Positions 1 to 64,000 of a stretch of 64,000 nucleotides of DNA are shown here, piece by piece. The notes below the pieces were generated by a model, which was not told where the DNA came from, did not search any database, and worked only from the letters and a program-made list of their open reading frames with translations. The stretch's first letter is position 1. Every line of letters begins with the position of its first letter. Position numbers and translations under genes: made by a program. The stretch lies in contig JBCCIS010000008.1 in NCBI GenBank assembly GCA_039028155.1, positions 73,004 to 137,003 of the forward strand, written 5' to 3'. The DNA is from Pseudomonadota bacterium (GTDB lineage Bacteria; Pseudomonadota; Alphaproteobacteria; SP197).

Positions 1-168
1 AACGGCATGGCCGAGGTGGTCGACGGTATGGCGCCGGGGGAATTGGTGGTGACTCACGGCACCACGAACGTCCGGCCCGGTCAGGTGGTCGATGTTCGCG
101 CCATCGATGATGGCAGCATGACGCTGGCCGAACTGCTGGCAAGCCTCTCGAGCGGCGGTTCCGAGTAG
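1..168 (+). CDS. RND efflux membrane fusion (periplasmic adaptor) protein, C-terminal fragment; the 5' end lies outside the window
   Basis: Frame-1 translation NGMAEVVDGMAPGELVVTHGTTNVRPGQVVDVRAIDD... ends at TAG 166-168, 5 nt before the RND permease start; typical adaptor-permease operon order. Confidence 0.55.
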   Translation, partial: NGMAEVVDGMAPGELVVTHGTTNVRPGQVVDVRAIDDGSMTLAELLASLSSGGSE

Positions 169-173
169 CCGAC

Positions 174-3100
174 ATGGTGCTATCCGACCTCGCGGTGACG
201 CGGCCGGTGATGGCATCGGTCTTTTCTCTCTTGCTGATCGTCTTCGGCCTGTTTGCGTTCGACCGGCTGCCACTGCGCGAATACCCCGACATCGATCTAC
301 CGATTGTGTCGATCAACACATCCTATCCCGGCGCGGCCGCCAACGTGGTCGAGACCCGCATCACCAAGCCCATCGAAGACCGGATTGCCGGCGTCGAGGG
401 TGTCGAATCGATCTCGTCGATCAGCCGCGATGGTGAATCGCGGATCACGGTCGAGTTCACGACTGGCCGTGACATCGATGCTGCCGCCAACGATGTAAGG
501 GATCGTGTCGCCGGCATCATCGATGTCCTGCCGGACGAGGCGTCGCGTCCCGATATCACAAAGGCCGACAGCAACGACGACGTCATTCTGTGGTTGAACC
601 TGACCAGCGACTGGATGTCGCTGCCGGAGCTGACGGATTACGCCAACCGCTACGTGGTCGACCGCTTCTCGGTGTTGGATGGCGTTTCTCGCGTCCGCCT
701 CGGTGGCAGCAAGACCTATGCGATGCGTGTCTGGCTGGATCGCGATGCGCTGGCAGCGCGTAATCTGACCGCCGTCGATGTCGAGAATGCCCTGAGGGCG
801 GAGAACATCGAACTCCCCGCCGGCAGTATCGAATCACAGGATCGCCAGTTCACGGTCAGGCTCGACCGACCATTCGCGACGGCAGACGAGGTTGCCGGCA
901 TCGTTCTGGCCGATGGTGGTGACGGCTCCGACTATCTTGTTCGTGTTGGCGACGTCGCACGTGTCGAGATCGGCACCGAAGAAGAGCGTTCGCTCTTCCG
1001 CAGTAACGGTCAGCCGATGGTCGGCATCGGCATCATAAAGCAGTCGACGGCCAACGTACTGGCCGTCGCCGATGCGGTCCTGGCGGAAATGGCGCAGGTC
1101 GAAGCGACTCTTCCGGATGGCCTCAACATCGCGACCAGCTACGATTCCACCGTCTTTGTCGATGGCGCGGTCAAGGAAGTTTATAAGACCCTCGCCATTG
1201 CCCTGGTTCTGGTCGTCATTGTGATCTTCCTGTTCCTGGGCAGCCTGCGCGCGACCCTGGTCCCGACGGTCACCATTCCCGTCGCCATCATCGCGACGTT
1301 CATCATGCTGTGGGCTTTCGGTTTCACCATCAATCTCCTGACACTTCTTGCCCTGGTCCTGGCAATCGGGCTGGTGGTCGACGATTCGATCGTCATTCTG
1401 GAGAACATCTACCGGCGTATGGACGAGAAGGCCGAGACCCGGCTGATCGCCGCCCATGACGGCGCGCGCCAGGTCGGTTTTGCGGTGATCGCGACGACCC
1501 TGGTCCTCATCGCGGTCTTCGTGCCGATCTCGTTCTTGGAGGGCAATCTCGGCCGGCTGTTTCGCGAGTTCGCCCTGACCATGGCGGCGGCCGTGGGTTT
1601 CTCGACACTCGTCGCCTTGACGTTGTCGCCGATGCTGGCGTCGAAGCTTCTGGTGCGAAACGCGAGAAAGTCACTCGTCGGCCGTGGTTCTGATCGGTGC
1701 CTGCTGTGGTTGCGCGGAATTTATGGCGCTCTGCTGCGACGCGCCATCCGCCACCGCTGGCTGGTCGTCGCCCTGATGCTCGTGGTGGTCGCGTTGGGCG
1801 CCTTGCTCTACCGCGCGCTGCCCAGCGAATACGCGCCCCGGGAAGACCGCGGCACGTTCTTCATCATTGTCGACGGTCCCGAAGGCGCGACCTATGACTA
1901 CATGGCCGCCTACATGGATGAGATCGAGCAGCGGTTGACGCCGTTGATCGACAGCGGCGATATCAACCGTCTTCTGATCCGCTCGCCCCGAGCCTTTGGC
2001 AACACCGAGATCTTCAACACGGGCAGCGCGACCGTCGTGCTGAATGACTGGGGCGAGCGCCGCTCGAGCTGGGAGATCATGGATGATGTGCGCGAGCGCC
2101 TTGCTGATCTTCCAGGTGTCAGGGCCGTGCCCGTAATGCGCCAGGGCTTTGGCGGTGGATCGCAGCGACCGGTTCGTTTCGTGATCGGCGGTGATACCTA
2201 TGAGCAGCTAGCCGAGTGGCGCGACATTCTGCTCGCCGAAATCGACAAGGATAACCCTGGTCTGATCGGGCTGGATCATGACTACAAGGAAACCAGGCCC
2301 CAGCTTCGCGTCGTCATCGACTACGACCGGGCGGCAGACCTGGGCGTCACCGTGACGGAGATTGGGCGCACCTTGGAGACCATGCTGGGCGGCCGCGCGG
2401 TGACCACCTACATCGATGATGGAGAAGAGTACGACATCATCCTGGAAGGCGAACGGTCCGCCCAGAACACGCCCGACAGCCTGCAGAACATCTATGTCCG
2501 CTCCGACCGCACGGGTCAGCTGATCCCGCTGTCGAATGTGGTGAGCTTGGAGGAATCGGCCGGCTCGACAACCCTCAACCGGTTCAACCGGATCCGCGCC
2601 ATCACGCTCGATGCCAATCTCAGCGACGATCTCTCCTTGGGCGAGGCGCTCGACTATCTGGAAGGTCTGGTCGACGAGCACCTGCCTGCAGGCGCCATCA
2701 TCGACTACAAGGGCCAGTCGGCGGATTTCAAGAAGTCGGGCGGCTCCATAATCTTCGTGCTGTTCGCCGGCATTCTCGTCGCCTTCCTGGTCCTGGCCGC
2801 GCAGTTCGAGAGCTACGTCCATCCCTTCGTCATCATGGTGACCGTGCCGCTGGCCATGGCCGGTGCACTGGTCGGGCTCTATCTGACCGGCCAGTCGCTC
2901 AACCTTTACAGCCAGATCGGCCTGATCGTCCTGGTCGGGCTGGCGGCCAAGAACGGCATCTTGATTGTCGAGTTCGTCAATCAACTGCGCGACAGCGGCC
3001 GGTCCTTCGACGACGCCATTGTCGAAGGTGCCGAGCTTCGGCTGCGACCAATCATCATCACCGCCATCACGACCATCGCCGGATCGCTGCCGCTGATCCT

Positions 3101-3293
3101 GGCATCGGGCGCGGGCTCGGAAACCCGGCTTGTCGTCGGCATCGTCCTGTTCTGGGGTGTGGCGGCCGCCACCTTGTTCACGCTGTTCGTGGTCCCGATT
3201 GCGTACTCCATTTTGGCACGGCGCACCGGCTCGCCCGGCGACGTCAAACGGCGGCTCGATGCTGAAAGAACGGATACCGGTGGATCGGTGTAG
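174..3293 (+). CDS. RND multidrug efflux permease, HAE1/AcrB family (1039 aa)
   Basis: 1039-aa ORF. The N-terminus MVLSDLAVTRPVMASVFSLLLIVFGLFAFDRLPLREYPDIDLPIVSINTSYPGA matches AcrB-family N-termini, with 12-TM/periplasmic-loop architecture. Confidence 0.9.
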   Translation: MVLSDLAVTRPVMASVFSLLLIVFGLFAFDRLPLREYPDIDLPIVSINTSYPGAAANVVETRITKPIEDRIAGVEGVESISSISRDGESRITVEFTTGRDIDAAANDVRDRVAGIIDVLPDEASRPDITKADSNDDVILWLNLTSDWMSLPELTDYANRYVVDRFSVLDGVSRVRLGGSKTYAMRVWLDRDALAARNLTAVDVENALRAENIELPAGSIESQDRQFTVRLDRPFATADEVAGIVLADGGDGSDYLVRVGDVARVEIGTEEERSLFRSNGQPMVGIGIIKQSTANVLAVADAVLAEMAQVEATLPDGLNIATSYDSTVFVDGAVKEVYKTLAIALVLVVIVIFLFLGSLRATLVPTVTIPVAIIATFIMLWAFGFTINLLTLLALVLAIGLVVDDSIVILENIYRRMDEKAETRLIAAHDGARQVGFAVIATTLVLIAVFVPISFLEGNLGRLFREFALTMAAAVGFSTLVALTLSPMLASKLLVRNARKSLVGRGSDRCLLWLRGIYGALLRRAIRHRWLVVALMLVVVALGALLYRALPSEYAPREDRGTFFIIVDGPEGATYDYMAAYMDEIEQRLTPLIDSGDINRLLIRSPRAFGNTEIFNTGSATVVLNDWGERRSSWEIMDDVRERLADLPGVRAVPVMRQGFGGGSQRPVRFVIGGDTYEQLAEWRDILLAEIDKDNPGLIGLDHDYKETRPQLRVVIDYDRAADLGVTVTEIGRTLETMLGGRAVTTYIDDGEEYDIILEGERSAQNTPDSLQNIYVRSDRTGQLIPLSNVVSLEESAGSTTLNRFNRIRAITLDANLSDDLSLGEALDYLEGLVDEHLPAGAIIDYKGQSADFKKSGGSIIFVLFAGILVAFLVLAAQFESYVHPFVIMVTVPLAMAGALVGLYLTGQSLNLYSQIGLIVLVGLAAKNGILIVEFVNQLRDSGRSFDDAIVEGAELRLRPIIITAITTIAGSLPLILASGAGSETRLVVGIVLFWGVAAATLFTLFVVPIAYSILARRTGSPGDVKRRLDAERTDTGGSV

Positions 3294-3389
3294 CCATCTT
3301 TTGACGATCTGCGAGAGATGCGGAAGTGTGGGGTTGCATCGCCGAGCCCTTGGCCGCAGAACGAGCACAGCAGTCATGGAGGCACGACG

Positions 3390-4274
3390 ATGAGCTCGCA
3401 CCAACCCGGGATCATGGAACCCGTTCCCAGCCTTTCCCGCTATCTCGAGTTCATCGCGCTGCCGGAGGCCGATGTCGTTCCGGGTCTTGAGGTACTGAAG
3501 AACATGGCCGGCGACGACGGCTTGGTCATCGGTCTGGGAGCAGGGCTGGTGTTGGGGCTCGACGCATCGATCGATGGATTGCGGACGTTCCCGTCGATGA
3601 GCGGTCGCGGCTCTGAGGTACCGTCGACCCAGGCCGATCTTTGGGTCTGGGTGCGCGGCGAAGACCGTGGCGATATCTTTCACCGGGGCCGCGCCGTCAT
3701 CGATCATCTGGCGTCGTGCTTCCGGCTGGATCACATGGTCGATGGGTTCAAGTACGGCCGCGGCCAGGACCTGACGGGTTACGAGGACGGCACCGAGAAC
3801 CCGGTCGGCGACGAGGCCGTCGACGCGGCTCTGGTGGCCGGACACGGGCCCGGCCTTGATGGATCCAGCTTTGTCGCGGTTCAGCAATGGGCCCACGACC
3901 TCGACCATTTCGACCACATCGATCAGGACGACAAGGACAGCAACATCATCGGCCGCCGCCTGAGCGATAACGAGGAGTTGGAGGACGCGGCCGCGACGGC
4001 CCACGTCAAACGAACGTCGGCCAGCCAGTTCGAGCCGCGCTCGGTCATCCTCCGTCGTTCCATGCCGTGGGCCGATGCCTCGGGCGAAGGCCTGGTGTTC
4101 GTGGCGTTCGGCAGGACGCTCGATGCGTTCGAGGTTCAGTTGCGCCACATGATCGGTGAGGATGACAACGTGGTCGACGGCCTGTTCCGTTTCACCCGGC
4201 CGATCTCCGGCGGTTACTTCTGGTGCCCGCCGGTCGCGGGAGGGTCGTTGGACCTAAGCGCAATCGGCCTTTAG
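3390..4274 (+). CDS. Dyp-type (dye-decolorizing) peroxidase family protein
   Basis: GYEDGTENP motif and overall DyP-like sequence; ATG at 3390 preceded by GGAGG; the longer ORF from 3318 is an upstream extension. Confidence 0.7.
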   Translation: MSSHQPGIMEPVPSLSRYLEFIALPEADVVPGLEVLKNMAGDDGLVIGLGAGLVLGLDASIDGLRTFPSMSGRGSEVPSTQADLWVWVRGEDRGDIFHRGRAVIDHLASCFRLDHMVDGFKYGRGQDLTGYEDGTENPVGDEAVDAALVAGHGPGLDGSSFVAVQQWAHDLDHFDHIDQDDKDSNIIGRRLSDNEELEDAAATAHVKRTSASQFEPRSVILRRSMPWADASGEGLVFVAFGRTLDAFEVQLRHMIGEDDNVVDGLFRFTRPISGGYFWCPPVAGGSLDLSAIGL

Positions 4275-4287
4275 GGCGAAGCTCCGT

Positions 4288-4650
4288 TCAGGCTTTCTTG
4301 CGCTTGCGCGACCGCTTCTTGGACTGGTTGCGCCTCGCGGCGCTCAGAGCCTGTTCGGCCCAGCCGATCAGGCTGTCGGGATTTGCCCAGACATCATCAG
4401 GCACAGAGACATAGGACATGGTGATCGGTTTCGCCGCGGCGTCGCGGCGGTAGGTGAACGATTCACCGCCGGCCGCCAGGAACCCGTCGCGGTTCTCGTC
4501 GTCCACCTTCAGCCACAAGCGATCATACGCCGTCAGGGCGAACATGACATCATCCAGGTAGATACCGTGCCCGCCAAACATGGCCCGCGCGCGAACCGGC
4601 CCCAGCGGTGTCAGTGCCGCGACGGCCCGCTCGGCGATTTCTGATGCCAT
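4288..4650 (-). CDS. TfoX/Sxy N-terminal domain protein
   Basis: 120 aa with MFGGHGIYLDDVMFALTAYDRLWLKVDD typical of the TfoX N-terminal domain; basic C-terminal tail. Confidence 0.55.
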   Translation of the reverse strand: MASEIAERAVAALTPLGPVRARAMFGGHGIYLDDVMFALTAYDRLWLKVDDENRDGFLAAGGESFTYRRDAAAKPITMSYVSVPDDVWANPDSLIGWAEQALSAARRNQSKKRSRKRKKA

Positions 4651-4659
4651 GACCGGCTG

Positions 4660-5145
4660 TTACTTCTTTCGGAACTCGTCCAGTGCGACGACCTTGCCTG
4701 ATTCGTCGTCCTGTTCCGGCGCATTGGACTCGATCGGCTCGTCCTTGGCCACCGCCACCGGCATGGCGGCCGGATGGTCGGCGCCGTCCATGGACGGCTT
4801 GAACTGCAGGCCGAACTTGACGCTGGGGTCGACGAAGGCGGTGACCGCGCCAAACGGCACGGTCAGCGTCTGCGGTGACTGGTTGAAGCTGAGCGTGACC
4901 GAAAATCCCTCTTCGCCGATGTCCAGGTCCCAGAACTGGTGCTGCAGGACGATGGTGATCTCTTCGGGATACTTCGACTTCAGCTCGTCGCCGACCACCG
5001 CCTGTGGGTGGTCCGTGCGGAACGTGACATAAAAGTGGTGATCGCCCGACAGGCCGTGCGCCGCAACATAATGCAGTGAGCGGACCATGACGCTTCTAAG
5101 GGCGTCATCGACCATGCGTTCGTAATCAAGGTGCTCGTCGGTCAT
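4660..5145 (-). CDS. sspB: ClpXP adaptor SspB (alphaproteobacterial SspB-alpha type)
   Basis: 161 aa. Core HHFYVTFRTD...ITIVLQHQFWDL...VTLSF...VPFGAVTAFVDPS aligns with the SspB substrate-binding domain; acidic linker and C-terminal ClpX-binding-like tail VVALDEFRKK. Confidence 0.75.
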   Translation of the reverse strand: MTDEHLDYERMVDDALRSVMVRSLHYVAAHGLSGDHHFYVTFRTDHPQAVVGDELKSKYPEEITIVLQHQFWDLDIGEEGFSVTLSFNQSPQTLTVPFGAVTAFVDPSVKFGLQFKPSMDGADHPAAMPVAVAKDEPIESNAPEQDDESGKVVALDEFRKK

Positions 5146-5164
5146 TGGTTGTCGCGTCCCAGCC

Positions 5165-5440
5165 GGCTGCCCAAGGCAAAGTGGAGGGCTTCTGTTGCCC
5201 GGTGCCCTCCGAACCGCGCTTATTGCTTAAGCAGCAACAGCGAACGCCTCATTATCGTTGGCGTTTGTCATAATGACCCGATAACGGTGGTATCATGCCG
5301 GGCGAAAGCAAAGCCCTTTACCACGCGCGTCGAACCTGGTTCGCCCCCATAGATGGTGGAGGCGGCGGGTACTGCCCCCGCGTCCGCTACGCTTATTCCG
5401 GCCAGCGTTTATCGCCATAGTCCGGCGAACCGAACACCAC
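5165..5440 (-). ncRNA. ssrA: tmRNA (ssrA), two-piece circularly permuted alphaproteobacterial type; tag peptide ANDNEAFAVAA
   Basis: On the minus strand, a tRNA-like 3' end GCGGG-GGCAGTA-CCCGC-CGCCUCC-ACCA (complement of about 5354-5385) is followed immediately by GGGGGCGAACCAGGUUCGACG, the canonical tmRNA 5' end with a G3:U70 pair. The tag reading frame gcc aac gat aat gag gcg ttc gct gtt gct gct TAA (complement of 5227-5262) matches the alphaproteobacterial ANDNxAxxAxAA pattern. CCA precedes GGGG, so the gene is permuted. Exact ends are approximate. Confidence 0.7.
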
Positions 5441-5553
5441 AGAATATAGGGGTTTGGCCAGCCGGTGCCAACCGAGCCGCTTGGCCGCCGCCGAACGGTG
5501 ACGTAAGTTCGCGGTTCAACCCCTTAGATGCTTGAGAATGGTGACGACACCCG

Positions 5554-6477
5554 ATGGACCTGACGCCCGACCAGGAAGCCGAGATTGATGCACAGCGCGC
5601 CCAGAATCAGCCAACCCGCCGCGCCGTGGCGCCCGATCTTGAGGACATCCTCTACCAGCCCATCGGCGTGCTGGATCACGGTTTCGTCAGGGTTGTCGAT
5701 TACATGGGCGACGACGCGGCTATCGTGCAGGCTGCCAGGGTGTCCTATGGCCGTGGCACCAAGTCGGTGCGCAACGACGCCGGCCTGATCGGCTATCTGA
5801 TGCGCCATCGCCATTCGACGCCGTTCGAGATGTGCGAGATCAAGTATCACGTCAAGCTGCCGGTGTTTGTCGCGCGCCAGTGGATTCGCCATCGCACAGC
5901 GAACGTGAACGAGTACTCCGCGCGCTATTCGATCCTGGACCGTGAGTTCTATATCCCGGCGCCCGAGCATCTGGCGGCCCAGTCGGAGAGCAACCGCCAG
6001 GGGCGCGGCGACGTTCTGGAGGGCGACGAGGCGGCCTGGGTGCTGGATACGCTGAAACAGGATGCCGCTCAGGCCTACGACCACTACGAAACCATGCTGA
6101 ACGAGGGCGAAGGGGCCGATCCCGACAAGCAGGGCCTGGCGCGCGAGCTGGCGCGCATGAACCTGCCGCTGAACATCTATACGCAGTGGTACTGGAAGGT
6201 CGATCTGCACAATCTCTTCCACTTTCTGGCGCTCCGCGCCGACCCTCATGCCCAGTACGAGATCCGCGTCTTTGCCGAGGCCATGCTGGAGACGGTCAAG
6301 CGGTGGGTGCCGCTGGCCTATGACGCGTTTGTCGAGAACCGGCTGAACGGCGCCCAGTTCACGGCGGGCCAGATAGACGTGGTGAAACGAATGCTGCGCG
6401 GAGAAAAGGTCGACCAGGAATCCAGCGGGCTCAGCAAACGCGTGTGGAACGAACTCGCCGCTGTGCTGGATCTCTAG
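5554..6477 (+). CDS. thyX: Flavin-dependent thymidylate synthase ThyX
   Basis: RHRxxxxxxxS ThyX signature ([15 protein letters not shown]) and overall ThyX similarity. Confidence 0.9.
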
Positions 6478-6478
6478 T

Positions 6479-7561
6479 GTGCTGACGTTCGAGCATAACG
6501 GATTGCGCCGCTCGACAGCCGCTGTGTTTGCCGCCGCCGGTGTCGAGGAAGACATTGCGCAAGCCGTTGCCAATCTGTTGGTTGACGCCAATCTGGCCGG
6601 GCACGACAGCCACGGTATCCAAATGGCCGTCTACTACATCGACTGCATAAAGACCGGCGGCCTCGATCCCAAACAGCGCGGGCGTGTCGTGTCCGATTGC
6701 GGGTCGGTGCTGGTGGTCGATGGCGGCATTGGTTTTGGCGCCGTGATTGGCGCTTTCGCCATGGATGAAGGCATGGCGCGTGTGGCGTCAAGCGGCGCCC
6801 AGGTGGTCGCGGTTCGCAACAGCCATCACCTCGGTCGGATCGGTACCTGGGCCGAACGCTGCCTGGACAAGGGTCTGATATCGATCCACTTCGTCAATGC
6901 CCACGGCCATCCGCCGTTGGTCGCGCCCTATGGCGGGATAGAAGCTCGTCTAGGCACCAATCCGATCTGCGCGGCGATGCCGGCCACTGACCGTCATCCG
7001 CCGTTTGTCCTGGATCTTGCGACCAGCCGGATCGCCTTTGGCAAGGTCGGTGTCGCCTTCGACAAGAACGAGGTGCTCGCCGAAGGCATGATGATCGACC
7101 GGCAAGGCAGGCCCACCACCGATCCCGCCACCATGATCCCCGACGCCACCGGCGGCGCCCTGGTACCGCTTGGCGACCATAAGGGCTTTGGGCTTGGCCT
7201 GTTGTGCGATCTTCTGGGTGGCGCCCTGACCGGAGGAGGTACCAGTCATCCCGGGCACCACACACAGGAGACGACCGTCAACGGTATGCTCTCGATCCTG
7301 ATCGATCCAAAGGTCCTCGGTGGCTGGCAGACGATGACAGACGAAATCGACGCGCTTTATGACTGGGCCCGTTCGGCGTCGCCGGCGCCTGAAACCGAGG
7401 GCGTTCTCCTCGCTGGTGAGCCGGAACGGCGAAACCGTGCCGAGCGGGTGGCGAACGGCATACCGATTGCCGAGGCCGCCTGGGAAGATCTGGTCGCAGC
7501 CGCTGCCGGCGTAGGTATCGATCGTGACGCGCTCGACCGGCTGGCGGGCCAGGCGATATGA
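6479..7561 (+). CDS. Ldh_2 family (malate/L-lactate/sulfolactate dehydrogenase type 2) oxidoreductase
   Basis: AGHDSHGI...RNSHHLGRIGTWAE...NPICAA motifs of the Ldh_2 family; GTG start overlapping the thyX stop region. Confidence 0.7.
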   Translation: MLTFEHNGLRRSTAAVFAAAGVEEDIAQAVANLLVDANLAGHDSHGIQMAVYYIDCIKTGGLDPKQRGRVVSDCGSVLVVDGGIGFGAVIGAFAMDEGMARVASSGAQVVAVRNSHHLGRIGTWAERCLDKGLISIHFVNAHGHPPLVAPYGGIEARLGTNPICAAMPATDRHPPFVLDLATSRIAFGKVGVAFDKNEVLAEGMMIDRQGRPTTDPATMIPDATGGALVPLGDHKGFGLGLLCDLLGGALTGGGTSHPGHHTQETTVNGMLSILIDPKVLGGWQTMTDEIDALYDWARSASPAPETEGVLLAGEPERRNRAERVANGIPIAEAAWEDLVAAAAGVGIDRDALDRLAGQAI

Positions 7562-7638
7562 TGGGATCCTTCCTTTTGCGGTCAGGTCTCGGCGACGGCA
7601 TCTGACGGCATCAAAACGGGTGTAGGTCGGAGACAACG

Positions 7639-8043
7639 ATGACGTGGGGCCGTCGAAGCATGTTTGTATGTGCCGCGTTGGCGTGGATCATCGCGCCGGG
7701 CTCGGCAAAGGCCGACTTTCAGGTCTGCAACGATAGCCACGAGGATGCCTATGTGGCGGTCGGGTACTTCAACAACGAGGATTACCTGACGCGGGGTTGG
7801 TGGCAGGTGCCGGCGAATGGATGCTTGGTTATCTATCCTGGACCGCTGAAGTGGCCTGCGTACTACGTCTATGCCGAAACGGCGACGGACGAGTATGGCA
7901 ACTACGACGTGTGGTCCGGCGATGTTCCCCTGTGTGTTCATTGGCCGAACCAGTTCGAGATCACCGGAAACTCCAGTTGCGAGACCCAGTTCTTCGAGAT
8001 CGAGGCCGGTGAGACGGAAACCATGACATTTCGCCTCGAATAG
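7639..8043 (+). CDS. Secreted DUF1036-like hypothetical protein (paralog 1)
   Basis: Signal peptide followed by FQVCNDSHEDAYVAVGYF...GWWQV..NGCLVIY.GPLKWP.YYVYAE...C...CE; four conserved Cys; GGAG RBS. Confidence 0.5.
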   Translation: MTWGRRSMFVCAALAWIIAPGSAKADFQVCNDSHEDAYVAVGYFNNEDYLTRGWWQVPANGCLVIYPGPLKWPAYYVYAETATDEYGNYDVWSGDVPLCVHWPNQFEITGNSSCETQFFEIEAGETETMTFRLE

Positions 8044-8296
8044 GCGTCATCTTCTGGTGTCGGAACCGGCGCTACCGCAACAAACCCGGAGGGGTTTCGG
8101 GCATGTTGGGCTTGATCATAACTCCTTTGATCGTTGGCTCGTTCAGGTGGCGACGTAGATTACGTTATAATTTTCAATATGTTAGGAGGTTCTAGGCGGA
8201 GTAATCCGTCTGGCGGATTGACGGGTCCCGTGATCGCAGGTCACATCGGGCAGAACTGATGGCGTGTCGACGCGCGGTAAACGGAGATCGAGCGAT

Positions 8297-8704
8297 ATGG
8301 GTTGGTTACGGGCAACATCCGCGGTTGTGGCCCTGCTGCTGTGCGTGATCGCTCGCCCGGCGGCCGCCGAGTTTAATGTCTGCAACGACACCGACACGCG
8401 CGCGCATGCGGCCGTCGGCTTCTGGGACAACACGGCTTATGTGACCCAGGGCTGGTACACCGTCGATGCCAACAGCTGCATTGTCGTCTTCGACGGGCCG
8501 CTTCAGTGGCAGTGGTACTACGTCTATGCCGAGAGCGACCTGGATGCGGAGGGTTACTTCACCGCGTGGGTCGGCTCGACCATGTTGTGTGTCGATCCGG
8601 TGCCCAGCAATTTCCGCATTGTCGGCGAGGCCGACAACTGCAGCACCGCCTTCCACGAGATCAACACCAAGACCTCAATCAACTGGACCCACAGGCTGAA
8701 CTGA
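8297..8704 (+). CDS. Secreted DUF1036-like hypothetical protein (paralog 2)
   Basis: Paralog of 7639-8043: FNVCNDTDTRAHAAVGFW...GWYTV.ANSCIVVFDGPLQWQWYYVYAE...LCV...NCST, with the same Cys spacing and a signal peptide; ATG 8297 with GGAG upstream. Confidence 0.5.
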   Translation: MGWLRATSAVVALLLCVIARPAAAEFNVCNDTDTRAHAAVGFWDNTAYVTQGWYTVDANSCIVVFDGPLQWQWYYVYAESDLDAEGYFTAWVGSTMLCVDPVPSNFRIVGEADNCSTAFHEINTKTSINWTHRLN

Positions 8705-8723
8705 CGGCCCGTGGGCCCAACAG

Positions 8724-9836
8724 TTACTGCATGACGATGCGCGGCGCCTCGCGTGTACTGCCGGCGAGCTGGTCGAGGACCGATTGGGCGATAGCCTGAT
8801 AGGCTTTCGCATGAGCACCTTCGGGTTCGGCGACGACGATCGGCTTGCCCTCATCGGAGCTTTCGCGGATCGCGATATCTAGCGGGATGTCGCCAAGAAA
8901 CGGCACGCCCAGCTTCTCGGCTTCCTTGCGGGCGCCGCCATGAGCGAAGACATCTGTGCGGTGGCCGCAGTTCCCGCAGACGAAATAGCTCATGTTCTCG
9001 ACGATACCCAGAATCGGCACATCGACCTTCTTGAACATGTTGAGGCCCTTGCGGGCATCGATCAGCGACAGGTCCTGTGGCGTCGAGACGATCACCGCGC
9101 CTGCCAGCGGCGCGCGCTGGGTCAGGGTCAACTGGGCATCGCCTGTACCCGGCGGCATGTCGATGACCATGATGTCGATGTCACCCCAGGCGACCTGGCG
9201 CAACATCTGCTCCAAGGCTGACTGGACCATGGGTCCGCGCCAGACCATGGGCGTGTCTTCCTCGATCAGCAGGCCGATCGACATGCATTTGATGCCGTAT
9301 TGCTCCTTGGGCCAAAGCTGATTGCCATCGGTTTCCGGTTTCCCCTTCAACGCAAGCAGCCGGGGCACCGACGGACCGTAGATATCGGCGTCCAGCAGGG
9401 CGACTCGCTGCCCCAGGCCTGCCAGCGCCAGTGCCAGGTTGGCCGCCGTGGTCGATTTTCCGACGCCACCCTTGCCGCTGGCGACCGCGATGATCATGCC
9501 GACACCGGGAATGTCCGGCGTTGACGCTTGCTCTCGCTCGGCGGGTTTTGGCGGTGCCTGCTCCGCCTGGCCCGAGCTGTCGGGCGCCTGATGGGCGGTC
9601 AGGACCGCAGTGACCGAGAGGACGCCCGAAATTGCGTTCACGGCCGATTCAGCGGCCTGGCGCAGCGGCTCCTTGGCCGCGCCGTCTTTCGGGTCGACCT
9701 CGATGGCAAAGCCGACATTACCGTCTTTCACGACCAGGCCGCTTATCATATTGGATTCGATGAGATTCCGGCCCGTATCCCGGTCAATGACCGCGCTAAG
9801 GGCGCTCCTCACCTCATCTTCGGTGACCCGAGCCAT
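8724..9836 (-). CDS. apbC: Fe-S cluster carrier ATPase Mrp/ApbC
   Basis: Deviant Walker A SGKGGVGKST, CxxC motif (CGNCGH) and an N-terminal DUF59-like domain. Confidence 0.9.
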   Translation of the reverse strand: MARVTEDEVRSALSAVIDRDTGRNLIESNMISGLVVKDGNVGFAIEVDPKDGAAKEPLRQAAESAVNAISGVLSVTAVLTAHQAPDSSGQAEQAPPKPAEREQASTPDIPGVGMIIAVASGKGGVGKSTTAANLALALAGLGQRVALLDADIYGPSVPRLLALKGKPETDGNQLWPKEQYGIKCMSIGLLIEEDTPMVWRGPMVQSALEQMLRQVAWGDIDIMVIDMPPGTGDAQLTLTQRAPLAGAVIVSTPQDLSLIDARKGLNMFKKVDVPILGIVENMSYFVCGNCGHRTDVFAHGGARKEAEKLGVPFLGDIPLDIAIRESSDEGKPIVVAEPEGAHAKAYQAIAQSVLDQLAGSTREAPRIVMQ

Positions 9837-10003
9837 GCTTAAGTCCTCTGAAGAAAGTCGAAAATCACGGGCAATCGCAGCACGGCTACGTTTGCGGCTG
9901 GCCGCGCATCTGTCATATAACGCTTGATCTCAGCGCAACAACCCATACTTAAGCCCTTAACTAATTGTCCGTGCGTGGACAGGGACCGGGAGAGGCAGAA
10001 CGC

Positions 10004-11125
10004 ATGCCGTGGAACAATCAAGGTGGTGGCGGGGGCTGGCAAGGCCCCGGCGGCGACAACGGTGGGGGACCATGGGGCCGGGGGCCCAGCCGCGGTGGCG
10101 GCGGTGGTGGTGGCGGCGGTGGCCAGCCGCCTGATCTCGAAGACCTGATTCGCAAGGTCCAGGACAAGGGCAAGGGACTCTTGCCCGGCGGCCTTGGCGG
10201 CGGCCGCGGCATTTTGTTGATTGTCGTCGTTTTGGTCGTGGTCTGGCTGCTCTCCGGCTTCTATCGGGTGTTGCCTGACGAGCAGGGTGTCGAACTGGTG
10301 TTCGGCAAGTGGGAGGCGACCACCCAGCCGGGCCTGAACTATAACTGGCCAACGCCGATCGGTGAGGTCTTCACGCCGAAGGTGACGCGTATCGAGCGCA
10401 CCGAAGTCGGCTTCAGGGGCGATACCAATCGCGATCAGCCGGACGAAAGCCTGATGCTGACCGGAGACGAGAACATCATCGATGTTCAGTTCACCGTCTT
10501 CTGGCGCATCAACGACGCCGGCCAATACCTGTTCAACGTGCGCGATCCGCGCACCATCGTGAAGGACGTGGCCGAAAGCGCCATGCGTCAGGTCATCGGC
10601 CAGACGGCGTTGGCGTCCGCGCTCGCCGAGGGACGTGGACGGGTCGAGGAGGAGACGCTGGCGTTAATCCAGAACATTCTTGACGAGTACGGCGCCGGCG
10701 TCGAGGTGCGGCAGGTCGAACTGCAGAAGGTCGACCCGCCGGGCGCGGTGATCGACGCCTTCCGCGACGTCCAGGCGGCGCGCGCCGACCAGGAGCGTTT
10801 CATCAACGAGGCCCAGGCCTATCAGAACTCGATCGTGCCGGTCGCGCGAGGCGAGGCGCAAAAGATGATCCAGGAGGCCGAGGCCTACAAACAGGAGATC
10901 ATCAACAACGCCGAGGGTTCGGCGGCCCGCTTCCTGTCGGTCTACAACGAGTACAAAGACTCCAAGGACGTCACGCAACGGCGGATCTACCTGGAGACCA
11001 TGGAAGAGATCCTGCGCAGCATGAACAAGATGATCATCGATGATGGCGCCGTCGGCACCCAGGGCGTTGTTCCCTACCTGCCGCTTGATCAGCTCAGGCG
11101 CGGCGACGGCGCGGGAGGCCAGTGA
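10004..11125 (+). CDS. hflK: Protease modulator HflK (SPFH/band-7)
   Basis: Gly-rich N-terminus, TM segment and SPFH domain; directly precedes hflC with overlapping stop and start; ATG 10004 with GGAGAGG RBS. Confidence 0.85.
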   Translation: MPWNNQGGGGGWQGPGGDNGGGPWGRGPSRGGGGGGGGGGQPPDLEDLIRKVQDKGKGLLPGGLGGGRGILLIVVVLVVVWLLSGFYRVLPDEQGVELVFGKWEATTQPGLNYNWPTPIGEVFTPKVTRIERTEVGFRGDTNRDQPDESLMLTGDENIIDVQFTVFWRINDAGQYLFNVRDPRTIVKDVAESAMRQVIGQTALASALAEGRGRVEEETLALIQNILDEYGAGVEVRQVELQKVDPPGAVIDAFRDVQAARADQERFINEAQAYQNSIVPVARGEAQKMIQEAEAYKQEIINNAEGSAARFLSVYNEYKDSKDVTQRRIYLETMEEILRSMNKMIIDDGAVGTQGVVPYLPLDQLRRGDGAGGQ

Positions 11126-12075
11126 TGAAAAAGAGCCTTATCATCGGCGCGGTCGTTATCGCCGCCATCCTGATCGTGGGATCCAGCGCGCTCTTCACCA
11201 TTCAGGAGACCGAACAAGGCATCGTCCTTCAGTTCGGTGATCCCAAGCAGGTGGTGACCGAACCCGGCCTTCACTTCAAGGTCCCGTTCATCCAGAACGT
11301 CGTCATCTATGACAAGCGCGTGCTGGAATTCGAGAATCCGCAGCAGGAAGTGATCGCGTCCGACCAGAAACGCCTGGTGATCGACGCCTTTGCGTTCTAC
11401 CGGATCACCAATCCGCTGGAGTTCTACCAGGCGGTGGGCACCGAAGAGGTGGCGCGCGCCAGACTCTCCAACCTGCTGAACGCCAGTATGCGTCAGTTGA
11501 TCGGTACGGTGCCGCTGGTCGACGTCATCTCCGGCGAGCGTGAGCGGCTGATGGAGGACATCCGTATCCGCATCAACCGCGAGGCCGCCCAGTTCGGCGT
11601 CGTCGTGATCGACGTGCGTATCAAGCGCGCCGATCTGCCGGAAGAAAACAGCCAGGCGATCTATGAGCGCATGCAGACCGAACGTGAGCGTGAGGCCCGT
11701 GAGATCCGCGCCCAGGGTGAGGAGCAGTCGCTCAGGATCCGCGCTGAGGCGGACCGGACCCGCACCGTCTTGATTTCGGAGGCACGGCGCCAGTCGGAAA
11801 TCCTGCGTGGTGAGGGCGATGGCGAGGCCGTTCGTATCTTTGCCGACGCGTTCGGCCAGGATGTCGAGTTCTTTACCTTCTATCGCACGATGCAGGCCTA
11901 TCGCGAGGCGTTGAACGCCGACGACACGACCATCATCATGTCGCCGGACGGTGACTTCCTGCAGTTCCTGAACAGCGTGCAAGGCATGGGTGGCGCCGAC
12001 TATTCGCTCGATTCGTTAGGCGATACGGTGAGCGGTAGCGGCACATCTGGCGATACGACGGCGGCGCAACCTTAG
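11122..12075 (+). CDS. hflC: Protease modulator HflC (SPFH/band-7)
   Basis: N-terminal TM segment and SPFH domain (LFTIQETEQGIVLQFGDP...); 4-nt overlap with hflK. Confidence 0.9.
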   Translation: MMKKSLIIGAVVIAAILIVGSSALFTIQETEQGIVLQFGDPKQVVTEPGLHFKVPFIQNVVIYDKRVLEFENPQQEVIASDQKRLVIDAFAFYRITNPLEFYQAVGTEEVARARLSNLLNASMRQLIGTVPLVDVISGERERLMEDIRIRINREAAQFGVVVIDVRIKRADLPEENSQAIYERMQTEREREAREIRAQGEEQSLRIRAEADRTRTVLISEARRQSEILRGEGDGEAVRIFADAFGQDVEFFTFYRTMQAYREALNADDTTIIMSPDGDFLQFLNSVQGMGGADYSLDSLGDTVSGSGTSGDTTAAQP

Positions 12076-12122
12076 GGCGCGCCAAGCGTGCCATATCGTT
12101 GCCATAGGCCGGGTTTAGGTCG

Positions 12123-12308
12123 TTGACCGAGATCCTGGTGGCGATTGCGATCGCCCTGTTCTTGGAAGGTGCGGCCTATGCCCTGTTCCCCAATGCCATG
12201 AAACGCGCGATGCTGCACGTCCTGGCCCAGCCGGTTGCGACCGTCCGGCTGACCGGATTGGCTGTGGCAGTGGCGGCGGTCACATTGATGTGGCTGGTCA
12301 AAGGGTGA
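12123..12308 (+). CDS. DUF2065 small membrane protein
   Basis: 61-aa two-TM protein at the conserved position downstream of hflC; TTG start is uncertain. Confidence 0.45.
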   Translation: MTEILVAIAIALFLEGAAYALFPNAMKRAMLHVLAQPVATVRLTGLAVAVAAVTLMWLVKG

Positions 12309-12377
12309 TCGGCTATCCAGGATGTCGGCGTACGTAGGGATAGGCCGGTCCACGACGTGAAACACGGTGATTTCGGA

Positions 12378-13868
12378 ATGAAAGCTGCGATGATGAAACA
12401 TGTTGGTTTTTGCCTGGTGGCGGCGTTTTTCGCCGCCGGTTCCCTGGTCGCCGACAGCGACCGGGCGTGGTCCCAGACGGTACCGGAGAGCTTCGCCGAT
12501 CTGGCCGAAGAACTGACGCCGGCCGTGGTCTCGATCACGACCGAAGAGTTCGTCACGAGTTTTGGTGGTGATCAGATTCCTGAGTTCCCCGAAGGCTCGC
12601 CGTTCGAGGACTTCTTCAAGGACTTCTTCGAACGCTACGGTAACGGCGACGGCGACGCCCCACAGGAAAGCCGCCCGACGTCCCTGGGCTCAGGCTTCAT
12701 CATCGATCCCAGCGGCTATGTGGTGACCAATAATCACGTCATTGAAGAGGCCGACACCATCACGGTGCGCCTGAACGATGACCGGGAGTTGGAGGCCGAG
12801 GTCATCGGTGTCGATCCCAAGACCGATCTCGCGCTCTTGAAGGTCGACACCGACGAGGACCTGCCTCATGTCTCGTTCGGTGATTCCGACGAAGTGCGCG
12901 TCGGTGAGTGGGTGCTGGCGATCGGCAATCCGTTCGGTTTCGGCAGTTCGGTGACCGCCGGCATTATCTCGGCGCGTCAGCGCGATATCAGCGCCGGCCC
13001 CTATGACGAATTCCTACAGACCGATGCGCCGATCAACCGCGGCAACTCCGGCGGACCGCTGTTCGACATGAACGGCAACGTGATCGGCGTGAACACCGCC
13101 ATCTTCTCGCCGTCGGGTGGTTCCGTCGGCATCGGCTTCGCGGTCCCCTCCAACTTGGTGACACGCGTCGTGGCCCAGCTTCAGGAATTCGGCCGCACCC
13201 GACGCGGATGGCTGGGTGTCCGTATCCAGTCGATCACGCCGGAAATCGCCGAAGGCTTGGGCCTCAAGTCGTCGGATGGCGCGTTGGTTGCCAGCGTGAC
13301 GCCGGACGGACCGGCGGCCGATGCGGGGCTCGAGAACGGCGACGTCATCATTACCTTCGATGGCAAGGCGATCGACCAAATGCGCGAACTGCCGCGGGTT
13401 GTCGCCGAGACGGAAGTCGGTAAGGCGGTCGAGGTCGTTGTCGTGCGACGCGGCGAGGAAATGACCTTCGATGTCGAACTGGGCGAGCTCGAAGTGTTCG
13501 AGGACCAGTTGGCGGCGACCATGAACGGCGGCCAGCCCGAGCAACAGCCTGAGAAAAGCAAGGCGCCGACCGATGTGCTGGGCATGGTGTTGGAGCCGGT
13601 CAGCCCGCAACTGCGGCAGGAATTCGATTTGCCGAACGACGTTGACGGCGTTGTCGTTACCAATGTGGCGCCGGGCAGCCCGGCCGCGCGTGCCGGCATT
13701 CTGCAGGGCGATCTCATTCCCGAGGTCGGTCAAGAGCAGGTCGACACGGTGGACGACGTCGTGGCGCAGATCGACGGCGCTCGGGATCGCGATTTGAAAT
13801 CCGTCGTCGTGCGGGTCCTGCGCAGCGACGACGACGCCCACTACCTGGCGGTCGATATCGAAGGCTGA
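12378..13868 (+). CDS. degP: Periplasmic serine endoprotease DegP/HtrA (Do family, two PDZ domains)
   Basis: Catalytic motifs TNNHV, DLALLK and GNSGGPL; two PDZ-like regions; signal peptide; start could be 12357 (GTG) or 12378 (ATG). Confidence 0.85.
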   Translation: MKAAMMKHVGFCLVAAFFAAGSLVADSDRAWSQTVPESFADLAEELTPAVVSITTEEFVTSFGGDQIPEFPEGSPFEDFFKDFFERYGNGDGDAPQESRPTSLGSGFIIDPSGYVVTNNHVIEEADTITVRLNDDRELEAEVIGVDPKTDLALLKVDTDEDLPHVSFGDSDEVRVGEWVLAIGNPFGFGSSVTAGIISARQRDISAGPYDEFLQTDAPINRGNSGGPLFDMNGNVIGVNTAIFSPSGGSVGIGFAVPSNLVTRVVAQLQEFGRTRRGWLGVRIQSITPEIAEGLGLKSSDGALVASVTPDGPAADAGLENGDVIITFDGKAIDQMRELPRVVAETEVGKAVEVVVVRRGEEMTFDVELGELEVFEDQLAATMNGGQPEQQPEKSKAPTDVLGMVLEPVSPQLRQEFDLPNDVDGVVVTNVAPGSPAARAGILQGDLIPEVGQEQVDTVDDVVAQIDGARDRDLKSVVVRVLRSDDDAHYLAVDIEG

Positions 13869-13875
13869 CCGCCCG

Positions 13876-14760
13876 CTAAGCGGTCCGGAACTCCGATTGG
13901 CGATAGCCCTGCATGTAGAGCAGGGCGGTCAGGTCGCCGTGTTGAACATCGGCGTCGGCGACCTCCCGAACGGCCTGGACGCCGTGATAGGCGACGCCCA
14001 GTCCGGCGGCCTTGATCATCGCGATATCGTTGGCGCCGTCGCCGACGGCAAGGGTATCGGCCAGGGCTATGCCGCGTTCATCGGCCAGGCCACGCAACAA
14101 GGTCTCCTTGGCGCCGCGATCCAGGATCGGTTCCGTCAGGGAACCGGTTAGCTGGCCGTTTTCGACGTTCAGCTGATTGGCCTGATGCATATCGAAACCG
14201 ACACGTTGGGCGACCCGTTCGGTGAACCAGGTGAACCCACCGGATATCAAAGCGGTGAAGGCGCCGTGACCGCGCATGGTCGCGATCAAGGTCCCGGCGC
14301 CCGGTGTCAGCGCGACACTGTCGCGCCATGCGGCCTCGAGCGCCTCGATCGGTGTGCCGGCAAGCAGTGCCATGCGTTCACGCAGCGACTGTGCAAACTC
14401 CAGCTCGCCGCGCATGGTGCGGGCCGTTACAGCGGCTATCTCGTCGCCGATACCGGTCTGGGCCGCCAGGACGTCGATGCACTCGACCGTGATGATGGTC
14501 GAGTCCATATCGGCGACCAGCAGACGTTTGCGCCGGTTGTCAGTGTCTTGAATGACCACGTCGACGGGTCGATCGCGCAGCGCGTCTTTCAGCGTCAATG
14601 ACAGTGCCTCGCGATTGTCGCCCTGCACCAGCAGATCGACGGCCCGGCCGGGATCGAGCCAGTCGATCTGGGCGTCCAACTGGCGGGCGAGGCCGTCAAA
14701 CATGGTATCGTCAAGTCGCGGATCGTCGGATCCGACAATGACGGTGGCAACAAGTGACAT
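13876..14760 (-). CDS. serB: Phosphoserine phosphatase SerB
   Basis: HAD motif I DMDSTI (DxDST). N-terminus MSLVATVI... matches alphaproteobacterial SerB, so the start is set at 14760 rather than the longer ORF start 14895. Confidence 0.8.
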   Translation of the reverse strand: MSLVATVIVGSDDPRLDDTMFDGLARQLDAQIDWLDPGRAVDLLVQGDNREALSLTLKDALRDRPVDVVIQDTDNRRKRLLVADMDSTIITVECIDVLAAQTGIGDEIAAVTARTMRGELEFAQSLRERMALLAGTPIEALEAAWRDSVALTPGAGTLIATMRGHGAFTALISGGFTWFTERVAQRVGFDMHQANQLNVENGQLTGSLTEPILDRGAKETLLRGLADERGIALADTLAVGDGANDIAMIKAAGLGVAYHGVQAVREVADADVQHGDLTALLYMQGYRQSEFRTA

Positions 14761-15736
14761 GGCGGATAGCAATCCCAACGAACGATCAGGCGAACCGCTG
14801 GTGGTGATAGGCGGTCCGACGGCTTCGGGCAAGTCGCCGTTGGCGATGGATTTGGCGGAGATGGTCGGTGGCGAGATCATCAACGGCGACAGCATGCAGG
14901 TCTATGACGAGCTGCGCCTGCTGACCGCGCGTCCCGGTCCCGACGACGAGCGACGCGTACCGCATCACCTCTATGGGTTCATGTCCGTTACGGAGCGCTG
15001 TTCCGTGGCGTTGTGGGCCGATGCGGCGCGACGTGTTGTCACGGACTGCCTGACACGCGGCAGCGTGCCGATCATCGTCGGCGGAACCGGGCTCTATCTC
15101 GCGACTTTCATGCGCGGCTTGTCGCCTATCCCGGATGTGCCGGCATCAGTACGGTCTGACGTCATGGCGCGCGTGGACGGTTTCACGGCGCAGGAGCTTC
15201 ATGATCTCGCCCGCGCTGTCGATCCGGACCTTGCCCAACGCATTCCGGTTGGCGACGCGCAACGTCTGATCCGCCTGCTGGAAGTTCACGAAGCCACCGG
15301 TGAGCCGCTTTCGGCCTGGCAGCAGCAGCCTCGCCGGAACGCCTGGCCGGGACCGGTGCTCTTTCTTGTGCTTCGTCCCGACCGCGCGGTCCTCTACCAG
15401 GCCTGCAACGAACGGTTCGATGCCATGATGGCCGCCGGCGCTTTGCAGGAGGTCGCCGCGCTCACTGACCGCGATCTGTCGCCCGACCTGCCGGCCATGC
15501 GTGCCCTTGGGGTGCCGCCCCTGCTGGCGCACATAAGGGGCGAGATGGCCGTGGATGAGGCGGTTCAGACGGCCAAGACGGCGACACGGCGCTATGCCAA
15601 ACGCCAGTTGACCTGGTTTCGCCATCAGGCAGGTGATGCGATCGTTCTAGACGATCAGGATGCCGCGGAGCGCCTGGCGTGCGCCCGCGCACACATCTCC
15701 GGGTTTCTGTTGACCGCCAAAGGGCCAAAAGCGTAG
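14759..15736 (+). CDS. miaA: tRNA dimethylallyltransferase MiaA
   Basis: P-loop GPTASGKS and NGDSMQVY motifs; ATG 14759 chosen because the upstream extension has no homology. Confidence 0.85.
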   Translation: MADSNPNERSGEPLVVIGGPTASGKSPLAMDLAEMVGGEIINGDSMQVYDELRLLTARPGPDDERRVPHHLYGFMSVTERCSVALWADAARRVVTDCLTRGSVPIIVGGTGLYLATFMRGLSPIPDVPASVRSDVMARVDGFTAQELHDLARAVDPDLAQRIPVGDAQRLIRLLEVHEATGEPLSAWQQQPRRNAWPGPVLFLVLRPDRAVLYQACNERFDAMMAAGALQEVAALTDRDLSPDLPAMRALGVPPLLAHIRGEMAVDEAVQTAKTATRRYAKRQLTWFRHQAGDAIVLDDQDAAERLACARAHISGFLLTAKGPKA

Positions 15737-15887
15737 TTTCCCGCCCTCATTGCGGCGTGCGACCCGGTCGCGCGTTGCTGTTTTGTGCCCTGATGACCGG
15801 TGATGACACTGGAAAACACCGTTCAGGGGCTGATTTGGCGGGTCGGTGCCCGCCCAACCGGAGGATGAGACCGTGGCCAAGGACCGT

Positions 15888-17642
15888 ATGACCGGCTCCG
15901 AAATGATCGTCAAAGCCCTGCTGGACCAGGGTTCTGACGTCGTATTCGGCTATCCGGGCGGTGCGGTACTTCCGATCTACGATGCCATCTTCCAGCAAAA
16001 TCACCTCCGCCACATCCTGGTCCGCCAGGAAGGTGGCGCCGTTCACGCGGCGGAAGGCTATGCGCGCTCGACCGGTAAGGTCGGTGTCGTTCTGGTGACG
16101 TCGGGTCCCGGCGCGACCAACTGCGTGACCGGTCTGACCGATGCGCTGATGGACAGCATTCCGATCGTTTGTTTGACCGGTCAGGTGCCGACCCATCTGA
16201 TCGGCAACGATGCGTTTCAGGAAGCCGACACGGTCGGCATCACGCGACCCTGCACCAAGCATAATTATCTGGTGAAGAGCGTCGAGGATCTGCCGCGCGT
16301 CCTACACGAGGCGTTCCACGTCGCCCGGAGCGGCCGGCCGGGTCCGGTCGTCGTCGATCTGCCGAAGGACGTCGTCAACGCCGAAGGCACCTACCTGCCG
16401 CCGGCGCGGGTCAAGCACAAGAGCTACAACCCGCAGGTCAAAGGCGACATGGCCCGTATCGAGGAAGCGGTCGATCTGTTGGCAAAGGCCAAGCGGCCGA
16501 TCATCTATGCCGGTGGCGGTGTCGTGAATGCCGGGCCTGCGGCGTCGCAGCTGCTGACCAACCTGGCCGACATTTCAGGCTTCCCGGTGACCCTGACGCT
16601 GATGGGCTTAGGCGCCTTGCCGGCCTCCCACAAGCAGTTCCTGGGTATGCTGGGCATGCACGGTTCGCTGGAAGCCAACATGGCCATGCACGACTGCGAC
16701 GTCATGCTGTGCGTCGGGGCACGCTTCGATGACCGGGTGACCGGCAGGACCGATGCGTTTTCGCCGGACTCCAAGAAGATCCATATCGACATTGACGCCT
16801 CGTCGATCAACAAGAACATTGCCGTCGACGTGCCGATCATCGGCGACTGCGGCTATGTGCTCGAGGACCTGATCAAGGTCTGGAAGGCGCGTCAGGTGCG
16901 CCCCGACGCCAAGGCGTTGGAGGCCTGGTGGAAGAGCATCGACGGCTGGCGCAAGAAGAAGTCGTTCAAGTACAAGCCGTCGAAGCAGCTGATCAAGCCG
17001 CAGTATGCGCTCGAACGGTTGAACGCTCATCTGCATGGGCGTGATGACGTCTTCATCACCACGGAAGTCGGGCAGCATCAGATGTGGGCGGCCCAGTTCA
17101 TCGATTTCGAAAAGCCCAATCATTGGATGACCTCTGGCGGTCTCGGCACCATGGGTTATGGCCTGCCGTCCGCGATGGGCGTCCAGGTCGCCCATCCTGA
17201 CGCCTTGGTGATCGATGTGGCGGGCGAAGCCTCGGTGCTGATGAACATTCAGGAGATGTCGACGCTGGCGCAGTATCGCCTGCCGGTGAAGGTGTTCATC
17301 CTGAACAACCGCTGGATGGGCATGGTGCGCCAGTGGCAGGAGTTTTTCTTTGGCGGCCGGTATTCGGAAAGTTACATGGAGTCCCTGCCGGATTTCGTGA
17401 AGCTGGCTGAGTCGTTCGGCGCGCTTGGTTTGCGGGCCTCAAAGCCCGGTGACGTCGACGACATCATCAAGGAGATGATCGAGACCGATCGGCCGGTCAT
17501 CGTCGACGTGGAGGTCGATCCCGACGAAAACGTCTATCCGATGATCCCCGCCGGCGCGGCCCACAACCAGGTCACGATGAGCCCCGACGACGAGGTAGAA
17601 CTCGACGACGCGACCAAGGATGAGGGCATGGTGCTCGTCTGA
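15888..17642 (+). CDS. ilvB: Acetolactate synthase large subunit (IlvB/IlvI)
   Basis: TPP-enzyme motifs GYPGGAVLPIYDA and GLGTMGYGLPSAMG; AAGGA RBS 7 nt upstream of ATG 15888. Confidence 0.9.
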   Translation: MTGSEMIVKALLDQGSDVVFGYPGGAVLPIYDAIFQQNHLRHILVRQEGGAVHAAEGYARSTGKVGVVLVTSGPGATNCVTGLTDALMDSIPIVCLTGQVPTHLIGNDAFQEADTVGITRPCTKHNYLVKSVEDLPRVLHEAFHVARSGRPGPVVVDLPKDVVNAEGTYLPPARVKHKSYNPQVKGDMARIEEAVDLLAKAKRPIIYAGGGVVNAGPAASQLLTNLADISGFPVTLTLMGLGALPASHKQFLGMLGMHGSLEANMAMHDCDVMLCVGARFDDRVTGRTDAFSPDSKKIHIDIDASSINKNIAVDVPIIGDCGYVLEDLIKVWKARQVRPDAKALEAWWKSIDGWRKKKSFKYKPSKQLIKPQYALERLNAHLHGRDDVFITTEVGQHQMWAAQFIDFEKPNHWMTSGGLGTMGYGLPSAMGVQVAHPDALVIDVAGEASVLMNIQEMSTLAQYRLPVKVFILNNRWMGMVRQWQEFFFGGRYSESYMESLPDFVKLAESFGALGLRASKPGDVDDIIKEMIETDRPVIVDVEVDPDENVYPMIPAGAAHNQVTMSPDDEVELDDATKDEGMVLV

Positions 17643-17709
17643 GCATGGCCCTTGAGAGACAAACCTTGATCGGAGACGCGCGCCAGACGACAGCGGCCCG
17701 TCTCCGTCG

Positions 17710-18234
17710 TTGGGGGATGAAGTGACAGATACCGAAAAATCGCGGCGCGCAACGATCGCTGTTCTGGTCGATAACGAACCAGGCGTCTTGGCGCGCGTCA
17801 TCGGCCTGTTCTCAGGCCGCGGCTACAACATCGACAGCCTGACCGTCAGTGAGGTCGATCCCGAGCACGGTCGGTCCCGCATCACCGTCGTGACCGCCGG
17901 CACCGAAATGATCATCGAGCAGATCAAGGCGCAACTGCGCCGGCTGGTGCCGGTGCACCGGGTCAGCGACCTGACCGCCGAGGGCCCGCACGTCGAGCGC
18001 GAGTTGGCGCTGGTGAAGGTTGCGGGCACCGGTGAAAAGCGCGTAGAAGCACTGCGTATCGCCGATGTCTTCCGGGCCCGCGTGGTCGACAGCACGATCG
18101 AGTCGTTCGTCTTCGAGATCACCGGCGCGTCGGACAAGATCGATGCCTTTGTGAACCTGATGCAGCCCCTGGGCCTGGCCGATGTCTCGCGCACCGGCGT
18201 TGTCGCCATTTCTCGCGGCCCCGAGCCCATCTGA
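17710..18234 (+). CDS. ilvH: Acetolactate synthase small (regulatory) subunit IlvH/IlvN
   Basis: ACT domain IAVLVDNEPGVLARVIGLFSGRGYNIDSLTV; start is TTG 17710 or GTG 17722. Confidence 0.85.
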   Translation: MGDEVTDTEKSRRATIAVLVDNEPGVLARVIGLFSGRGYNIDSLTVSEVDPEHGRSRITVVTAGTEMIIEQIKAQLRRLVPVHRVSDLTAEGPHVERELALVKVAGTGEKRVEALRIADVFRARVVDSTIESFVFEITGASDKIDAFVNLMQPLGLADVSRTGVVAISRGPEPI

Positions 18235-18274
18235 ACCGAGCATGGCCAATAGGCCAGTTGACCAAGAAGGATAA

Positions 18275-19300
<1,026 letters not shown>

Positions 19301-19552
19301 TCGGCCTGCCTCTTCCGATCGCCCTTGGCAGACGGCCAGGATTGTGACAGGTGTCACGGGTACACGCCGAATTATTAACTATCGTTGATAATCGTAGGTC
19401 ATGGTATGAATGTCGCCGGCTAGCTGCTTGAAATAGCTGGTGAAATCTCGCCTCCTAGGTGAGCTAGCAGGGTCTGTCCCATTTTGGGTCATCGCGAGGC
19501 AGCCATCCCGGTCGGTCCGGGTGTAACGGCGGTGACAAGAGGGACGGGCTAA

Positions 19553-20647
<1,095 letters not shown>

Positions 20648-20693
20648 CAACAATCGAGTGGCGCTTTGGGGGGCGCCACCGGGGTAACGCCGC

Positions 20694-21554
20694 ATGCTGA
20701 AGCTGACCTATTCCATAAGAGGAATCGTTCAGCGCTTCGCGTTGCCGCTCTTCGTCGGCATCGCCATTGGCCTGATGCTGTTGAACCGGGTCGACAACCC
20801 CATTGTCGTCAACATGCGCGCCCAGGCCGTCGATGGTCTGGCGCCGGTCATGGATGTGCTGTCGCGCCCGGTCGGGGCGGTCCAGGACGGCATCGACTAC
20901 GTCGATCATTTCTTCTCGGTCTTCGAGGAAAACGCCAAGCTGCGCGAGCAGAACGAGCGGCTCTTGCACTGGCAGACCGTGGCGCGCCGCCTGGGCGCCG
21001 AGAACGAGGAGTTTCGGGTTCTGCTGTCGGCGGTCGCCGAGCCGCGCAGCACCTTTGTGACCGCGCGGGTCATCGGCATGTCGAGCGGCAGTTTCGTGCG
21101 TACCGCGTTGGTCAATGCCGGTGCCAACGACGGGGTCGGCGTCGGCCAGGCCGTGGTGACGGCCGAGGGCATGATTGGCCGCATTGTCGAGGTCGGCAAT
21201 CGCAGCGCCCGGATCCTGTTGCTGACCGACTTGAACAGCCGCATTCCCGTCGTCATTGAGCGTACCGGCGAATCGGTCGTTTTGTCCGGCGACAACTCCG
21301 ACCGGCTGCGTCTGGTCTATGTCACCGACGAGGACATCGTGACGGTTGGCGACCGGCTGGTGACGTCGGGTGAGGGCGGCATGCTGCCGCCGGGCCTGCC
21401 GGTCGGTCAGGTTACCGGCAACCAGGATGGCGTGTGGCAGGTGCAGCCCTTCGTCGATGTCGGCCGTGCCGAGTATGTCCGGGTGCTTGACTACGCCCTG
21501 CCGGGTCTTCTGCCGACGACCCGAGAAGCCGGCGCCATCGATCAGCTCTGGTAA
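20694..21554 (+). CDS. mreC: Rod shape-determining protein MreC
   Basis: N-terminal TM segment, coiled coil and beta-rich domains; position between mreB and mreD. Confidence 0.85.
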   Translation: MLKLTYSIRGIVQRFALPLFVGIAIGLMLLNRVDNPIVVNMRAQAVDGLAPVMDVLSRPVGAVQDGIDYVDHFFSVFEENAKLREQNERLLHWQTVARRLGAENEEFRVLLSAVAEPRSTFVTARVIGMSSGSFVRTALVNAGANDGVGVGQAVVTAEGMIGRIVEVGNRSARILLLTDLNSRIPVVIERTGESVVLSGDNSDRLRLVYVTDEDIVTVGDRLVTSGEGGMLPPGLPVGQVTGNQDGVWQVQPFVDVGRAEYVRVLDYALPGLLPTTREAGAIDQLW

Positions 21555-22084
21555 TGGAAAGCCAGGTCCGCAGACTGCGCTATCTGGTCGCTGGTTTGGC
21601 GCCGTTCCTCCTGGCGGTCGTTCTCTCCATGCTGATGGCCGTACCCCTACAACTGCCCCATGTGGGGGCGGTGACGCCGTCCCTGACGTTGGCCGCCGTC
21701 TTCTACTGGGCGGTCTACCGACCGGACCTGTTCGGCTATGCCGCCGCTTTCTTCCTGGGTCTGATCAGCGATATCGTCACCGGCGGTCCGCTGGGGCTGG
21801 GCGCGCTCGTCTTGGTCGTGGCCCAAGCGATCAGCGTCACGCAGCGCCGGTTCTTCCTGCACAAGCCGTTTCACATCTTGTGGTGGGGTTTCGCGCTCAT
21901 CGCGCCGCTGGCCATGATGCTGCGCTGGCTACTGGGCTCGATCTACATGGGCACGTTCCTCGCCATCACGCCCGTTGTTCTGCAGGCGATTGTCACCATC
22001 GCCATCTTCCCCGCTGTCGCGTGGCTGTTGGGCCGCTGCCATGCCCTGCTGCCACGCATGGCCGGCAACACGGCGGCCAGCTGA
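21554..22084 (+). CDS. mreD: Rod shape-determining protein MreD
   Basis: 176-aa polytopic membrane protein directly after mreC. Confidence 0.8.
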   Translation: MESQVRRLRYLVAGLAPFLLAVVLSMLMAVPLQLPHVGAVTPSLTLAAVFYWAVYRPDLFGYAAAFFLGLISDIVTGGPLGLGALVLVVAQAISVTQRRFFLHKPFHILWWGFALIAPLAMMLRWLLGSIYMGTFLAITPVVLQAIVTIAIFPAVAWLLGRCHALLPRMAGNTAAS

Positions 22085-22085
22085 C

Positions 22086-23957
22086 ATGAACCGCGACCTC
22101 GACAGACGCAAGCAGTTCACCCGGCGCGCCGTCATTCTGGCCGGTGGCCAGGCGCTGCTGCTGTCCGGGCTGGTCGCGCGCCTCTACCAGCTTCAGGTCA
22201 TCGATGCCGAAGCCTATGAGGTCTTGGCCGAAGAGAACCGCATCAACATGCGTCTCCTGCCGCCGCCACGCGGCCTGATCCTCGATCGTTTTGGCAACGG
22301 CGTTGCGGTCAACCGGCAGAACTACCGCCTCGTCCTGGTGTCCGAACAGACCGAAAGCGTTGCCGACACCCTGGATCGGCTGAGCGCTATCGTCGAACTG
22401 ACCGACCGCGATATCAGCCGGGTCAACCGCGAGACGTCGCGCAAGCGCGACTTTGTACCGGTGACCGTGCGCGAGGACCTCACCTGGTCGGAAGTCGCCC
22501 GCGTTGAGGTCAACGCGCCGGAACTGCCCGGTGTGATGATCGAAGTCGGCGAAAGCCGGCTTTATCCCTATGGTGATCTCGCCGCCCATGTCACCGGCTA
22601 TGTCGGCGCGGTGTCGGAAGCCGAGTTGACCGGCGATCCGCTGCTTGAGTTGCCCGGCTTTCGCACCGGCAAGAACGGCGCCGAACGCATCTTCGAGCCT
22701 GTTCTGCGCGGCAGTGCCGGCACCCAGCATGTCGAGGTCAACGCTTATGGCCGGATCATCCGCGAGATCGCGCGCCAGGAAGGGCTGCCCGGCAACGACC
22801 TGACGCTCACCATCGATATCGGCCTGCAGGCGTTTGCCGCGCGCCGACTGCAGGACGAGGCGGGCGCCGTCATCGTCATGGATGTCACCAATGGCGACGT
22901 CCTGGCACTTGTCTCCTCGCCCAGTTTCGATCCCAACGTCTTCACCTATGGGCTCAGCGGTGATCTCTGGCAGACCTTGTTGAACGATCCGAAGACGCCG
23001 CTGATCAACAAGGCGGTCGCCGGCCAGTATCCGCCCGGGTCGACCTATAAGATGATGGTCGCTCTCGCCGGTTTGCAGGAAGGCCTGATCGATCCCAATC
23101 AAACGGTCTGGTGCCCGGGCCACTACACGCTCGGCAACCACCGATTCCATTGTTGGAAGCGCGGCGGCCACGGCCACATGAACATGGTCGATGCGATCAA
23201 GCGCTCGTGCGACGTCTATTTCTACGAAACCGCCCGCAAGCTCGGCGCCGAGCGAATGGCGGAGATGTCAAACCGCTTCGGCTTGGGTGAGGTGAGCGGC
23301 ATCGAACTGCCCGGCGAACGGGAGGGCTTGATCCCGACGCCTGCGTGGAAACTCGCGGTGATGGGTGAATCGTGGCAAGGCGGCGAGACGTTGATCGCCG
23401 GCATTGGCCAGGGATACGTGCTGACGACCCCGCTGCAGCTTGCCGTCATGGCGGCGCGCCTGGGCAATGGCCAACATAAGGTTGTGCCGCGGCTGGCGCG
23501 GCCGGCCGGCGGGCCGAGCATTCCTGAGTTCGAACCGCTGGGTGTCGACCCGTTTGCCATGGATCTGGTGCGCGAAGGTATGAATCGCGTGGTCAACGAC
23601 CCGCAGGGCGGCACCGCCTATCGTGCGCGGATCGAGGATGAAGGCATGACCATGGCCGGTAAGACGGGCACCGCCCAGGTACGCCGCATCACGGCCGCCG
23701 ACCGCGCAGCCAACCTATCGATCGAGGAGATCCCGTGGATCGAGCGCGATCATGCGCTCTTTGTTGCCTACGCACCGGTTGAGAATCCGCGCTACGCGAT
23801 CGCCGTCGTTGTTGAGCACGGCGGCGGCGGTTCCCGAGCCGCGGCGCCGGTGGCCCGCGACATTCTGCGTGAGGCCCAGCGTCGCCAATCGGCCCGCTTC
23901 CAAGAGACCCCGGACGCCGACCCGGTCGAGACGCCGGTCGTCAGCCCGGAGCTCTGA
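22086..23957 (+). CDS. mrdA: Penicillin-binding protein 2 (peptidoglycan D,D-transpeptidase MrdA)
   Basis: Dimerization and transpeptidase domains (STYK, GKTGTA motifs); ATG 22086 immediately after the mreD stop. Confidence 0.9.
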   Translation: MNRDLDRRKQFTRRAVILAGGQALLLSGLVARLYQLQVIDAEAYEVLAEENRINMRLLPPPRGLILDRFGNGVAVNRQNYRLVLVSEQTESVADTLDRLSAIVELTDRDISRVNRETSRKRDFVPVTVREDLTWSEVARVEVNAPELPGVMIEVGESRLYPYGDLAAHVTGYVGAVSEAELTGDPLLELPGFRTGKNGAERIFEPVLRGSAGTQHVEVNAYGRIIREIARQEGLPGNDLTLTIDIGLQAFAARRLQDEAGAVIVMDVTNGDVLALVSSPSFDPNVFTYGLSGDLWQTLLNDPKTPLINKAVAGQYPPGSTYKMMVALAGLQEGLIDPNQTVWCPGHYTLGNHRFHCWKRGGHGHMNMVDAIKRSCDVYFYETARKLGAERMAEMSNRFGLGEVSGIELPGEREGLIPTPAWKLAVMGESWQGGETLIAGIGQGYVLTTPLQLAVMAARLGNGQHKVVPRLARPAGGPSIPEFEPLGVDPFAMDLVREGMNRVVNDPQGGTAYRARIEDEGMTMAGKTGTAQVRRITAADRAANLSIEEIPWIERDHALFVAYAPVENPRYAIAVVVEHGGGGSRAAAPVARDILREAQRRQSARFQETPDADPVETPVVSPEL

Positions 23958-23962
23958 CCGCC

Positions 23963-25117
23963 ATGGCCAACACCGCCCACTTTATCGGCCGGCCCGCGCT
24001 CACCCTGCGCCACAAACTCGGCCAGATGTCATGGGGGCTGGTGGCGCTTCTAATGATGGTCGCGTTCGTCGGCTTCGCCATGCTCTATTCCGCGGCCAAC
24101 GGCAGTCTGGAGCCGTGGGCGTCACGTCAGATGGTGCGTTTCGGTGTCGGCATGGTGCTGATGTTCATCGTCGCCATGATCGACATCAGGCAACTGCACC
24201 GCTTCGCCTATGCCTTCTTCGTTTTCGCGTTACTGCTGCTGGTCGCCGTCGAGGTCATGGGGCGTGTCGGCATGGGCGCGCAACGCTGGATCGACCTCGG
24301 TGTCTTCCAGCTGCAGCCCTCGGAGCTGATGAAGCTGGCGCTGGTTCTGGCACTCGCCCGCTACTTCCACGGCTTGGGGCCGGAAGGCATCGCCAAGATG
24401 AAGGCGTTGATAGGACCCATCATTCTGATCGGCGTGCCGACAGCGCTTGTCCTCAAACAGCCGGATCTGGGCACCGCCATGCTGTTGGCGGCGGGCGGCG
24501 TTGCCCTGTGCTTCGCCGCCGGCATTCAGTGGCGCTATTTCATCGGCGCCGCCGTCGCCTGCGGCGCCGCGCTGCCGGTCGCCTGGCAGATGCTGCACGA
24601 TTATCAGCGCCAGCGCATTTTGACCTATCTCGATCCCAGTACCGACCCGTTGGGCGCCGGCTATCACATCCTGCAGTCGAAGATCGCGCTGGGGTCCGGC
24701 GGCATGTTCGGCAAGGGGTTCATGGCGGGCACCCAGAGCCATCTGGAGTTTCTGCCAGAGATGCAGACCGACTTCATTTTCACCATGTTGGCCGAAGAAC
24801 TCGGCATGGCGGGCGCGCTGCTGTTGCTGCTGCTCTACGTGCTGATCATTGCCTATGGCATCGGGGTCAGCCTGCGCGCGACCAGCCAGTTTGGCCGTTT
24901 GGTCGCACTAGGCGTCACCGTCACCTTCTTCCTCTACGTTTTCATCAATATCGCCATGGTGACCGGCCTGGTGCCGGTGGTCGGCGTACCGCTGCCGCTG
25001 ATCTCCTATGGCGGCACGGCGATGATGACGCTGATGGTCGGCTTCGGCATGTTGGCCAGCGTCCACGTGCACCGCGACACACCCGTGCCGCGCCGGCCCG
25101 GCGGTTCGCTTTACTGA
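23963..25117 (+). CDS. rodA: Peptidoglycan glycosyltransferase RodA (SEDS family)
   Basis: 10-TM FtsW/RodA/SpoVE protein following mrdA. Confidence 0.9.
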   Translation: MANTAHFIGRPALTLRHKLGQMSWGLVALLMMVAFVGFAMLYSAANGSLEPWASRQMVRFGVGMVLMFIVAMIDIRQLHRFAYAFFVFALLLLVAVEVMGRVGMGAQRWIDLGVFQLQPSELMKLALVLALARYFHGLGPEGIAKMKALIGPIILIGVPTALVLKQPDLGTAMLLAAGGVALCFAAGIQWRYFIGAAVACGAALPVAWQMLHDYQRQRILTYLDPSTDPLGAGYHILQSKIALGSGGMFGKGFMAGTQSHLEFLPEMQTDFIFTMLAEELGMAGALLLLLLYVLIIAYGIGVSLRATSQFGRLVALGVTVTFFLYVFINIAMVTGLVPVVGVPLPLISYGGTAMMTLMVGFGMLASVHVHRDTPVPRRPGGSLY

Positions 25118-25424
25118 CACCACGCAAGCGAAAGCCAGGTGCCAGCGGATCTGGCTGGTTCCCCCACACAGCCTCGGCGTAGAGAGTTCAGCGGGTCTAT
25201 GTGGTCGCTTGCGAGGCCGCCTTCGGCCAGCAGCAGTCGACCGGCCGGTTGTCGTCCTGATTCCCTCTGCAGTCCGATGCATTTGTTCGATCTGGCTCAG
25301 AGACTAGGCTGACCATCGACCGCGTCCCATCGCCTACATGTTGATGGGCCTATGTTTCGACCATGTTTGATAGCTTGGAATTCTGTGTTCTTTTTCTAGT
25401 GATGCTTTAGGGGTATCGTTAAGC

Positions 25425-26306
25425 GTGGAACTGAGACATCTACGCTACTTCGTTGCTATCGCTGATCATGGCGGCGTGCGGCATGCCGCGGACCGCTTGA
25501 ACGTCGCCCAACCTGCGATTTCACGGCAGATCAAAGATCTCGAATTGGAGCTTGGCTTCGTTTTACTCCGACGTGAAGGGCGAGGGGTCGTCCTCACAGA
25601 TGCCGGCAAAGTCTTTGCTGAGGAGGCCCGATCTATCCTGGCACAAGCCGCAGCGGCCGTTGAAAAGGCGCGACGCATTGCGGACGGCAAAGGCGGAACA
25701 CTGAAGGTTGGCCTGCTAGAAAGCGCATCCTGGTCGGGACATCTGCCCGAAGCCTTAAATCGCTTCGCCCGCGCTTACCCGGATGTTCAACTCGATGTCG
25801 TGCCACTCGGCTCCGTTGCACAGATCGACGCCGTCCTGGACGGTGGGCTGGATGCGGGTTTTGTGTATCGCCAAGCCAATCTTGTCGAGGGCAAGCTGGA
25901 GGTCCATCCGCTGGCCACCGACAACGTCGTTCTCGCCGCGTCAACCGATATGAACTTTGGTCACGATCGTCCGCTCGATTTCGAAGACATCGATGGGCTG
26001 CCCATGATCCGCTTCCGACGCGAGGCCGCGCCCGCTTATTTTGATCGTCTAAGCGACGCAATGGCGGCCATTGGTCTCGAACCGCAGGTCGTTCAACAGG
26101 CTGATAACGAGACGACCATGTTGAGCCTTGTTTCGGCAGGTGTGGGTTGCGCGCTTGTCAACTCAGCCAACGTGCAGCGACCACCGCGCCGCGTCCAGTT
26201 CCGGAACGTTCGCGGCCTGTCGGTCCCCCTCGAGTTCGTGTTCATCCACCGACCAAACCCGGGCAGCCTGACGCAGTTGTTCATCAATGCGGCGCTTAAC
26301 GTCTGA
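25425..26306 (+). CDS. LysR-family transcriptional regulator
   Basis: N-terminal HTH MELRHLRYFVAIADHGGVRHAADRLNVAQPAISRQIKDLE; GTG start. Confidence 0.85.
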   Translation: MELRHLRYFVAIADHGGVRHAADRLNVAQPAISRQIKDLELELGFVLLRREGRGVVLTDAGKVFAEEARSILAQAAAAVEKARRIADGKGGTLKVGLLESASWSGHLPEALNRFARAYPDVQLDVVPLGSVAQIDAVLDGGLDAGFVYRQANLVEGKLEVHPLATDNVVLAASTDMNFGHDRPLDFEDIDGLPMIRFRREAAPAYFDRLSDAMAAIGLEPQVVQQADNETTMLSLVSAGVGCALVNSANVQRPPRRVQFRNVRGLSVPLEFVFIHRPNPGSLTQLFINAALNV

Positions 26307-26403
26307 TATTCAGAAGGCATCAGAATAATACCATCGCAGTATTGGTTGTTATCGATCTCAAGCACTATCTCCTCCGTGTCGGGACACAGCACGACGGAGG
26401 TCG

Positions 26404-26973
26404 TTGATGAAGACTCTGATGTTCGCGGTTGCCGTTGCCCTGTCGATGCCTCTCAGCGGCTACGCCCAGACTGCATCACCAGATCTTCAAGGCAGCCCGG
26501 TCACCGTCGAAGCGCTTGTCGATCAGATGGAGATGATCCGAGTTGTCGATACGCTCGATGCCGCCGTTGATGCCAAGGACTGGGCGCTTGCTCGCAGTCT
26601 GTTCACCGATGAAATCGATGTTGATTTCACGTCGCTCGTGGGTGGTGAACCGGCGAGCATTCCTTCTGATGGATTGATTGCCGGCTGGTCGGCGAACCTG
26701 ACCGCTGAGAAGGAGAGCTTTCACTTACGCGGCAATCACCGCGTCACGTTCATTGATGCCGACACGGCCGTGATGCTCAGCAACGGCTATGCGTGGAACC
26801 GGATGGAACGCGGTGCGTTGCCCGAAAACGGCGGCAATCCGTTGTGGGAAGTCTGGGGTACCTATGAGCACAGCCTTGTACGTGTCGGCGGCGAATGGAA
26901 GATCAGCGGCATGACGTTCACGGCGACTGCTGAACGCGGCAGCGAATACGTCCGCGACACACCGGGCAGATGA
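26404..26973 (+). CDS. Secreted NTF2-like / SnoaL-like domain protein
   Basis: Signal peptide plus about 160 aa with an NTF2-like fold signature (DWALARSLFTDEIDVDF...). Confidence 0.45.
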   Translation: MMKTLMFAVAVALSMPLSGYAQTASPDLQGSPVTVEALVDQMEMIRVVDTLDAAVDAKDWALARSLFTDEIDVDFTSLVGGEPASIPSDGLIAGWSANLTAEKESFHLRGNHRVTFIDADTAVMLSNGYAWNRMERGALPENGGNPLWEVWGTYEHSLVRVGGEWKISGMTFTATAERGSEYVRDTPGR

Positions 26974-27076
26974 CCGCAAACCAACAACGCGAAGACGACA
27001 CCTCGAACCCGATCACGTTGATCGTGTTGCGCGGCATCAGCACGACACGCCCTGCCTTTTTGAAAGGAGCCACACC

Positions 27077-27973
27077 ATGAAATCTGGAACCACAGCCACC
27101 CGCCGCTCGCTCCTCGCTCGTGGTGCATTTGGTCTGGCGGCCGCGGCCGCGACGACCGCCGCCACCACGGCGAACGCCAACTCGCTTAATCCGGTGTCCG
27201 CGAACGATCAGGTCGACCCGGATGGTCGCTTCTCCGGGAAAGTGGTGGCAATCACCGGCGGCAACTCCGGCATCGGTGCGGCGACGGCCCACGCTTTTGC
27301 GATGGAGGGCGCGAAGGTCGTTATCACGGCAAGACGCGATGCCCTGGGCAAAGAAGTCGAGGCCGCGATCCGGTCCAAAGGAGGCGAGGCAACGTGGATG
27401 GTGACGGATGTGCGTGACCCCGCGCAGGTTGAGGCGTTCATCGCCGCAACCGTCACGACCTACGGGCGGCTCGACGTGTTGTTCAACAATGCCGGCATCT
27501 TCATGACGCCGGCGTTGATCGAAGACATCTCGGTCGAGAACTTCAGCGACGTGATGCTGACCAATGCCAATGGCGTGTTCTACGGGATGAAGTACGCCAT
27601 TCCGGTGATGAAGGCACAAGGCAACGGCGTCATCGTCAACATGGCATCTGTCGCCGCGCATCGAGGTTTCCCCAATACGGCGCACTACAACGCGTCAAAA
27701 CATGCGGTGGCGGGCTTGACCAAGGCGGGCGCGAATCTGGCCAAGGACAACATTCGCGTGGTGGCGATCTCTCCACTTGCGGTGGATACACCGATGCTGC
27801 GCCAGAGCTTCGCCCACCAAGGTCTCACCTACGAAGCGGCCGCACCGAGTTTTGTAACGCCCCGGATCATGGATCCGCAAGAGATGGCGCAAGGCGTCAT
27901 GTTCCTTGCATCCGACGCGGCCACGGCGTTCAACGGCATGGATTTCGACGCCACCGGCGGTCAGCTTGCCTGA
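27077..27973 (+). CDS. SDR-family oxidoreductase with twin-arginine (Tat) signal peptide
   Basis: TRRSLLARGAFGLAAAA Tat motif; TGGNSGIGAATA Rossmann fold; YNASK catalytic motif. Confidence 0.8.
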   Translation: MKSGTTATRRSLLARGAFGLAAAAATTAATTANANSLNPVSANDQVDPDGRFSGKVVAITGGNSGIGAATAHAFAMEGAKVVITARRDALGKEVEAAIRSKGGEATWMVTDVRDPAQVEAFIAATVTTYGRLDVLFNNAGIFMTPALIEDISVENFSDVMLTNANGVFYGMKYAIPVMKAQGNGVIVNMASVAAHRGFPNTAHYNASKHAVAGLTKAGANLAKDNIRVVAISPLAVDTPMLRQSFAHQGLTYEAAAPSFVTPRIMDPQEMAQGVMFLASDAATAFNGMDFDATGGQLA

Positions 27974-28144
27974 CGTCCAAGGGTTGGTTGCGGGGCGATT
28001 TGAAACTGCGGACTGAGGCAGTGAACAAAGCCTAACGACCAGACGGGCGCCTGCTCGTAAGCGGACGGCCCGACCTATTGACCGTGCAAACGAAAAGGGC
28101 CCCTGCAATCTTCGGCAAGGGCCCTCGTGACGTGTGTGGCCGAT

Positions 28145-28903
28145 CTAGAATCCGCTGGTCTCGAATAGCTCGTCGAGTTCGCCGGAGTCCTTCAGTTGGG
28201 CCAACAGTGTATTGATCTCTTCAACCGGCGGCGCCGAATCAGGGCGCAGCACGAAGCTGTGGCGGTACTCCTGGTCGATCTTGTCGGCGACCAGGAACTT
28301 GCCCGTGAACTCCGGATGGTTGCCCAGGAACTTCCTCAAGTACGCCTCTGACACGATCGCGATATCGGCCCGGCCGTCCTGCACGTAATAGAGGCTGGTG
28401 CAGGGGTTCAGCGGCTGCTCGACCGTATAGGTCGTCTGCAGATAAGCGGGATCGGCGTTGAAATCGGCGAAGCCATAGTGGAAGCCATAGACGGCGGCGA
28501 TCTTGTGCTCGGTCACGTCGTCAAAGAAGCTTTGATCGCGATTGACATCGGCGCGGGTCACATAGATCTCCTGACCGGTCATGAAAACGTCCGACAGGAC
28601 AACGTCCTCATCGCCCCAGCCCCATTCCGGACTTTCGAAGGCGATCATGTCGAACTTCCCGGCGGCGAGGTCCGCATAGCGGTCGCGCGCGGACGTATCG
28701 ACCAGTTCAAAGACGTAATCGTCCTGCGCCTCGTTCATCAAATCGACCAGGTCGGCCACCATGCCGCCGATGCCGGTGGCTGTCTGTGTCGCGAACGGTG
28801 GGAAGTAATAGGCGCCGATCTTGACGGTTTCGGCGGCTTTGGCGGCGCTGATCGAGAGCGAGAGCGCCAGGCCAACACTAGCGAGTGCCCAAAAACGACG
28901 CAT
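28145..28903 (-). CDS. Periplasmic solute-binding protein, family 3 (orphan, no adjacent permease or ATPase)
   Basis: Signal peptide plus a type-3 SBP-like (PBPb) domain. Confidence 0.55.
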   Translation of the reverse strand: MRRFWALASVGLALSLSISAAKAAETVKIGAYYFPPFATQTATGIGGMVADLVDLMNEAQDDYVFELVDTSARDRYADLAAGKFDMIAFESPEWGWGDEDVVLSDVFMTGQEIYVTRADVNRDQSFFDDVTEHKIAAVYGFHYGFADFNADPAYLQTTYTVEQPLNPCTSLYYVQDGRADIAIVSEAYLRKFLGNHPEFTGKFLVADKIDQEYRHSFVLRPDSAPPVEEINTLLAQLKDSGELDELFETSGF

Positions 28904-29077
28904 GGCGAGCCTCCTTATGCGTTGCTGTCACCAAGGTCCCTCCAGGCCGACCCCGGGGCCGGCCGCTGACCCAGTTTAGGCCCGTTCCGGCGCCGTTTAA
29001 AGCGCGCGCCCGAAACCCGCCTAATCCGCGGCTTTCGGGTGCCTCGACAAGCCCCGGCGCGTTTGATAGATAGGCGC

Positions 29078-29153
<76 letters not shown>

Positions 29154-29167
29154 ATCTTTTCAATGAC

Positions 29168-29347
29168 TTAGCCGGCGTCCTCGCGGGTAAACAGGTTGGT
29201 GACTCCGACGCGTCGCACCTTGCGTTCGGCCTTGCGCTCGAGCTCCTCGTCAAGGCGCTGCTTCGGTATCGGCAACTCGCCGATTGGCAGCGTGACGACG
29301 CGCTTGCCTTTGCTCTGGGTAATCTCAATCCTGCCGTCGCCCACCAT
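29168..29347 (-). CDS. Small hypothetical protein (59 aa), tRNA-adjacent
   Basis: Hand translation MVGDGRIEITQSKGKRVVTLPIGELPIPKQRLDEELERKAERKVRRVGVTNLFTREDAG*. Below the ORF-track size cutoff; weak RBS; no recognized family. Confidence 0.3.
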   Translation of the reverse strand: MVGDGRIEITQSKGKRVVTLPIGELPIPKQRLDEELERKAERKVRRVGVTNLFTREDAG

Positions 29348-29482
29348 TTTTCTTCGTTGAAGTTTGGGATCTTTGTAGATTTGCGTTGGCGGTCAATCGG
29401 GTTCGACGATGCGGTGTGGCATGCAGTCTCGTATTCGCAACCAGATCGACTGGGATCAGGCGTATGGGGTAGGCAAACGAAC

Positions 29483-31174
29483 ATGAGCGCGCGGGTACTA
29501 ACGGATGTGAAGGCCATGCGCGGCGACACGTTGCGCTGCAAAGGATGGAAGCAGGAAACCCTGCTTCGCATGCTCGAGAATAACTTGGAGAACGCCGAAG
29601 ACGCGTCACGCCTCGTCGTCTATGGCGGGATCGGCAAGGCAGCGCGCAATTGGGAAAGTTACCACGCGATCGTTGAGTCTTTGATCGATCTTGAAACCGA
29701 CGAGACTTTGGCGATTCAGGCCGGGATGCCGGTCGCCGTCTTCAAAACCCATCGCCTGGCGCCGCGCGTTGTCATGGGTTTGACCAATGTCATTCGCGCG
29801 GATTGGCCCATGTTCTACGATTTGATCGAGAAGAACCTCACGACCTTTTCTGCCTATACGGCCGGACCATGGGAGTACATCGGCAGCCAAGGCGTCGTCG
29901 AAGGCACCTTTGAGACGCTGGCGTGCATCGCCGACCAGCACTTCGCCGGCAACCTCAAAGGCCGCGTCTTCTTCACCGCTGGCCTTGGCGGCATGGGACG
30001 TTCACAGCCTCTGGCCATGAACATGCACGGTGGTATCAGCGTGACCGTAGAGGTCCGCAAGGACATCATAGACCGTCGCTTGAAAGACGGTTATGCCGAC
30101 GTCGAGGCAAAGGATCTAAGTGACGCGATCGCCATCGCCGAGCGCGCCAAGTCGGACGGCACGCCGCTGGGCATCGTTCTTCACGGCAACATGACCGACG
30201 TCTGCGAACAGGCGTTGGAACGCGGCTGGCATCCTGATGTCGTAACCGAGATGTGCCCGTGCCACGATCCCTTCGCCTTCGTGCCCTCGGGTGTCGATCC
30301 CACAAACGCAGAGGGCCTGCGTCGGCAGAATCCAGACGACTATCTCGAACGTTCTAGAGAGACGATGAAACGCCTGGTTCGTGCCATGAACCGCTTCACC
30401 GATGCGGGTTCCGTGGTCTTTGAATACGGCACGTTCGTGCGCAAGGAATGCGTCGATGCCGGCATGTCACGAGACGAAGCCTCTCGATACCCGGGTTTCG
30501 TGGCACGCTATTGGAGACCGACGATGTTTGAGCAGGGGCGTGGCCCGTTTCGTTGGACTTGCGTATCAGGCGAGCCGGATGACCAAAGCCGGCTCGATGA
30601 CTTGGTGCTGGAGCTCTTTCCAGACTGTCCGGTCGTGCAGCGTTGGATACCCAAAGCACGCCAGACCTTGCCCTTAGAAGGACTGCCAGCGCGGGTATGC
30701 TTTCTCGGTTTCGGTCAGCGCAAGGCGTTCGGCTTGGCCGTGAATGAGCTGATCAAGAAAGGCGAAGTCGCCGGTCCGATTGCCTTCTCTCGTGACAACC
30801 TGGACTGTGGTTCGATCGCGAACCCATCGCTGGAGACAGAGGACATGAAAGATGGCTCCGACAACATCTCTGACTGGCCCTATCTCAACGCACTTTTGAA
30901 CGTCGCCGGCATGGCCGACCTCGTCTCGATCCAGGCCAACGGGACGATGGGTGTCTCGGCGCATACTGGCGTCACCATGATCGCCGACGGCACCGAGGAA
31001 GCGGACCTCAGGCTTGATGCTTGCCTGACAACGGATGCTGGAATTGGCATCGTGCGTTATGCGCAGGGAGGGTACGAGACGGCAAGACAGGTGGCAGGGG
31101 GTACTGGTCCGCTCACCACCGATACCATAAAGGTGCCGCTATGGTGGTCGCCCCATGCGACATTTGGTCCCTAG
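29483..31174 (+). CDS. Urocanate hydratase (urocanase) family protein, stand-alone
   Basis: N-terminal R..RG..L.CKGW..E...RML.NNL and GLGGMGRSQPLA (NAD-binding) are characteristic of urocanase; ATG 29483 chosen because the longer ORF from 29039 runs through the tRNA gene. Confidence 0.75.
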   Translation: MSARVLTDVKAMRGDTLRCKGWKQETLLRMLENNLENAEDASRLVVYGGIGKAARNWESYHAIVESLIDLETDETLAIQAGMPVAVFKTHRLAPRVVMGLTNVIRADWPMFYDLIEKNLTTFSAYTAGPWEYIGSQGVVEGTFETLACIADQHFAGNLKGRVFFTAGLGGMGRSQPLAMNMHGGISVTVEVRKDIIDRRLKDGYADVEAKDLSDAIAIAERAKSDGTPLGIVLHGNMTDVCEQALERGWHPDVVTEMCPCHDPFAFVPSGVDPTNAEGLRRQNPDDYLERSRETMKRLVRAMNRFTDAGSVVFEYGTFVRKECVDAGMSRDEASRYPGFVARYWRPTMFEQGRGPFRWTCVSGEPDDQSRLDDLVLELFPDCPVVQRWIPKARQTLPLEGLPARVCFLGFGQRKAFGLAVNELIKKGEVAGPIAFSRDNLDCGSIANPSLETEDMKDGSDNISDWPYLNALLNVAGMADLVSIQANGTMGVSAHTGVTMIADGTEEADLRLDACLTTDAGIGIVRYAQGGYETARQVAGGTGPLTTDTIKVPLWWSPHATFGP

Positions 31175-31338
31175 TGGCACCGTGGCGAGGTGAATCTGGC
31201 CCTTAGGCGCTAGAAAGGCTGCGAAAAACAAGTCAAGAAACTCAGAGATCGGCATAAGTCGCAAAGAGTTCCCTGTGTTTTGCCTGTTAACGCTGAAATC
31301 CACGCAGAGACGAGGTCGCAGTGGACTGCAATCGTCCA

Positions 31339-32499
31339 TCACGCCGAGAACGATGAGCCTATCCGCAGCTTGTCGCGGCTGAGCTCGGTCACGCTGCGCA
31401 CCCCCATCAGGCGCATGTCTCGTTCGATTTCGGTCTGCAGCAGGCTGAGTGCGCGTTCGACGCCTGCCTGACCGGCGGCGGCGAGGGGGAAGAGGTAGGC
31501 GCGGCCGATGCCGACCGCCTTGGCGCCCATGGCGAGCGCTTTCAAAACATGCGTGCCGCGCTGGACGCCGCTATCCATCAGGACATCGATCGTGTCACCG
31601 ACCGCATCGACGATCTCGCCCAGCTGGTCAAACGGCGTGCGCGAGCCGTCGAGTTGGCGGCCGCCATGGTTCGACAGAATGATACCCGTGCAGCCGATGT
31701 CGACGGCGCGGCGCGCATCCTCGACCGACATCAGTCCCTTCAGGCAGAACTGACCATCCCATTGCTGCACCATCTGGGCGATGTCGTCCCAGTTCATCGA
31801 CGGGTCGAGCATATCGGTGAAGTACTGTCCGATCGAAATCGCGCTTCCGCTCATGTCGATGTGTTCTTCGAGTTGCGGCAGCCGAAAGCGTTCGTGGGTC
31901 GCATAATTCAAGCCCCACGCCGGCTTCAGAACGAACTGCAGCATGGCGCCGGGCGTCAGCTTCATCGGGATAGCGAAACCCGTGCGCAGATCGCGCTCGC
32001 GGTTGCCGCCGGTGATTGAGTCGACGGTCAGCATCATGACGTCGATGCCCGATGCCTTCGCGCGTTCCAGCATGGCGCTGTTCAGGCCACGGTCTTTGTG
32101 GAAATAGAACTGATAGGCCTGCGGTGTGGCGTAAGCCTTGCGCAGCTCTTCAAGGCCGACCGTGCCGAGCGAGGAGCATCCGAACATGGTGCCGAACTTC
32201 GATGCGGCCGCGCCGACGGCGCGTTCGCCGTCGTGATGGAACAGACGTTGCAAAGCGGTCGGCGAGCAGTAGATCGGCAGCGCGAGCTTCTGACCCATGA
32301 CATCGACCGACATGTCGATCTCCTCGACGCCGCGCAGGATATCGGGAACCAGGTCGACGTTGTCAAAGCTCGACGTGTTCTTGCGGTACGTCACCTCGTC
32401 GTCCGCGGCCCCGTCAATATAGTTGAAGATGGGGCTGGGCAGCCGGCGGCGCGCGAGTTCGCGGAAGTCGTGGAAGTTGTGGCAGTCCTTCAGGCGCAT
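31339..32499 (-). CDS. FMN-dependent alpha-hydroxy acid dehydrogenase (L-lactate dehydrogenase / glycolate oxidase family)
   Basis: TIM-barrel FMN-dehydrogenase motifs (SNHGGRQLD, GAKAVGIGR). Confidence 0.85.
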   Translation of the reverse strand: MRLKDCHNFHDFRELARRRLPSPIFNYIDGAADDEVTYRKNTSSFDNVDLVPDILRGVEEIDMSVDVMGQKLALPIYCSPTALQRLFHHDGERAVGAAASKFGTMFGCSSLGTVGLEELRKAYATPQAYQFYFHKDRGLNSAMLERAKASGIDVMMLTVDSITGGNRERDLRTGFAIPMKLTPGAMLQFVLKPAWGLNYATHERFRLPQLEEHIDMSGSAISIGQYFTDMLDPSMNWDDIAQMVQQWDGQFCLKGLMSVEDARRAVDIGCTGIILSNHGGRQLDGSRTPFDQLGEIVDAVGDTIDVLMDSGVQRGTHVLKALAMGAKAVGIGRAYLFPLAAAGQAGVERALSLLQTEIERDMRLMGVRSVTELSRDKLRIGSSFSA

Positions 32500-32548
32500 G
32501 GTGCTATCTCATGGAAATCGGTGCTTGGCCATGCGGCCAAAGGCGGCG

Positions 32549-33949
32549 TCACGATACCCGAATGTAGCCGGCGAGGCCGGTCTTTTGGTGCTCAATGACA
32601 TGGCAGTGAAACGCCCAATCGCCGAGGTTGTCGGCCTTAAGCGCGATGTCGATGGTCTCGTTCTTCAAGAGCAGGATCGTGTCGGTCCAGTTGCGCGGCA
32701 GCTGCCGCTGGTTGGACTGGATCGGCACGAAAGCGAGACCGTGAAGATGGATCGGGTGCAGGTTGGGGGATTCATTGCGCAGGCGCAGGACGTAGCTTTT
32801 ACCCAGGGTAAGATCCGCGACCGGGCCGACCCCTTCGACCGCATCGCCCGGCCACGGCTGCCGGTCGATCGACCAAAAGCTGTAGCCGTAGTTGCCGCAG
32901 AAACCGTTGTCCTCGCCATCGCCCTCCGGCGTCCAACCGAACACCATTTCGCGCGTCTCGGCCGAGGCGAGGTCCGGCTCGGCGACGGGGTTTCGGGCAA
33001 GCGGTTTCAGTTCGGCGAGATCCCGTTTCAAGGACGGCCCGACCGAGCGCAGGCGCGCGAGACTGTTCGGCCGATTGGCGATCATGGTCTGAAGTGTCAG
33101 TTCCGAGCCTTCGTCATCTGGCATACGCAACGCGACGTCGACACGTTGTCCGGGGCCAAGCCACATGGGCGACTCCTCGCTGGGCCATGCGATCGGCTCG
33201 TCCACGGGATGGCCGTCCCAGGCGATGATCGTGCCGGGGGCGTCGGGCAGCACCAGCTTGTAGACCCGCGTCGTGTCCGTGGCGACGATCCTAAGCCGCA
33301 CCAAACCGCCGGCGGGCAGCTCATGGACCGGGTCGATCTGCCAGTTCGCCGTGCGCACATTGCCCAGGGTACCGGCGCGCGCGGCGCCGCGCGGCGTGAA
33401 GAACGGCAGGAGTTGGCCGTCGTCATCAAGCCTGAAGTCTTTCAAGTTGATCGGCAGATCGGTGTCGAAGCCCGGATCGTCGGGCTCTTCGACGATGAGG
33501 ATGCCGGTCAGGCCATGGGCCATCTGGCTCATGGTCATGCAGTGCGGGTGATACCAATAGGTGCCCGCGTCGGGCGGTGTGAAGGCGTAGCGGAAGCTGT
33601 CGCCCTCAGCCAGCGGGAACTGGGTCAGATAGGGCACGCCGTCCATCGCGTTCGCCAGGCGGATGCCATGCCAGTGCATGGTCGTGTAATCGCTCAGGCC
33701 GTTCGTCAGGTTCACGACGAAGGGCGCAGCCTGCCGCATGCGAATGACGGGCGGCGGCGCGTTGTCGATCAAGCTGACCAGTCCTTCGGTGACCGGTCGG
33801 TCAAACGCGTAGCTCGTTTGGCGCGTGACGAGATCGAGCGGTTCGCTTTCCACCGCCTGAAGCGGCAACCCGGCCGTGGCCAGCGCTGCTACCGACGCGG
33901 ATCCCGCCAGAAAGCGGCGTCTGCTGAAACGTCTCGGCGTGTCGTTCAT
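32549..33949 (-). CDS. Multicopper oxidase with Tat signal peptide (CueO/laccase-like)
   Basis: SRRRFLAG Tat motif; copper-binding HWHG, HPHCM and HCHVIEH motifs. Confidence 0.85.
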   Translation of the reverse strand: MNDTPRRFSRRRFLAGSASVAALATAGLPLQAVESEPLDLVTRQTSYAFDRPVTEGLVSLIDNAPPPVIRMRQAAPFVVNLTNGLSDYTTMHWHGIRLANAMDGVPYLTQFPLAEGDSFRYAFTPPDAGTYWYHPHCMTMSQMAHGLTGILIVEEPDDPGFDTDLPINLKDFRLDDDGQLLPFFTPRGAARAGTLGNVRTANWQIDPVHELPAGGLVRLRIVATDTTRVYKLVLPDAPGTIIAWDGHPVDEPIAWPSEESPMWLGPGQRVDVALRMPDDEGSELTLQTMIANRPNSLARLRSVGPSLKRDLAELKPLARNPVAEPDLASAETREMVFGWTPEGDGEDNGFCGNYGYSFWSIDRQPWPGDAVEGVGPVADLTLGKSYVLRLRNESPNLHPIHLHGLAFVPIQSNQRQLPRNWTDTILLLKNETIDIALKADNLGDWAFHCHVIEHQKTGLAGYIRVS

Positions 33950-34152
33950 GTCTTCAATCTACTCTGCGTGGGGTCGCGAAACGGCCGCCAGCTTGAACAA
34001 CTCTGGAGCATCGCATGTGTTTGACACTTCGCGCAGACGCCAGGAAAGTCAAGGTGAGACCGCCAACATTGGTTGCCATCGCGCCGAAACCTCTTCCGCG
34101 TGCGGCGTCATCGCGCGGCACAATAGTTTGTCGCGGACCGCGCGCTCGTGAC

Positions 34153-34578
34153 ATGATCCCGATCATGAAACGCACATCCGTCAATCCGACCCCTTGGGGC
34201 ACTCAGTACAGCATGGATCAGGGAGAGGTGGTCGACGGCTTGCGCCGCATTCTCCATGTTTCCGGTCAGGCCTCGATAGGTGAGGATCCGGACAATCCGG
34301 GTACGGAGATGGCGCTTCACGCCGGTAACCACCGCGAGCAGTTCCGAACCTCACTCGCCAACCTCGACGAGGTCCTCGCCGGCGCGGGCATGAAACGAAG
34401 CAACATCCTTCTCGTTCGGTTCTATGTGGCCGACATGGAGGGTTTCAATGCGAACTTCGATGTCTACAAGGACTGGATCGATGAGGCCGGCATTCGCCCG
34501 CCGCAAACGGTGATCGGTGTCCAATGCCTGGCGTTGCCGGAGATGTTGATCGAAATAGAGATCACCGCAGGCGACTAA
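34153..34578 (+). CDS. RidA/YjgF/TdcF family protein
   Basis: YjgF-like C-terminal signature ...PPQTVIGVQCLALPEMLIEIEITA; start is ATG 34153 or 34165. Confidence 0.7.
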   Translation: MIPIMKRTSVNPTPWGTQYSMDQGEVVDGLRRILHVSGQASIGEDPDNPGTEMALHAGNHREQFRTSLANLDEVLAGAGMKRSNILLVRFYVADMEGFNANFDVYKDWIDEAGIRPPQTVIGVQCLALPEMLIEIEITAGD

Positions 34579-34705
34579 ACCTAATCCTGGCTGGGTGGAA
34601 CCGCCAGAAGGCGTCATCTAACCACGAGCGCTCTGGCGGTGCGCTTTAGCGGACGGCATGTGTAACCCGTGACGTATGCGCCGGGTCTCGCGTCACGCCG
34701 CGCCG

Positions 34706-35800
34706 TCAACGGGGAATGACGATGCAGTCCAGTTGTCGTTCGAGCAATTGTTGGCAGAACGCCGTCGCATCGTCGGTGGAGCCGAATGGGCCGGCCTGAA
34801 GCCGATAGAACGTTCCGCTATCCAGCAACGCGCTTTCGACCATGGGCTGAAGGTCGGCAAGCATGTCGCTATGAGCTGCCTGAAGTTCGGACCAGGCCTC
34901 GTTGGCCCGTTGTTCGGAGCCGTATGCCGCAAGTTGGATCCTCGTGCCTTTTGGCGGCGCGGCAACCGTGGCCGACTTTGTCGCAATCAGCTCGTCGCTG
35001 CTCGCCAACACCTGATCGCTCGATTGGGCCGCCGGCGCTGCCTGGGCATCGGTTGTTGCTGCCGGCGTACCATCCTGCAGAAACCCGCCCGCGGTGGTGG
35101 CGGATATCTCAAGCACGGCAAGTGTCGCGGGCTTTGCTTCCGACCAATAGGGTGAAACGTTGTGGTCTGCCTGGTTCAGCCACGGCATGTCGACGCTGCC
35201 TTCCGGATTGAAGGCGGCAAGAATGACCTCGGTGGCAGGCTGGTGATAGGCCAGTTCGCCGAACGTCATGTCGAGCGCCGCGGGTTCGCCGGGCGTGATG
35301 GCCGGTGTGCTGAAATCCGCGCCGAAACCGCCGAAACCGGCAACAGTCGGTGCCGGCGCCGTCGCATCAGGGGTTTCGGCCGTCACCGCAATGCCGGCAC
35401 CAGCGCCGCTCTCGCCGTCAGCTGTTGCTTCTGCCGCGTCGCCGGCTGCCATGGCCGTGGCGTCGCCATCGCCACCGGTGTCGGACGCGACGACGATGCC
35501 GCCGGTCGCGTCATCGGGGTCGGATCCGCCGACAAAGACGAGAACGAACGCGATGATCAGGGCGGCGAGAATGCCGCCGCCGACCATGATCTGCTCTTTC
35601 AAGCCGGCGTGGTCGGAGAGCGCCATATCCTCCGGATCGGGATCGTGCGGGCCTTCGGCCCTGGCGCGTCGCTCGACTTCGGCCACAAAATCCTTAGGCA
35701 GTGGCGATTTGTGCTCGCCGCCGGCGCGGAGAACGCGCAAATCGGCTGGTTTGGCCGTGTTACCGGTCGTTCGTGCTTCCTGTCCCATCGTGCCGCTCAC
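34706..35800 (-). CDS. SPOR-domain (peptidoglycan-binding) membrane-anchored protein
   Basis: N-terminal TM segment, long acidic Ala/Thr/Gly/Asp-rich linker, and C-terminal SPOR-like TRIQLAAYGSEQRANEAWSEL...GTFYRLQAGPF. Confidence 0.6.
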   Translation of the reverse strand: MSGTMGQEARTTGNTAKPADLRVLRAGGEHKSPLPKDFVAEVERRARAEGPHDPDPEDMALSDHAGLKEQIMVGGGILAALIIAFVLVFVGGSDPDDATGGIVVASDTGGDGDATAMAAGDAAEATADGESGAGAGIAVTAETPDATAPAPTVAGFGGFGADFSTPAITPGEPAALDMTFGELAYHQPATEVILAAFNPEGSVDMPWLNQADHNVSPYWSEAKPATLAVLEISATTAGGFLQDGTPAATTDAQAAPAAQSSDQVLASSDELIATKSATVAAPPKGTRIQLAAYGSEQRANEAWSELQAAHSDMLADLQPMVESALLDSGTFYRLQAGPFGSTDDATAFCQQLLERQLDCIVIPR

Positions 35801-36051
35801 CAGTGGTTGGGGCGCCCCTCAGAGCCTCGTTGGGTTCCAACAACGATCTCTAATCCTTTGGAGGTAAGATATACCACAAAAGGATTAGGATTTGTCCAAC
35901 AATTGGCGGGTTTTGTGGCCTGGCGATGCGATGGTCCGGCGCGCCGCCAATTGGGCTCCGTGATGGGAAACCAGCGTCCTCGGCCAGTTTCATAGGCCGA
36001 CGGCGCCGCCTGCACCGCCGACCGGTGGCAGGGGTCAAACGTTCGTGACGG

Positions 36052-36582
36052 CTATTCTTGGAAGTTCGGCCAGTTCGCGTCCTTGTCGGAGATCGTGGTG
36101 ACTTCGCCGGGCCAATCGATGGCGAAGCGAGGGTCGTCCCAACGAATACCTCCCTCGCTCGCCGGCTCGTAAGCGGCCGAGACCATATAGGCGACCGCGA
36201 CGTCGTCGCGCAGCGTCATGAAGCCATGGGCCAGGCCGCGGGGTGCGTAGACCTGCAGCAGGTTGTCGTCGGTAAGCTCGGTACCCTGCCACTGGAGATA
36301 GGTTTCGGACTGCGGCCGCAAATCGACGATCACGTCATAGATCGCGCCTCTGGTGCAGCGCACGAGCTTCGCCTCGTCGTACGGGTTTTGTTGGTAGTGA
36401 ATGCCGCGGAGCGTGCCGCGCTGTGCGCTGAACGACGCGTTGGCCTGAACGAAATCGGTTTCCAAACCGGCTTCGCGAAATGTTTCCCGGCAAAAGGTCC
36501 TGGAGAAGTATCCGCGATCGTCGCCGTGAGGCGTCGACTCGACCAGGAAGGCGCCGGCTATCTGCATGGGATGGAACTTCAT
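36052..36582 (-). CDS. rmlC: dTDP-4-dehydrorhamnose 3,5-epimerase (RmlC-type cupin epimerase)
   Basis: FxxxxxxDDRGYF...HYQ...KLVRCxxGAIYDV...D.R motifs of RmlC; no rmlA, rmlB or rmlD in the window. Confidence 0.8.
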   Translation of the reverse strand: MKFHPMQIAGAFLVESTPHGDDRGYFSRTFCRETFREAGLETDFVQANASFSAQRGTLRGIHYQQNPYDEAKLVRCTRGAIYDVIVDLRPQSETYLQWQGTELTDDNLLQVYAPRGLAHGFMTLRDDVAVAYMVSAAYEPASEGGIRWDDPRFAIDWPGEVTTISDKDANWPNFQE

Positions 36583-37259
36583 GGATGGAGGCGGTGGCCT
36601 GTTGTGGGAATTGTCGCCGAGGACATTTCAGCAGCGATTGGGCCGGATTCCTCGGAAAATCGTTTCTCAAGCGGCCACATCTCGTTGAAATCGCGCAAAA
36701 TCATGTTGGCCGTCACTAATAGGGACGGGCAACACTCGCCAGTGTGACAGCTATCAATACCCTCCGAACGGTGGATAACTATCTTATCGAAAGTGTTATG
36801 GAGTTCGATTTCTCGCAACGACCTATCCTAAAGTGAGTGACGCAATCCGGGAAATCCGATAGCCTTTTCGGAAAGCAAAATACGAAAGGTCTATAGAGGG
36901 CACCATAATACAAACTGCCTGCTGATGTAGTTGAGGTATCAGCAAAAATATAAGTGTCGTCGCCCTAATATTGATGGGTTACTGAAATGATCTATGTCGC
37001 TGCCTTCTTAATCTTCGCTCCTTCGCTTGTTCTGGCGTTTGCTTTGTGCCGCATGGCGGCCCGCTTTGGCCATGCTGAGCCCGGCCAGGCTGTTTCGCAG
37101 CAAAGCAAGGTCGTAAGTTTCCCCGAGACGGCTGCCGTTCACCGCGATCGCGCGGCCTAGGTTCAAGCGCCATCCTTTTGCCGCTGGGCGCGGCCAGCGT
37201 TCAGGCTGCGGATCGGCCACCCTCAACGACGCCCGTCTATCTAACTCGAACCGGCCCCT

Positions 37260-37295
37260 TGAAAAACAAGTGGCCGCCAAAGAGGCGGCCACTCG
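37260..37295 (-). terminator. Rho-independent terminator downstream of the sugar-transferase gene
   Basis: Perfect 10-bp stem AGTGGCCGCC / GGCGGCCACT with a 6-nt loop, followed on the minus strand by TGTTTTTC. Confidence 0.6.
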
Positions 37296-37366
37296 AGAGT
37301 CTTTGATGTGCGGGTCAGGTGATCAGATCACAACGTCCCGAACAGACCATTGCAATGGTCAGCACA

Positions 37367-38824
37367 TCAGTATGCGGTCGGATGCACCATCACCGTAACG
37401 GTGCGTAGCAGAATTCTCAGATCAAGCGCCAAAGACCAGTTGTCGATGTAGTAGAGATCGTGCTCGACACGCGCACGCATCTTATCGATCGACCGCGTTT
37501 CACCACGCAGCGCGTTCACCTGGGCCCAACCGGTAATGCCCGGCTTCAGGCGGTGGCGCCGGAAATAGTCTTCGATCTGCTTGCCGTAGAGATGATTGTG
37601 CGGCACCGCGTGCGGGCGCGGTCCGACAAGCGACATCTCGCCTTTCAGCACATTGAAGAGCTGCGGCAGTTCATCAAGGCTGGATCGACGCAGGAACCAG
37701 CCAACCCGGGTCACACGGGGATCGGCCCGGCTTGCCTGAACCACGTTGCCTGACGTTTCTTCCGCATGCTCCATGCTTCGGAACTTGTAGACTGTGAAGG
37801 TCGAGTTGTTGAAACCGTGCCGCATCTGGCGAAACAGAACCGGGCCCCTGCTTTCAACCTTGATGGCGAGCGCAATGAGCAGCAGCAGCGGTGCCACCGC
37901 GAGCGTCAGCAAAGAGCCGAGGACCAGATCTTCGACACGTTTGATCAACAGCGCCGAATCCGACAAAGGCTTCGTGCTGAGCCGCCAGACGGGCAGGCCG
38001 CCGATCTGATGCGGCTCATAGTCCAGCAGTTCGGGTGTCAGGCTGGGCGCCAGCACCAGATGCAGACAGCGGCGCCGGCACAGGTCAAGCCATGTCCTGA
38101 CGCGCGCGTCGTCGCAGTGGTCGACCGCCAGAATCACCCGGTCAACGTCGGCTAGCGCCAATTCCATCTCCGCTTCGATCGTGCCCGGGTGATGCCGCTT
38201 GTCCATGATCACCATGCCAAGCTGGACCTTGTCGTCCAGGGCGCGGCGGGCAATCCAGACATTCTCCGGCGTGCCGACCAGGGCGATGTACTCGCCCATG
38301 CTGCCGTCTACGACCAGGCGCCGGCACCAGCGTGCGAAGGCAACCCGCGCGGGCACCACCAGGATCAGGGCACCGACGAACCAGTAGAACACCCAAAGGC
38401 GTGAGTATTCAGCACCGCTCTTGGTGAAGAACAAAAAGCCCAGGACCACCGTCATCGCGATCGACCACGCCGCGATCCACTTCATGGAACTGCGGAAGGA
38501 CGAGACGATCTGCCTTTCGCCATAGAGCTTCAGAACCTCGGAACTCAGCAGCAAGGCCATGACCGCAATCATGACAAGCGCGATGTGCGGGTCAGAAATG
38601 GCCAGCGTGTCGAACCTGATCAGGCTCGCCAGGCAGGCACCCAGCAGCACCAAGGCGATGTCGGAAAAGCGTACGAACAACTGGAACGACAACCAGTTGA
38701 ACTTTCCAGATTGCGGCTGGCGAAGGACGCGAACGTCATAGTCCGCATCCTGCTTTACCGTAATGCTTTGCGAAACCTTATTGGGCTGGCCAAATCCCGA
38801 TTGTTCTAATGAAACGAAGGTCAC
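37367..38824 (-). CDS. Exopolysaccharide biosynthesis polyprenyl glycosylphosphotransferase (WbaP/ExoY-type priming sugar transferase)
   Basis: Five N-terminal TM segments plus the C-terminal bacterial sugar-transferase domain ([10 protein letters not shown]...YKFRSM...DELPQL...[10 protein letters not shown]). Confidence 0.85.
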
Positions 38825-39244
38825 TCGTTTCCCCCCAATGATCTGTCAGGCGCCGTCCAAGCCAGGCCATGGTGTTACAACTCCGCGCCAGATTTTTCCT
38901 GCGGTGCCCTTGGGACAACAAGCACCGCATTAGCTCAACCCTACCATCCACGAATCAAAGGTCGTGAGTCCTCATGGTTTCACTCATCGCGCTCGACGAA
39001 CCTGAAACCTCGATCTCAGGTCTACATATTAGCGTTCGTCACGTGCTCAGAGCAATGGGCTTCATGATCTGATGCGTATTTGTCACATAAATCGTGTTTC
39101 GTAGTCACGTTACGTGTCATTGCTGCAACATGACACAATGACGTCAGGGTTAAAGACATCTCTCGTGACGGTGCCGCAGACGATTGACTAAGTGGCATTT
39201 GGCGGCCTATCTTGCAAGAAGACCTTATGAAGTAACACTATCTA

Positions 39245-39253
39245 TGTGATAAT
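39245..39253 (+). promoter_or_regulatory. Candidate extended -10 promoter element (TGTGATAAT) upstream of the outer-membrane protein gene
   Basis: TGnTATAAT-like sequence in a 650-bp AT-richer divergent intergenic region, about 225 nt upstream of ATG 39480. Confidence 0.25.
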
Positions 39254-39479
39254 TTTAGACTTTAGTATGAGGTCCGGGCGCAGGTTGCGGCCCGTTGAGA
39301 TTGAGACCTCCTTGTGTCGAGTCGTTGCCGGACTGGCCGCAAGGGAGAAGATGAGCAAGCTTTCGGGCTTAAAGTGGTGTCGAACGACGCTGTTGCCAAC
39401 TTCGCGCCATAAACTGCGTTGAGGCTTGGTGGCACGAAACCAGGGACGGGTATGGTGCTGGAGAGCAAAGGGTTTCGCT

Positions 39480-40763
39480 ATGGGGACTAGATTGCTGCTG
39501 CTCATTGGGTTTGCTGCCCTTGTCGCGGGGGCGGTCCTGCTTACCGTGCCGGACAGGGCCGCGGCGCAGGAAGGCCTCACCGGGCCGACCCAAGGCAACC
39601 CGTATAGCATTCGCAACCGGGCGCGGCCCGACTACGACCCCGAGGGTCTGCCGGTCGGTTCATTCCTGGTCTTTCCGTCGTTTGAGCTTGGCGAAGTCTA
39701 CGACACCAACGTTTTTCGCACCGAAACCAACGAATCCGACGATTTCATCACGACCTACGCGCCCAGCATCAACGTGGTGTCCGACTGGAACAACCACGCC
39801 GTCGCCTTTGGCGCCACGGCGAATGGCGGTGTCTTCGCCGACAACTCCGACGAGAACTACTTCGACTACGGTTTCTTCGCTGCCGGGCGATTGGATGTCC
39901 GTCGCTCGACACGGGTCGGCGCCTTCGTCTCCTGGGACCACCTGCATGAGGATCGCGGCTCGCCTGAGGACGTAAACGGCGACGAACCGACCGAATTCGA
40001 CGAGTTTCGGACCGGCGTCAACGCGACGACCACGCAGGGCCGCTTCACGATCTTTCTTGGCGGCGAGTACTCCCACCTCACGTTCGAGAACGTGACCGCC
40101 GGCGGTGGCACGATGATGGTCAACAACGCCGACCGCGACCAGAGCGCGGTCGAGGGTACCGCGCGTGTCGACTACAACGTCAGCCCGGGTTACGCGATCT
40201 TTGTTCTGGGCAGCTACATCGACGTTTCCTACGACAACACCCCCGATGATGCCGGTCGCGTGCGCGACAACAACGGTTGGCGCGCGGATGCCGGCGTGGC
40301 CTTTGAGATCACCGAAACGTTCTCTGGCGACGTCTATGGCGGCTACATCCAACGCTATTACGACGACCCGACATTCGCCGATACCGACAGCTTCGATCTG
40401 GGCGGCGACATCTATTGGAGCATTACGCCCCTTACGACGGCCCGCTTGGTGCTGGAGCGCAGTTTCGTGGAAACGACACAGGCGGGCGCCTCATCGATCC
40501 TGGAGACGTCCGGCGTGATCGAGGTCGAGCACGAGCTGCTGCGCAACGTCATTTTGGGGGCCAACGTAGGGCTTACCAACTTCGACTACGAAGGCATTAC
40601 CCGTGAGGATGATGTCTGGGGCTTTGGTGTCGACGGTGTCTATTTAATCAATCGGAACTTTTATGCGGGCGGAAGAGCGCAATATACAAACCGTGACTCC
40701 AACGCACCGACCGAGAGTTTTGAGGATATCGAGGTTGGCGTTTTCGTTGGGGCGCAGATGTGA
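39480..40763 (+). CDS. Outer-membrane beta-barrel protein associated with the polysaccharide export locus
   Basis: Signal peptide (MGTRLLLLIGFAALVAGAVLLTVPDRAAAQ); alternating amphipathic beta-strand pattern; aromatic-rich C-terminus; sits immediately upstream of the Wza-like gene. Confidence 0.5.
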   Translation: MGTRLLLLIGFAALVAGAVLLTVPDRAAAQEGLTGPTQGNPYSIRNRARPDYDPEGLPVGSFLVFPSFELGEVYDTNVFRTETNESDDFITTYAPSINVVSDWNNHAVAFGATANGGVFADNSDENYFDYGFFAAGRLDVRRSTRVGAFVSWDHLHEDRGSPEDVNGDEPTEFDEFRTGVNATTTQGRFTIFLGGEYSHLTFENVTAGGGTMMVNNADRDQSAVEGTARVDYNVSPGYAIFVLGSYIDVSYDNTPDDAGRVRDNNGWRADAGVAFEITETFSGDVYGGYIQRYYDDPTFADTDSFDLGGDIYWSITPLTTARLVLERSFVETTQAGASSILETSGVIEVEHELLRNVILGANVGLTNFDYEGITREDDVWGFGVDGVYLINRNFYAGGRAQYTNRDSNAPTESFEDIEVGVFVGAQM

Positions 40764-40778
40764 GGTTAACCCCCGGCG

Positions 40779-41372
40779 ATGACAGAAACTGTCCGTTGTT
40801 GGAAAGATGAGACGATCGGCCGCGCCCTGAGCGTTTTGGTCGCGCTGCTATTGATTCCACTTTTGGTTGTTCCCGGGCAGATTGCCTTCGCCCAGGACGA
40901 CGTCCAGGTTTTCGACGATCGGATCTACAAGCTGGGCGTGGGCGATCGGCTGCGCGTGACCGTTTACAACGAGATCGATCTTTCGGGCGAGTTTGATGTC
41001 GGACCGGCGGGAACCGTAAACCTGCCGCTTATCGGCGAGGTGGCAGCCCAGGGTCGCACGATCCCGGAGGTCGAGGACGCCGCGGAGGAGTTGTTCTTAC
41101 AGGGTTACCTGAAGTCGCCCAGCGTCAGCATCGAGGTGCTGAACTATCGTCCATTTTACATTCTGGGCGAGGTCAACTCACCCGGCAGTTATCCGTTCGT
41201 TAATGGTATGACGGTATTAAATGCGGTGGCTCTGGCTGGCGGATTCACATATCGAGCCAGCGAGGGCAGCGTTTTGTTGAAGCGAGAAGGCGCCACGGCG
41301 GAAGTGTCGGTTGCTATCGACACGCCCGTGTTGCCAGGCGACGTTCTAACGGTGGAAGAGCGTTTCTTCTAA
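40779..41372 (+). CDS. Polysaccharide export protein, short Wza/GumB/EpsE-like (Poly_export domain)
   Basis: YKLGVGDRLRVTVY...NLPLIGEV...GYLKSPSVSIEV poly_export/SLBB signature; only 197 aa, so it lacks the Wza C-terminal OM helix. Confidence 0.8.
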   Translation: MTETVRCWKDETIGRALSVLVALLLIPLLVVPGQIAFAQDDVQVFDDRIYKLGVGDRLRVTVYNEIDLSGEFDVGPAGTVNLPLIGEVAAQGRTIPEVEDAAEELFLQGYLKSPSVSIEVLNYRPFYILGEVNSPGSYPFVNGMTVLNAVALAGGFTYRASEGSVLLKREGATAEVSVAIDTPVLPGDVLTVEERFF

Positions 41373-41615
41373 CCGTTTGGGTCTTGGACTCATGTCGGTC
41401 TGGTGAACTATAAGCGAGTGTCATCGGCCGCTAAGTCGAATGGTCGAAAAAGAGAGATTGGGCAGACTGTTGAGCCGAGTGATCGCATTATTGGCGAACG
41501 GACATCGTAACTCGCTTGGCAACTGCCAGTCAGGTCCTGCGGTGCGCATGCCGCTTGCCCTCATGGTGCCTTGTTCGCCTGGTATCGGGTTTGCCTCCTA
41601 CGATGTGCTTGATCG

Positions 41616-43859
41616 ATGACGGTTGGGATGGATGTAAGGCGCCTGCGTGACGGCGAATGGCCGGTTTCCGACAGTGAGTTGGAAGCCGAAAGCTCGACGG
41701 ATCTGCGCGCCTGGTGGGGCGCGCTGCGCCGCCACAAATTCACGATCGCCTTGATTGTCCTCGTCGGCACGATCGGCGCCTACTTTATCGTCGAGGGTAT
41801 GACGCCAAAGTACTCGGCGGTTGCCGAGGTGCTGATCGAAGGCCAGGGAAGCCGCGTCGTCGAGTTCGACTCCGTCGTTGAAGGACCCTCGCTAGAGCAG
41901 CCTGCCATCGGCTCCCAGGTCGAGATTCTGCAGTCGCGCTCTCTGGCGTCGCGGGTCATCGATGAACTGGCCTTGATGAACGATCCGGAGTTCAACCCGG
42001 CTCTGGTGCCTTATGAACCATCTCTATTGGAAAGGCTGAAGCCGCAGAATTGGCTGCCCGATTCTCTACTGGAGCGCCTGGGCATGGCGCCCGAACCGGA
42101 GGCGACAGCAGAAACGCCGGAAGAACGAGACGAGCGTTTACGAAGGACGGTGATCAACCGCTATCTCAGCCGCCTGACCGTCGAAGCGGTCAGTTTCACC
42201 TATGTCATCGCCATCACGTTTGAGTCTGAGGACCGGAACAAAGCGGCGCTCATCGCCAACACGACGGCCGAGCTCTACATCCTCGATCAGCTTGAGGCGA
42301 AGTTTGAAGCGACAGCCCAAGCCAATGCCTGGCTGAGCCAGCGGTTGGAGACACTCCGCCAGGACGTCATCGCCGCGGACAACGCGCTGACCGCCTACCA
42401 GTTGGAACACGGCCTTGGCGGGTCGGAGCGCCAGAGCCTTATCGAACAACAGTTGACCGACGCCAACAGCCAATTGATGGAGGCGCGCGCCGACCGGGTC
42501 GCGGCTCAGGCCCAGTTGCAGCAGATGCGTCAACTTGTCGAGCGCTCCGGTCCGTCGTCCGTCGGCGCGGTTCTTGAGAGCAGCCTGATTCAAGGTTTGC
42601 GGGGTCGTGAGGCGGAGGCCAGGCGCGAACTCGCCGAGTTGTCGACGCGCTACGGCGACCTTCATCCGGAGATCATCAACACCAAGGCCGAGATCGAGGA
42701 TCTGGTCAGGACAATCGACGAAGAGGTCGGAAAGGTCCTGCAGAACCTGGAGAACGAGGTTGAGATTGCCGCAGCCCGCGAAGCCAGCGTGCGCCAGTCG
42801 GTCAACGAACTGCAGGACCAGTTCAACACCGAGCAGTCGGCGGATGTCGGCAGGTTGGAGTTGGAGCGCCAGGCCGAAGCAATGCGCTTGCTCTACGACA
42901 CCATGCTGGCGCGATTCAAGGAAGTCGCCGAGCAAGAGCAGATCCAAGAGCCGGATGCCCGCGTCATCTCAACAGCGGTGCCGCCGGGCAGGCCATCATG
43001 GCCGAAGAAGAAGCTTTTGTTGGCCGGCGCCTTCGTCTTCTCGTTCATGATCGCCATCGGCGTCGTGGTTTTTATTGAACTGCTGAACACCGGGTTCCGC
43101 ACCATCGAAGACGTTGAACGGATTCTCGGCCAAAGGGGACTTAGCGAGGTTCCGACGATGTCGGGCGTCTTCAAGACCGATCCCGAAAACTCGGTTCTGA
43201 AGAACCAGATATCCGGTTTCGCGGAGGCTGTGCGCAGCCTGTCGACATCGTTGATTCTGTCCAACGTGGACAACCCGCCAAAGCTCATTGCCGTGGCCTC
43301 GACGCTGCCCGGTGAAGGCAAGACCTCTGTTGCTGTCGCGCTCGCACGCCTGATGTCGATGGGTAAACGGACCGTTCTCCTGATCGACGGGGACCTGCGG
43401 AAGCCGCGCGTCCATCGGGCCGTCGGGTTGTCGCGCTCGCCGGGCCTGTCGGACGCGATTGCCCATGACGTGCCGCTCCTGGAGGCGGTGCGGCCGGAAA
43501 GTGCGTCGGGCCTGCATATCCTGCGTGCGGGATCGGAAGTGCCCAATCCGCAAGACCTCCTGCAGTCAAAGAAGGCCAAGGCGATCTTTGAGCAGATGCG
43601 CAAGGCCTATGACATCGTCATCATCGATACGCCGGCGATCATGCCGGTCTCCGATGGCCAGCTGCTGACCAACATGGCCGACAAGACGATCTTCCTGGTG
43701 CGCTGGGAAAACACGCCGCGCAAGGTGGCGAAGCGCGGCTTGCAGAAGATTCTGGCCTCCGGCGCCGACCTGGCCGGCATCGTGCTGACCCGCGTCAACA
43801 GGAAGAAGCAGGCCGGCTACGGCGCTAAGGCTGAGGCCTACTACTACGGCCGTTACTGA
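41616..43859 (+). CDS. Polysaccharide co-polymerase / tyrosine autokinase (Wzc/ExoP/GumC-like, fused PCP-2a and BY-kinase)
   Basis: N-terminal TM segment, large periplasmic coiled-coil region and second TM; C-terminal Walker A STLPGEGKTS, Walker B VIIDTPA and a terminal Tyr cluster EAYYYGRY. Confidence 0.85.
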   Translation: MTVGMDVRRLRDGEWPVSDSELEAESSTDLRAWWGALRRHKFTIALIVLVGTIGAYFIVEGMTPKYSAVAEVLIEGQGSRVVEFDSVVEGPSLEQPAIGSQVEILQSRSLASRVIDELALMNDPEFNPALVPYEPSLLERLKPQNWLPDSLLERLGMAPEPEATAETPEERDERLRRTVINRYLSRLTVEAVSFTYVIAITFESEDRNKAALIANTTAELYILDQLEAKFEATAQANAWLSQRLETLRQDVIAADNALTAYQLEHGLGGSERQSLIEQQLTDANSQLMEARADRVAAQAQLQQMRQLVERSGPSSVGAVLESSLIQGLRGREAEARRELAELSTRYGDLHPEIINTKAEIEDLVRTIDEEVGKVLQNLENEVEIAAAREASVRQSVNELQDQFNTEQSADVGRLELERQAEAMRLLYDTMLARFKEVAEQEQIQEPDARVISTAVPPGRPSWPKKKLLLAGAFVFSFMIAIGVVVFIELLNTGFRTIEDVERILGQRGLSEVPTMSGVFKTDPENSVLKNQISGFAEAVRSLSTSLILSNVDNPPKLIAVASTLPGEGKTSVAVALARLMSMGKRTVLLIDGDLRKPRVHRAVGLSRSPGLSDAIAHDVPLLEAVRPESASGLHILRAGSEVPNPQDLLQSKKAKAIFEQMRKAYDIVIIDTPAIMPVSDGQLLTNMADKTIFLVRWENTPRKVAKRGLQKILASGADLAGIVLTRVNRKKQAGYGAKAEAYYYGRY

Positions 43860-43969
43860 TCTCTTGACGCCGCAACTCCACAACAGCTTTTTTCCGTGTC
43901 GTCATCCCGCACTGCCTTGAAGCGAGACGCGGCGCCCATGTCATCGCGGATCCCGGGAGAGATCTGAGG

Positions 43970-45127
43970 GTGACCGGCCGTCGTATCGTCCACGCCATAA
44001 CGCGTCTGATTACGGGCGGTGCCGAGGAAAACACGATCCTGACCTGCAATCATCAGGCACGCAGCGGCAATCCCACTTATCTCATCATCGGCCGGTCTTA
44101 TGACGAGGCGACGCTCGCGACAGTCGATCCGGCCGTCAACGTCATCGTTGTCCCGTCGCTGGTCCGCAACATCTCACCGTTTAACGATTTCGCCGCGCTC
44201 ATCCGCCTGGTATCACTGTTCCGGCGCTTGAAGCCCGATGTCGTCCACACCCACACCAGCAAGGCCGGCATCGTCGGGCGCATCGCCGCACTCTTCGTGC
44301 GCGGTTGCGCCGTCGTCCACACGGTGCACATCCTGCCCTTCCTCAATGTCGGACGGGTCGAGTTGCTGGTCTACCTGTTCGTCGAGCGCCTGACCGCGCG
44401 TTGGACGAAACTCTTCATTCACGTCAGCGAGGGCATGCACCGCTCGTGCCTGGAGCATGGCGTGGGGACCAAGTCAAACCATGTGGTGATCGAGAGCGGC
44501 ATGGATGTCGCGCGGTTCAGGTCGGTGGAACGGCCGGCAAGCTGGCAAGCGGTGATCCATGGCGGCGTCACCATTGACGATGACGAACCTCTTTTCATTC
44601 TGATTTCCGGCGCCCTTGAGCGGCGCAAACGTGCGAAGGAGTTTTTGCCGGTCTTCAAGGCCGTCAAGGAAGCCGTGCCTGAGGCGCATTTGCTGATAGC
44701 CGGCGACGGCCCGTTGGGCGAGGAGATTGATCAGACAATCACCGAACTGGGGCTAGAGGCGTCGTGTCACCGGCTTGGGTTCATCGACAACTTGCCCGAG
44801 GTCATCGCGCTGACTGATGTCTGCGTCCACGCCGCCCATCGCGAAGGGCTGCCACGGGTGGTCGTTCAGTATGTCATGATCGGGCGACCGGTCGTCGCCG
44901 CGCACCTGCCTGGCCTGGAGAGGGTCGTGCGCGAAGGAGAGACCGGCTTCATGGTGCCGACTGAGAGCCTGGACAGCATGACGGATCCGCTGATCACGCT
45001 CTTGAGGGACCCGGATCTGCGCAAGCGCCTTGGCGATGCCGGGCGGGCCCAGGACTTCAGCCCCTGGGACGCCGAGCGCATGGTGGTTGCGATCGACGGG
45101 GCCTACGATCGCTATCTCGGTCCCTGA
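43970..45127 (+). CDS. Glycosyltransferase family 4
   Basis: GT-B fold with the EX7E-like C-terminal region (HAAHREGLPRVVVQYVMIGRPVVAA). Confidence 0.75.
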   Translation: MTGRRIVHAITRLITGGAEENTILTCNHQARSGNPTYLIIGRSYDEATLATVDPAVNVIVVPSLVRNISPFNDFAALIRLVSLFRRLKPDVVHTHTSKAGIVGRIAALFVRGCAVVHTVHILPFLNVGRVELLVYLFVERLTARWTKLFIHVSEGMHRSCLEHGVGTKSNHVVIESGMDVARFRSVERPASWQAVIHGGVTIDDDEPLFILISGALERRKRAKEFLPVFKAVKEAVPEAHLLIAGDGPLGEEIDQTITELGLEASCHRLGFIDNLPEVIALTDVCVHAAHREGLPRVVVQYVMIGRPVVAAHLPGLERVVREGETGFMVPTESLDSMTDPLITLLRDPDLRKRLGDAGRAQDFSPWDAERMVVAIDGAYDRYLGP

Positions 45128-45137
45128 CAACACGCAT

Positions 45138-46265
45138 TCACGTCCCGGTATCAGCCGTGCCCGGTAACGCCTCCAGAACCCGCGAGCCGGCCGTTCTGAG
45201 TGCGGCGGCCGAATAGTTCTCAGCCATGTCTGTTGCCGCCTGTGTTCCGATCTTGCGGCGCAATGCCTCATCCTTCGTCAACGCCTCGACGTGTTCGACA
45301 ATGGATGCCTCATCAGGCACGGCGAACTTCATCATGTTGACGCCATCACGACCGTAGTCACGGATGCCGCCGACATCGGTCGTGATGACGGGCAGGCCGA
45401 CCGCCATGGCCTCGGCGACGACGATGCAGAAACCTTCCGTGTCGCTGGCATTGACATAGATGTCGTAGGACGGGCCGTCGGTGAACCACGCCTGGCGAAA
45501 ACCAAGCAGCGTCACGCTGTCGTCGAGACCCAGGTCTTTGATCGTTTTTTCCAGGTTGGCGTACTCCGGCCCGTCGCCGAAAACGTCCAGCACAACAGGT
45601 GTCCCACTGTCGATCAACCGGCGAACCGCGCCAATCAGCTTGTCGATGTTCTTGACCGGCGACAGCCGTCCGGCAACGGCCATCCGCAGGGGTTGGGCAA
45701 GACCGTAGTCGGATTTCGACTGGGTGCCTTCCTGGACGCAGAACAGGGGGACGACCTGTGATCTGCGCTGTCTGATCGGCATGAAGTAGCGCTTGGTCTC
45801 GTCGATCGTGTCGCGGCAGTCGCCCCAGACCTCGCCGACGCGAAACGACAGCAGCCACAGCAGGTACTGATAGACCCACTGAAGGCGACGCGAGCGGTAG
45901 CGCATGATGTGTTCGAACGAGACGCAGCGTGCTTTCGGAAAGAAACACAGGACAAACCGACCGACGATATTGGCTTGCTTCAGTGACAGGACGACCAGGT
46001 CTGGCCGGTGTCGGCGCATCTCGCCGGCGAGCGCAAAGGCGCCTTTGAGCATCGAACCCATGGTCAGGGCTTCAGAATCATGCGCCAGCCTCAGCCGTCC
46101 GGCGCCGGCGGCCTTGCCGACCGTCTCGGCCAAGCCGCCGTGGCCACGGCACAACGCGAGGACACGAAGGTCATGGCCCTCGAAAAATCCGTTTTCCAAC
46201 AAGGTCAGGAGGCCGTGCTCAGCGCCGCCTTGGTTGAAGCCGTTGATGACGTAGAGCACACGCAT
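45138..46265 (-). CDS. Glycosyltransferase family 4
   Basis: MRVLYVINGFNQGGAEHGLLTL N-terminus and a C-terminal GT1/GT4 domain. Confidence 0.8.
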   Translation of the reverse strand: MRVLYVINGFNQGGAEHGLLTLLENGFFEGHDLRVLALCRGHGGLAETVGKAAGAGRLRLAHDSEALTMGSMLKGAFALAGEMRRHRPDLVVLSLKQANIVGRFVLCFFPKARCVSFEHIMRYRSRRLQWVYQYLLWLLSFRVGEVWGDCRDTIDETKRYFMPIRQRRSQVVPLFCVQEGTQSKSDYGLAQPLRMAVAGRLSPVKNIDKLIGAVRRLIDSGTPVVLDVFGDGPEYANLEKTIKDLGLDDSVTLLGFRQAWFTDGPSYDIYVNASDTEGFCIVVAEAMAVGLPVITTDVGGIRDYGRDGVNMMKFAVPDEASIVEHVEALTKDEALRRKIGTQAATDMAENYSAAALRTAGSRVLEALPGTADTGT

Positions 46266-46368
46266 GAATGTTCCCCAAGGGGCCAGCGACCTGACCGAAA
46301 AACGCTTGTCGTGCCTCTATAGTCCGCTCAATGCATCGGATATCGGCTGCAACGTTCGTGCACCTCTA

Positions 46369-47352
46369 CTACGGCGTATCCGCCTGGTCCACAGCACGCA
46401 TGGATCGGATCAGACGATGGGCGCGAACGGCCACCATGCGGGGGACGCAAGCCAGTCCGACATAGGCATAGGCGCGGATTTGGCGGGGATCATGGCGCAG
46501 AGACCGCAACAGAAACTTCATCGCCGCCTTACGATCGCCGACCTGGATCATGCCCCAGCCGACCTTCGCGGCCCTCAGCGACAGGCGTTTGTGCGCCAAT
46601 GGCTTGAGCGTCGGGTTGCGCTCGGCAAACTCGTCTGTCAGGCGAATGTTATAGGGCCACAGGCGGTCTTGTTGGCTGGACAGCGACCCGGCGTGCCGCC
46701 GTTTCTTCACCAGCGCCTGTGGAATGTGGTGGAACCTGTACTTCTCGGCGATGCGCAGGCATATCTCCGTGTCTTCGTTCACGGGCAATGTCTCATTGAA
46801 CCCACCGACATCGTCAAAAACGGCCTTTCGGACGATCATGGTGGACGGCATTACCGGCGCATCGCGCAGGTAGTAGTCGACGAGGAGATCGTTATCGTCA
46901 GCCTGATAGCTCAACGTATGGACGCGATCCAACTCGTCGGGTGCGCCATCGTCGAACTCATAGAAGTCTGAATAGATCAATCCGACAACCGGGTGTCGGT
47001 CGAGATATGGCAACTGGACCTCAAGCTTGTCGGGCAGCCATATGTCGTCGCCGTCGAGAAAAGCGATGTGGTCTCCAGATACCTTCGCCAGAGCCTTGTT
47101 GCGCGCCGACGACACGCCGCCGTTCTGGGCGCGAATGAGGCTCAATTTGGGTTCGGTCGCGGCCAGTGCTTCGATCAGGTCGGCGGAATTGTCCGTCGAA
47201 CCATCGTCGACGACAACGATCTCGCGAATCCGCTCAAAGGCTGTCTGTGCGAGGACGCTTCTGACTGCCTCGACGATTTTCTCCCGTTCGTTATAGCAGG
47301 TCAGAATGACGCTGGTGTCGGCCGCGGCGGCGCTGTCGGCTCCGGCCATCAC
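46369..47352 (-). CDS. Glycosyltransferase family 2
   Basis: VILTCYNE...VVVDDGSTD...DGDD GT-A DxD signature. Confidence 0.8.
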   Translation of the reverse strand: MMAGADSAAAADTSVILTCYNEREKIVEAVRSVLAQTAFERIREIVVVDDGSTDNSADLIEALAATEPKLSLIRAQNGGVSSARNKALAKVSGDHIAFLDGDDIWLPDKLEVQLPYLDRHPVVGLIYSDFYEFDDGAPDELDRVHTLSYQADDNDLLVDYYLRDAPVMPSTMIVRKAVFDDVGGFNETLPVNEDTEICLRIAEKYRFHHIPQALVKKRRHAGSLSSQQDRLWPYNIRLTDEFAERNPTLKPLAHKRLSLRAAKVGWGMIQVGDRKAAMKFLLRSLRHDPRQIRAYAYVGLACVPRMVAVRAHRLIRSMRAVDQADTP

Positions 47353-48578
47353 ACCCGGCTCAGCGCCATCATCCCGGTCTGGCGTGCTTGGCTGCGTTGT
47401 CGACGCATTGTAATCCGTGAGAAGTCCGGCCAGAGGGAGACCAACGCCATAAAGAGAAACGCCTCCGTGCCCGAAGCTTCCAAGCCGCAGATGATCAGCG
47501 CCGTGATGTAAAAGATGACGAAGGAGAACAGATAGGCCTTGCGCGCCGGTGCGTCCATCTCACCGGTCAGCTTCATATAGCGCACGAAGCGAAGCGTTCG
47601 GTGGATCGCGGCGATCCAGATCAGCAGGTAGGCTGAAAGGCCGACCAGGCCATTCTCGACCATGATACGGAAGAACTCGCCATGGATAGATGTCCGCAAG
47701 AAGGGCGGGTAATAGGAAAACAACCTGTTGACCAGCATCTGGTAGCGGTTGGTACCGACACCGAACACGGGATGCTGCGAGAACAGTTCCATGCCCGCCT
47801 TGAAGGCGAAGATACGCTGTTCGTTGCTGAACGACACCGGCGCACCGGCCTGCGTATAACCGGTTTCGAATGCAAAGCTGCTGAGCTGTCGCAGCACGTA
47901 ATCGTCAACAAAGAAGACAGAAGCAGCCACAACGCAGATGATTGGCGCCACCAACGCCACAACAGCCTTGCTTGATCGCATGCCGATCAGGATCAGCAGT
48001 AGCGACAGGACGTAGACAATGAGCGCCTTGCGTTCTCCCGATATCAGGATCAATCCGCCCAACAAGCCGAACAACGCCAACTGCAAGAAGTTCGGCCGGA
48101 AGTTGCGCATCGCGATCCAGACCATGGTCAGCAGCGTGGCGACCGAGAACGTGTGCTTCAGTTCGTCCAGCCGCTTCCAGCCGGAGTAGTGGCCTTCGTT
48201 GACGTGCCAGCCGACGTTGAAGGCCAGAATGGCCCATGTAGCGCAAAACAGCACCCACCACTTCGCACCCCTGGGTGCTGGATCGTCGGCGTTGCAAAGG
48301 GCCAAAAGAAAAGCCATCAAGACACAAGCCTGAAGTCCTTCACGAATGCCGTTCGACTGGCCCACCATGAGGGCCGAGAACACGTGCACAAAAACGAATG
48401 GGAGCAGCAGCAGGTAGCCGGTCGGTAAGCGTATGTTCGCGCGCGCGAGGACCTTGTAGACCAGAAGGGCGGTCATCAATGCCGCGACGAAATCGAACGG
48501 CCGAAGCGTGATACCGCCGACCCGTTCCTCGATACCGCTGAACAGACTGAGTAGGGCAATAACGGCCAGCCAGGTCAT
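47349..48578 (-). CDS. O-antigen ligase / Wzy-like polysaccharide polymerase family membrane protein
   Basis: About 10 TM segments with a large periplasmic loop; 4-nt overlap with the downstream GT2 gene. Confidence 0.6.
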   Translation of the reverse strand: MTWLAVIALLSLFSGIEERVGGITLRPFDFVAALMTALLVYKVLARANIRLPTGYLLLLPFVFVHVFSALMVGQSNGIREGLQACVLMAFLLALCNADDPAPRGAKWWVLFCATWAILAFNVGWHVNEGHYSGWKRLDELKHTFSVATLLTMVWIAMRNFRPNFLQLALFGLLGGLILISGERKALIVYVLSLLLILIGMRSSKAVVALVAPIICVVAASVFFVDDYVLRQLSSFAFETGYTQAGAPVSFSNEQRIFAFKAGMELFSQHPVFGVGTNRYQMLVNRLFSYYPPFLRTSIHGEFFRIMVENGLVGLSAYLLIWIAAIHRTLRFVRYMKLTGEMDAPARKAYLFSFVIFYITALIICGLEASGTEAFLFMALVSLWPDFSRITMRRQRSQARQTGMMALSRV

Positions 48579-48774
48579 CGCGCCATCCGTCGGAAGAGGC
48601 CACGGCGATCGATGGCGGACCGGCTAGCTGTGTTATCGTCCATGACGGCAATTTATCATCAAAAGCATCGATTTAGCAGCGATCGTTTTCATTTGACCCC
48701 CTCGGTCGGCTAGGTAGTTTGTCTGCCCGTCGGGATCGCGCATCCGTCTATTCTGGCGTCAGGCAAGGCCACGC

Positions 48775-49797
48775 ATGATCGAGTTTTCCGTCGTCATACC
48801 GGTCTACAACAAAGAGCCCCATGTCGCCCGGGCGATCGCATCGGTCCTTAACCAATCATGTCCGCCCCGAGAAATCTTGGTGATCGACGATGCCTCGACC
48901 GACCGGTCGATCGAGATCATCGCCGAGATGGCTGGCGACAAGGTCCGAATGCTGGAGCGCGACACACCCGGACCCGGCGGATATGCAGCACGCAATCTTG
49001 GCATCAAGGAGGCGACGTCAGCGTGGATCGCGTTCCTGGATGCGGACGATGCGTGGAAACCCGATCACCTGGCCACACTCGACGCGACATTGGAGACGGC
49101 CCCTGACACGGTCGGCTGCGCCTTCGTCGGTAATCTCGTGCGTTCCAGCAGCGACGATGACGCCATGGCGGACACCGTCACCCGGATGCCCGTGTGCGAG
49201 ACCACGCATCTGGATTTCGATGACTTCCTCCGCCTGTGGCTCGCATTTGAGGATAGCCCGGTTCACACGTCGGGCACGGCAATCAAGCGGAGTGTCTTGT
49301 TGGACGTCGGCGGTTTCCCGGAGGGACGTTGCGAGCGCGGTGGCGACAAGGATTTGTGGCTTCGCACCTGCGCGGCGACCGAGGCGCTCGCCATCGCCAA
49401 GGTGACGTCGATCTACTATCGCGACGCCATCAATATGGTGACCCGGCAGGCCAGCCAGAACCGGGCGCATTGCATGTGTTATTCGCTGGACAAGCTTCAA
49501 GCCAGTTCCAGCGGGGAAAGGCGGAAGCTGCTTCAGAAGCTGCATAACTTCGAGGTCTTCCGTTATGCCGTCCTGTCGTGGCGCAAGGGCGATTTCGACC
49601 GGTCTCAGTTCCGGCAGTACTACACCCTGCGCGATCCCATAGGATTTTTGATGCTGCAGGGGATGAAGGTCGTGCCGGAGCGACGGGTCAGGATGTTCCG
49701 GCCGCTGCTGCGAAAGCTCAGGGGTGTTGCGTCCGGCAACCGGCAAGAGGTGGCGTCCGAACAGCGCGACGCCGGGCCTGAGCGCAAGACGACCTGA
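48775..49797 (+). CDS. Glycosyltransferase family 2
   Basis: FSVVIPVYNKE...VIDDASTD...FLDADD motifs. Confidence 0.8.
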   Translation: MIEFSVVIPVYNKEPHVARAIASVLNQSCPPREILVIDDASTDRSIEIIAEMAGDKVRMLERDTPGPGGYAARNLGIKEATSAWIAFLDADDAWKPDHLATLDATLETAPDTVGCAFVGNLVRSSSDDDAMADTVTRMPVCETTHLDFDDFLRLWLAFEDSPVHTSGTAIKRSVLLDVGGFPEGRCERGGDKDLWLRTCAATEALAIAKVTSIYYRDAINMVTRQASQNRAHCMCYSLDKLQASSSGERRKLLQKLHNFEVFRYAVLSWRKGDFDRSQFRQYYTLRDPIGFLMLQGMKVVPERRVRMFRPLLRKLRGVASGNRQEVASEQRDAGPERKTT

Positions 49798-49812
49798 CCG
49801 TGCGAGTTCGCG

Positions 49813-51375
49813 CTAGATGTGGAGGTCGGGTATCAGACGGCGCAGCGGCGATGGCGCCCTGCGTCGGAACTCCGACAGCAACCAGACCCCGTTCGGGCCC
49901 AGGAACCATGACGGCTTCAAAAGGCAGACGCCGTAGCCCACAAGGCCACCGGTGATGGCCTCGAGCGGAAACTGCAGGTTCTTTTGAACGCCGCTCCAGA
50001 CGAAATGCTCACCGATTGTGAGGGCCACCAGAATGGGCGCTGAGAGCAGAATTGCCGGAAGAACAGCTTTTCCAATGTCCAGCCACCTGACATGAAGAAG
50101 CCGGTTCGAGAGGTGCATGCAAAGAAGGCAGCACGAGGCATAGGTAAAGACGACGGCGACACTGATTCCGATGACACCGTAATCGCTGCCAATGAGACAC
50201 CCGACAATGATGACGGTCGCGAAGGCTGCTTGGCGGGTGACGACTTCCTTGGCTCTGCCCAAGGCCATGAAGACAACGTTGGCGACCCTTAGATTGAGGC
50301 CAAAGATCATGGTCAGTGACAGAATGGCCGTCGGGACGATGGCCGGTGTCCATCGCTCGCCCAGCAGCAGCAACACCAAACCCTCAGCGCCGTGGCAGAC
50401 CACCACCATCAGCGGCGCGGCGGCCAGCGAACAAAGGGCGACGGCGCGCAGATAGCCCCGTGCCATGCGTGCCCTGTCGTTGTTCATGTCGGACATGACA
50501 GGGAACAGCACGTTCGTCGAGCCCAACAGGATGAGCGGGAAGTCGACGACACGGTTGGCGCGGCTGAAGATACCCAGAGCATCCGCGCCCAACACGCGGC
50601 CGACGATGAACTTTGCCGCGTTGTCGGACAGAACCGCCAGCGCGCCGGCAAGACTGAAACCCAGGCTTACGCCCAACAGGTCGCGCATATGCGACGTGAT
50701 GGCGGGGATCGGGTTGAAGCGGGCGCACCAGAACAGCACGGTGGTTTGCGTGAAGGCCAGGGCGATGTTGGCAATGACCAAGGCCCAGACGCCATAGCCA
50801 GCGACCGCCAGCGCAATGGCTATGCCGGTCGTCGCAAACAGAGACGAGCCCATTTCGGTCAAGGCGACAAGACGGAACTTTTTCCTGCGCCGCAGCAAGG
50901 CTATCGAGATAGAAAGGATGGGGTTGATCAGAACGATCAAACACATGGCCTTGAGCACGTCGCTCAGCACCGGCATGTGGAAGAAGGTCGCGATAATGCC
51001 GGACCCGAACCAGATGAGGACAACCGCTAACAGGTGGATCAAGAGCCCGCCGGTGAAGGCGTTGCGTACATGTAACGGCACCAGATCCTGGCGCTGAATA
51101 ATCGCCATTGGAAATCCGCCTTGAACGAGGCCGGATCGGGCAATGCCGATAAAGATCATCGCGGCGGCAAAGACACCGTAGTCCTCGGGCGTCAGCAGGC
51201 GCGCCAGAACGGCGACCGTGCCGAGGCTGAACACCATCATGATGACCCGGGCACTTGCGATCCACGCCATCCAGCCGATGGTTTGCGATGACGTGCTGCC
51301 TGGTGTGCTCTTCAACCTTAATCCCGCGAGGTCCGTGCGTTGCTGAATGGCGCCAGCGTGTTTATCGAACGGCAT
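49813..51375 (-). CDS. Polysaccharide flippase (Wzx, MOP/PST superfamily)
   Basis: 12-14 predicted TM segments typical of Wzx; real start may be the internal Met (about 51270). Confidence 0.7.
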   Translation of the reverse strand: MPFDKHAGAIQQRTDLAGLRLKSTPGSTSSQTIGWMAWIASARVIMMVFSLGTVAVLARLLTPEDYGVFAAAMIFIGIARSGLVQGGFPMAIIQRQDLVPLHVRNAFTGGLLIHLLAVVLIWFGSGIIATFFHMPVLSDVLKAMCLIVLINPILSISIALLRRRKKFRLVALTEMGSSLFATTGIAIALAVAGYGVWALVIANIALAFTQTTVLFWCARFNPIPAITSHMRDLLGVSLGFSLAGALAVLSDNAAKFIVGRVLGADALGIFSRANRVVDFPLILLGSTNVLFPVMSDMNNDRARMARGYLRAVALCSLAAAPLMVVVCHGAEGLVLLLLGERWTPAIVPTAILSLTMIFGLNLRVANVVFMALGRAKEVVTRQAAFATVIIVGCLIGSDYGVIGISVAVVFTYASCCLLCMHLSNRLLHVRWLDIGKAVLPAILLSAPILVALTIGEHFVWSGVQKNLQFPLEAITGGLVGYGVCLLKPSWFLGPNGVWLLSEFRRRAPSPLRRLIPDLHI

Positions 51376-52047
51376 CAGCGCTACGAATCCATCCAGACCA
51401 CCGCGCCGACAGTCTGAAACACTGTTGTGACGTCAATGTCGCGAAAAATCTCGGAAGCGCCACTCAGCCTGGACGGTGCGACAAAGGCCGGTAGTTTGAC
51501 CTGGTTGTCAATCACTTCTTCGATGAATCCAGTGCCGGTAGACAGTGTGTGATGAGGTGCGCGCCGCTACTGTTGATTATCGGTTGCTGCCTGCCGCCAA
51601 GTGTCCGCCGGGCCTCGGAATACCCATTGTAATAGGAGAATAGTTTTTAAGTTAACTCGACCATAGATTGAGAAATCCCACATGCCTATCTGATGTTCGT
51701 CCGCCAAACGTTAGTAGGACACAAATCTACAACCTAAATTCTCGCAACACTTGCCCTTGTCTTCATGAATACCTGGTATCACACTACTTTGTAGAGCGCT
51801 CAAGATAGCCTCGCCTCGCCGTTTCGTCGGCGACAGGTTAAGGCTGTTTCCAAGTAGATTTGATGATCCCAGGCTCGCGAGAATTAGCTGTTGCCGTAGG
51901 CGGCGTGAGATACCGAGCGATCTATCCGCGACAAACCATCGCAGGGTATGTCCGGGCGGCTGTCTGCTTGGCCAAATCGGTGCGTTTTGTTCCCGGTTCG
52001 TGGGTTTGTCGCCCGTTGACTCGGTTGGCTGTTCGCGCGTGCCGGCC

Positions 52048-52929
52048 ATGACTGACCTTCGTCGCGTCGCCCGGCAGGTTGCCAAGGAGGCCTTTTGTGC
52101 TTCGCTTGAAGGCCTCTCTTTTGTCGATCGAAGCCTGCGTTACGATAGCGACTTCGAATGGCTGATCATTCTGACGATGCCGAACAGTGGGTCGACCGCG
52201 CTGGCTCGGCTCCTCATGACGGCGAACTCCACCATCGCGTTGACGGAGCAGTGTGAAGGCGAGTGGTTGATCCCGTCGATGTCCAATCTGCGTCATCGCT
52301 GGGATGAGGATTTGCGACTTTCCATGTCGCGCGTACGCGCCAGATGGATGTGGCGGTTGCGCGCGATGAAGACGGGTTCACCGAAACTGGTCATCGAGAA
52401 GTCGCCACCGAACATGGTGCGGATCGACCGTATTCGCGCGGCTCTCGCCCCCATGGCGGCGCACACGGTTGTCTTGGTACGCGACCCCTATGCAGTCTGC
52501 GAAAGCTGGCATCGGCGCTACGGTAGAGAGCAGCTCTCAAGAACCTCGTTGACCGCCCTGCAGCATGTCGACAGTGAACGTGACTACTTCAGGCTTCTGG
52601 GGGAATGCTGGGTCCAGCGTGGCACCTACCTCGTCGAACAGTTGCCAAAGGCGTTGAGCGTCGTGCGCTATGAAGAGCTTGTGATGGATCCCGGTGCCGT
52701 CACAGCGGAACTGGCAAAGAAAATACCCATGCTGTCCGATGTGCAAAGTAACGCAGAGGTCCGCGTCAAAGACTATGCCGCGCAGGCATTAACGGACATG
52801 AACAGTCAGCAGATTGACGCGCTTACCACCGAACAGATTGATGCTATTACGTGTGGACTTGAGCGCGGAATCGACACGGTAAAGGCGCTCGGCTACACAT
52901 TGCGGCACGAGAGGTCCGCGCGTCCTTAA
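52048..52929 (+). CDS. Sulfotransferase family protein
   Basis: 5'-PSB-like P-loop LTMPNSGSTALARLL and 3'-PB-like VLVRDPYAVCESW; ATG 52048 chosen over 52000. Confidence 0.6.
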   Translation: MTDLRRVARQVAKEAFCASLEGLSFVDRSLRYDSDFEWLIILTMPNSGSTALARLLMTANSTIALTEQCEGEWLIPSMSNLRHRWDEDLRLSMSRVRARWMWRLRAMKTGSPKLVIEKSPPNMVRIDRIRAALAPMAAHTVVLVRDPYAVCESWHRRYGREQLSRTSLTALQHVDSERDYFRLLGECWVQRGTYLVEQLPKALSVVRYEELVMDPGAVTAELAKKIPMLSDVQSNAEVRVKDYAAQALTDMNSQQIDALTTEQIDAITCGLERGIDTVKALGYTLRHERSARP

Positions 52930-53055
52930 CCGTCGGGTCGCCATGTCATACCGCATGACGGATACACGGTGCCTTCGTTGGGTGTGTGCGGATCTGACCG
53001 AGAACGTCCGCGTTCACCCACCGCGTCATGCGCTGTTTCGGAGACAACGCATTTT

Positions 53056-54246
53056 ATGATTGAGAATGCCTCCGCAGCGGCTGCGTCAGGTCGCAAGACC
53101 GTTGTCATGGTGAGCTTGGGCATGCCGCCTGAAATCTATGGCGGCGCTGAGCAACAGTGCTTGCGGCTATCTCGATCGCTTGTCGAGCGAGGGCGTGATG
53201 TCATCATCCTGACAGCGAGCCATTCCCAAGAGCATGCCGAAGATGACGTCATCGATGGCGTCCGGGTTATTCGATTCCCGACCCGACATTCACCCGACCA
53301 CGGCGGACGGCACATTCTGAGCACGGTCAAATGGACCACCGCGGTTTACGGGTGGCTGCGTCGACACCGCCGACAGATTGGTGTCGTCCACGTTCACCAA
53401 GGCAAGCTTCATGTCTTGCCCGCCCTCCTTGCCCAGGCGTGGTTAGGATTACCTTTTATCATGAAAGTCGGCAGCGCCGAGGAGCAGTTCGACTATCTGC
53501 GCATGACAAGAAAATCGGGCGGCTACGGGCCGCTCGTGCTCAAGCAAGTCATCAAGCGGTGCAGCCGACATGTCGCAATAAGCTCCAGAATTGTCGATCA
53601 GATGCGCCAGATCGGCGTGCCCTCTGACCGCATTCGTCGCATTCCCAATGGTATCGATATCGAACAATTTCCGTTTGACTCATCGCGTCATGCCGGCGAG
53701 GACAAGACGTTCGTCTTCATGGGCCGGCTGGTCGATGAAAAGCAGCCTTTGATGATGTTGCGGTGTTTCGCCGACATTCTCCAAGCAGGCGGCCGCCATC
53801 AACTGATTGTCATCGGCGATGGGCCGCTTCTCGAGACCATGGCGTCATTCGTGCGCGATAGCGGCCTTGTCGAAGGGGTCCAACTGGTGGGCCGTCTCGA
53901 CGATGTCAGGCCGGTCTTGTCGAAGGCCCATTTTTTCCTTCTCCCGTCCAAGAACGAGGGCATGTCCAACGCCCTGTTGGAAGCCATGAGCCTTGGCCTG
54001 GTCCCCATCGCCAGCGCCGTCAGCGGCAGCACCGATATCGTCCGCCATGATGACAACGGGTATCTGTTCGACCGGGACGACGAGGCCACCTTTACCGCTT
54101 GCTTGCGAACCGCGGCGAGCATGTCCGACGCCCACTGGCGGACCATGCGCGAGGCCGCACGCTTGACCATCGTTGGCGAACATGTGATGGCCGACATTGC
54201 AGGAACTTATGTTGACCTATACCAATCCTTAGGTCACGAACGCTGA
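53056..54246 (+). CDS. Glycosyltransferase family 4
   Basis: N-terminal GGAEQQCLRLSRSLVERGRDVIILT and a C-terminal GT4 domain. Confidence 0.8.
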   Translation: MIENASAAAASGRKTVVMVSLGMPPEIYGGAEQQCLRLSRSLVERGRDVIILTASHSQEHAEDDVIDGVRVIRFPTRHSPDHGGRHILSTVKWTTAVYGWLRRHRRQIGVVHVHQGKLHVLPALLAQAWLGLPFIMKVGSAEEQFDYLRMTRKSGGYGPLVLKQVIKRCSRHVAISSRIVDQMRQIGVPSDRIRRIPNGIDIEQFPFDSSRHAGEDKTFVFMGRLVDEKQPLMMLRCFADILQAGGRHQLIVIGDGPLLETMASFVRDSGLVEGVQLVGRLDDVRPVLSKAHFFLLPSKNEGMSNALLEAMSLGLVPIASAVSGSTDIVRHDDNGYLFDRDDEATFTACLRTAASMSDAHWRTMREAARLTIVGEHVMADIAGTYVDLYQSLGHER

Positions 54247-54357
54247 GGACGAAGCTTTGCGGGTCGCCATGTCGGGCGAAGTGATGGTGACGGCCCTGCC
54301 GAGCGTAAGCTCCTCTCTTGTTTTATGACTTGTCTCAAAGGTTAAGGCCGTTCCTGT

Positions 54358-55323
54358 ATGAGTACCTTAAGGTCACGGGCGATGGTTGACGCTGGCGGTA
54401 AAGAAAAAATCGATAACGATGTGCCATTGGTGAGCATTGGCCTGCCGGTTTTTAATGGCGAAAACTATCTTCGCCAGTCCATTCAATCTATCCTCGACCA
54501 GACATTTCAAGACTTTGAGTTGATTGTCTCTGACAATTGTTCGACTGACGGAACCGAAGACATTTGCCGTGAGTTTGCCGCCAAGTCGGACAAGATCCGC
54601 TACTACAGGCAGACCGAGAACGTTGGCGCCTCCGCCAACTTTGATTTCACCTACCTTCAGGCCAAAGGCAAGTACTTCAAGTGGCAAGGACATGACGACT
54701 ATGCCTATCCAGAGTTTCTGGAGAAGTGCCTTGATCGCCTATTGAAAGAACCGGACGCCATTCTCTGCCAATCACACGTTGCGGTTGTCGATTCCCATGA
54801 CGAGCTCATCGAGGTCGAGGCCCATGAGACCCGTGGAACCAACAGTGACGATCCGATCAAACGATTCGCAGGCCGGCTGAGCAACCCGCGGTGCACGGAG
54901 ATCTTTGCCGTGTTTCCGACCGAGGTTCTTAGAGACACCGAGCGCCTGGGCGCGTTCGCCAGCAGCGACCGCTGCCTCTTGTCGCAGCTCGCGCTGAAAG
55001 GCCGGTTTTTGGACGTTCCCGAGGTGCTCTTTGCCTTTCGCATTCACCCCGAGCAGTTTTCGTCACAAGTCATGCGTCGCGGCAACTTCATGTACTGGTT
55101 CGACCCGAACCGCGCGGAATGGCCGACCATGCGCCACTGGACGCATTTTCTGCGATGCATTCGCTATCTAAGCTCGGAAGACCTTAGTTTTTGGAACCGC
55201 GTGCGCGGGTTTGGCGCGCTGTTTCGTGCTCAGATCAAGCCGAAGAGTTTGCGCGCCTACTTCCGCGAGAGTGGCCGCATGGCAAAGTACGGCGCTCGCA
55301 GGCTACTGGCCAAACTGACATAG
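54358..55323 (+). CDS. Glycosyltransferase family 2
   Basis: VSIGLPVFNGENYLRQSIQSILDQTFQDFELIVSDNCSTDGTEDI; notably lower GC (about 50%). Confidence 0.8.
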   Translation: MSTLRSRAMVDAGGKEKIDNDVPLVSIGLPVFNGENYLRQSIQSILDQTFQDFELIVSDNCSTDGTEDICREFAAKSDKIRYYRQTENVGASANFDFTYLQAKGKYFKWQGHDDYAYPEFLEKCLDRLLKEPDAILCQSHVAVVDSHDELIEVEAHETRGTNSDDPIKRFAGRLSNPRCTEIFAVFPTEVLRDTERLGAFASSDRCLLSQLALKGRFLDVPEVLFAFRIHPEQFSSQVMRRGNFMYWFDPNRAEWPTMRHWTHFLRCIRYLSSEDLSFWNRVRGFGALFRAQIKPKSLRAYFRESGRMAKYGARRLLAKLT

Positions 55324-55345
55324 GTCTGGACCTTAAGCCCGTCAG

Positions 55346-56281
55346 TCAGACGAACCACTTCTTCCAGTTCAGCGGTGAACGCGCCGGGTACTGAGGTTGA
55401 TAGCCCTCATGAACCAGGCAATCGCGCGCGACCGATTCAAAGTCGTCTATCTCGTTGGGTGTCAGGCTGGTTTGCCACGCGGTGATGCGGTCGGCCTGGG
55501 GCGCCTTGTTGACGTTGCTGTGCAGCTCAGGCCGGTATCTGTCGGCAATCTCGTACGTGCGCGGCATGTCGGACTGCTGGGTCGGTTTGACGTCAAGGAA
55601 CTCGGCGACCTCGGCCATCGTACGCTCGGTCTCGCGAATGAGCGTCTCGTAGTTCAAAATCAGGACGCCGCGATGGTCGAGCTCCAATTCGCGCAACAAG
55701 GTTGTTGTCTGGACCCATCGTTTGGCTGCGATCTTGGGGTCGTTGGCCATCGGTCTGCCGTTGCGCGATGCGATCGCCCTCTTCTTTGAATGAAACACGG
55801 CGCGGCCGTCTCTGATCAGCCCGATAAACTTGGCCGACGGGAACATCCTGAGGATTTCGCGGTAATCGTGAACGTACTTACCGTTCTTGATGCCGTAGCG
55901 GAAGTTGCTGGGTACGAGCTGGGCGCGATAGTAGTCCAGAATGATACGAACCGCGTCGGCCAGCGTTAGTGGCGCATGGTTGGACAACAGGCCCCGCAAG
56001 ACCGGGTAGGTGACCTTGAGGTCGGCGAACTTTCTGTCCGACGTAATGGTCATCGCCAGAGAGTCGAGTTGTGCCTCGGTCTCGAACGTGATGAACCCGA
56101 AATTCTCAAGCGTATCGGTAATGAAGTTCGTCTCAGGCGTGATGACGACCTGAAATCGCTTCGACAGCTCGTTCGCAAGGAACGTGGAACCCGACCGTGA
56201 GTCATAGAGGATGAAGAACGGATCCTCTTCACTCTTCGTTTCGACGCTTGTGACAACCTGACTAACCATCAACTCTTCCAC
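55346..56281 (-). CDS. Sulfotransferase family protein
   Basis: YDSRSGSTFLANEL (PAPS 5'-phosphosulfate-binding-like P-loop) and LIRDGRAVFHS (3'-PB-like RDPR motif). Confidence 0.6.
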   Translation of the reverse strand: MEELMVSQVVTSVETKSEEDPFFILYDSRSGSTFLANELSKRFQVVITPETNFITDTLENFGFITFETEAQLDSLAMTITSDRKFADLKVTYPVLRGLLSNHAPLTLADAVRIILDYYRAQLVPSNFRYGIKNGKYVHDYREILRMFPSAKFIGLIRDGRAVFHSKKRAIASRNGRPMANDPKIAAKRWVQTTTLLRELELDHRGVLILNYETLIRETERTMAEVAEFLDVKPTQQSDMPRTYEIADRYRPELHSNVNKAPQADRITAWQTSLTPNEIDDFESVARDCLVHEGYQPQYPARSPLNWKKWFV

Positions 56282-56941
56282 TTATTGGACGACCGTCCAT
56301 CCCTACGAACCAGCCTTACGATCCCATCCTTTCGTTCTACGCGATGCCGATCAGCGGCTGTAGAGAGGGCAATTGCAGTCAACGTTTCCCATTTGTCGGT
56401 CAAGGCAGTCGCTTGGTCGAATTGTTCGGTGCAATGACAAATCCGGCAAGGGCCTGGACTCCGATGAACTTGACGCTGTCATCACGTCGACGAACCGCAG
56501 GCGCGGCCAATTGACCGCGCGCATCGCCGATAACGAACATTGGTTCTTATGCACTCTAACACCGCGAACACTACCGCCAAAAAACCGCGTTTCAGCGAGG
56601 CTACCCTGATACCCCTTATGGATATCATACCAATTTAGAGGTATAGATCGCCACCCTGAAATGCAGAATTTCTGGGCCTTGTGTGGAGAGGACACTGCGA
56701 GAGGACGTTGCTGTCGGCGATTTCTGTTGGTTTTTCGCTCTGCCGGGTGTTTTTGGGTTCCCAAGACAACCTTTTGCCTACAAAAGCGGCCATATGGTGA
56801 CCCGGTCGCCCATCTTGTGCGGCCTGCGTGGTTTTTTGAGTCGACAGTGTTTGGAACGGAGCGCGTGGCGCCGCAAAGTCGGTAAGCCCGGGCGTTGCCG
56901 GCGATGTGGTTTCGAGACGACCTGCTAGGCGGACCGTGGGA

Positions 56942-57652
56942 ATGACTAAACAGACGACCCAGCTATCCTATGAGCGGCAGACCTATCGCAGCGTCAACCC
57001 GTTGGCGCGGTTCGCGCACGGCTCGCGGTTCGGCTTGTCGCAATCGCTTGCCTCCGGGAATCTGCCGTCGGGCGCGACGCTTATCGACTATGGCGCCGGC
57101 GACGGGCGCTTCCTTAGAGACCTCTCGCAGATGCGATCGGATGCCGAGCTCTATGGGCTGGAGCCCTATATGAAGCCGCCTGCCGACGGTGATCGGGGCT
57201 TTACGCGTCTAACGGCTCTGGAACAGGCGCAAGGGCGTGAGTACGGCGTGATCACATGTTTCGAAGTGCTGGAACATCTGGAGCCTGCCGACACCGATAT
57301 CTTTGTCGATTTTGTCCAGCAGTCTCTCGCACCGGATGGTTACCTCATTGTCAGCGTTCCAATCATGTACGGACCCGTCCTGGTTCCCAAAGCGCTGAAC
57401 GCGAAGTACGTCAAGAAGAGCGATTGGAGCTATTCGCTGACGGAGTTGATCCGGGGCGTCCTTGCGCGGCCTGTAGAGCGTGACCCGGGAAACCTCTACC
57501 TCAATCACAAGGGTTACGATTGGCGCAAGACGCGCGATCGGTTGAACATGCATTTTGAGGAGGCGGAATGCCGGTTCAGCCCGTTCTCGTCGTTGTGGTG
57601 GGGGTTCAACAGCCAGTGGTTCGGCGTCTTCCGGAAGCCGCGCGCGCAATGA
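56942..57652 (+). CDS. Class I SAM-dependent methyltransferase
   Basis: Motif I LIDYGAGDGRF; post I LYGLEP; VITCFEVLEHLEP. Confidence 0.75.
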   Translation: MTKQTTQLSYERQTYRSVNPLARFAHGSRFGLSQSLASGNLPSGATLIDYGAGDGRFLRDLSQMRSDAELYGLEPYMKPPADGDRGFTRLTALEQAQGREYGVITCFEVLEHLEPADTDIFVDFVQQSLAPDGYLIVSVPIMYGPVLVPKALNAKYVKKSDWSYSLTELIRGVLARPVERDPGNLYLNHKGYDWRKTRDRLNMHFEEAECRFSPFSSLWWGFNSQWFGVFRKPRAQ

Positions 57653-57668
57653 TCGTGCGGACGGCTTC

Positions 57669-58532
57669 GTGACTCAAAATGAGACCGTCGGCGACCATGC
57701 CGAAACCGTCGCTAACGACAGCGGGCGTGCACCGCGCGCGCGCGTTGACCGTGCCATTCTGCTCAACTGTTTCGGGCGCGGCGGATCAAGCATCGCCTGG
57801 AACATGATCGGCAGTTCGCCCGACGTCCTGATGCCAGCAAGCGAGTGGCATCATGGCTTTTATGGGCGTTGGCAGATTGTTGGCCGATCGCTCAGACGTG
57901 TCGTTCGCGCCACGCAAGCCGACGTCCCTGCATTGGCGCCTCTGTCGGGCCTTCTCTACAAACGCGCATGCGCTTCCGTGCCGGCGACCGAACGAGACGC
58001 CAAACCTGGCGCGTCGTCGGTCGTTTTGAAGGTCATGGACCATCACATTGCCATGAACCCGACCCTCGCGACGAGTTTCCCCAGCACGAGCCAGGTCGTT
58101 CTTGTTCGCCATCCGTTGGCCCAGTGCGAGAGCTTGCTGCGCCACGGGCTCGATATAGGCCAGGCGACTGCTTGGTATGTCGACGTGATGCGGCGGATGA
58201 TCAGGCTGGCCGAGACACCGGGTACGATCGTCTGTCGTTTTGACAACCTCGTGCGCGATCCCTTTGCCGAACGCGATTTCCTTTACGACAAACTCGGGCT
58301 GACAAGACCGCAACCGGATGGGTTCGCGCTGAAGCGCAAAAAGTTTGGCGCGGAGCGCACAACCGACGTCAAGGTTGCCGCCGGCGACTATGTCGACGTC
58401 ACGCCTGGTAATGTTGCCGAGCTCATCGACAAGGATGTCAATGAACGTTCGATTGCCAGGCTTTCTGACAGCAACAAGGAGCATGTGTGGAAAGCAACCG
58501 ATGAGGTAGCATCTTACTTCGGCTACAATTAA
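57669..58532 (+). CDS. Sulfotransferase-like protein (paralog of 52048-52929)
   Basis: LLNCFGRGGSSIAWNMI P-loop and VLVRHPLAQCESL resemble the 52048 gene motifs; GTG start inferred and uncertain; the ORF extends upstream into the methyltransferase gene. Confidence 0.45.
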   Translation: MTQNETVGDHAETVANDSGRAPRARVDRAILLNCFGRGGSSIAWNMIGSSPDVLMPASEWHHGFYGRWQIVGRSLRRVVRATQADVPALAPLSGLLYKRACASVPATERDAKPGASSVVLKVMDHHIAMNPTLATSFPSTSQVVLVRHPLAQCESLLRHGLDIGQATAWYVDVMRRMIRLAETPGTIVCRFDNLVRDPFAERDFLYDKLGLTRPQPDGFALKRKKFGAERTTDVKVAAGDYVDVTPGNVAELIDKDVNERSIARLSDSNKEHVWKATDEVASYFGYN

Positions 58533-58773
58533 GAATTGACACCCGTGCGATGAACCGTAGAGTTTAAGGTCCGATGTGACCGTATGCGACCATGCTTCTG
58601 CCGATGATGTGTGCACAACGAGGCGGCAGGCTGAAACATGGGATCGGCGTTTTGATGGCGCCATGTTTGGAACAGTAGTCGCCCGATGGTTCTGTAGAAA
58701 CGCAACTCTCGCTTTCTCGCGCACACCTCTATGAGGCGCTCAACGTCTTCATTGATCACCGGCCCTTCGATCG

Positions 58774-59751
58774 TTGGAACAGATTCGACCAATCTTTATC
58801 TTTTCTCTGCCGCGAAGCGGGTCGACGTTGCTACAGCGGATTCTCGCCGCCCACGACCGCATCGAGACAACGACGGAACCCTGGTTGCTTCTGCCGCAGT
58901 TTTACGTCTTCAGGCCCGAACGCGCAGCGTCGGAATACGGTCATCGCCTGTGCAGCACGGCTATTGGTGAGTTTGTCGCCGGGCTGCCGGATGGCGAGGC
59001 GTCCTACCGTCGTGCGATAAACTCATTTGCCTCGCAGCTCTATCGTGAAGCAGCTGGCCCGAGCGCTCGATACTTTGTCGACAAGACACCTATCTACAGC
59101 CTTGTCGTTAGCGAGATCATGGAGACGTTTCCGGAGGCCAAATTTCTGTTTCTGTGGCGCAATCCCCTCGCCATTGTCTCATCGCTCATCACGACATACG
59201 GGCGTGATCGCTTCAATATCGTGCGGTTCAAACTGGAACTCTTCAATGGCCTTGACAATCTTCTTCAGGCCAATCGGAGCCATGAAGGAACGTCGTTTGC
59301 GCTGCGTTTCGAGGACTTGACTGAACGGCCGAGCGTTGTCTTGCCGAGAGTCTTCGAGTTCCTTGAATTGCCTTATGACGAGTCTGTTCAGCAAGAGTTT
59401 TCGCGTGTTTCGTTAGACGGGGTGCACGGCGACCACACGGGCAGCGTTCGATACGACAAACTCTCGACGGAACCTCTCGACAAGTGGAAGAACGTTCTGA
59501 CGAACAAGCTGAGAAAGCGGTGGTCAGCGCGTTATCTCAGATGGATGGGTGAAGATAGGCTCTGCGCGATGGGTTATGAGCTCAATGAGCTGATGCAAGA
59601 CCTGGAGAATGTGCCGGGTAGTCGAGATCACCTTGCCGCCGATGCCTACACCTACGCGAAACAGACGTTCTTTGCGTTGCTGCAATGGCAGCTCATCAGG
59701 ACGCGCTACCACCTGCGACGCAAGGGATTGCCCCTGGTCACCTACGACTGA
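58774..59751 (+). CDS. Sulfotransferase family protein
   Basis: FIFSLPRSGSTLLQRIL P-loop and LFLWRNPLAIVSS 3'-PB-like motif; TTG start. Confidence 0.65.
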   Translation: MEQIRPIFIFSLPRSGSTLLQRILAAHDRIETTTEPWLLLPQFYVFRPERAASEYGHRLCSTAIGEFVAGLPDGEASYRRAINSFASQLYREAAGPSARYFVDKTPIYSLVVSEIMETFPEAKFLFLWRNPLAIVSSLITTYGRDRFNIVRFKLELFNGLDNLLQANRSHEGTSFALRFEDLTERPSVVLPRVFEFLELPYDESVQQEFSRVSLDGVHGDHTGSVRYDKLSTEPLDKWKNVLTNKLRKRWSARYLRWMGEDRLCAMGYELNELMQDLENVPGSRDHLAADAYTYAKQTFFALLQWQLIRTRYHLRRKGLPLVTYD

Positions 59752-59773
59752 TTTGTCTGGTCTGGCGAGCCGG

Positions 59774-61069
59774 TCAGGACGAAAACAAGCGGTCTTGTTC
59801 GGCGCGCAACCGGACCATCAGACTGTTGTCGTCGAGGGTGACGTCGTCATAGGTGATGGCACTGTCTTGTGAGACATCACGCGTCAGAACCGCGCCTTCG
59901 ACGAGACCGAAGGGTAAGAGCCGGTCGCGGCGAACGATGTCGTGGTTCTCGCACAGCCCGTAGGACATGTAGCCGCCAAGCCCGTCGAGCGTTTCGCCAC
60001 GCTTCAGGTCGCGCTTGGCAATGGCGATAACATCGACCACCGGCGCGCCGCGTGGGGCGATGATGACATCGTTGGCAAGCGCGACGCGCGCCGCGGAAAG
60101 AGGCACCTCGAAGACCATCAGATGGTAGGGGACATAGAAACTGTACAACGGCCCCTCGCCAAGTTTGGCGTAGTTCAGATAGTGGCGTTGCATATCGTCT
60201 TGGGCTTCGGCGAAAACGTAAACACCGGGACTGGGCTCGGCGCCGAGCACGTAGTCGACTATGCCGCCCAACTCCCGGACACGGTCGATGTCGTAGTGGC
60301 CGATCAGCTCGTCGACATGGCCTTTCAGCTCCGGGCCAATCATGCCCCGTTGGGCAACGCGCATGCCCGTCGCGTTGCCGACAATGGCCTGCTCGAACGC
60401 GATCTTGGTGCCGTCGGCGAAGCTTGTCACCATATGCGGCGTTTGATTCCACTGCTTGGCGAACTTCGCCTGCGTCGTTGGGTTGCGATAGTGGTCCAGC
60501 AAGCCCTTGATGTTGCCGCAAACCAGAGGCCGCAGGCCGATGCTCTGAACGAAGCGATAGAGGTTCATCTGTACGCCCGGCTGATCGCCGTCGCAGCCAG
60601 TCAAGATGACGCCGGTGTCGTCGGCACGCTTCTTGAGTAGCGGTCCGATGGAGCCATCCAGTTCGGCGTTCATCAGCACCATTGACTTGCCGTTCTCGAT
60701 CGCCGTCAGAACAACCTGGGCGCCGTAGGCAATGTGACCGGTCGCCTCGATGAGCACCTCGACCTGACCGGAGGCGCAGACGGCGTCGAGGTTGTCGGTC
60801 AGCGCGGTCTTGCCCATCTCGATGGCGTGGTCGACGGCCACGGCGCTGTTTGCTTCGATGATGTCGGCGGCGTCGACACCGGCGTCTTCCAACGCTTTGC
60901 GGGCGGTCGCAAACGTTCGATTGCACAGCGCCGCGACGCGCATGCCCGGCATGTAACGGACAATCTGATTGATGAAACCACGGCTCATCGAACCGGCACC
61001 TATAACGCCGACTCTCAGCGGATCATGTGCGCGCGCTCTTTCATCTAGCAGCGTATCGACAATAACCAT
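59774..61069 (-). CDS. NAD(P)-binding oxidoreductase, homoserine-dehydrogenase-like with C-terminal SAF domain (COG4091-like)
   Basis: N-terminal Rossmann fold VGVIGAGSMSRGF; homoserine-DH-like central domain; about 100 C-terminal residues compatible with a SAF domain; transcribed after rfbG-rfbF. Confidence 0.5.
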   Translation of the reverse strand: MVIVDTLLDERARAHDPLRVGVIGAGSMSRGFINQIVRYMPGMRVAALCNRTFATARKALEDAGVDAADIIEANSAVAVDHAIEMGKTALTDNLDAVCASGQVEVLIEATGHIAYGAQVVLTAIENGKSMVLMNAELDGSIGPLLKKRADDTGVILTGCDGDQPGVQMNLYRFVQSIGLRPLVCGNIKGLLDHYRNPTTQAKFAKQWNQTPHMVTSFADGTKIAFEQAIVGNATGMRVAQRGMIGPELKGHVDELIGHYDIDRVRELGGIVDYVLGAEPSPGVYVFAEAQDDMQRHYLNYAKLGEGPLYSFYVPYHLMVFEVPLSAARVALANDVIIAPRGAPVVDVIAIAKRDLKRGETLDGLGGYMSYGLCENHDIVRRDRLLPFGLVEGAVLTRDVSQDSAITYDDVTLDDNSLMVRLRAEQDRLFSS

Positions 61070-61154
61070 CTCAGGCTCCGGTCGTGGGAATGGGTGATGG
61101 GGTCCGTTTCGCGTACGGCGTTACGCGGCATCCGACGATTGGGCAGCGAACGGC

Positions 61155-61946
61155 CTAATCACGATGCGACGTCTTTTCTTCCCAAACCTGCCAAGGCGGG
61201 TTCTCTGAAGCCCATTGTTCCTCCAGGACCTTTCTATCTCTCAGCGTATCCATGTTCTGCCAGTAGCCATCATGGACATAGGCCGCGAGCTTGCCGCGTT
61301 GGACGAGATGCTCCATGGGTTCGCGTTCCCACACGGTGTCGTCGCCGTCGATAAGATCAAAGACCTCCGGCTCCAGAACAAAAAATCCGCCGTTGATGTA
61401 AGCGCCGTCGCCGTGTGGCTTTTCACGGAAGTTGACGATCTTCTCGTTTTGAATCTGCAGGGCGCCAAAACGGCCGGGCTGCTGGACCGCGGTCAGCGTC
61501 GCCCATGCGCCCGAGTCCTTGTGAAACTTGATCAGCTTGTTGATGTCGAGATCGCTAACACCGTCGCCATAGGTCAGACAGAACGTTTCATCGCCGACAA
61601 AATCGCGCACGCGTTTCAGCCGGCCGCCGGTCATGGTGTTCAGGCCGGTGTGAACACAAGTGACGGTCCAGTCCTCGCCGGGCTCTGAATGGGCCTCCAG
61701 GGTGTTGTTCTTCAGGTCAAACGTCATATCCGCGTTACGCACAAAGTACTCCGCGAAGTACTGTTTGATCAGATGTCCCTTGTAGCCGCAGCAAACGATG
61801 AACTCGTTGAGACCGTGCGCGGCATAGATCTTCATGATGTGCCACAGGATCGGTTGTTCACCGATGTTGATCAGCGGTTTCGGCATCGTGCCGCTGGCTT
61901 CGGAGATGCGGGTGCCAAAACCGCCAGCTAAGACGACGACCTTCAA
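61155..61946 (-). CDS. rfbF: Glucose-1-phosphate cytidylyltransferase
   Basis: MKVVVLAGGFGTRISE...PKPLINIG N-terminus and full-length similarity to RfbF/DdhA. Confidence 0.9.
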   Translation of the reverse strand: MKVVVLAGGFGTRISEASGTMPKPLINIGEQPILWHIMKIYAAHGLNEFIVCCGYKGHLIKQYFAEYFVRNADMTFDLKNNTLEAHSEPGEDWTVTCVHTGLNTMTGGRLKRVRDFVGDETFCLTYGDGVSDLDINKLIKFHKDSGAWATLTAVQQPGRFGALQIQNEKIVNFREKPHGDGAYINGGFFVLEPEVFDLIDGDDTVWEREPMEHLVQRGKLAAYVHDGYWQNMDTLRDRKVLEEQWASENPPWQVWEEKTSHRD

Positions 61947-62131
61947 CGGCTGGCCCCTTTACAAAAGTTCTGAAAAATCAAATGTCTAACTCTCATGGTT
62001 CGATAGGCGTGATTGTAGCGGGAAAAGACAGCGGCACCATTTCATTTCTTGAGGCAGCGCTGATCGGACAGCGGCATTGCACCGGAGTTCTGCCGGTTTC
62101 GCAGCGTGCCGGTCGTGGTGCTAACCAGTTG

Positions 62132-63217
62132 TCATGGCGCGGCGGTTTGGTAGGCGTTGATCTCGGACAGGGTGACAGAGCTCATGTCGGCGCCATCAAG
62201 CCACTGGCGAAACCACGACGCGACCGATGCGATGGCGATACGGCCGACCATCTCATCGTCCCAGCCTAACGTGGACCGGGCAAGCGAGGCATCGATTTGA
62301 AGGTACGGTGCTTCGATCGATCCGGGAACCGGTTCGACGAGGACCTTTGGACAGCCGTTGGCGGTGACGTGACCCAAAGCGCTGAGCAACGTTTCGGCAA
62401 AGATCCGGACCGGCAGGTCCTCAGACGAGCGCGGGCCTATGTTGAGCGTCCGCGGGCAAGAAGGATCCTGTGAGAGCGTCTCGACAAACAGAAGATAACC
62501 GCACAGGCAATCGAGCGCATGCTGCCATGGGCGCGTTGCTTCGGGATGCCGCAATGTCAGCGGCTCACCTTCCAATGCTGCACGCACACAGTCGGGCGCA
62601 ATGCGATCGGCGGCGAAGTCACCGCCACCGATGACATTGCCGCCACGCGACGTCGCAACGCGAATGCCATCGCGTTCGAAGTAGCTTTGAGCGTATGTAT
62701 GCGCGACGTGTTCGGCGGCCGCCTTGGAGGCGGAGTAGGGGTCTTTGCCACCCAAGGGTGCCGACTCCTTAAATGCGCATCCGCAGCCATTGTTCCAATA
62801 GACCTTGTCCGATGTAACAATCAGGACGGTGTGCAGATCGGTCTCGCCGCGCAACGCTTCCATGAGATTGACCAATCCGGTCACATTGGTGTCGAACGTC
62901 TCGATCGGATCTTCAAGCGAGCGGCGCACTAGTGCCTGGGCGGCCAGATGGAGGACGATTTCCGGGCGGGCTTCACGCACCGCGTCGGCAACGGAGGAGG
63001 CGTCACGCAGATCGACGAAGTGGCTGTCGCAATGGCTCGCCACATCGGCCAAGCTGAAAAGGTTCGGGCCGTCCGCCGGGGGCAGGGCAAACGCGTAGAC
63101 ATCGGCGCCCAACTGGCTGAGCCAAAGCGCCAACCACGACCCCTTGAAGCCGGTGTGCCCCGTCAGCAGCACACGTCGGCCATTCCAAAATTCCTGATCT
63201 GGCCGCCGAACGCTCAT
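62132..63217 (-). CDS. rfbG: CDP-glucose 4,6-dehydratase
   Basis: LLTGHTGFKGSWLALWL Rossmann fold and YSASKAAAE catalytic YxxxK; ATG at 63217 chosen (MSVRRPDQEFWNGRRVLLTGHTG). Confidence 0.85.
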   Translation of the reverse strand: MSVRRPDQEFWNGRRVLLTGHTGFKGSWLALWLSQLGADVYAFALPPADGPNLFSLADVASHCDSHFVDLRDASSVADAVREARPEIVLHLAAQALVRRSLEDPIETFDTNVTGLVNLMEALRGETDLHTVLIVTSDKVYWNNGCGCAFKESAPLGGKDPYSASKAAAEHVAHTYAQSYFERDGIRVATSRGGNVIGGGDFAADRIAPDCVRAALEGEPLTLRHPEATRPWQHALDCLCGYLLFVETLSQDPSCPRTLNIGPRSSEDLPVRIFAETLLSALGHVTANGCPKVLVEPVPGSIEAPYLQIDASLARSTLGWDDEMVGRIAIASVASWFRQWLDGADMSSVTLSEINAYQTAAP

Positions 63218-63472
63218 GCGGACCTCCGTCGTCTTCCGCAACAGGCAACAACTGGCCGTGCGATGAGGCGAACACACTCATTGCCCTATTTTGCACCCTA
63301 GGGCTGTGATCCATCCATACTTTGACCGCAATTTCTGCCGACTACCGCTTTTGCGCCAAAAGCAGCCGATAGAGCTACTCGCGCGCGCCCTGTCCGCTCT
63401 AAGTCGTGATGGGGCGTTTAATCGCGTCTTTTCGCGTGGTAAATCTAACTCGAAAGTAGAGTCGTTCCGGTG

Positions 63473-64000
63473 TCACTCTACCTGATAGTCGTCGATCGCC
63501 GCCACATCGCAAATCATGAGTGGGGCTGCATCGCTGTTGGCCGCGAGCCAGCTCTTTGCCCAACGTGTGCCGAGCTCCTTGTCGGCTGGTGATGTCGAGT
63601 GTTCGATCAAGGCAATATTGGTCAAGAACAGGAGGTAGTTGATCTGCGCGTCGTTCTGCGCCTGTCGATCAATGCCGCGAGCGCAGGCTAGGGCGACCAG
63701 CAGCCACTGATAAACCCGCGCGCGTTTATCCTCAGCGTCCGACAGGGCCCAGTATGTTGCCAGGTGCCGTTGCGCGGTCGGCCGTGCCGCAAGTGCGGCA
63801 TCTTCCAAGATATTGCGGCCTTGCTCGATCTTGTCGGGATCCCCGGTCAGGATCATCTGAAGCGCGGCACGTTCGTTCTCGCTCTCGACGATCATCGATT
63901 CAAGAAGCTGATTGAGCGAGACGCTGCCGTTTTCTTGAGGTTGTTGCATGGCGTAAATCGCGGCGACGACAAATGCCGTTATCGCGGCAACGACGATGTA
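63473..64000 (-). CDS. Hypothetical protein; the N-terminus, including a TM helix, runs off the window end
   Basis: 158-aa ORF. The in-frame upstream 17 codons to the window edge encode the hydrophobic YIVVAAITAFVVAAIYA, so the real start probably lies beyond 64000. Confidence 0.35.
   Translation of the reverse strand, partial: YIVVAAITAFVVAAIYAMQQPQENGSVSLNQLLESMIVESENERAALQMILTGDPDKIEQGRNILEDAALAARPTAQRHLATYWALSDAEDKRARVYQWLLVALACARGIDRQAQNDAQINYLLFLTNIALIEHSTSPADKELGTRWAKSWLAANSDAAPLMICDVAAIDDYQVE

Follow-up and report, generated by a model that had tools for sequence, protein, structure and literature searches.

Four sulfotransferase-family genes within a Wzx/Wzy-type locus of an uncultured alphaproteobacterium suggest a sulfated, methylated exopolysaccharide or capsule

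Polysaccharide clusters with several sulfotransferase genes have been published for synechan (the xss cluster, whose sulfated EPS has been demonstrated; PMC8205485), for Actinoplanes (wps-1; PMC13390465), and for Vibrio KMM 8419 (a CPS locus; PMC11641403), and a further one is annotated on a plasmid of the cultured alphaproteobacterium Sagittula stellata E-37. An earlier sequence-only reading of the DNA studied here had called bacterial sulfated polysaccharides rare, which is overstated in view of these clusters. The window, i.e. the whole 64 kb stretch that was analysed, contains a locus of about 28 kb (36.05-63.95 kb) in which Pfam and NCBIfam models identify a complete Wzx/Wzy/Wza/Wzc set, a priming enzyme of the WcaJ type, and genes of the CDP-glucose pathway. 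Pfam matches of the window ORFs place four sulfotransferase ORFs (ST-A to ST-D) among six glycosyltransferases and one SAM-dependent methyltransferase. We consider it likely, with some reserve, that an uncultured alphaproteobacterium carries here, on its chromosome, a Wzx/Wzy-dependent locus for an exopolysaccharide or capsule, directing the synthesis of a sulfated, methylated repeat unit. The genes are as follows.

36052..36582 (-): RmlC-type sugar-nucleotide 3,5-epimerase, left edge of the locus; Pfam dTDP_sugar_isom 223 bits, NCBIfam TIGR01221 rmlC 182 bits (cut-off 155.75)
37367..38824 (-): priming enzyme, WcaJ-type undecaprenyl-phosphate glucose-1-phosphate transferase; Pfam Bac_transf 226.7 bits, NCBIfam TIGR03023 WcaJ_sugtrans 427.3 bits (cut-off 410.75), about 5 hydrophobic segments
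39426..40763 (+): outer-membrane beta-barrel, BBP2_2 family, distantly EpsL-like; Pfam PF10082 337.5 bits
40779..41372 (+): short Wza-like outer-membrane polysaccharide export protein, 197 aa; Pfam Poly_export 70 bits, SLBB 45.7 bits
41616..43859 (+): Wzc-like polysaccharide co-polymerase with tyrosine autokinase domain; Pfam Wzz, GNVR, AAA_31, NCBIfam TIGR01007 123.8 bits (cut-off 108.05)
43970..45127 (+): GT4 glycosyltransferase; Pfam Glycos_transf_1 104.9 bits, Glyco_transf_4
45138..46265 (-): GT4 glycosyltransferase; Pfam Glycos_transf_1 103.9 bits
46369..47352 (-): GT2 glycosyltransferase; Pfam Glycos_transf_2 115.4 bits
47349..48578 (-): Wzy-type repeat-unit polymerase; Pfam Wzy_C 55.3 bits (cut-off 31.7), about 8 hydrophobic segments
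48775..49797 (+): GT2 glycosyltransferase; Pfam Glycos_transf_2 107.7 bits
49813..51375 (-): Wzx flippase (MOP family); Pfam Polysacc_synt_3 214.8 bits, about 13 hydrophobic segments
52048..52929 (+): ST-A, sulfotransferase-family protein with atypical PAPS loop; Pfam Sulfotransfer_3 45.6 bits, Sulfotransfer_1 24.7 bits
52969..54246 (+): GT4 glycosyltransferase; Pfam Glyco_trans_1_4 98.3 bits, Glyco_transf_4 79.4 bits
54358..55323 (+): GT2 glycosyltransferase; Pfam Glycos_transf_2 107.5 bits, 90-97% identity in related loci
55346..56281 (-): ST-B, sulfotransferase; Pfam Sulfotransfer_3 69.3 bits
56942..57652 (+): class I SAM-dependent methyltransferase; Pfam Methyltransf_23 49.4 bits
57669..58532 (+): ST-C, divergent sulfotransferase, small subfamily; Pfam Sulfotransfer_3 30.3 bits
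58774..59751 (+): ST-D, sulfotransferase, large widespread subfamily; Pfam Sulfotransfer_3 111.5 bits, Sulfotransfer_1 40.8 bits
59774..61069 (-): DRL (DXR-like) family oxidoreductase with SAF domain, co-oriented with rfbF and rfbG; Pfam DRL_cat 175.5 bits, SAF
61155..61946 (-): glucose-1-phosphate cytidylyltransferase (RfbF); NCBIfam TIGR02623 410.1 bits (cut-off 300.25)
62132..63277 (-): CDP-glucose 4,6-dehydratase (RfbG); NCBIfam TIGR02622 376.9 bits (cut-off 278.45)
63473..63949 (-): conserved hypothetical protein, right edge of the locus; 94% identity in related locus L013, 85% in L016

The flippase, polymerase, priming transferase, and Wza/Wzc export proteins named in the sequence-only reading are confirmed by the Wzx, Wzy_C, Bac_transf, Poly_export, and Wzz/GNVR/AAA_31 matches, and so is the interleaving of sulfotransferase genes with a GT4 gene (52969-54246), a GT2 gene (54358-55323), and the Methyltransf_23 gene (56942-57652). 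The BBP2_2 barrel shows weak, sub-threshold matches to the NCBIfam models for the PEP-CTERM-associated EpsL and TIGR03016. The DRL-like oxidoreductase, 92-95% identical in relatives, matches the Brucella DRL structures 3UPL and 3UPY over its full length (E 1e-69 to 1e-70), and it is possibly a CDP-4-keto-6-deoxyhexose reductase. The hypothetical protein has no Pfam or NCBIfam match; in the related loci L008 and L013, its homologue at the right edge is followed by unrelated genes (Rieske oxygenase, GntR). The host, a MAG, has a two-piece tmRNA that matches the alpha_tmRNA model with 251.9 bits, indicating an alphaproteobacterium, and its IlvC has its best named matches, at about 80% identity, in Roseospira and in Rhodospirillaceae/Alphaproteobacteria MAGs.

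All four ORFs exceed the curated cut-off of Pfam Sulfotransfer_3 (PF13469, 27 bits; that of Sulfotransfer_1 is 22 bits). Assignment to non-sulfotransferase P-loop families, which had been named in advance as the outcome that would speak against the sulfotransferase reading, did not occur, and the fold matches of ST-C are likewise sulfotransferases. In the PDB, these sequences match the CurM sulfotransferase and tyrosylprotein sulfotransferases. Profiles made from homologues of ST-D and of ST-C pick out exactly these four among all window ORFs, and they detect each other. Pairwise identity of the four is only 22-29%, which places them in four separate subfamilies. The PAPS-binding-like P-loops PNSGST, SRSGST, GRGGSS, and PRSGST are present in ST-A, ST-B, ST-C, and ST-D, respectively, as first read. 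The downstream 3'-phosphate motif, first described as RDP-type, is loosely labeled: the pattern R-x-x-x-x-x-x-x-S occurs in all four, but RDP itself is found in ST-A only, with RDG in ST-B, RHP in ST-C, and RNP in ST-D. A Glu located 21-24 residues past the PAPS loop, E70 in ST-A (122/122), E59 in ST-C (invariant), E35 in ST-D (118/118), and E50 in ST-B as read from a single sequence, is a candidate catalytic base.

ST-D has 2314 homologues, and 118 of 118 relatives keep R14, G16, S17, T18, E35, K104, R129, and S137. At four strongly conserved sites, e.g. R107 to I, ST-D departs from the consensus of its family; it matches the CurM sulfotransferase with an E-value of 5e-7. Its start must be the TTG at 58774; the public gene call P0001 (307 aa) begins downstream of the PRSGST loop. 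Over 89% of its length, ST-B is 24% identical to the second sulfotransferase encoded in the xss cluster of Synechocystis pSYSM; an alternative start may be the ATG at 56269, giving the 307 aa called in relatives.

Relatives of ST-B and ST-D raise the question of the acceptor. The best solved relatives of ST-B are tyrosylprotein sulfotransferases, with a TPST1 match at E 2e-6 that includes the RDGRAxxHS motif, and ST-D is distantly related to the annotated nodulation protein NoeE (28% identity to that of NGR234 over 81% of ST-D). NoeE is a Nod-factor sulfotransferase. Glycolipid sulfotransferases are also known in rhizobia (PMC11625862). These enzymes could act on LPS core or lipid A, a glycolipid, a Nod-factor-like secreted oligosaccharide signal, or, like RaxST, peptide tyrosines, instead of the repeat unit. 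We regard this as improbable: identities to TPST and NoeE are below 30% and far under family cut-offs (45 bits against 500 for the NoeE model), and neither a candidate peptide substrate, nor a nod gene, nor a transporter of the RaxAB kind was found in the window. Furthermore, the four genes are embedded among glycosyltransferase, Wzx, and sugar-nucleotide genes, a placement kept in every relative, and homologues in unrelated bacteria also lie within polysaccharide loci: ST-C relatives in Mesorhizobium and in another MAG adjoin Wzx, GT4, and pyruvyl-transferase genes, and ST-D relatives adjoin glycosyltransferase and Wzc genes.

A separate matter is whether all four proteins are active, which is not secure since ST-A carries Asn in place of the canonical catalytic Lys/Arg, a residue treated as defining in a review of these enzymes (PMC11625862). 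In its P-N-S-G-S-T loop, N46 takes the place of the Arg in the loop of the CurM sulfotransferase when the two are aligned (E 0.006). Among 122 representatives of the subfamily, this position is occupied by N in 69, by Y in 36, and by R in 4, and E70, R145, and P147 are invariant, with K118 in 121 and S153 in 110. Judging from these alignments, ST-A belongs to a conserved subfamily whose PAPS loop is devoid of the canonical catalytic Lys/Arg, and Asn is a subfamily trait. ST-C is the weakest of the four, barely over the Sulfotransfer_3 cut-off, and only 34 homologues were found. Its coordinates correspond to an NCBI protein of 287 aa. In Synechocystis, deletion of xssE, one of two cluster sulfotransferases, left EPS accumulation and bloom formation largely unchanged (PMC8205485). 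It is possible, though in our view less likely than not, that only some of the four act as sulfotransferases, ST-A especially and perhaps ST-C being a pseudoenzyme, a PAPS/PAP-binding scaffold, or an enzyme of altered chemistry, so that the polymer would be less sulfated than the number of genes implies. Nevertheless, the Asn/Tyr choice holds across the whole ST-A subfamily (428 representatives at E up to 0.001) and ST-A orthologues are intact at 78-89% identity; the conservation pattern suggests a selected, functional active site and not decay. ST-C, for its part, has invariant R37, GRGGS, E59-W-H, K121, R147, P149, and E154, and its family profile matches the CurM sulfotransferase (E 9e-5). 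Its AlphaFold2 model is confident (pLDDT 86.8), and its best 50 PDB fold matches are all sulfotransferases, with moderate TM-scores of about 0.55.

No ATP sulfurylase or APS kinase family match was found among the ORFs of at least 150 aa in the 64 kb window, in agreement with the absence of cysDNC genes already noted in the sequence-only reading. Many alphaproteobacteria assimilate sulfate via APS without making PAPS, which places the supply of the donor in doubt; PAPS genes are normally located elsewhere in the genome. The Vibrio study of a sulfated CPS proposes the co-location of PAPS genes with sulfotransferases as a hallmark (PMC11641403), whereas the xss cluster genes as listed do not include PAPS-synthesis genes either (PMC8205485). 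A locus that is intact but silent for sulfation for want of PAPS, its polymer being unsulfated or only methylated, seems unlikely to us, because long disuse would be expected to leave more widespread decay than is seen: the four ORFs are intact and conserved, and their orthologues, at 74-94% protein identity, are mostly intact, the exception being ST-B, which is split between frames (two of them) in L008 and broken into fragments in L017, where coverage is low.

Returning to the sulfated, methylated repeat unit, the related loci differ in their modification genes. ST-B and ST-C are found in all of them (L001, L008, L013, L016, and L017), ST-A and the methyltransferase are absent from L001, and ST-D is missing from L008 and L013, where the segment 58528-59778 is gone, as well as from L016 and L017. 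The modification genes are modular, with ST-B and ST-C forming a conserved core, and ST-A, the methyltransferase, and ST-D being single-gene cassettes gained or lost by clean indels between close relatives.

Following established family models, synthesis would begin with the priming of undecaprenyl phosphate with glucose-1-phosphate by the WcaJ-type enzyme. The six glycosyltransferases (three GT4 and three GT2) would then assemble about seven sugars into a repeat unit, taking one sugar per glycosyltransferase as a rule of thumb, one of these sugars probably being a CDP-derived 6-deoxyhexose made by RfbF, RfbG, the DRL-like reductase, and the RmlC-like epimerase. A hydrophobic-segment scan found no such segment in ST-A to ST-D or in the methyltransferase; since no sulfotransferase has a membrane segment, sulfation is most likely cytoplasmic, with the repeat unit still attached to its lipid. 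Sulfate esters would be added on the cytoplasmic side of the inner membrane by as many as four soluble, PAPS-dependent sulfotransferases, each of a different subfamily and with a predicted acceptor and regiospecificity, and an O-methyl group would be added by the methyltransferase. The decorated unit would be flipped by Wzx and polymerized by Wzy, and the polymer exported via Wzc, the short Wza-like protein, and the BBP2_2 barrel.

With its methyltransferase gene and four distinct sulfotransferase genes, this otherwise ordinary Wzx/Wzy-type cluster probably yields a heavily sulfated, methylated slime or capsule, a plausible and not unprecedented prediction. Given the modular modification genes, strains should differ in their sulfation and methylation pattern, much like serotypes.

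The four sulfotransferase-family genes, here called ST-A to ST-D, lie together with a methyltransferase gene (56942-57652) in a Wzx/Wzy-type polysaccharide locus that occupies 36.05-63.95 kb of the window. All four score above the curated cut-off of Pfam Sulfotransfer_3 (PF13469, 27 bits), which bears out the family assignment made in the sequence-only reading.

Sulfotransferase genes of the locus and their Sulfotransfer_3 scores
52048-52929, plus strand: ST-A, 45.6 bits
55346-56281, minus strand: ST-B, 69.3 bits
57669-58532, plus strand: ST-C, 30.3 bits
58774-59751, plus strand: ST-D, 111.5 bits

The Pfam model Sulfotransfer_1 is also reached by ST-A and ST-D. Profiles of the ST-C and ST-D families detect each other and, among all stop-to-stop ORFs of the window, retrieve exactly these four. 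NCBIfam has no model for any of them except a sub-threshold match of ST-D to NoeE; ST-D shares 28% identity with NoeE of NGR234 over 81% of the length and scores far under the NoeE model cut-off. Among PDB sequences, the CurM sulfotransferase domain is matched by ST-A (E 0.006) and ST-D (E 5e-7), and tyrosylprotein sulfotransferase 1 (TPST1) by ST-B (E 2e-6), including the RDGRAxxHS helix, while the ST-C sequence alone gives no match.

ST-C has only 34 homologues in a large protein collection, 29 of which form the family alignment, with GRGGS, E59-W60-H61, K121, R147, P149, and E154 invariant. The profile of this family reaches the CurM sulfotransferase (E 9e-5). An AlphaFold2 model of ST-C built from the alignment has a mean pLDDT of 86.8, and its best 50 Foldseek matches in the PDB are sulfotransferases in 50 of 50 cases (best E 1.8e-8, TM about 0.55), including the OLS and CurM sulfotransferases, TPST1/2, heparan-sulfate 3-OSTs, and Stf1. 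The fold comparison refers to the ST-C model, ST-A, ST-B, and ST-D being linked to the fold by sequence matches to 4GBM and TPST. The rival identity named in the sequence-only reading, a kinase or another P-loop NTPase, was rejected for the four ORFs, since every profile, PDB, and fold match is a sulfotransferase and none points to those families.

The nearest solved structures to these sulfotransferases are the CurM and OLS domains and the tyrosylprotein sulfotransferases (PDB 4GBM, 4GOX, 3AP1, 5WRI), which have the PAPS-loop, (E/D)K(S/T)P, and R-x-P-x5-S motifs and the overall fold in common with them. Nevertheless, identity in structural alignments is 12-19%, and the acceptors of the solved enzymes are an acyl-ACP β-hydroxyl or a peptide tyrosine, outside any polysaccharide context.

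A direct alignment of the four sequences was too poor to use, and motif positions were read from family alignments. The PNSGST, SRSGST, GRGGSS, and PRSGST loops noticed earlier are present in the four translations. The RDP-type 3'-phosphate motif described alongside them holds in part: an Arg with a Ser eight residues on occurs in all four (RDPYAVCES in ST-A, R145/S153; RDGRAVFHS in ST-B; RHPLAQCES in ST-C, R147/S155; RNPLAIVSS in ST-D, R129/S137), but RDP itself is found in ST-A only. Within the ST-A, ST-C, and ST-D families this Arg never varies; the Ser is kept in 118 of 118 ST-D family members and 110 of 122 ST-A relatives and is not invariant in the ST-C family. The residues R14, G16, S17, T18, E35, K104, R129, and S137 are invariant in all 118 members of the ST-D family, and the window protein keeps every one. 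An invariant Glu follows the loop by 21-24 residues in ST-A (E70), ST-C (E59, then W-H), and ST-D (E35), and E50 of ST-B, read from a single sequence, has the same spacing. This Glu is a putative catalytic base, in analogy to the CurM sulfotransferase and TPST.

ST-A differs from the others in the PAPS loop. An Arg is present in ST-B (S-R-S-G-S-T), ST-C (G-R-G-G-S-S, R37 invariant), and ST-D (P-R-S-G-S-T, R14 in 118 of 118), whereas residue 46 of ST-A, which stands opposite the Arg of the CurM loop in a phmmer alignment, is Asn (P-N-S-G-S-T). A recent review treats the catalytic Lys/Arg of the 5'-phosphosulfate-binding loop as a defining residue (PMC11625862). An exhaustive search of 1.84 billion representatives returned 428 relatives of ST-A, and in the 122 that are near full length position 46 is Asn (69), Tyr (36), or Arg (4). 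The rest of the motif set is conserved in this subfamily, with G48, T50, E70, R145, and P147 invariant, K118 in 121 of 122, R125 in 115 of 122, and S153 in 110 of 122. K118 and R125 are candidates for the residue that takes over from the loop Lys/Arg. As judged from its sequence, ST-A is a member of a conserved subfamily with an unusual PAPS loop, probably active and possibly mechanistically different.

Pairwise identity among the four sulfotransferases is 22-29% over partial alignments, and they are therefore no recent duplicates; such low mutual identity is compatible with the sulfation of different positions or sugars. As to gene calls, the public ST-D protein (P0001, 307 aa) starts 18 codons 3' of the TTG at 58774, which leaves out 58774-58827 and with it the PRSGST loop. 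The longer form, of 325 aa, aligns with the Pfam model from its first position and has a 325-aa homologue at 80% identity.

The surroundings of these genes agree with what the sequence-only reading had described, since family matches to Pfam and NCBIfam models were found for a Wzx flippase, a Wzy-like polymerase, a priming transferase, and Wza/Wzc export proteins. The priming transferase is of the WcaJ type (TIGR03023 WcaJ_sugtrans, 427.3 bits against a cut-off of 410.75). Wzx (Polysacc_synt_3, 214.8 bits) has about 13 hydrophobic segments, and the Wzy_C protein (55.3 bits), with about 8, is taken from its context to be a polymerase, not a ligase. The Wzc-like co-polymerase/tyrosine autokinase (PCP-2a) matches Wzz, GNVR, and AAA_31, as well as TIGR01007 (123.8 bits, cut-off 108.05), and the OPX export protein matches Poly_export and SLBB. 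The locus holds three GT4 and three GT2 genes, of which one GT4 and one GT2 lie between ST-A and ST-B; the methyltransferase is assigned to Methyltransf_23 (49.4 bits), so that the interleaving of sulfotransferase, glycosyltransferase, and methyltransferase genes stands as described. Sugar-nucleotide genes include RfbF (410 bits), RfbG (377 bits), an RmlC-type epimerase, and an oxidoreductase of the DXR-like (DRL) family.

In the export module (39426-41372, plus strand), a BBP2_2 barrel (337 bits) is paired with the OPX protein, which is unusually short for a Wza-like protein (197 aa). The pair resembles the EpsL/EpsE pairs of PEP-CTERM/exosortase loci; all PEP-CTERM models scored far under their cut-offs in the window, and exosortase is absent from it.

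The DRL-family gene (59774-61069, minus strand) encodes a full-length homologue of Brucella DRL (PDB 3UPL, 3UPY; E 1e-69 to 1e-70). Brucella DRL is a DXR-like enzyme, the alternative reductoisomerase of the MEP pathway, and DLO1 and DLO2 are its uncharacterised sister families (PMC3847144). The gene lies in a co-oriented run with those for CDP-glucose 4,6-dehydratase and glucose-1-phosphate cytidylyltransferase, and its product is 92-95% identical in the relatives. This protein may be a DLO1/DLO2 member acting on a CDP-4-keto-6-deoxyhexose, which, if true, would give the orphan DLO1/DLO2 families a function.

At the edge of the locus, 63473-63949 (minus strand) encodes a 158-aa conserved hypothetical protein with 85-94% identity in two relatives (L013 and L016) and without a Pfam or NCBIfam match. 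The 660-bp spacer between ST-B and the methyltransferase contains a 137-aa ORF (56351-56764, minus strand) that is probably not a gene, with no family match and a GC3 of 0.54 against 0.66-0.79 for locus genes; we treat the region as non-coding divergent promoter space. A translated stretch at the same place in a further relative (L008) is 40% similar. Promoter and terminator scans gave counts at or under the shuffled expectation, and a TTGACA-16-TAGAGT site at 58536-58563, where the ST-D segment begins, is not counted as evidence. ATP sulfurylase and APS kinase genes (cysD/cysN/cysC) were not found with Pfam among ORFs of at least 150 aa in the 64-kb window, in line with their reported absence.

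The window comes from a metagenome-assembled genome (MAG) deposited as 'Pseudomonadota bacterium' (proteins MEM7120912-MEM7120938, on a contig of 142,005 bp). A two-piece (permuted) alpha_tmRNA gene (5180-5475, minus strand, 251.9 bits) and an IlvC with about 80% similarity to Roseospira and to Rhodospirillaceae/Alphaproteobacteria MAGs place the host in the Alphaproteobacteria. Upstream of 36 kb are housekeeping genes (acrB, thyX, hflKC, degP, serB, miaA, ilvIHC, mreBCD-mrdA-rodA, and others), which assigns the locus to the chromosome. Plasmid sequences searched by megablast with 52-60 kb yielded nothing. The G+C content of the locus (0.588) is lower than that of the flank (0.623). Because unrelated genes follow directly past the locus in two relatives (L008 and L013), we place its end near 64 kb. 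In the flank, a tRNA gene (29078-29150, plus strand) falls inside the 5' extension of the longest urocanase-like ORF (29039-31174), so that the real start of that gene lies 3' of the tRNA.

With ST-D as query, one scan of GTDB genomes gave homologues in other phyla only, all of them distant (38-42% identity), and one metagenome scan with the conserved GT2 (54358-55323) returned no close relative; the lineage is rare in the metagenome collection scanned. The locus was compared with six related contigs, whose backbone proteins are 75-99% identical.

Sulfotransferase and methyltransferase (MT) genes in the window and in related contigs
Window (Logan fragments L003 and L004 identical): ST-A, ST-B, MT, ST-C, ST-D
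L013: ST-A, ST-B, MT, ST-C; without ST-D
L008: ST-A, ST-B, MT, ST-C; without ST-D
L016: ST-B, MT, ST-C; without ST-D; contig ends before the ST-A position
L017 (low coverage, fragmented gene calls): ST-B, ST-C; without ST-D; MT not detected
L001: ST-B, ST-C, ST-D; without ST-A and MT

The DNA of the window aligns collinearly with that of L013 (about 88-90% identity) except for 58528-59778, which comprises ST-D and its upstream spacer; L013 has about 95 bp in its place. This indel is bounded by the stop codon of ST-C and that of the DRL-family gene, and no flanking repeats were seen at the junctions. L001 lacks 51296-53021 (ST-A) and 56663-57744 (the methyltransferase) in equally clean indels. 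Across the window, L013, L008, and L001, ST-D, ST-A, and the methyltransferase are single-gene indels in loci that are otherwise collinear at 77-90% nucleotide identity. From this presence and absence, we conclude that ST-B and ST-C form a core, with cassettes of one gene each for ST-A, the methyltransferase, and ST-D, a pattern that predicts strain-specific decoration and makes the relatives without a cassette natural controls for function assignment. In L008, the ST-B orthologue (9593-10545) is split over two frames at residue 240/241, which reflects a frameshift mutation or else a misassembly of this ENA contig, whose coverage is 4x.

A broader reading joins these observations to the unusual loop of ST-A. 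The cassettes would diversify the surface polymer between strains, ST-B and ST-C being a fixed core while ST-A, the methyltransferase, and ST-D are swapped to give each strain its own 'sulfation serotype', with phages or grazers as a possible source of selection, and ST-A would stand for a class of carbohydrate sulfotransferases, widespread but uncharacterised, that has Asn or Tyr in place of the canonical PAPS-loop Lys/Arg and a modified catalytic arrangement. We regard this combined reading as rather unlikely and put it forward tentatively.

No hydrophobic segment was found in the four sulfotransferases or the methyltransferase, and since PAPS and SAM are cytoplasmic, we favor a model in which modification takes place at the cytoplasmic face. 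A synechan-type model appears the most economical for the locus. The repeat unit would be assembled on undecaprenyl diphosphate and sulfated and methylated at the cytoplasmic face, after which Wzx would flip the decorated unit, Wzy would polymerise it, and export would follow. With one priming enzyme and six glycosyltransferases, the repeat may have about seven sugars, with up to four sulfates and one O-methyl group expected on it, and the RfbF/RfbG/DRL-like/RmlC-like set suggests that one of them is a CDP-derived 6-deoxyhexose. Within the reach of sequence and structure prediction, the evidence supports the interpretation of the product as a sulfated, methylated polysaccharide, already advanced in the sequence-only reading.

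Synechan is made by the xss cluster of Synechocystis sp. PCC 6803 plasmid pSYSM, a Wzx/Wzy cluster with two sulfotransferases whose product is chemically sulfated (PMC8205485). In both systems, sulfotransferase genes from distinct subfamilies are interleaved among the glycosyltransferase genes of a Wzx/Wzy EPS cluster, and the model for xss likewise builds and modifies the repeat unit cytoplasmically before flipping (PMC8205485). The second xss sulfotransferase (XssE by gene order) is a distant homologue of ST-B (24% identity, 89% coverage) and is 20% identical to ST-D. The protein at the XssA position gives only partial, weak matches, of which that to ST-D covers 118 residues at 22% identity (E 4e-6); the window has no clear counterpart of XssA, a Lys-type, Sulfotransfer_1-like enzyme. 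Sequence comparison indicates that the window sulfotransferases are distant homologues, not orthologues, of XssA and XssE. Further differences are the four sulfotransferases of the window against two in xss, for which no methyltransferase is listed, the plasmid-borne, cyanobacterial nature of xss, and its OPX gene, which lies elsewhere, whereas the Wza-like gene of the window is inside the locus. The xss cluster is also controlled by XssQ/R/S, which have no counterpart here: of the window ORFs covered by the Pfam scan, none matched a histidine kinase, a response regulator, or a STAND protein. Without these regulators and without orthologues of its sulfotransferases, the window locus is not an xss cluster.

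In Actinoplanes missouriensis, sulfotransferases have been proposed in the Wzx/Wzy EPS cluster wps-1 (PMC13390465). This cluster has two sulfotransferases of different families and a SAM-dependent methyltransferase, matching the combination of sulfation and methylation in the window, and in both the sulfation is predicted from genes. It differs in its actinomycete host, in having two sulfotransferases, of other InterPro families, and in an extra glycoside hydrolase and a kinase-like gene.

The CPS region of Vibrio sp. KMM 8419 contains three sulfotransferase genes, and its polymer is chemically proven to be sulfated (PMC11641403). Like the window locus, it is a surface-polysaccharide region of a member of the Pseudomonadota whose sulfotransferase content varies among related strains. 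However, it directs an ABC-transporter (Kps) capsule, its sulfotransferases are dispersed over an 80-gene region, and it carries second cysNDC copies, described as a 'hallmark', in contrast to the window.

An unnamed polysaccharide locus, seen from annotation only, lies on a plasmid of the cultured roseobacter Sagittula stellata E-37 (NZ_CP155733.1, about 14000-19500). It shares with the window an alphaproteobacterial host, at least three annotated sulfotransferase genes, a methyltransferase-domain gene, many glycosyltransferase genes, a tyrosine autokinase, an O-antigen-ligase/Wzy-family gene, and a priming sugar transferase, and ST-D shares 33% identity over 97% of the length with one of the sulfotransferases encoded there. 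Unlike the window locus, it is plasmid-borne, has sulfotransferases of the Sulfotransfer_2 and Sulfotransfer_1 types and an ABC transporter gene, and supplies GDP-fucose and UDP-sugars in place of the CDP-glucose pathway. For work on multi-sulfated bacterial polysaccharides, this locus would offer a tractable model. The window locus is one more case of the general kind that these clusters represent, and its four sulfotransferases exceed the count in the characterised examples.

Homologues of the window enzymes also occur beside polysaccharide genes elsewhere. In two Mesorhizobium sp. assemblies (GCA_004016605.1 and GCA_004016995.1), an ST-C-family sulfotransferase gene (10001-10852) lies in an EPS locus with Wzx, GT4, pyruvyl transferase, Wzc-like, and SyrA-family genes, a candidate for sulfated EPS production in a rhizobial genus. 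Relatives of ST-C in another MAG adjoin GT4 and pyruvyl-transferase genes, and relatives of ST-D in Rhodothermales and Solirubrobacterales MAGs are flanked by glycosyltransferase and Wzc-like genes.

Bacterial sulfated polysaccharides are wanted as materials resembling heparin and carrageenan, and the acceptor or the position modified is known for very few of the bacterial enzymes that sulfate polysaccharides. The host is uncultured, and the value of the locus lies not in a new biological principle but in an enzyme-mining lead, a natural cassette series, and an atypical sulfotransferase subfamily. It brings together four divergent candidate sulfotransferases in one defined context, and the relatives without ST-A, the methyltransferase, or ST-D are natural 'knock-outs' for matching enzyme to modification. 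Among bacteria, sulfated polysaccharides are stated even in recent papers to be confined to cyanobacteria (PMC8205485, PMC13390465), and the locus described here adds a putative non-cyanobacterial example.

Follow-up and report, generated by a model that had tools for sequence, protein, structure and literature searches.

A DLO1-Type Oxidoreductase and an RmlC-Type Epimerase in a Candidate CDP-6-Deoxyhexose Pathway of a Sulfated Exopolysaccharide Cluster

Introduction

The locus described here raises the question of which nucleotide sugar would be made by an operon that joins glucose-1-phosphate cytidylyltransferase (RfbF) and CDP-glucose 4,6-dehydratase (RfbG) to a SAF-domain oxidoreductase, with a single rmlC gene at the far end of the same gene cluster. 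In the reading favored here, which is held with moderate confidence, the operon and the distant rmlC encode one four-enzyme nucleotide-sugar pathway that would provide a sulfated exopolysaccharide with a rare sugar. Throughout, "the window" denotes the whole 64-kb stretch of DNA that was analyzed.

The CDP-Sugar Operon and Its Surroundings

The three genes of the operon lie on the minus strand, with rfbG (62132–63217) in first position, followed after 185 bp by rfbF (61155–61946) and after a further 85 bp by the gene for a 431-residue NAD(P)-dependent oxidoreductase (59774–61069). The positions given in the first-pass annotation for these three genes and for rmlC are confirmed. A longer reading frame of rfbG with a GTG start extends to 63277; translation probably starts at the ATG at 63217. 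RfbG scores 376.9 bits against TIGR02622 (cutoff 278.45), covering model positions 1–351 of 352, and can be aligned along its entire length with 1RKX, the enzyme of Yersinia (E 1.9e-83, residues 8–358), its VTSDKVY and YSASK segments falling opposite ITSDKCY and YSNSK. Both TSDK and YxxxK are thus kept, which, in the Yersinia and Salmonella structures, are the dehydration motif and the catalytic motif of the short-chain dehydrogenases/reductases (SDRs), respectively. RfbF matches TIGR02623 over its full length (410.1 bits versus a cutoff of 300.25, positions 1–255 of 255), and the rfbF of a syntenic relative (L001) is 95% identical to that of the window.

The rmlC gene (36052–36582, minus strand), which encodes an RmlC-type NDP-4-keto-sugar 3,5-epimerase (TIGR01221, 182.1 bits versus a cutoff of 155.75), lies at the cluster's other end, 23 kb from the operon, so that coregulation of the two would be conjectural. 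Its residues His62, Lys72, and Tyr132 are shared without exception by Coxiella CBU1838 and six oxidoreductase-linked homologues that were aligned with it; the catalytic roles of the His, Lys, and Tyr are taken from PMC9095892, according to which these residues are no guide to mono- versus double epimerization. The gene adjoins that of the initiating sugar-phosphate transferase (37367–38824, minus strand; Bac_transf 226.7 bits and CoA_binding_3), an arrangement that recurs on an independent contig (L086).

Between rmlC and the operon, Pfam matches identify genes for export and chain-length control on the plus strand (39426–43859), namely, a β-barrel porin (BBP2_2), a Wza-like Poly_export protein, and a Wzc-like protein with Wzz, GNVR, and AAA_31 domains. 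These are followed by a block (43970–55323) with three GT4 and three GT2 glycosyltransferases, a Wzy-like polymerase (47349–48578), a Wzx flippase (49813–51375), and one sulfotransferase (52000–52929). Three further sulfotransferases and a methyltransferase (55346–59751; Sulfotransfer_3, Methyltransf_23) adjoin the CDP-sugar operon, with the last gene of this block converging on it, and the same genes come after the oxidoreductase in the relatives L001 and L085. Judged by its gene content, the locus is a Wzx/Wzy exopolysaccharide cluster with a predicted sulfated product.

The Pfam scan of the window covered 54 ORFs, picked by length and GC3, together with the ORF at 57555–58532. Among these, neither a DegT/RfbH-type enzyme nor RfbI was found, nor were RmlA, RmlB, and RmlD, an extended-SDR sugar reductase, or a UGM-like protein; the only other SDR of the window, a classical FabG-like protein (27077–27973), lies outside the cluster. 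In L001 and L085, whose oxidoreductases are 88% and 93% identical to that of the window, rfbH and rfbI, as well as rmlA, rmlB, and rmlD, are likewise missing upstream of rfbG, where a small conserved protein, Rieske dioxygenase subunits, a GntR regulator, and a FAD protein are encoded instead, and no rmlC was found within 10 kb of the operon. The RfbH and RfbI on which a CDP-3,6-dideoxyhexose pathway (RfbFGHI/DdhABCD) depends are therefore absent both from the scanned ORFs of the window and from the region upstream of rfbG in its two relatives, and the claim that rfbH is missing is upheld within that scope.

Family Assignment of the Oxidoreductase

The description of this protein as homoserine-dehydrogenase-like has turned out to be too loose. 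While there are matches to SAF (32.5 bits) and NAD_binding_3 (31.6 bits), the strongest Pfam match is DRL_cat (PF21135, 175.5 bits), and the protein aligns over its full length with the DRL/DXR-II of Brucella abortus (3UPL/3UPY, E 1e-69); no NCBIfam model reached its curated cutoff, the best score being 27.7 bits versus 205. The AlphaFold model (pLDDT 82) superimposes on 3UPY with a TM score of 0.90 at 34% identity, with further Foldseek matches at TM scores of 0.43 or below, and the predicted fold is distantly like that of Gfo/Idh/MocA enzymes, including the NDP-sugar 3-ketoreductase KijD10.

The residue signature of DXR-II that is tied to substrate and fosmidomycin binding comprises Lys191, Lys193, and Thr229, as well as His250. 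In the window protein, Thr229 is replaced by Ile223 (Ile in 82 of the 83 homologues and Val in one; Val also in Coxiella) and His250 by Ile244 (non-His in all 83, mostly Leu or Ile), and Glu168 of DXR-II is replaced by Gln163 (Gln in all 83). In the HMMER alignment, Lys191 corresponds to Asn186 and Lys193 is kept as Lys188, although the MAFFT alignment has a gap at this point, which makes the assignment of positions 191 and 193 uncertain. The protein thus has the predicted three-domain fold of DRL and the DRL_cat domain without the DXR-II residue signature.

Carretero-Paulet et al. (2013; PMC3847144) described a clade of DRL-like proteins, DXR-II-like oxidoreductase 1 (DLO1), with a hydrophobic residue (Leu, Ile, or Val) at DXR-II position 229. 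The window oxidoreductase has such a residue in Ile223 and has also lost His250 (Ile244), and by this signature it is assigned to the DLO1 type, an uncharacterized branch of the DRL/DXR-II family. Hirschia, Nostoc PCC 7120, Coxiella burnetii, and Streptomyces griseus are among the organisms listed for DLO1 in that study (PMC3847144). The window protein is 65% identical to a Hirschia litorea protein, 57–59% identical to proteins of Nostocales, and 56–67% identical to homologues within nucleotide-sugar operons, while its identity to the Coxiella DLO1 (35–37%) is no higher than that to Brucella DXR-II (36%). Four DLO representatives were unable to complement a dxr mutant (PMC3847144), which shows only that DXP is not used by them; the polysaccharide or genomic context of DLO genes is not mentioned in that study.

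Gene Neighborhood of the Oxidoreductase in 83 Loci

The survey covered 83 loci holding a DLO1-type oxidoreductase. Of these, 75 contain an RmlC-like gene, usually directly upstream of the oxidoreductase (median gap 66 bp), and 67 a cytidylyltransferase. By ORF coordinates, 51 of 74 RmlC-like genes share the strand of the oxidoreductase gene and end within 1 kb upstream of it, and most of the others differ merely through overlapping ORF calls. The RmlC of the window is 44–56% identical to the oxidoreductase-linked RmlC-like proteins of the 74 other loci. The first-pass annotation had called rmlC an orphan, and it does indeed stand alone here, without rmlA, rmlB, or rmlD in the window; given the linkage in 75 of 83 loci, however, it is the usual partner of the oxidoreductase rather than an orphan.

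The source of the 4-keto sugar, by contrast, varies among three cassettes that never occur together in one locus: RfbG in 12 loci including the window; a nucleotide-sugar dehydrogenase in 15 loci, in every one of which a UXS/ArnA-like SDR comes directly after it; and a LhgO-like FAD oxidase with a GalE-like SDR in 45 loci, the oxidase being present in 41 of these. Since the cassettes are mutually exclusive, the constant part of the module is the epimerase and the oxidoreductase, which would act after the 4-keto sugar has been formed. Nostocales oxidoreductases that are 87.6% identical to each other adjoin different cassettes, so that the role of the enzyme does not hinge on the cassette.

Eleven of the 12 RfbG-type loci hold an RmlC-like gene, and in ten loci of this type rfbF, rfbG, rmlC, and the oxidoreductase gene lie close by in that order, in several as one compact operon. 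These four families are the only ones common to all or nearly all RfbG-type loci. In two of them (L062 and L068), the operon rfbF–rfbG–rmlC–oxidoreductase stops at the oxidoreductase and the next genes are on the opposite strand, which leaves no other reductase.

Proposed Pathway and Alternative Readings

In the proposed pathway, RfbF would convert glucose-1-phosphate to CDP-glucose and RfbG would convert this to CDP-4-keto-6-deoxy-D-glucose, as suggested by above-threshold equivalog matches and, for RfbG, by its conserved catalytic motifs. The RmlC-type enzyme, judging from its family, catalytic residues, and linkage, would epimerize one or both of the positions beside the keto group (C5 and C3), following which the DLO1-type oxidoreductase may carry out the final NAD(P)H-dependent step. 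The latter role, which is read from gene context only, would give this enzyme the place that RmlD or a different short-chain reductase has in known pathways. The product, most likely a CDP-6-deoxy-L-hexose of L-rhamnose, 6-deoxy-L-talose, or 6-deoxy-L-altrose configuration, would be the substrate of one of the glycosyltransferases of the cluster. An uncommon CDP-6-deoxyhexose made from these genes without a 3-dehydrase, as had been suggested at the outset, is supported by the linkage in 75 of 83 loci, the ten RfbG-type loci, and the precedent of Campylobacter jejuni HS:41 (PMC12369002). The description of such a pathway as poorly characterized holds for its terminal oxidoreductase but not for CDP-6-deoxyhexose routes in general, as HS:41 demonstrates. 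It has to be noted that the sole characterized relatives of the oxidoreductase are reductoisomerases rather than simple reductases, which speaks against a pathway ending in plain reduction. Against it also stands that the FAD-oxidase-type modules hold more redox enzymes than an oxidize–epimerize–reduce sequence needs, which hints at extra chemistry.

A different reading, which we regard as rather unlikely, makes the oxidoreductase itself a reductoisomerase that would contract the ring of the epimerized CDP-4-keto-6-deoxyhexose to yield CDP-dihydrostreptose (5-deoxy-3-C-hydroxymethyl-L-lyxofuranose). A DXR-like α-ketol (acyloin) rearrangement would cause C2 to migrate from C3 to C4, with NAD(P)H reducing the new aldehyde, and the same core would lead to dihydrohydroxystreptose in Coxiella-type modules and to an apiose-like sugar in decarboxylase-type modules. 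DXR and the streptose-type contraction share their formal chemistry, and the strict pairing with RmlC over three keto-sugar sources suggests a chemistry beyond what an ordinary reductase would require. On the other hand, the heterocyst envelope polysaccharide, whose formation requires a module of this kind, is not known to contain a branched-chain sugar. All characterized homologues and solved structures of this fold are DXR-II reductoisomerases, and both known streptose-type producers, C. burnetii and S. griseus, are on the short DLO1 list (PMC3847144). In Coxiella, moreover, the homologue is encoded by the second gene after that of the RmlC CBU1838. The synthesis of dihydrohydroxystreptose, to which this RmlC has been assigned, is a route whose C4 oxidase and ring-contracting "DHHS synthase" have no assigned genes (PMC9095892). 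The ring contraction is, however, expected in that literature from an RmlD-like SDR, and Coxiella-type modules do hold an SDR (PMC9095892); the replacement of the DXR-II residues at positions 168, 229, and 250 in 83 of 83 homologues also argues against it, as does the failure of dxr complementation, within the limit on DXP given above. Were this reading true, the DLO1-type enzymes would be the missing ring-contracting "synthases" of streptose-type sugars, with Coxiella CBU1836 as dihydrohydroxystreptose synthase, the window would make CDP-dihydrostreptose for its sulfated exopolysaccharide, and branched-chain furanoses would be far commoner than is known, occurring in the envelopes of heterocysts as well as in numerous polysaccharides of proteobacteria and cyanobacteria.

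Direct reduction of CDP-4-keto-6-deoxy-D-glucose to CDP-D-fucose or CDP-D-quinovose, with rmlC serving otherwise or being a remnant, seems improbable. The position of rmlC outside the operon, and its absence within 10 kb in both relatives, would fit with it, as would the acceptance of the nonepimerized substrate by the C. jejuni C4-reductase (PMC12369002); yet the oxidoreductase occurs together with an RmlC-like gene in 75 of 83 loci overall and in all but one of the 12 RfbG-type loci, the window has no rmlA, rmlB, or rmlD to give rmlC another task, and rmlC sits in the same polysaccharide cluster beside the initiating transferase. Still less credence is given to a pathway split across the genome, in which RfbF and RfbG feed a 3,6-dideoxyhexose or other route with rfbH, rfbI, and a reductase encoded elsewhere and the oxidoreductase acts on an unrelated substrate. 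The search for rfbH and rfbI covered the 64 kb and the region upstream of rfbG in L001 and L085, and the DLO family has no assigned function, both of which leave room for this; nevertheless, neither gene was found there, the oxidoreductase gene follows rfbF in the same direction after 85 bp, and it is found together with cytidylyltransferase and RmlC genes in different phyla. That the enzyme is a true DXR-II making methylerythritol phosphate for isoprenoids in an incidental sugar-gene neighborhood is very hard to credit: while its best PDB match and its fold are those of Brucella DXR-II, it lacks the residues that are diagnostic of DXR-II and anchor substrate and fosmidomycin, with Ile in place of both Thr229 and His250 and Gln in place of Glu168, its identity to Brucella DRL is 36% compared to 56–67% for the nucleotide-sugar-operon homologues, and the DLO members assayed were without DXR activity (PMC3847144).

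Comparison with Known Systems

The favored four-enzyme pathway shares activation, 4,6-dehydration, and 3,5-epimerization followed by reduction with the RmlABCD route to dTDP-L-rhamnose, from which it differs in its CDP carrier (dTDP in RmlABCD) and in the absence of RmlA, RmlB, and RmlD. With the DdhABCD/RfbFGHI route to CDP-3,6-dideoxyhexoses it shares activation and 4,6-dehydration, but not RfbH and RfbI. The terminal reductase proposed here belongs to a fold family other than that of the reductases of either route; its three-domain fold and full-length homology are those of B. abortus DXR-II/DRL, whereas its residues and context are not those of a DXP reductoisomerase.

The closest described chemistry is that of C. 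jejuni HS:41, which, as reported by Simons, Narindoshvili, and Raushel (2025; PMC12369002), makes CDP-6-deoxy-L-altrose and CDP-D-fucose by means of a cytidylyltransferase, a 4,6-dehydratase, a 3,5-epimerase, and an NADPH-dependent C4-reductase. Likened by pathway description, the two systems share the cytidylyltransferase, the CDP-glucose 4,6-dehydratase, the RmlC-type epimerase, an NADPH-dependent final reduction (proposed for the window), and the absence of a PLP-dependent 3-dehydrase. HS:41, however, employs an SDR-type C4-reductase and an FADH2 pyranose/furanose mutase, while the window has a DRL/DXR-II-family protein and no mutase.

Hirschia, Nostoc PCC 7120, and Coxiella are all on the DLO1 list, and relatives of these hold the same module as the window. 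In C. burnetii, the candidate dihydrohydroxystreptose genes cbu1834–cbu1838 place an RmlC and a DRL_cat protein in one operon, in the order FAD oxidase, RmlC (CBU1838), SDR, DRL_cat protein, and FAD protein, the oxidase gene adjoining CBU1838, with a sugar-1-phosphate nucleotidylyltransferase gene close by. The GDQ, GNIKG, and DGTK-hydrophobic motifs are common to the Coxiella DRL_cat protein and the window oxidoreductase; the keto-sugar source is a LhgO-like FAD oxidase with a GalE-like SDR instead of RfbG, and activation is by an RmlA-type thymidylyltransferase (TIGR01207, 453.7 bits) instead of a cytidylyltransferase.

The HEP island of Anabaena/Nostoc (alr2825–alr2831), which is needed for the heterocyst envelope polysaccharide, sets a glucose-1-phosphate cytidylyltransferase, an SDR, rfbC, and a "probable NAD(P)-dependent oxidoreductase" side by side (PMC4390870). 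From the accession numbering we infer that alr2831 is the DLO1 protein listed for PCC 7120. The Nostocales loci of the survey carry the same gene set as this island, mostly with an FAD oxidase and a GalE-like SDR, while a minority (Anabaena sp. 4-3 and Chrysosporum bergii) have RfbG, as the window does. The pairing of a DLO1-type oxidoreductase with an RmlC-type epimerase is thus present in many bacteria, including Coxiella and the heterocyst-forming cyanobacteria.

CDP-sugar operon and surrounding polysaccharide cluster

The window has a G+C content of 60.8% and carries housekeeping genes in its first 34 kb (AcrB, ThyX, MiaA, ilvBNC, mreBC, PBP2, RodA and others) and a Wzx/Wzy-type polysaccharide cluster at 36052-63277, with an rmlC gene at one end and a CDP-sugar operon at the other. 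The cluster encodes an initiating Bac_transf transferase, a beta-barrel porin, Wza-like and Wzc-like proteins, six glycosyltransferases, a Wzy-like polymerase, a Wzx flippase, four sulfotransferases and one methyltransferase. The operon consists of three consecutive genes on the minus strand (59774-63277), namely rfbG, rfbF and the gene of an oxidoreductase. The rfbG product (likely ATG at 63217, minus strand) matches the CDP-glucose 4,6-dehydratase model TIGR02622 with 376.9 bits (cutoff 278), gives a full-length alignment with 1RKX, the enzyme of Yersinia pseudotuberculosis (E 1.9e-83), and keeps the TSDK and YxxxK motifs, while rfbF (61155-61946, minus strand) encodes a glucose-1-phosphate cytidylyltransferase (TIGR02623, 410.1 bits, cutoff 300). 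The 431-aa oxidoreductase (59774-61069, minus strand) combines a DRL_cat domain (PF21135, 175.5 bits) with a SAF domain and a homoserine-dehydrogenase-type NAD-binding domain, and the RmlC-type epimerase (36052-36582, minus strand; TIGR01221, 182.1 bits, cutoff 155.75) keeps the catalytic His, Lys and Tyr on alignment. Judged by these profile matches and alignments, the gene calls and coordinates of the first-pass annotation for rfbG, rfbF, the oxidoreductase and rmlC were correct. Scanning 59000-64000 for promoters and terminators yielded no signal above shuffled background.

No DegT/RfbH-type enzyme, RfbI, RmlA, RmlB or RmlD was found among the 54 main ORFs of the window and ORF 57555-58532. 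No contig turned up when the exact sequence of the oxidoreductase was looked up, and two relatives were therefore compared instead, L001 (on a 2.75-Mb contig) and L085, whose oxidoreductases are 88% and 93% identical to that of the window and in which the order rfbG-rfbF-oxidoreductase is the same. Upstream of rfbG, both carry genes for a small conserved protein (compared for L001 alone, where it is 87% identical to the window ORF 63473-63949), Rieske dioxygenase subunits, a GntR regulator and an FAD protein, and neither has rfbH there, from which it follows that no rfbH is to be expected just past the window edge. The lack of rfbH remarked on in the first-pass annotation is thus borne out, both in the 54 main window ORFs and upstream of rfbG in the relatives.

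The sulfotransferase genes are located at 52000-52929 (plus), 55346-56281 (minus), 57555-58532 (plus, a weak match) and 58774-59751 (plus), with the methyltransferase gene (56906-57652, plus) among them, and these genes point to an exopolysaccharide that would be heavily sulfated and possibly O-methylated. One of the window sulfotransferases matches the nodulation sulfotransferase NoeE below threshold, and sulfotransferase genes occupy the equivalent place in L001 and L085, the methyltransferase being present in L085 as well. As listed, the methyltransferase ORF and the weakly matching sulfotransferase ORF overlap by ~100 bp; the Pfam match of the latter begins at residue 73, so that its true start is probably further downstream.

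Identity of the oxidoreductase

The only solved relatives of the oxidoreductase are the structures of Brucella abortus DRL/DXR-II (3UPL and 3UPY, E 1e-69). Its AlphaFold model (pLDDT 82) reaches a TM of 0.90 on 3UPY, with all remaining PDB matches, which comprise Gfo/Idh/MocA enzymes, homoserine dehydrogenase and the NDP-sugar 3-ketoreductase KijD10, at a TM of 0.43 or below, and no NCBIfam model matches the protein at its curated cutoff. Within the family, Carretero-Paulet et al. (PMC3847144) separate true DXR-II from two further clades, DLO1 and DLO2, both uncharacterised; in DLO1, a Leu, Ile or Val replaces the DXR-II Thr229, and His250 is lost. With the active-site residues taken solely from that study, the window protein has Ile223 at position 229 and Ile244 at position 250, and all 83 homologues have Ile or Val at position 229 and Gln in place of Glu168. 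Positions 191 and 193 were not relied on, as the HMMER and MAFFT alignments differ in the loop that reads GKGKN in Brucella and GNIKG in the clade of the window protein. The published DLO1 list includes Hirschia, Nostoc PCC 7120, Coxiella burnetii and Streptomyces griseus (PMC3847144). Because of its residue signature and its identity to proteins from groups represented on this list (65% to a Hirschia litorea protein and 57-59% to Nostocales proteins), the oxidoreductase is treated here as a putative DLO1-type enzyme.

The very-low-confidence stretches of the AlphaFold model are confined to four short loops (residues 190-194, 216-218, 244-246 and 315-317), which adjoin the invariant GNIKG, DGTK and PYH motifs and may be mobile active-site loops.

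A conserved module with exchangeable cassettes

A homologue scan using one genome per species returned 80 loci (56-65% identical) from cyanobacteria, Alpha-, Beta- and Gammaproteobacteria, Deinococcus, Chloroflexota and others, which together with the window and two loci found by exact-protein look-up (L001 and L002) gave 83 loci for analysis by tblastn and ORF clustering. Of these, 75 have an RmlC-like gene, a median of 66 bp away from the oxidoreductase gene; by ORF coordinates it ends no more than 1 kb upstream on the same strand in 51 of 74, and most of the other placements differ merely through overlapping ORF calls. Glucose-1-phosphate cytidylyltransferase is encoded in 67 of the 83 loci, and the third component is one of three cassettes, with no locus having two. 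The first, present in 12 loci with the window among them, is a canonical CDP-glucose 4,6-dehydratase, the second a nucleotide-sugar dehydrogenase with a UXS/ArnA/RmlB-like SDR, encoded immediately downstream of the oxidoreductase in all 15 loci that have it (L002, L003, L004, L005, L008-L014, L022, L037, L051 and L067), and the third a GalE-like SDR (45 loci), alongside which an LhgO-like FAD oxidase occurs in 41. These plausibly deliver an NDP-4-keto 6-deoxyhexose, pentose and hexose, respectively, and the constant core of the module is the epimerase with the oxidoreductase. The second cassette suggests a branch leading from CDP-hexuronate to a 4-keto-pentose, and its oxidoreductases, 61-68% identical to that of the window, are the closest homologues of the latter outside its own lineage.

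Two Nostocales loci, L021 and L029, encode oxidoreductases (10001-11287 in each) that are 87.6% identical and yet stand beside different cassettes, the FAD oxidase with the GalE-like SDR in the former and RfbG in the latter, and therefore the task of the enzyme is independent of the cassette. This comparison also implies that cassettes were exchanged recently within heterocyst-polysaccharide islands. None of the three cassettes accompanies the RmlC-oxidoreductase pair in five full-length loci (L016, L017, L069, L079 and L081); as no SDRs occur among the neighbours of the pair, the cassette is probably located elsewhere in these genomes, like the rmlC of the window. In the dehydratase-type loci just four families are common to all or nearly all, and in two of them (L062 and L068) the genes beyond the operon rfbF-rfbG-rmlC-oxidoreductase lie on the opposite strand, leaving no other reductase in that operon. 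Cultured carriers of this type of module include Anabaena sp. 4-3 and Leptolyngbya cf. ectocarpi LEGE 11479.

Residue 122 of the window RmlC is the usual Phe, at the position where the Coxiella protein CBU1838 has Met123, proposed to make room for a 6-hydroxyl; in six other oxidoreductase-linked RmlC-like proteins aligned, this residue is Tyr in five and Phe in one, irrespective of cassette type.

Proposed pathway and alternatives

In the pathway proposed here, CDP-glucose would be formed and converted to CDP-4-keto-6-deoxy-D-glucose, as indicated by the equivalog-level matches, following which epimerisation would take place at C3 and/or C5, a step suggested by family membership, conserved residues and linkage. 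Since the DRL-family protein is the sole remaining NAD(P)-dependent enzyme in the dehydratase-type modules, it would have to complete the pathway. A simple reduction after epimerisation, most simply a stereospecific C4 reduction giving a CDP-6-deoxy-L-hexose, is given about an even chance.

The main rival, which is regarded as rather unlikely, holds that the oxidoreductase retains the reductoisomerase chemistry of its family and would contract the ring of a 4-keto-L-hexose. A DXR-type ketol rearrangement of such a sugar with reduction is formally the dihydrostreptose synthase reaction and may apply to the window enzyme. The Coxiella gene context and the presence of both streptose-type producers on the DLO1 list argue for ring contraction, whereas the altered active-site residues and the SDR in the Coxiella-type modules argue against it, as does the fact that, to our knowledge, no branched sugars have been reported from heterocyst polysaccharide. 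Reduction without epimerisation is more doubtful still, and an unrelated or dideoxy route is slightly less probable again, the 3,6-dideoxyhexose route having been rejected within the window for want of rfbH and rfbI. That the oxidoreductase could be a true DXR-II serving isoprenoid synthesis is very improbable, this role being rejected by both residue signature and gene context.

The DLO1 branch of the DXR-like family has been without a function since its definition in 2013, and its gene context now gives it the terminal position in a widespread nucleotide-sugar module. A literature search limited in number and scope found nothing linking the clade to nucleotide sugars. Many public genomes already contain the gene set as such, and both the HEP and the Coxiella literature mention parts of it with no function assigned. 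The proposed pathway of the window is therefore a variation on a known kind, ending in an enzyme family to which no function is assigned. If C4 reduction is true, this would be a new fold family of nucleotide-sugar 4-ketoreductases, and if ring contraction is true, a reductoisomerase explaining how streptose-type sugars are made. The smallest version is the RfbG-type module of the window, which consists of four enzymes, starts from a substrate that can be bought and contains no redox enzymes that would compete; the function of its terminal enzyme is therefore directly testable in vitro.

Comparison with known systems

The module is found in the heterocyst envelope polysaccharide (HEP) island of Anabaena PCC 7120, where alr2825 (glucose-1-P cytidylyltransferase), alr2827 (epimerase/dehydratase), alr2830 (rfbC) and alr2831 (NAD(P)-dependent oxidoreductase) have been described (PMC4390870). 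This gene set is that of the surveyed Nostocales loci. The streptomycin genes strP, strQ, strX and strU (CDP-glucose synthase, dehydratase-like, epimerase-like and oxidoreductase) might be the same module.

In Coxiella burnetii, the module is present in the region believed to encode the synthesis of dihydrohydroxystreptose. This sugar is part of the only defined virulence factor of the organism, and two enzyme activities of the pathway to it are still missing. Cross et al. (PMC9095892), who worked with CBU1838 and TDP-4-keto-6-deoxyglucose, assigned this protein to the synthesis of the sugar, with the C4 oxidase and the ring-contracting synthase still to be identified. The locus (L083), reached via the CBU1838 sequence rebuilt from PDB 7PVI, has an operon of an LhgO-like FAD oxidase, CBU1838 (RmlC), an SDR, a 418-aa DRL_cat protein (CBU1836) and an FAD protein, with an RmlA-type thymidylyltransferase on the opposite strand. 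Over their length, its oxidase and SDR share 36% identity with the cyanobacterial counterparts; the identity between the DRL_cat protein and the window oxidoreductase is 35%, and both have the GDQ, GNIKG and DGTK-hydrophobic motifs. The FAD oxidases at L053:6904-8121 and L083:8765-9991 score 617 and 317 bits as 'L-2-hydroxyglutarate oxidase' (cutoff 299), a name that is probably wrong for this fixed member of RmlC-oxidoreductase modules (41 cyanobacterial loci and Coxiella), which is instead a candidate for the NDP-glucose C4 oxidase of the dihydrohydroxystreptose pathway. The FAD protein whose gene immediately follows that of the DRL_cat protein (L083:12879-14258) has a weak likeness to UDP-galactopyranose mutase (TIGR00031, 44.9 bits).

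The closest characterised precedent for the proposed route of the window is that of C. jejuni HS:41, which yields CDP-6-deoxy-L-altrose and CDP-D-fucose by means of a cytidylyltransferase, a dehydratase, a 3,5-epimerase and an NADPH-dependent C4-reductase; after these, an FADH2-dependent pyranose/furanose mutase ends that pathway (PMC12369002).
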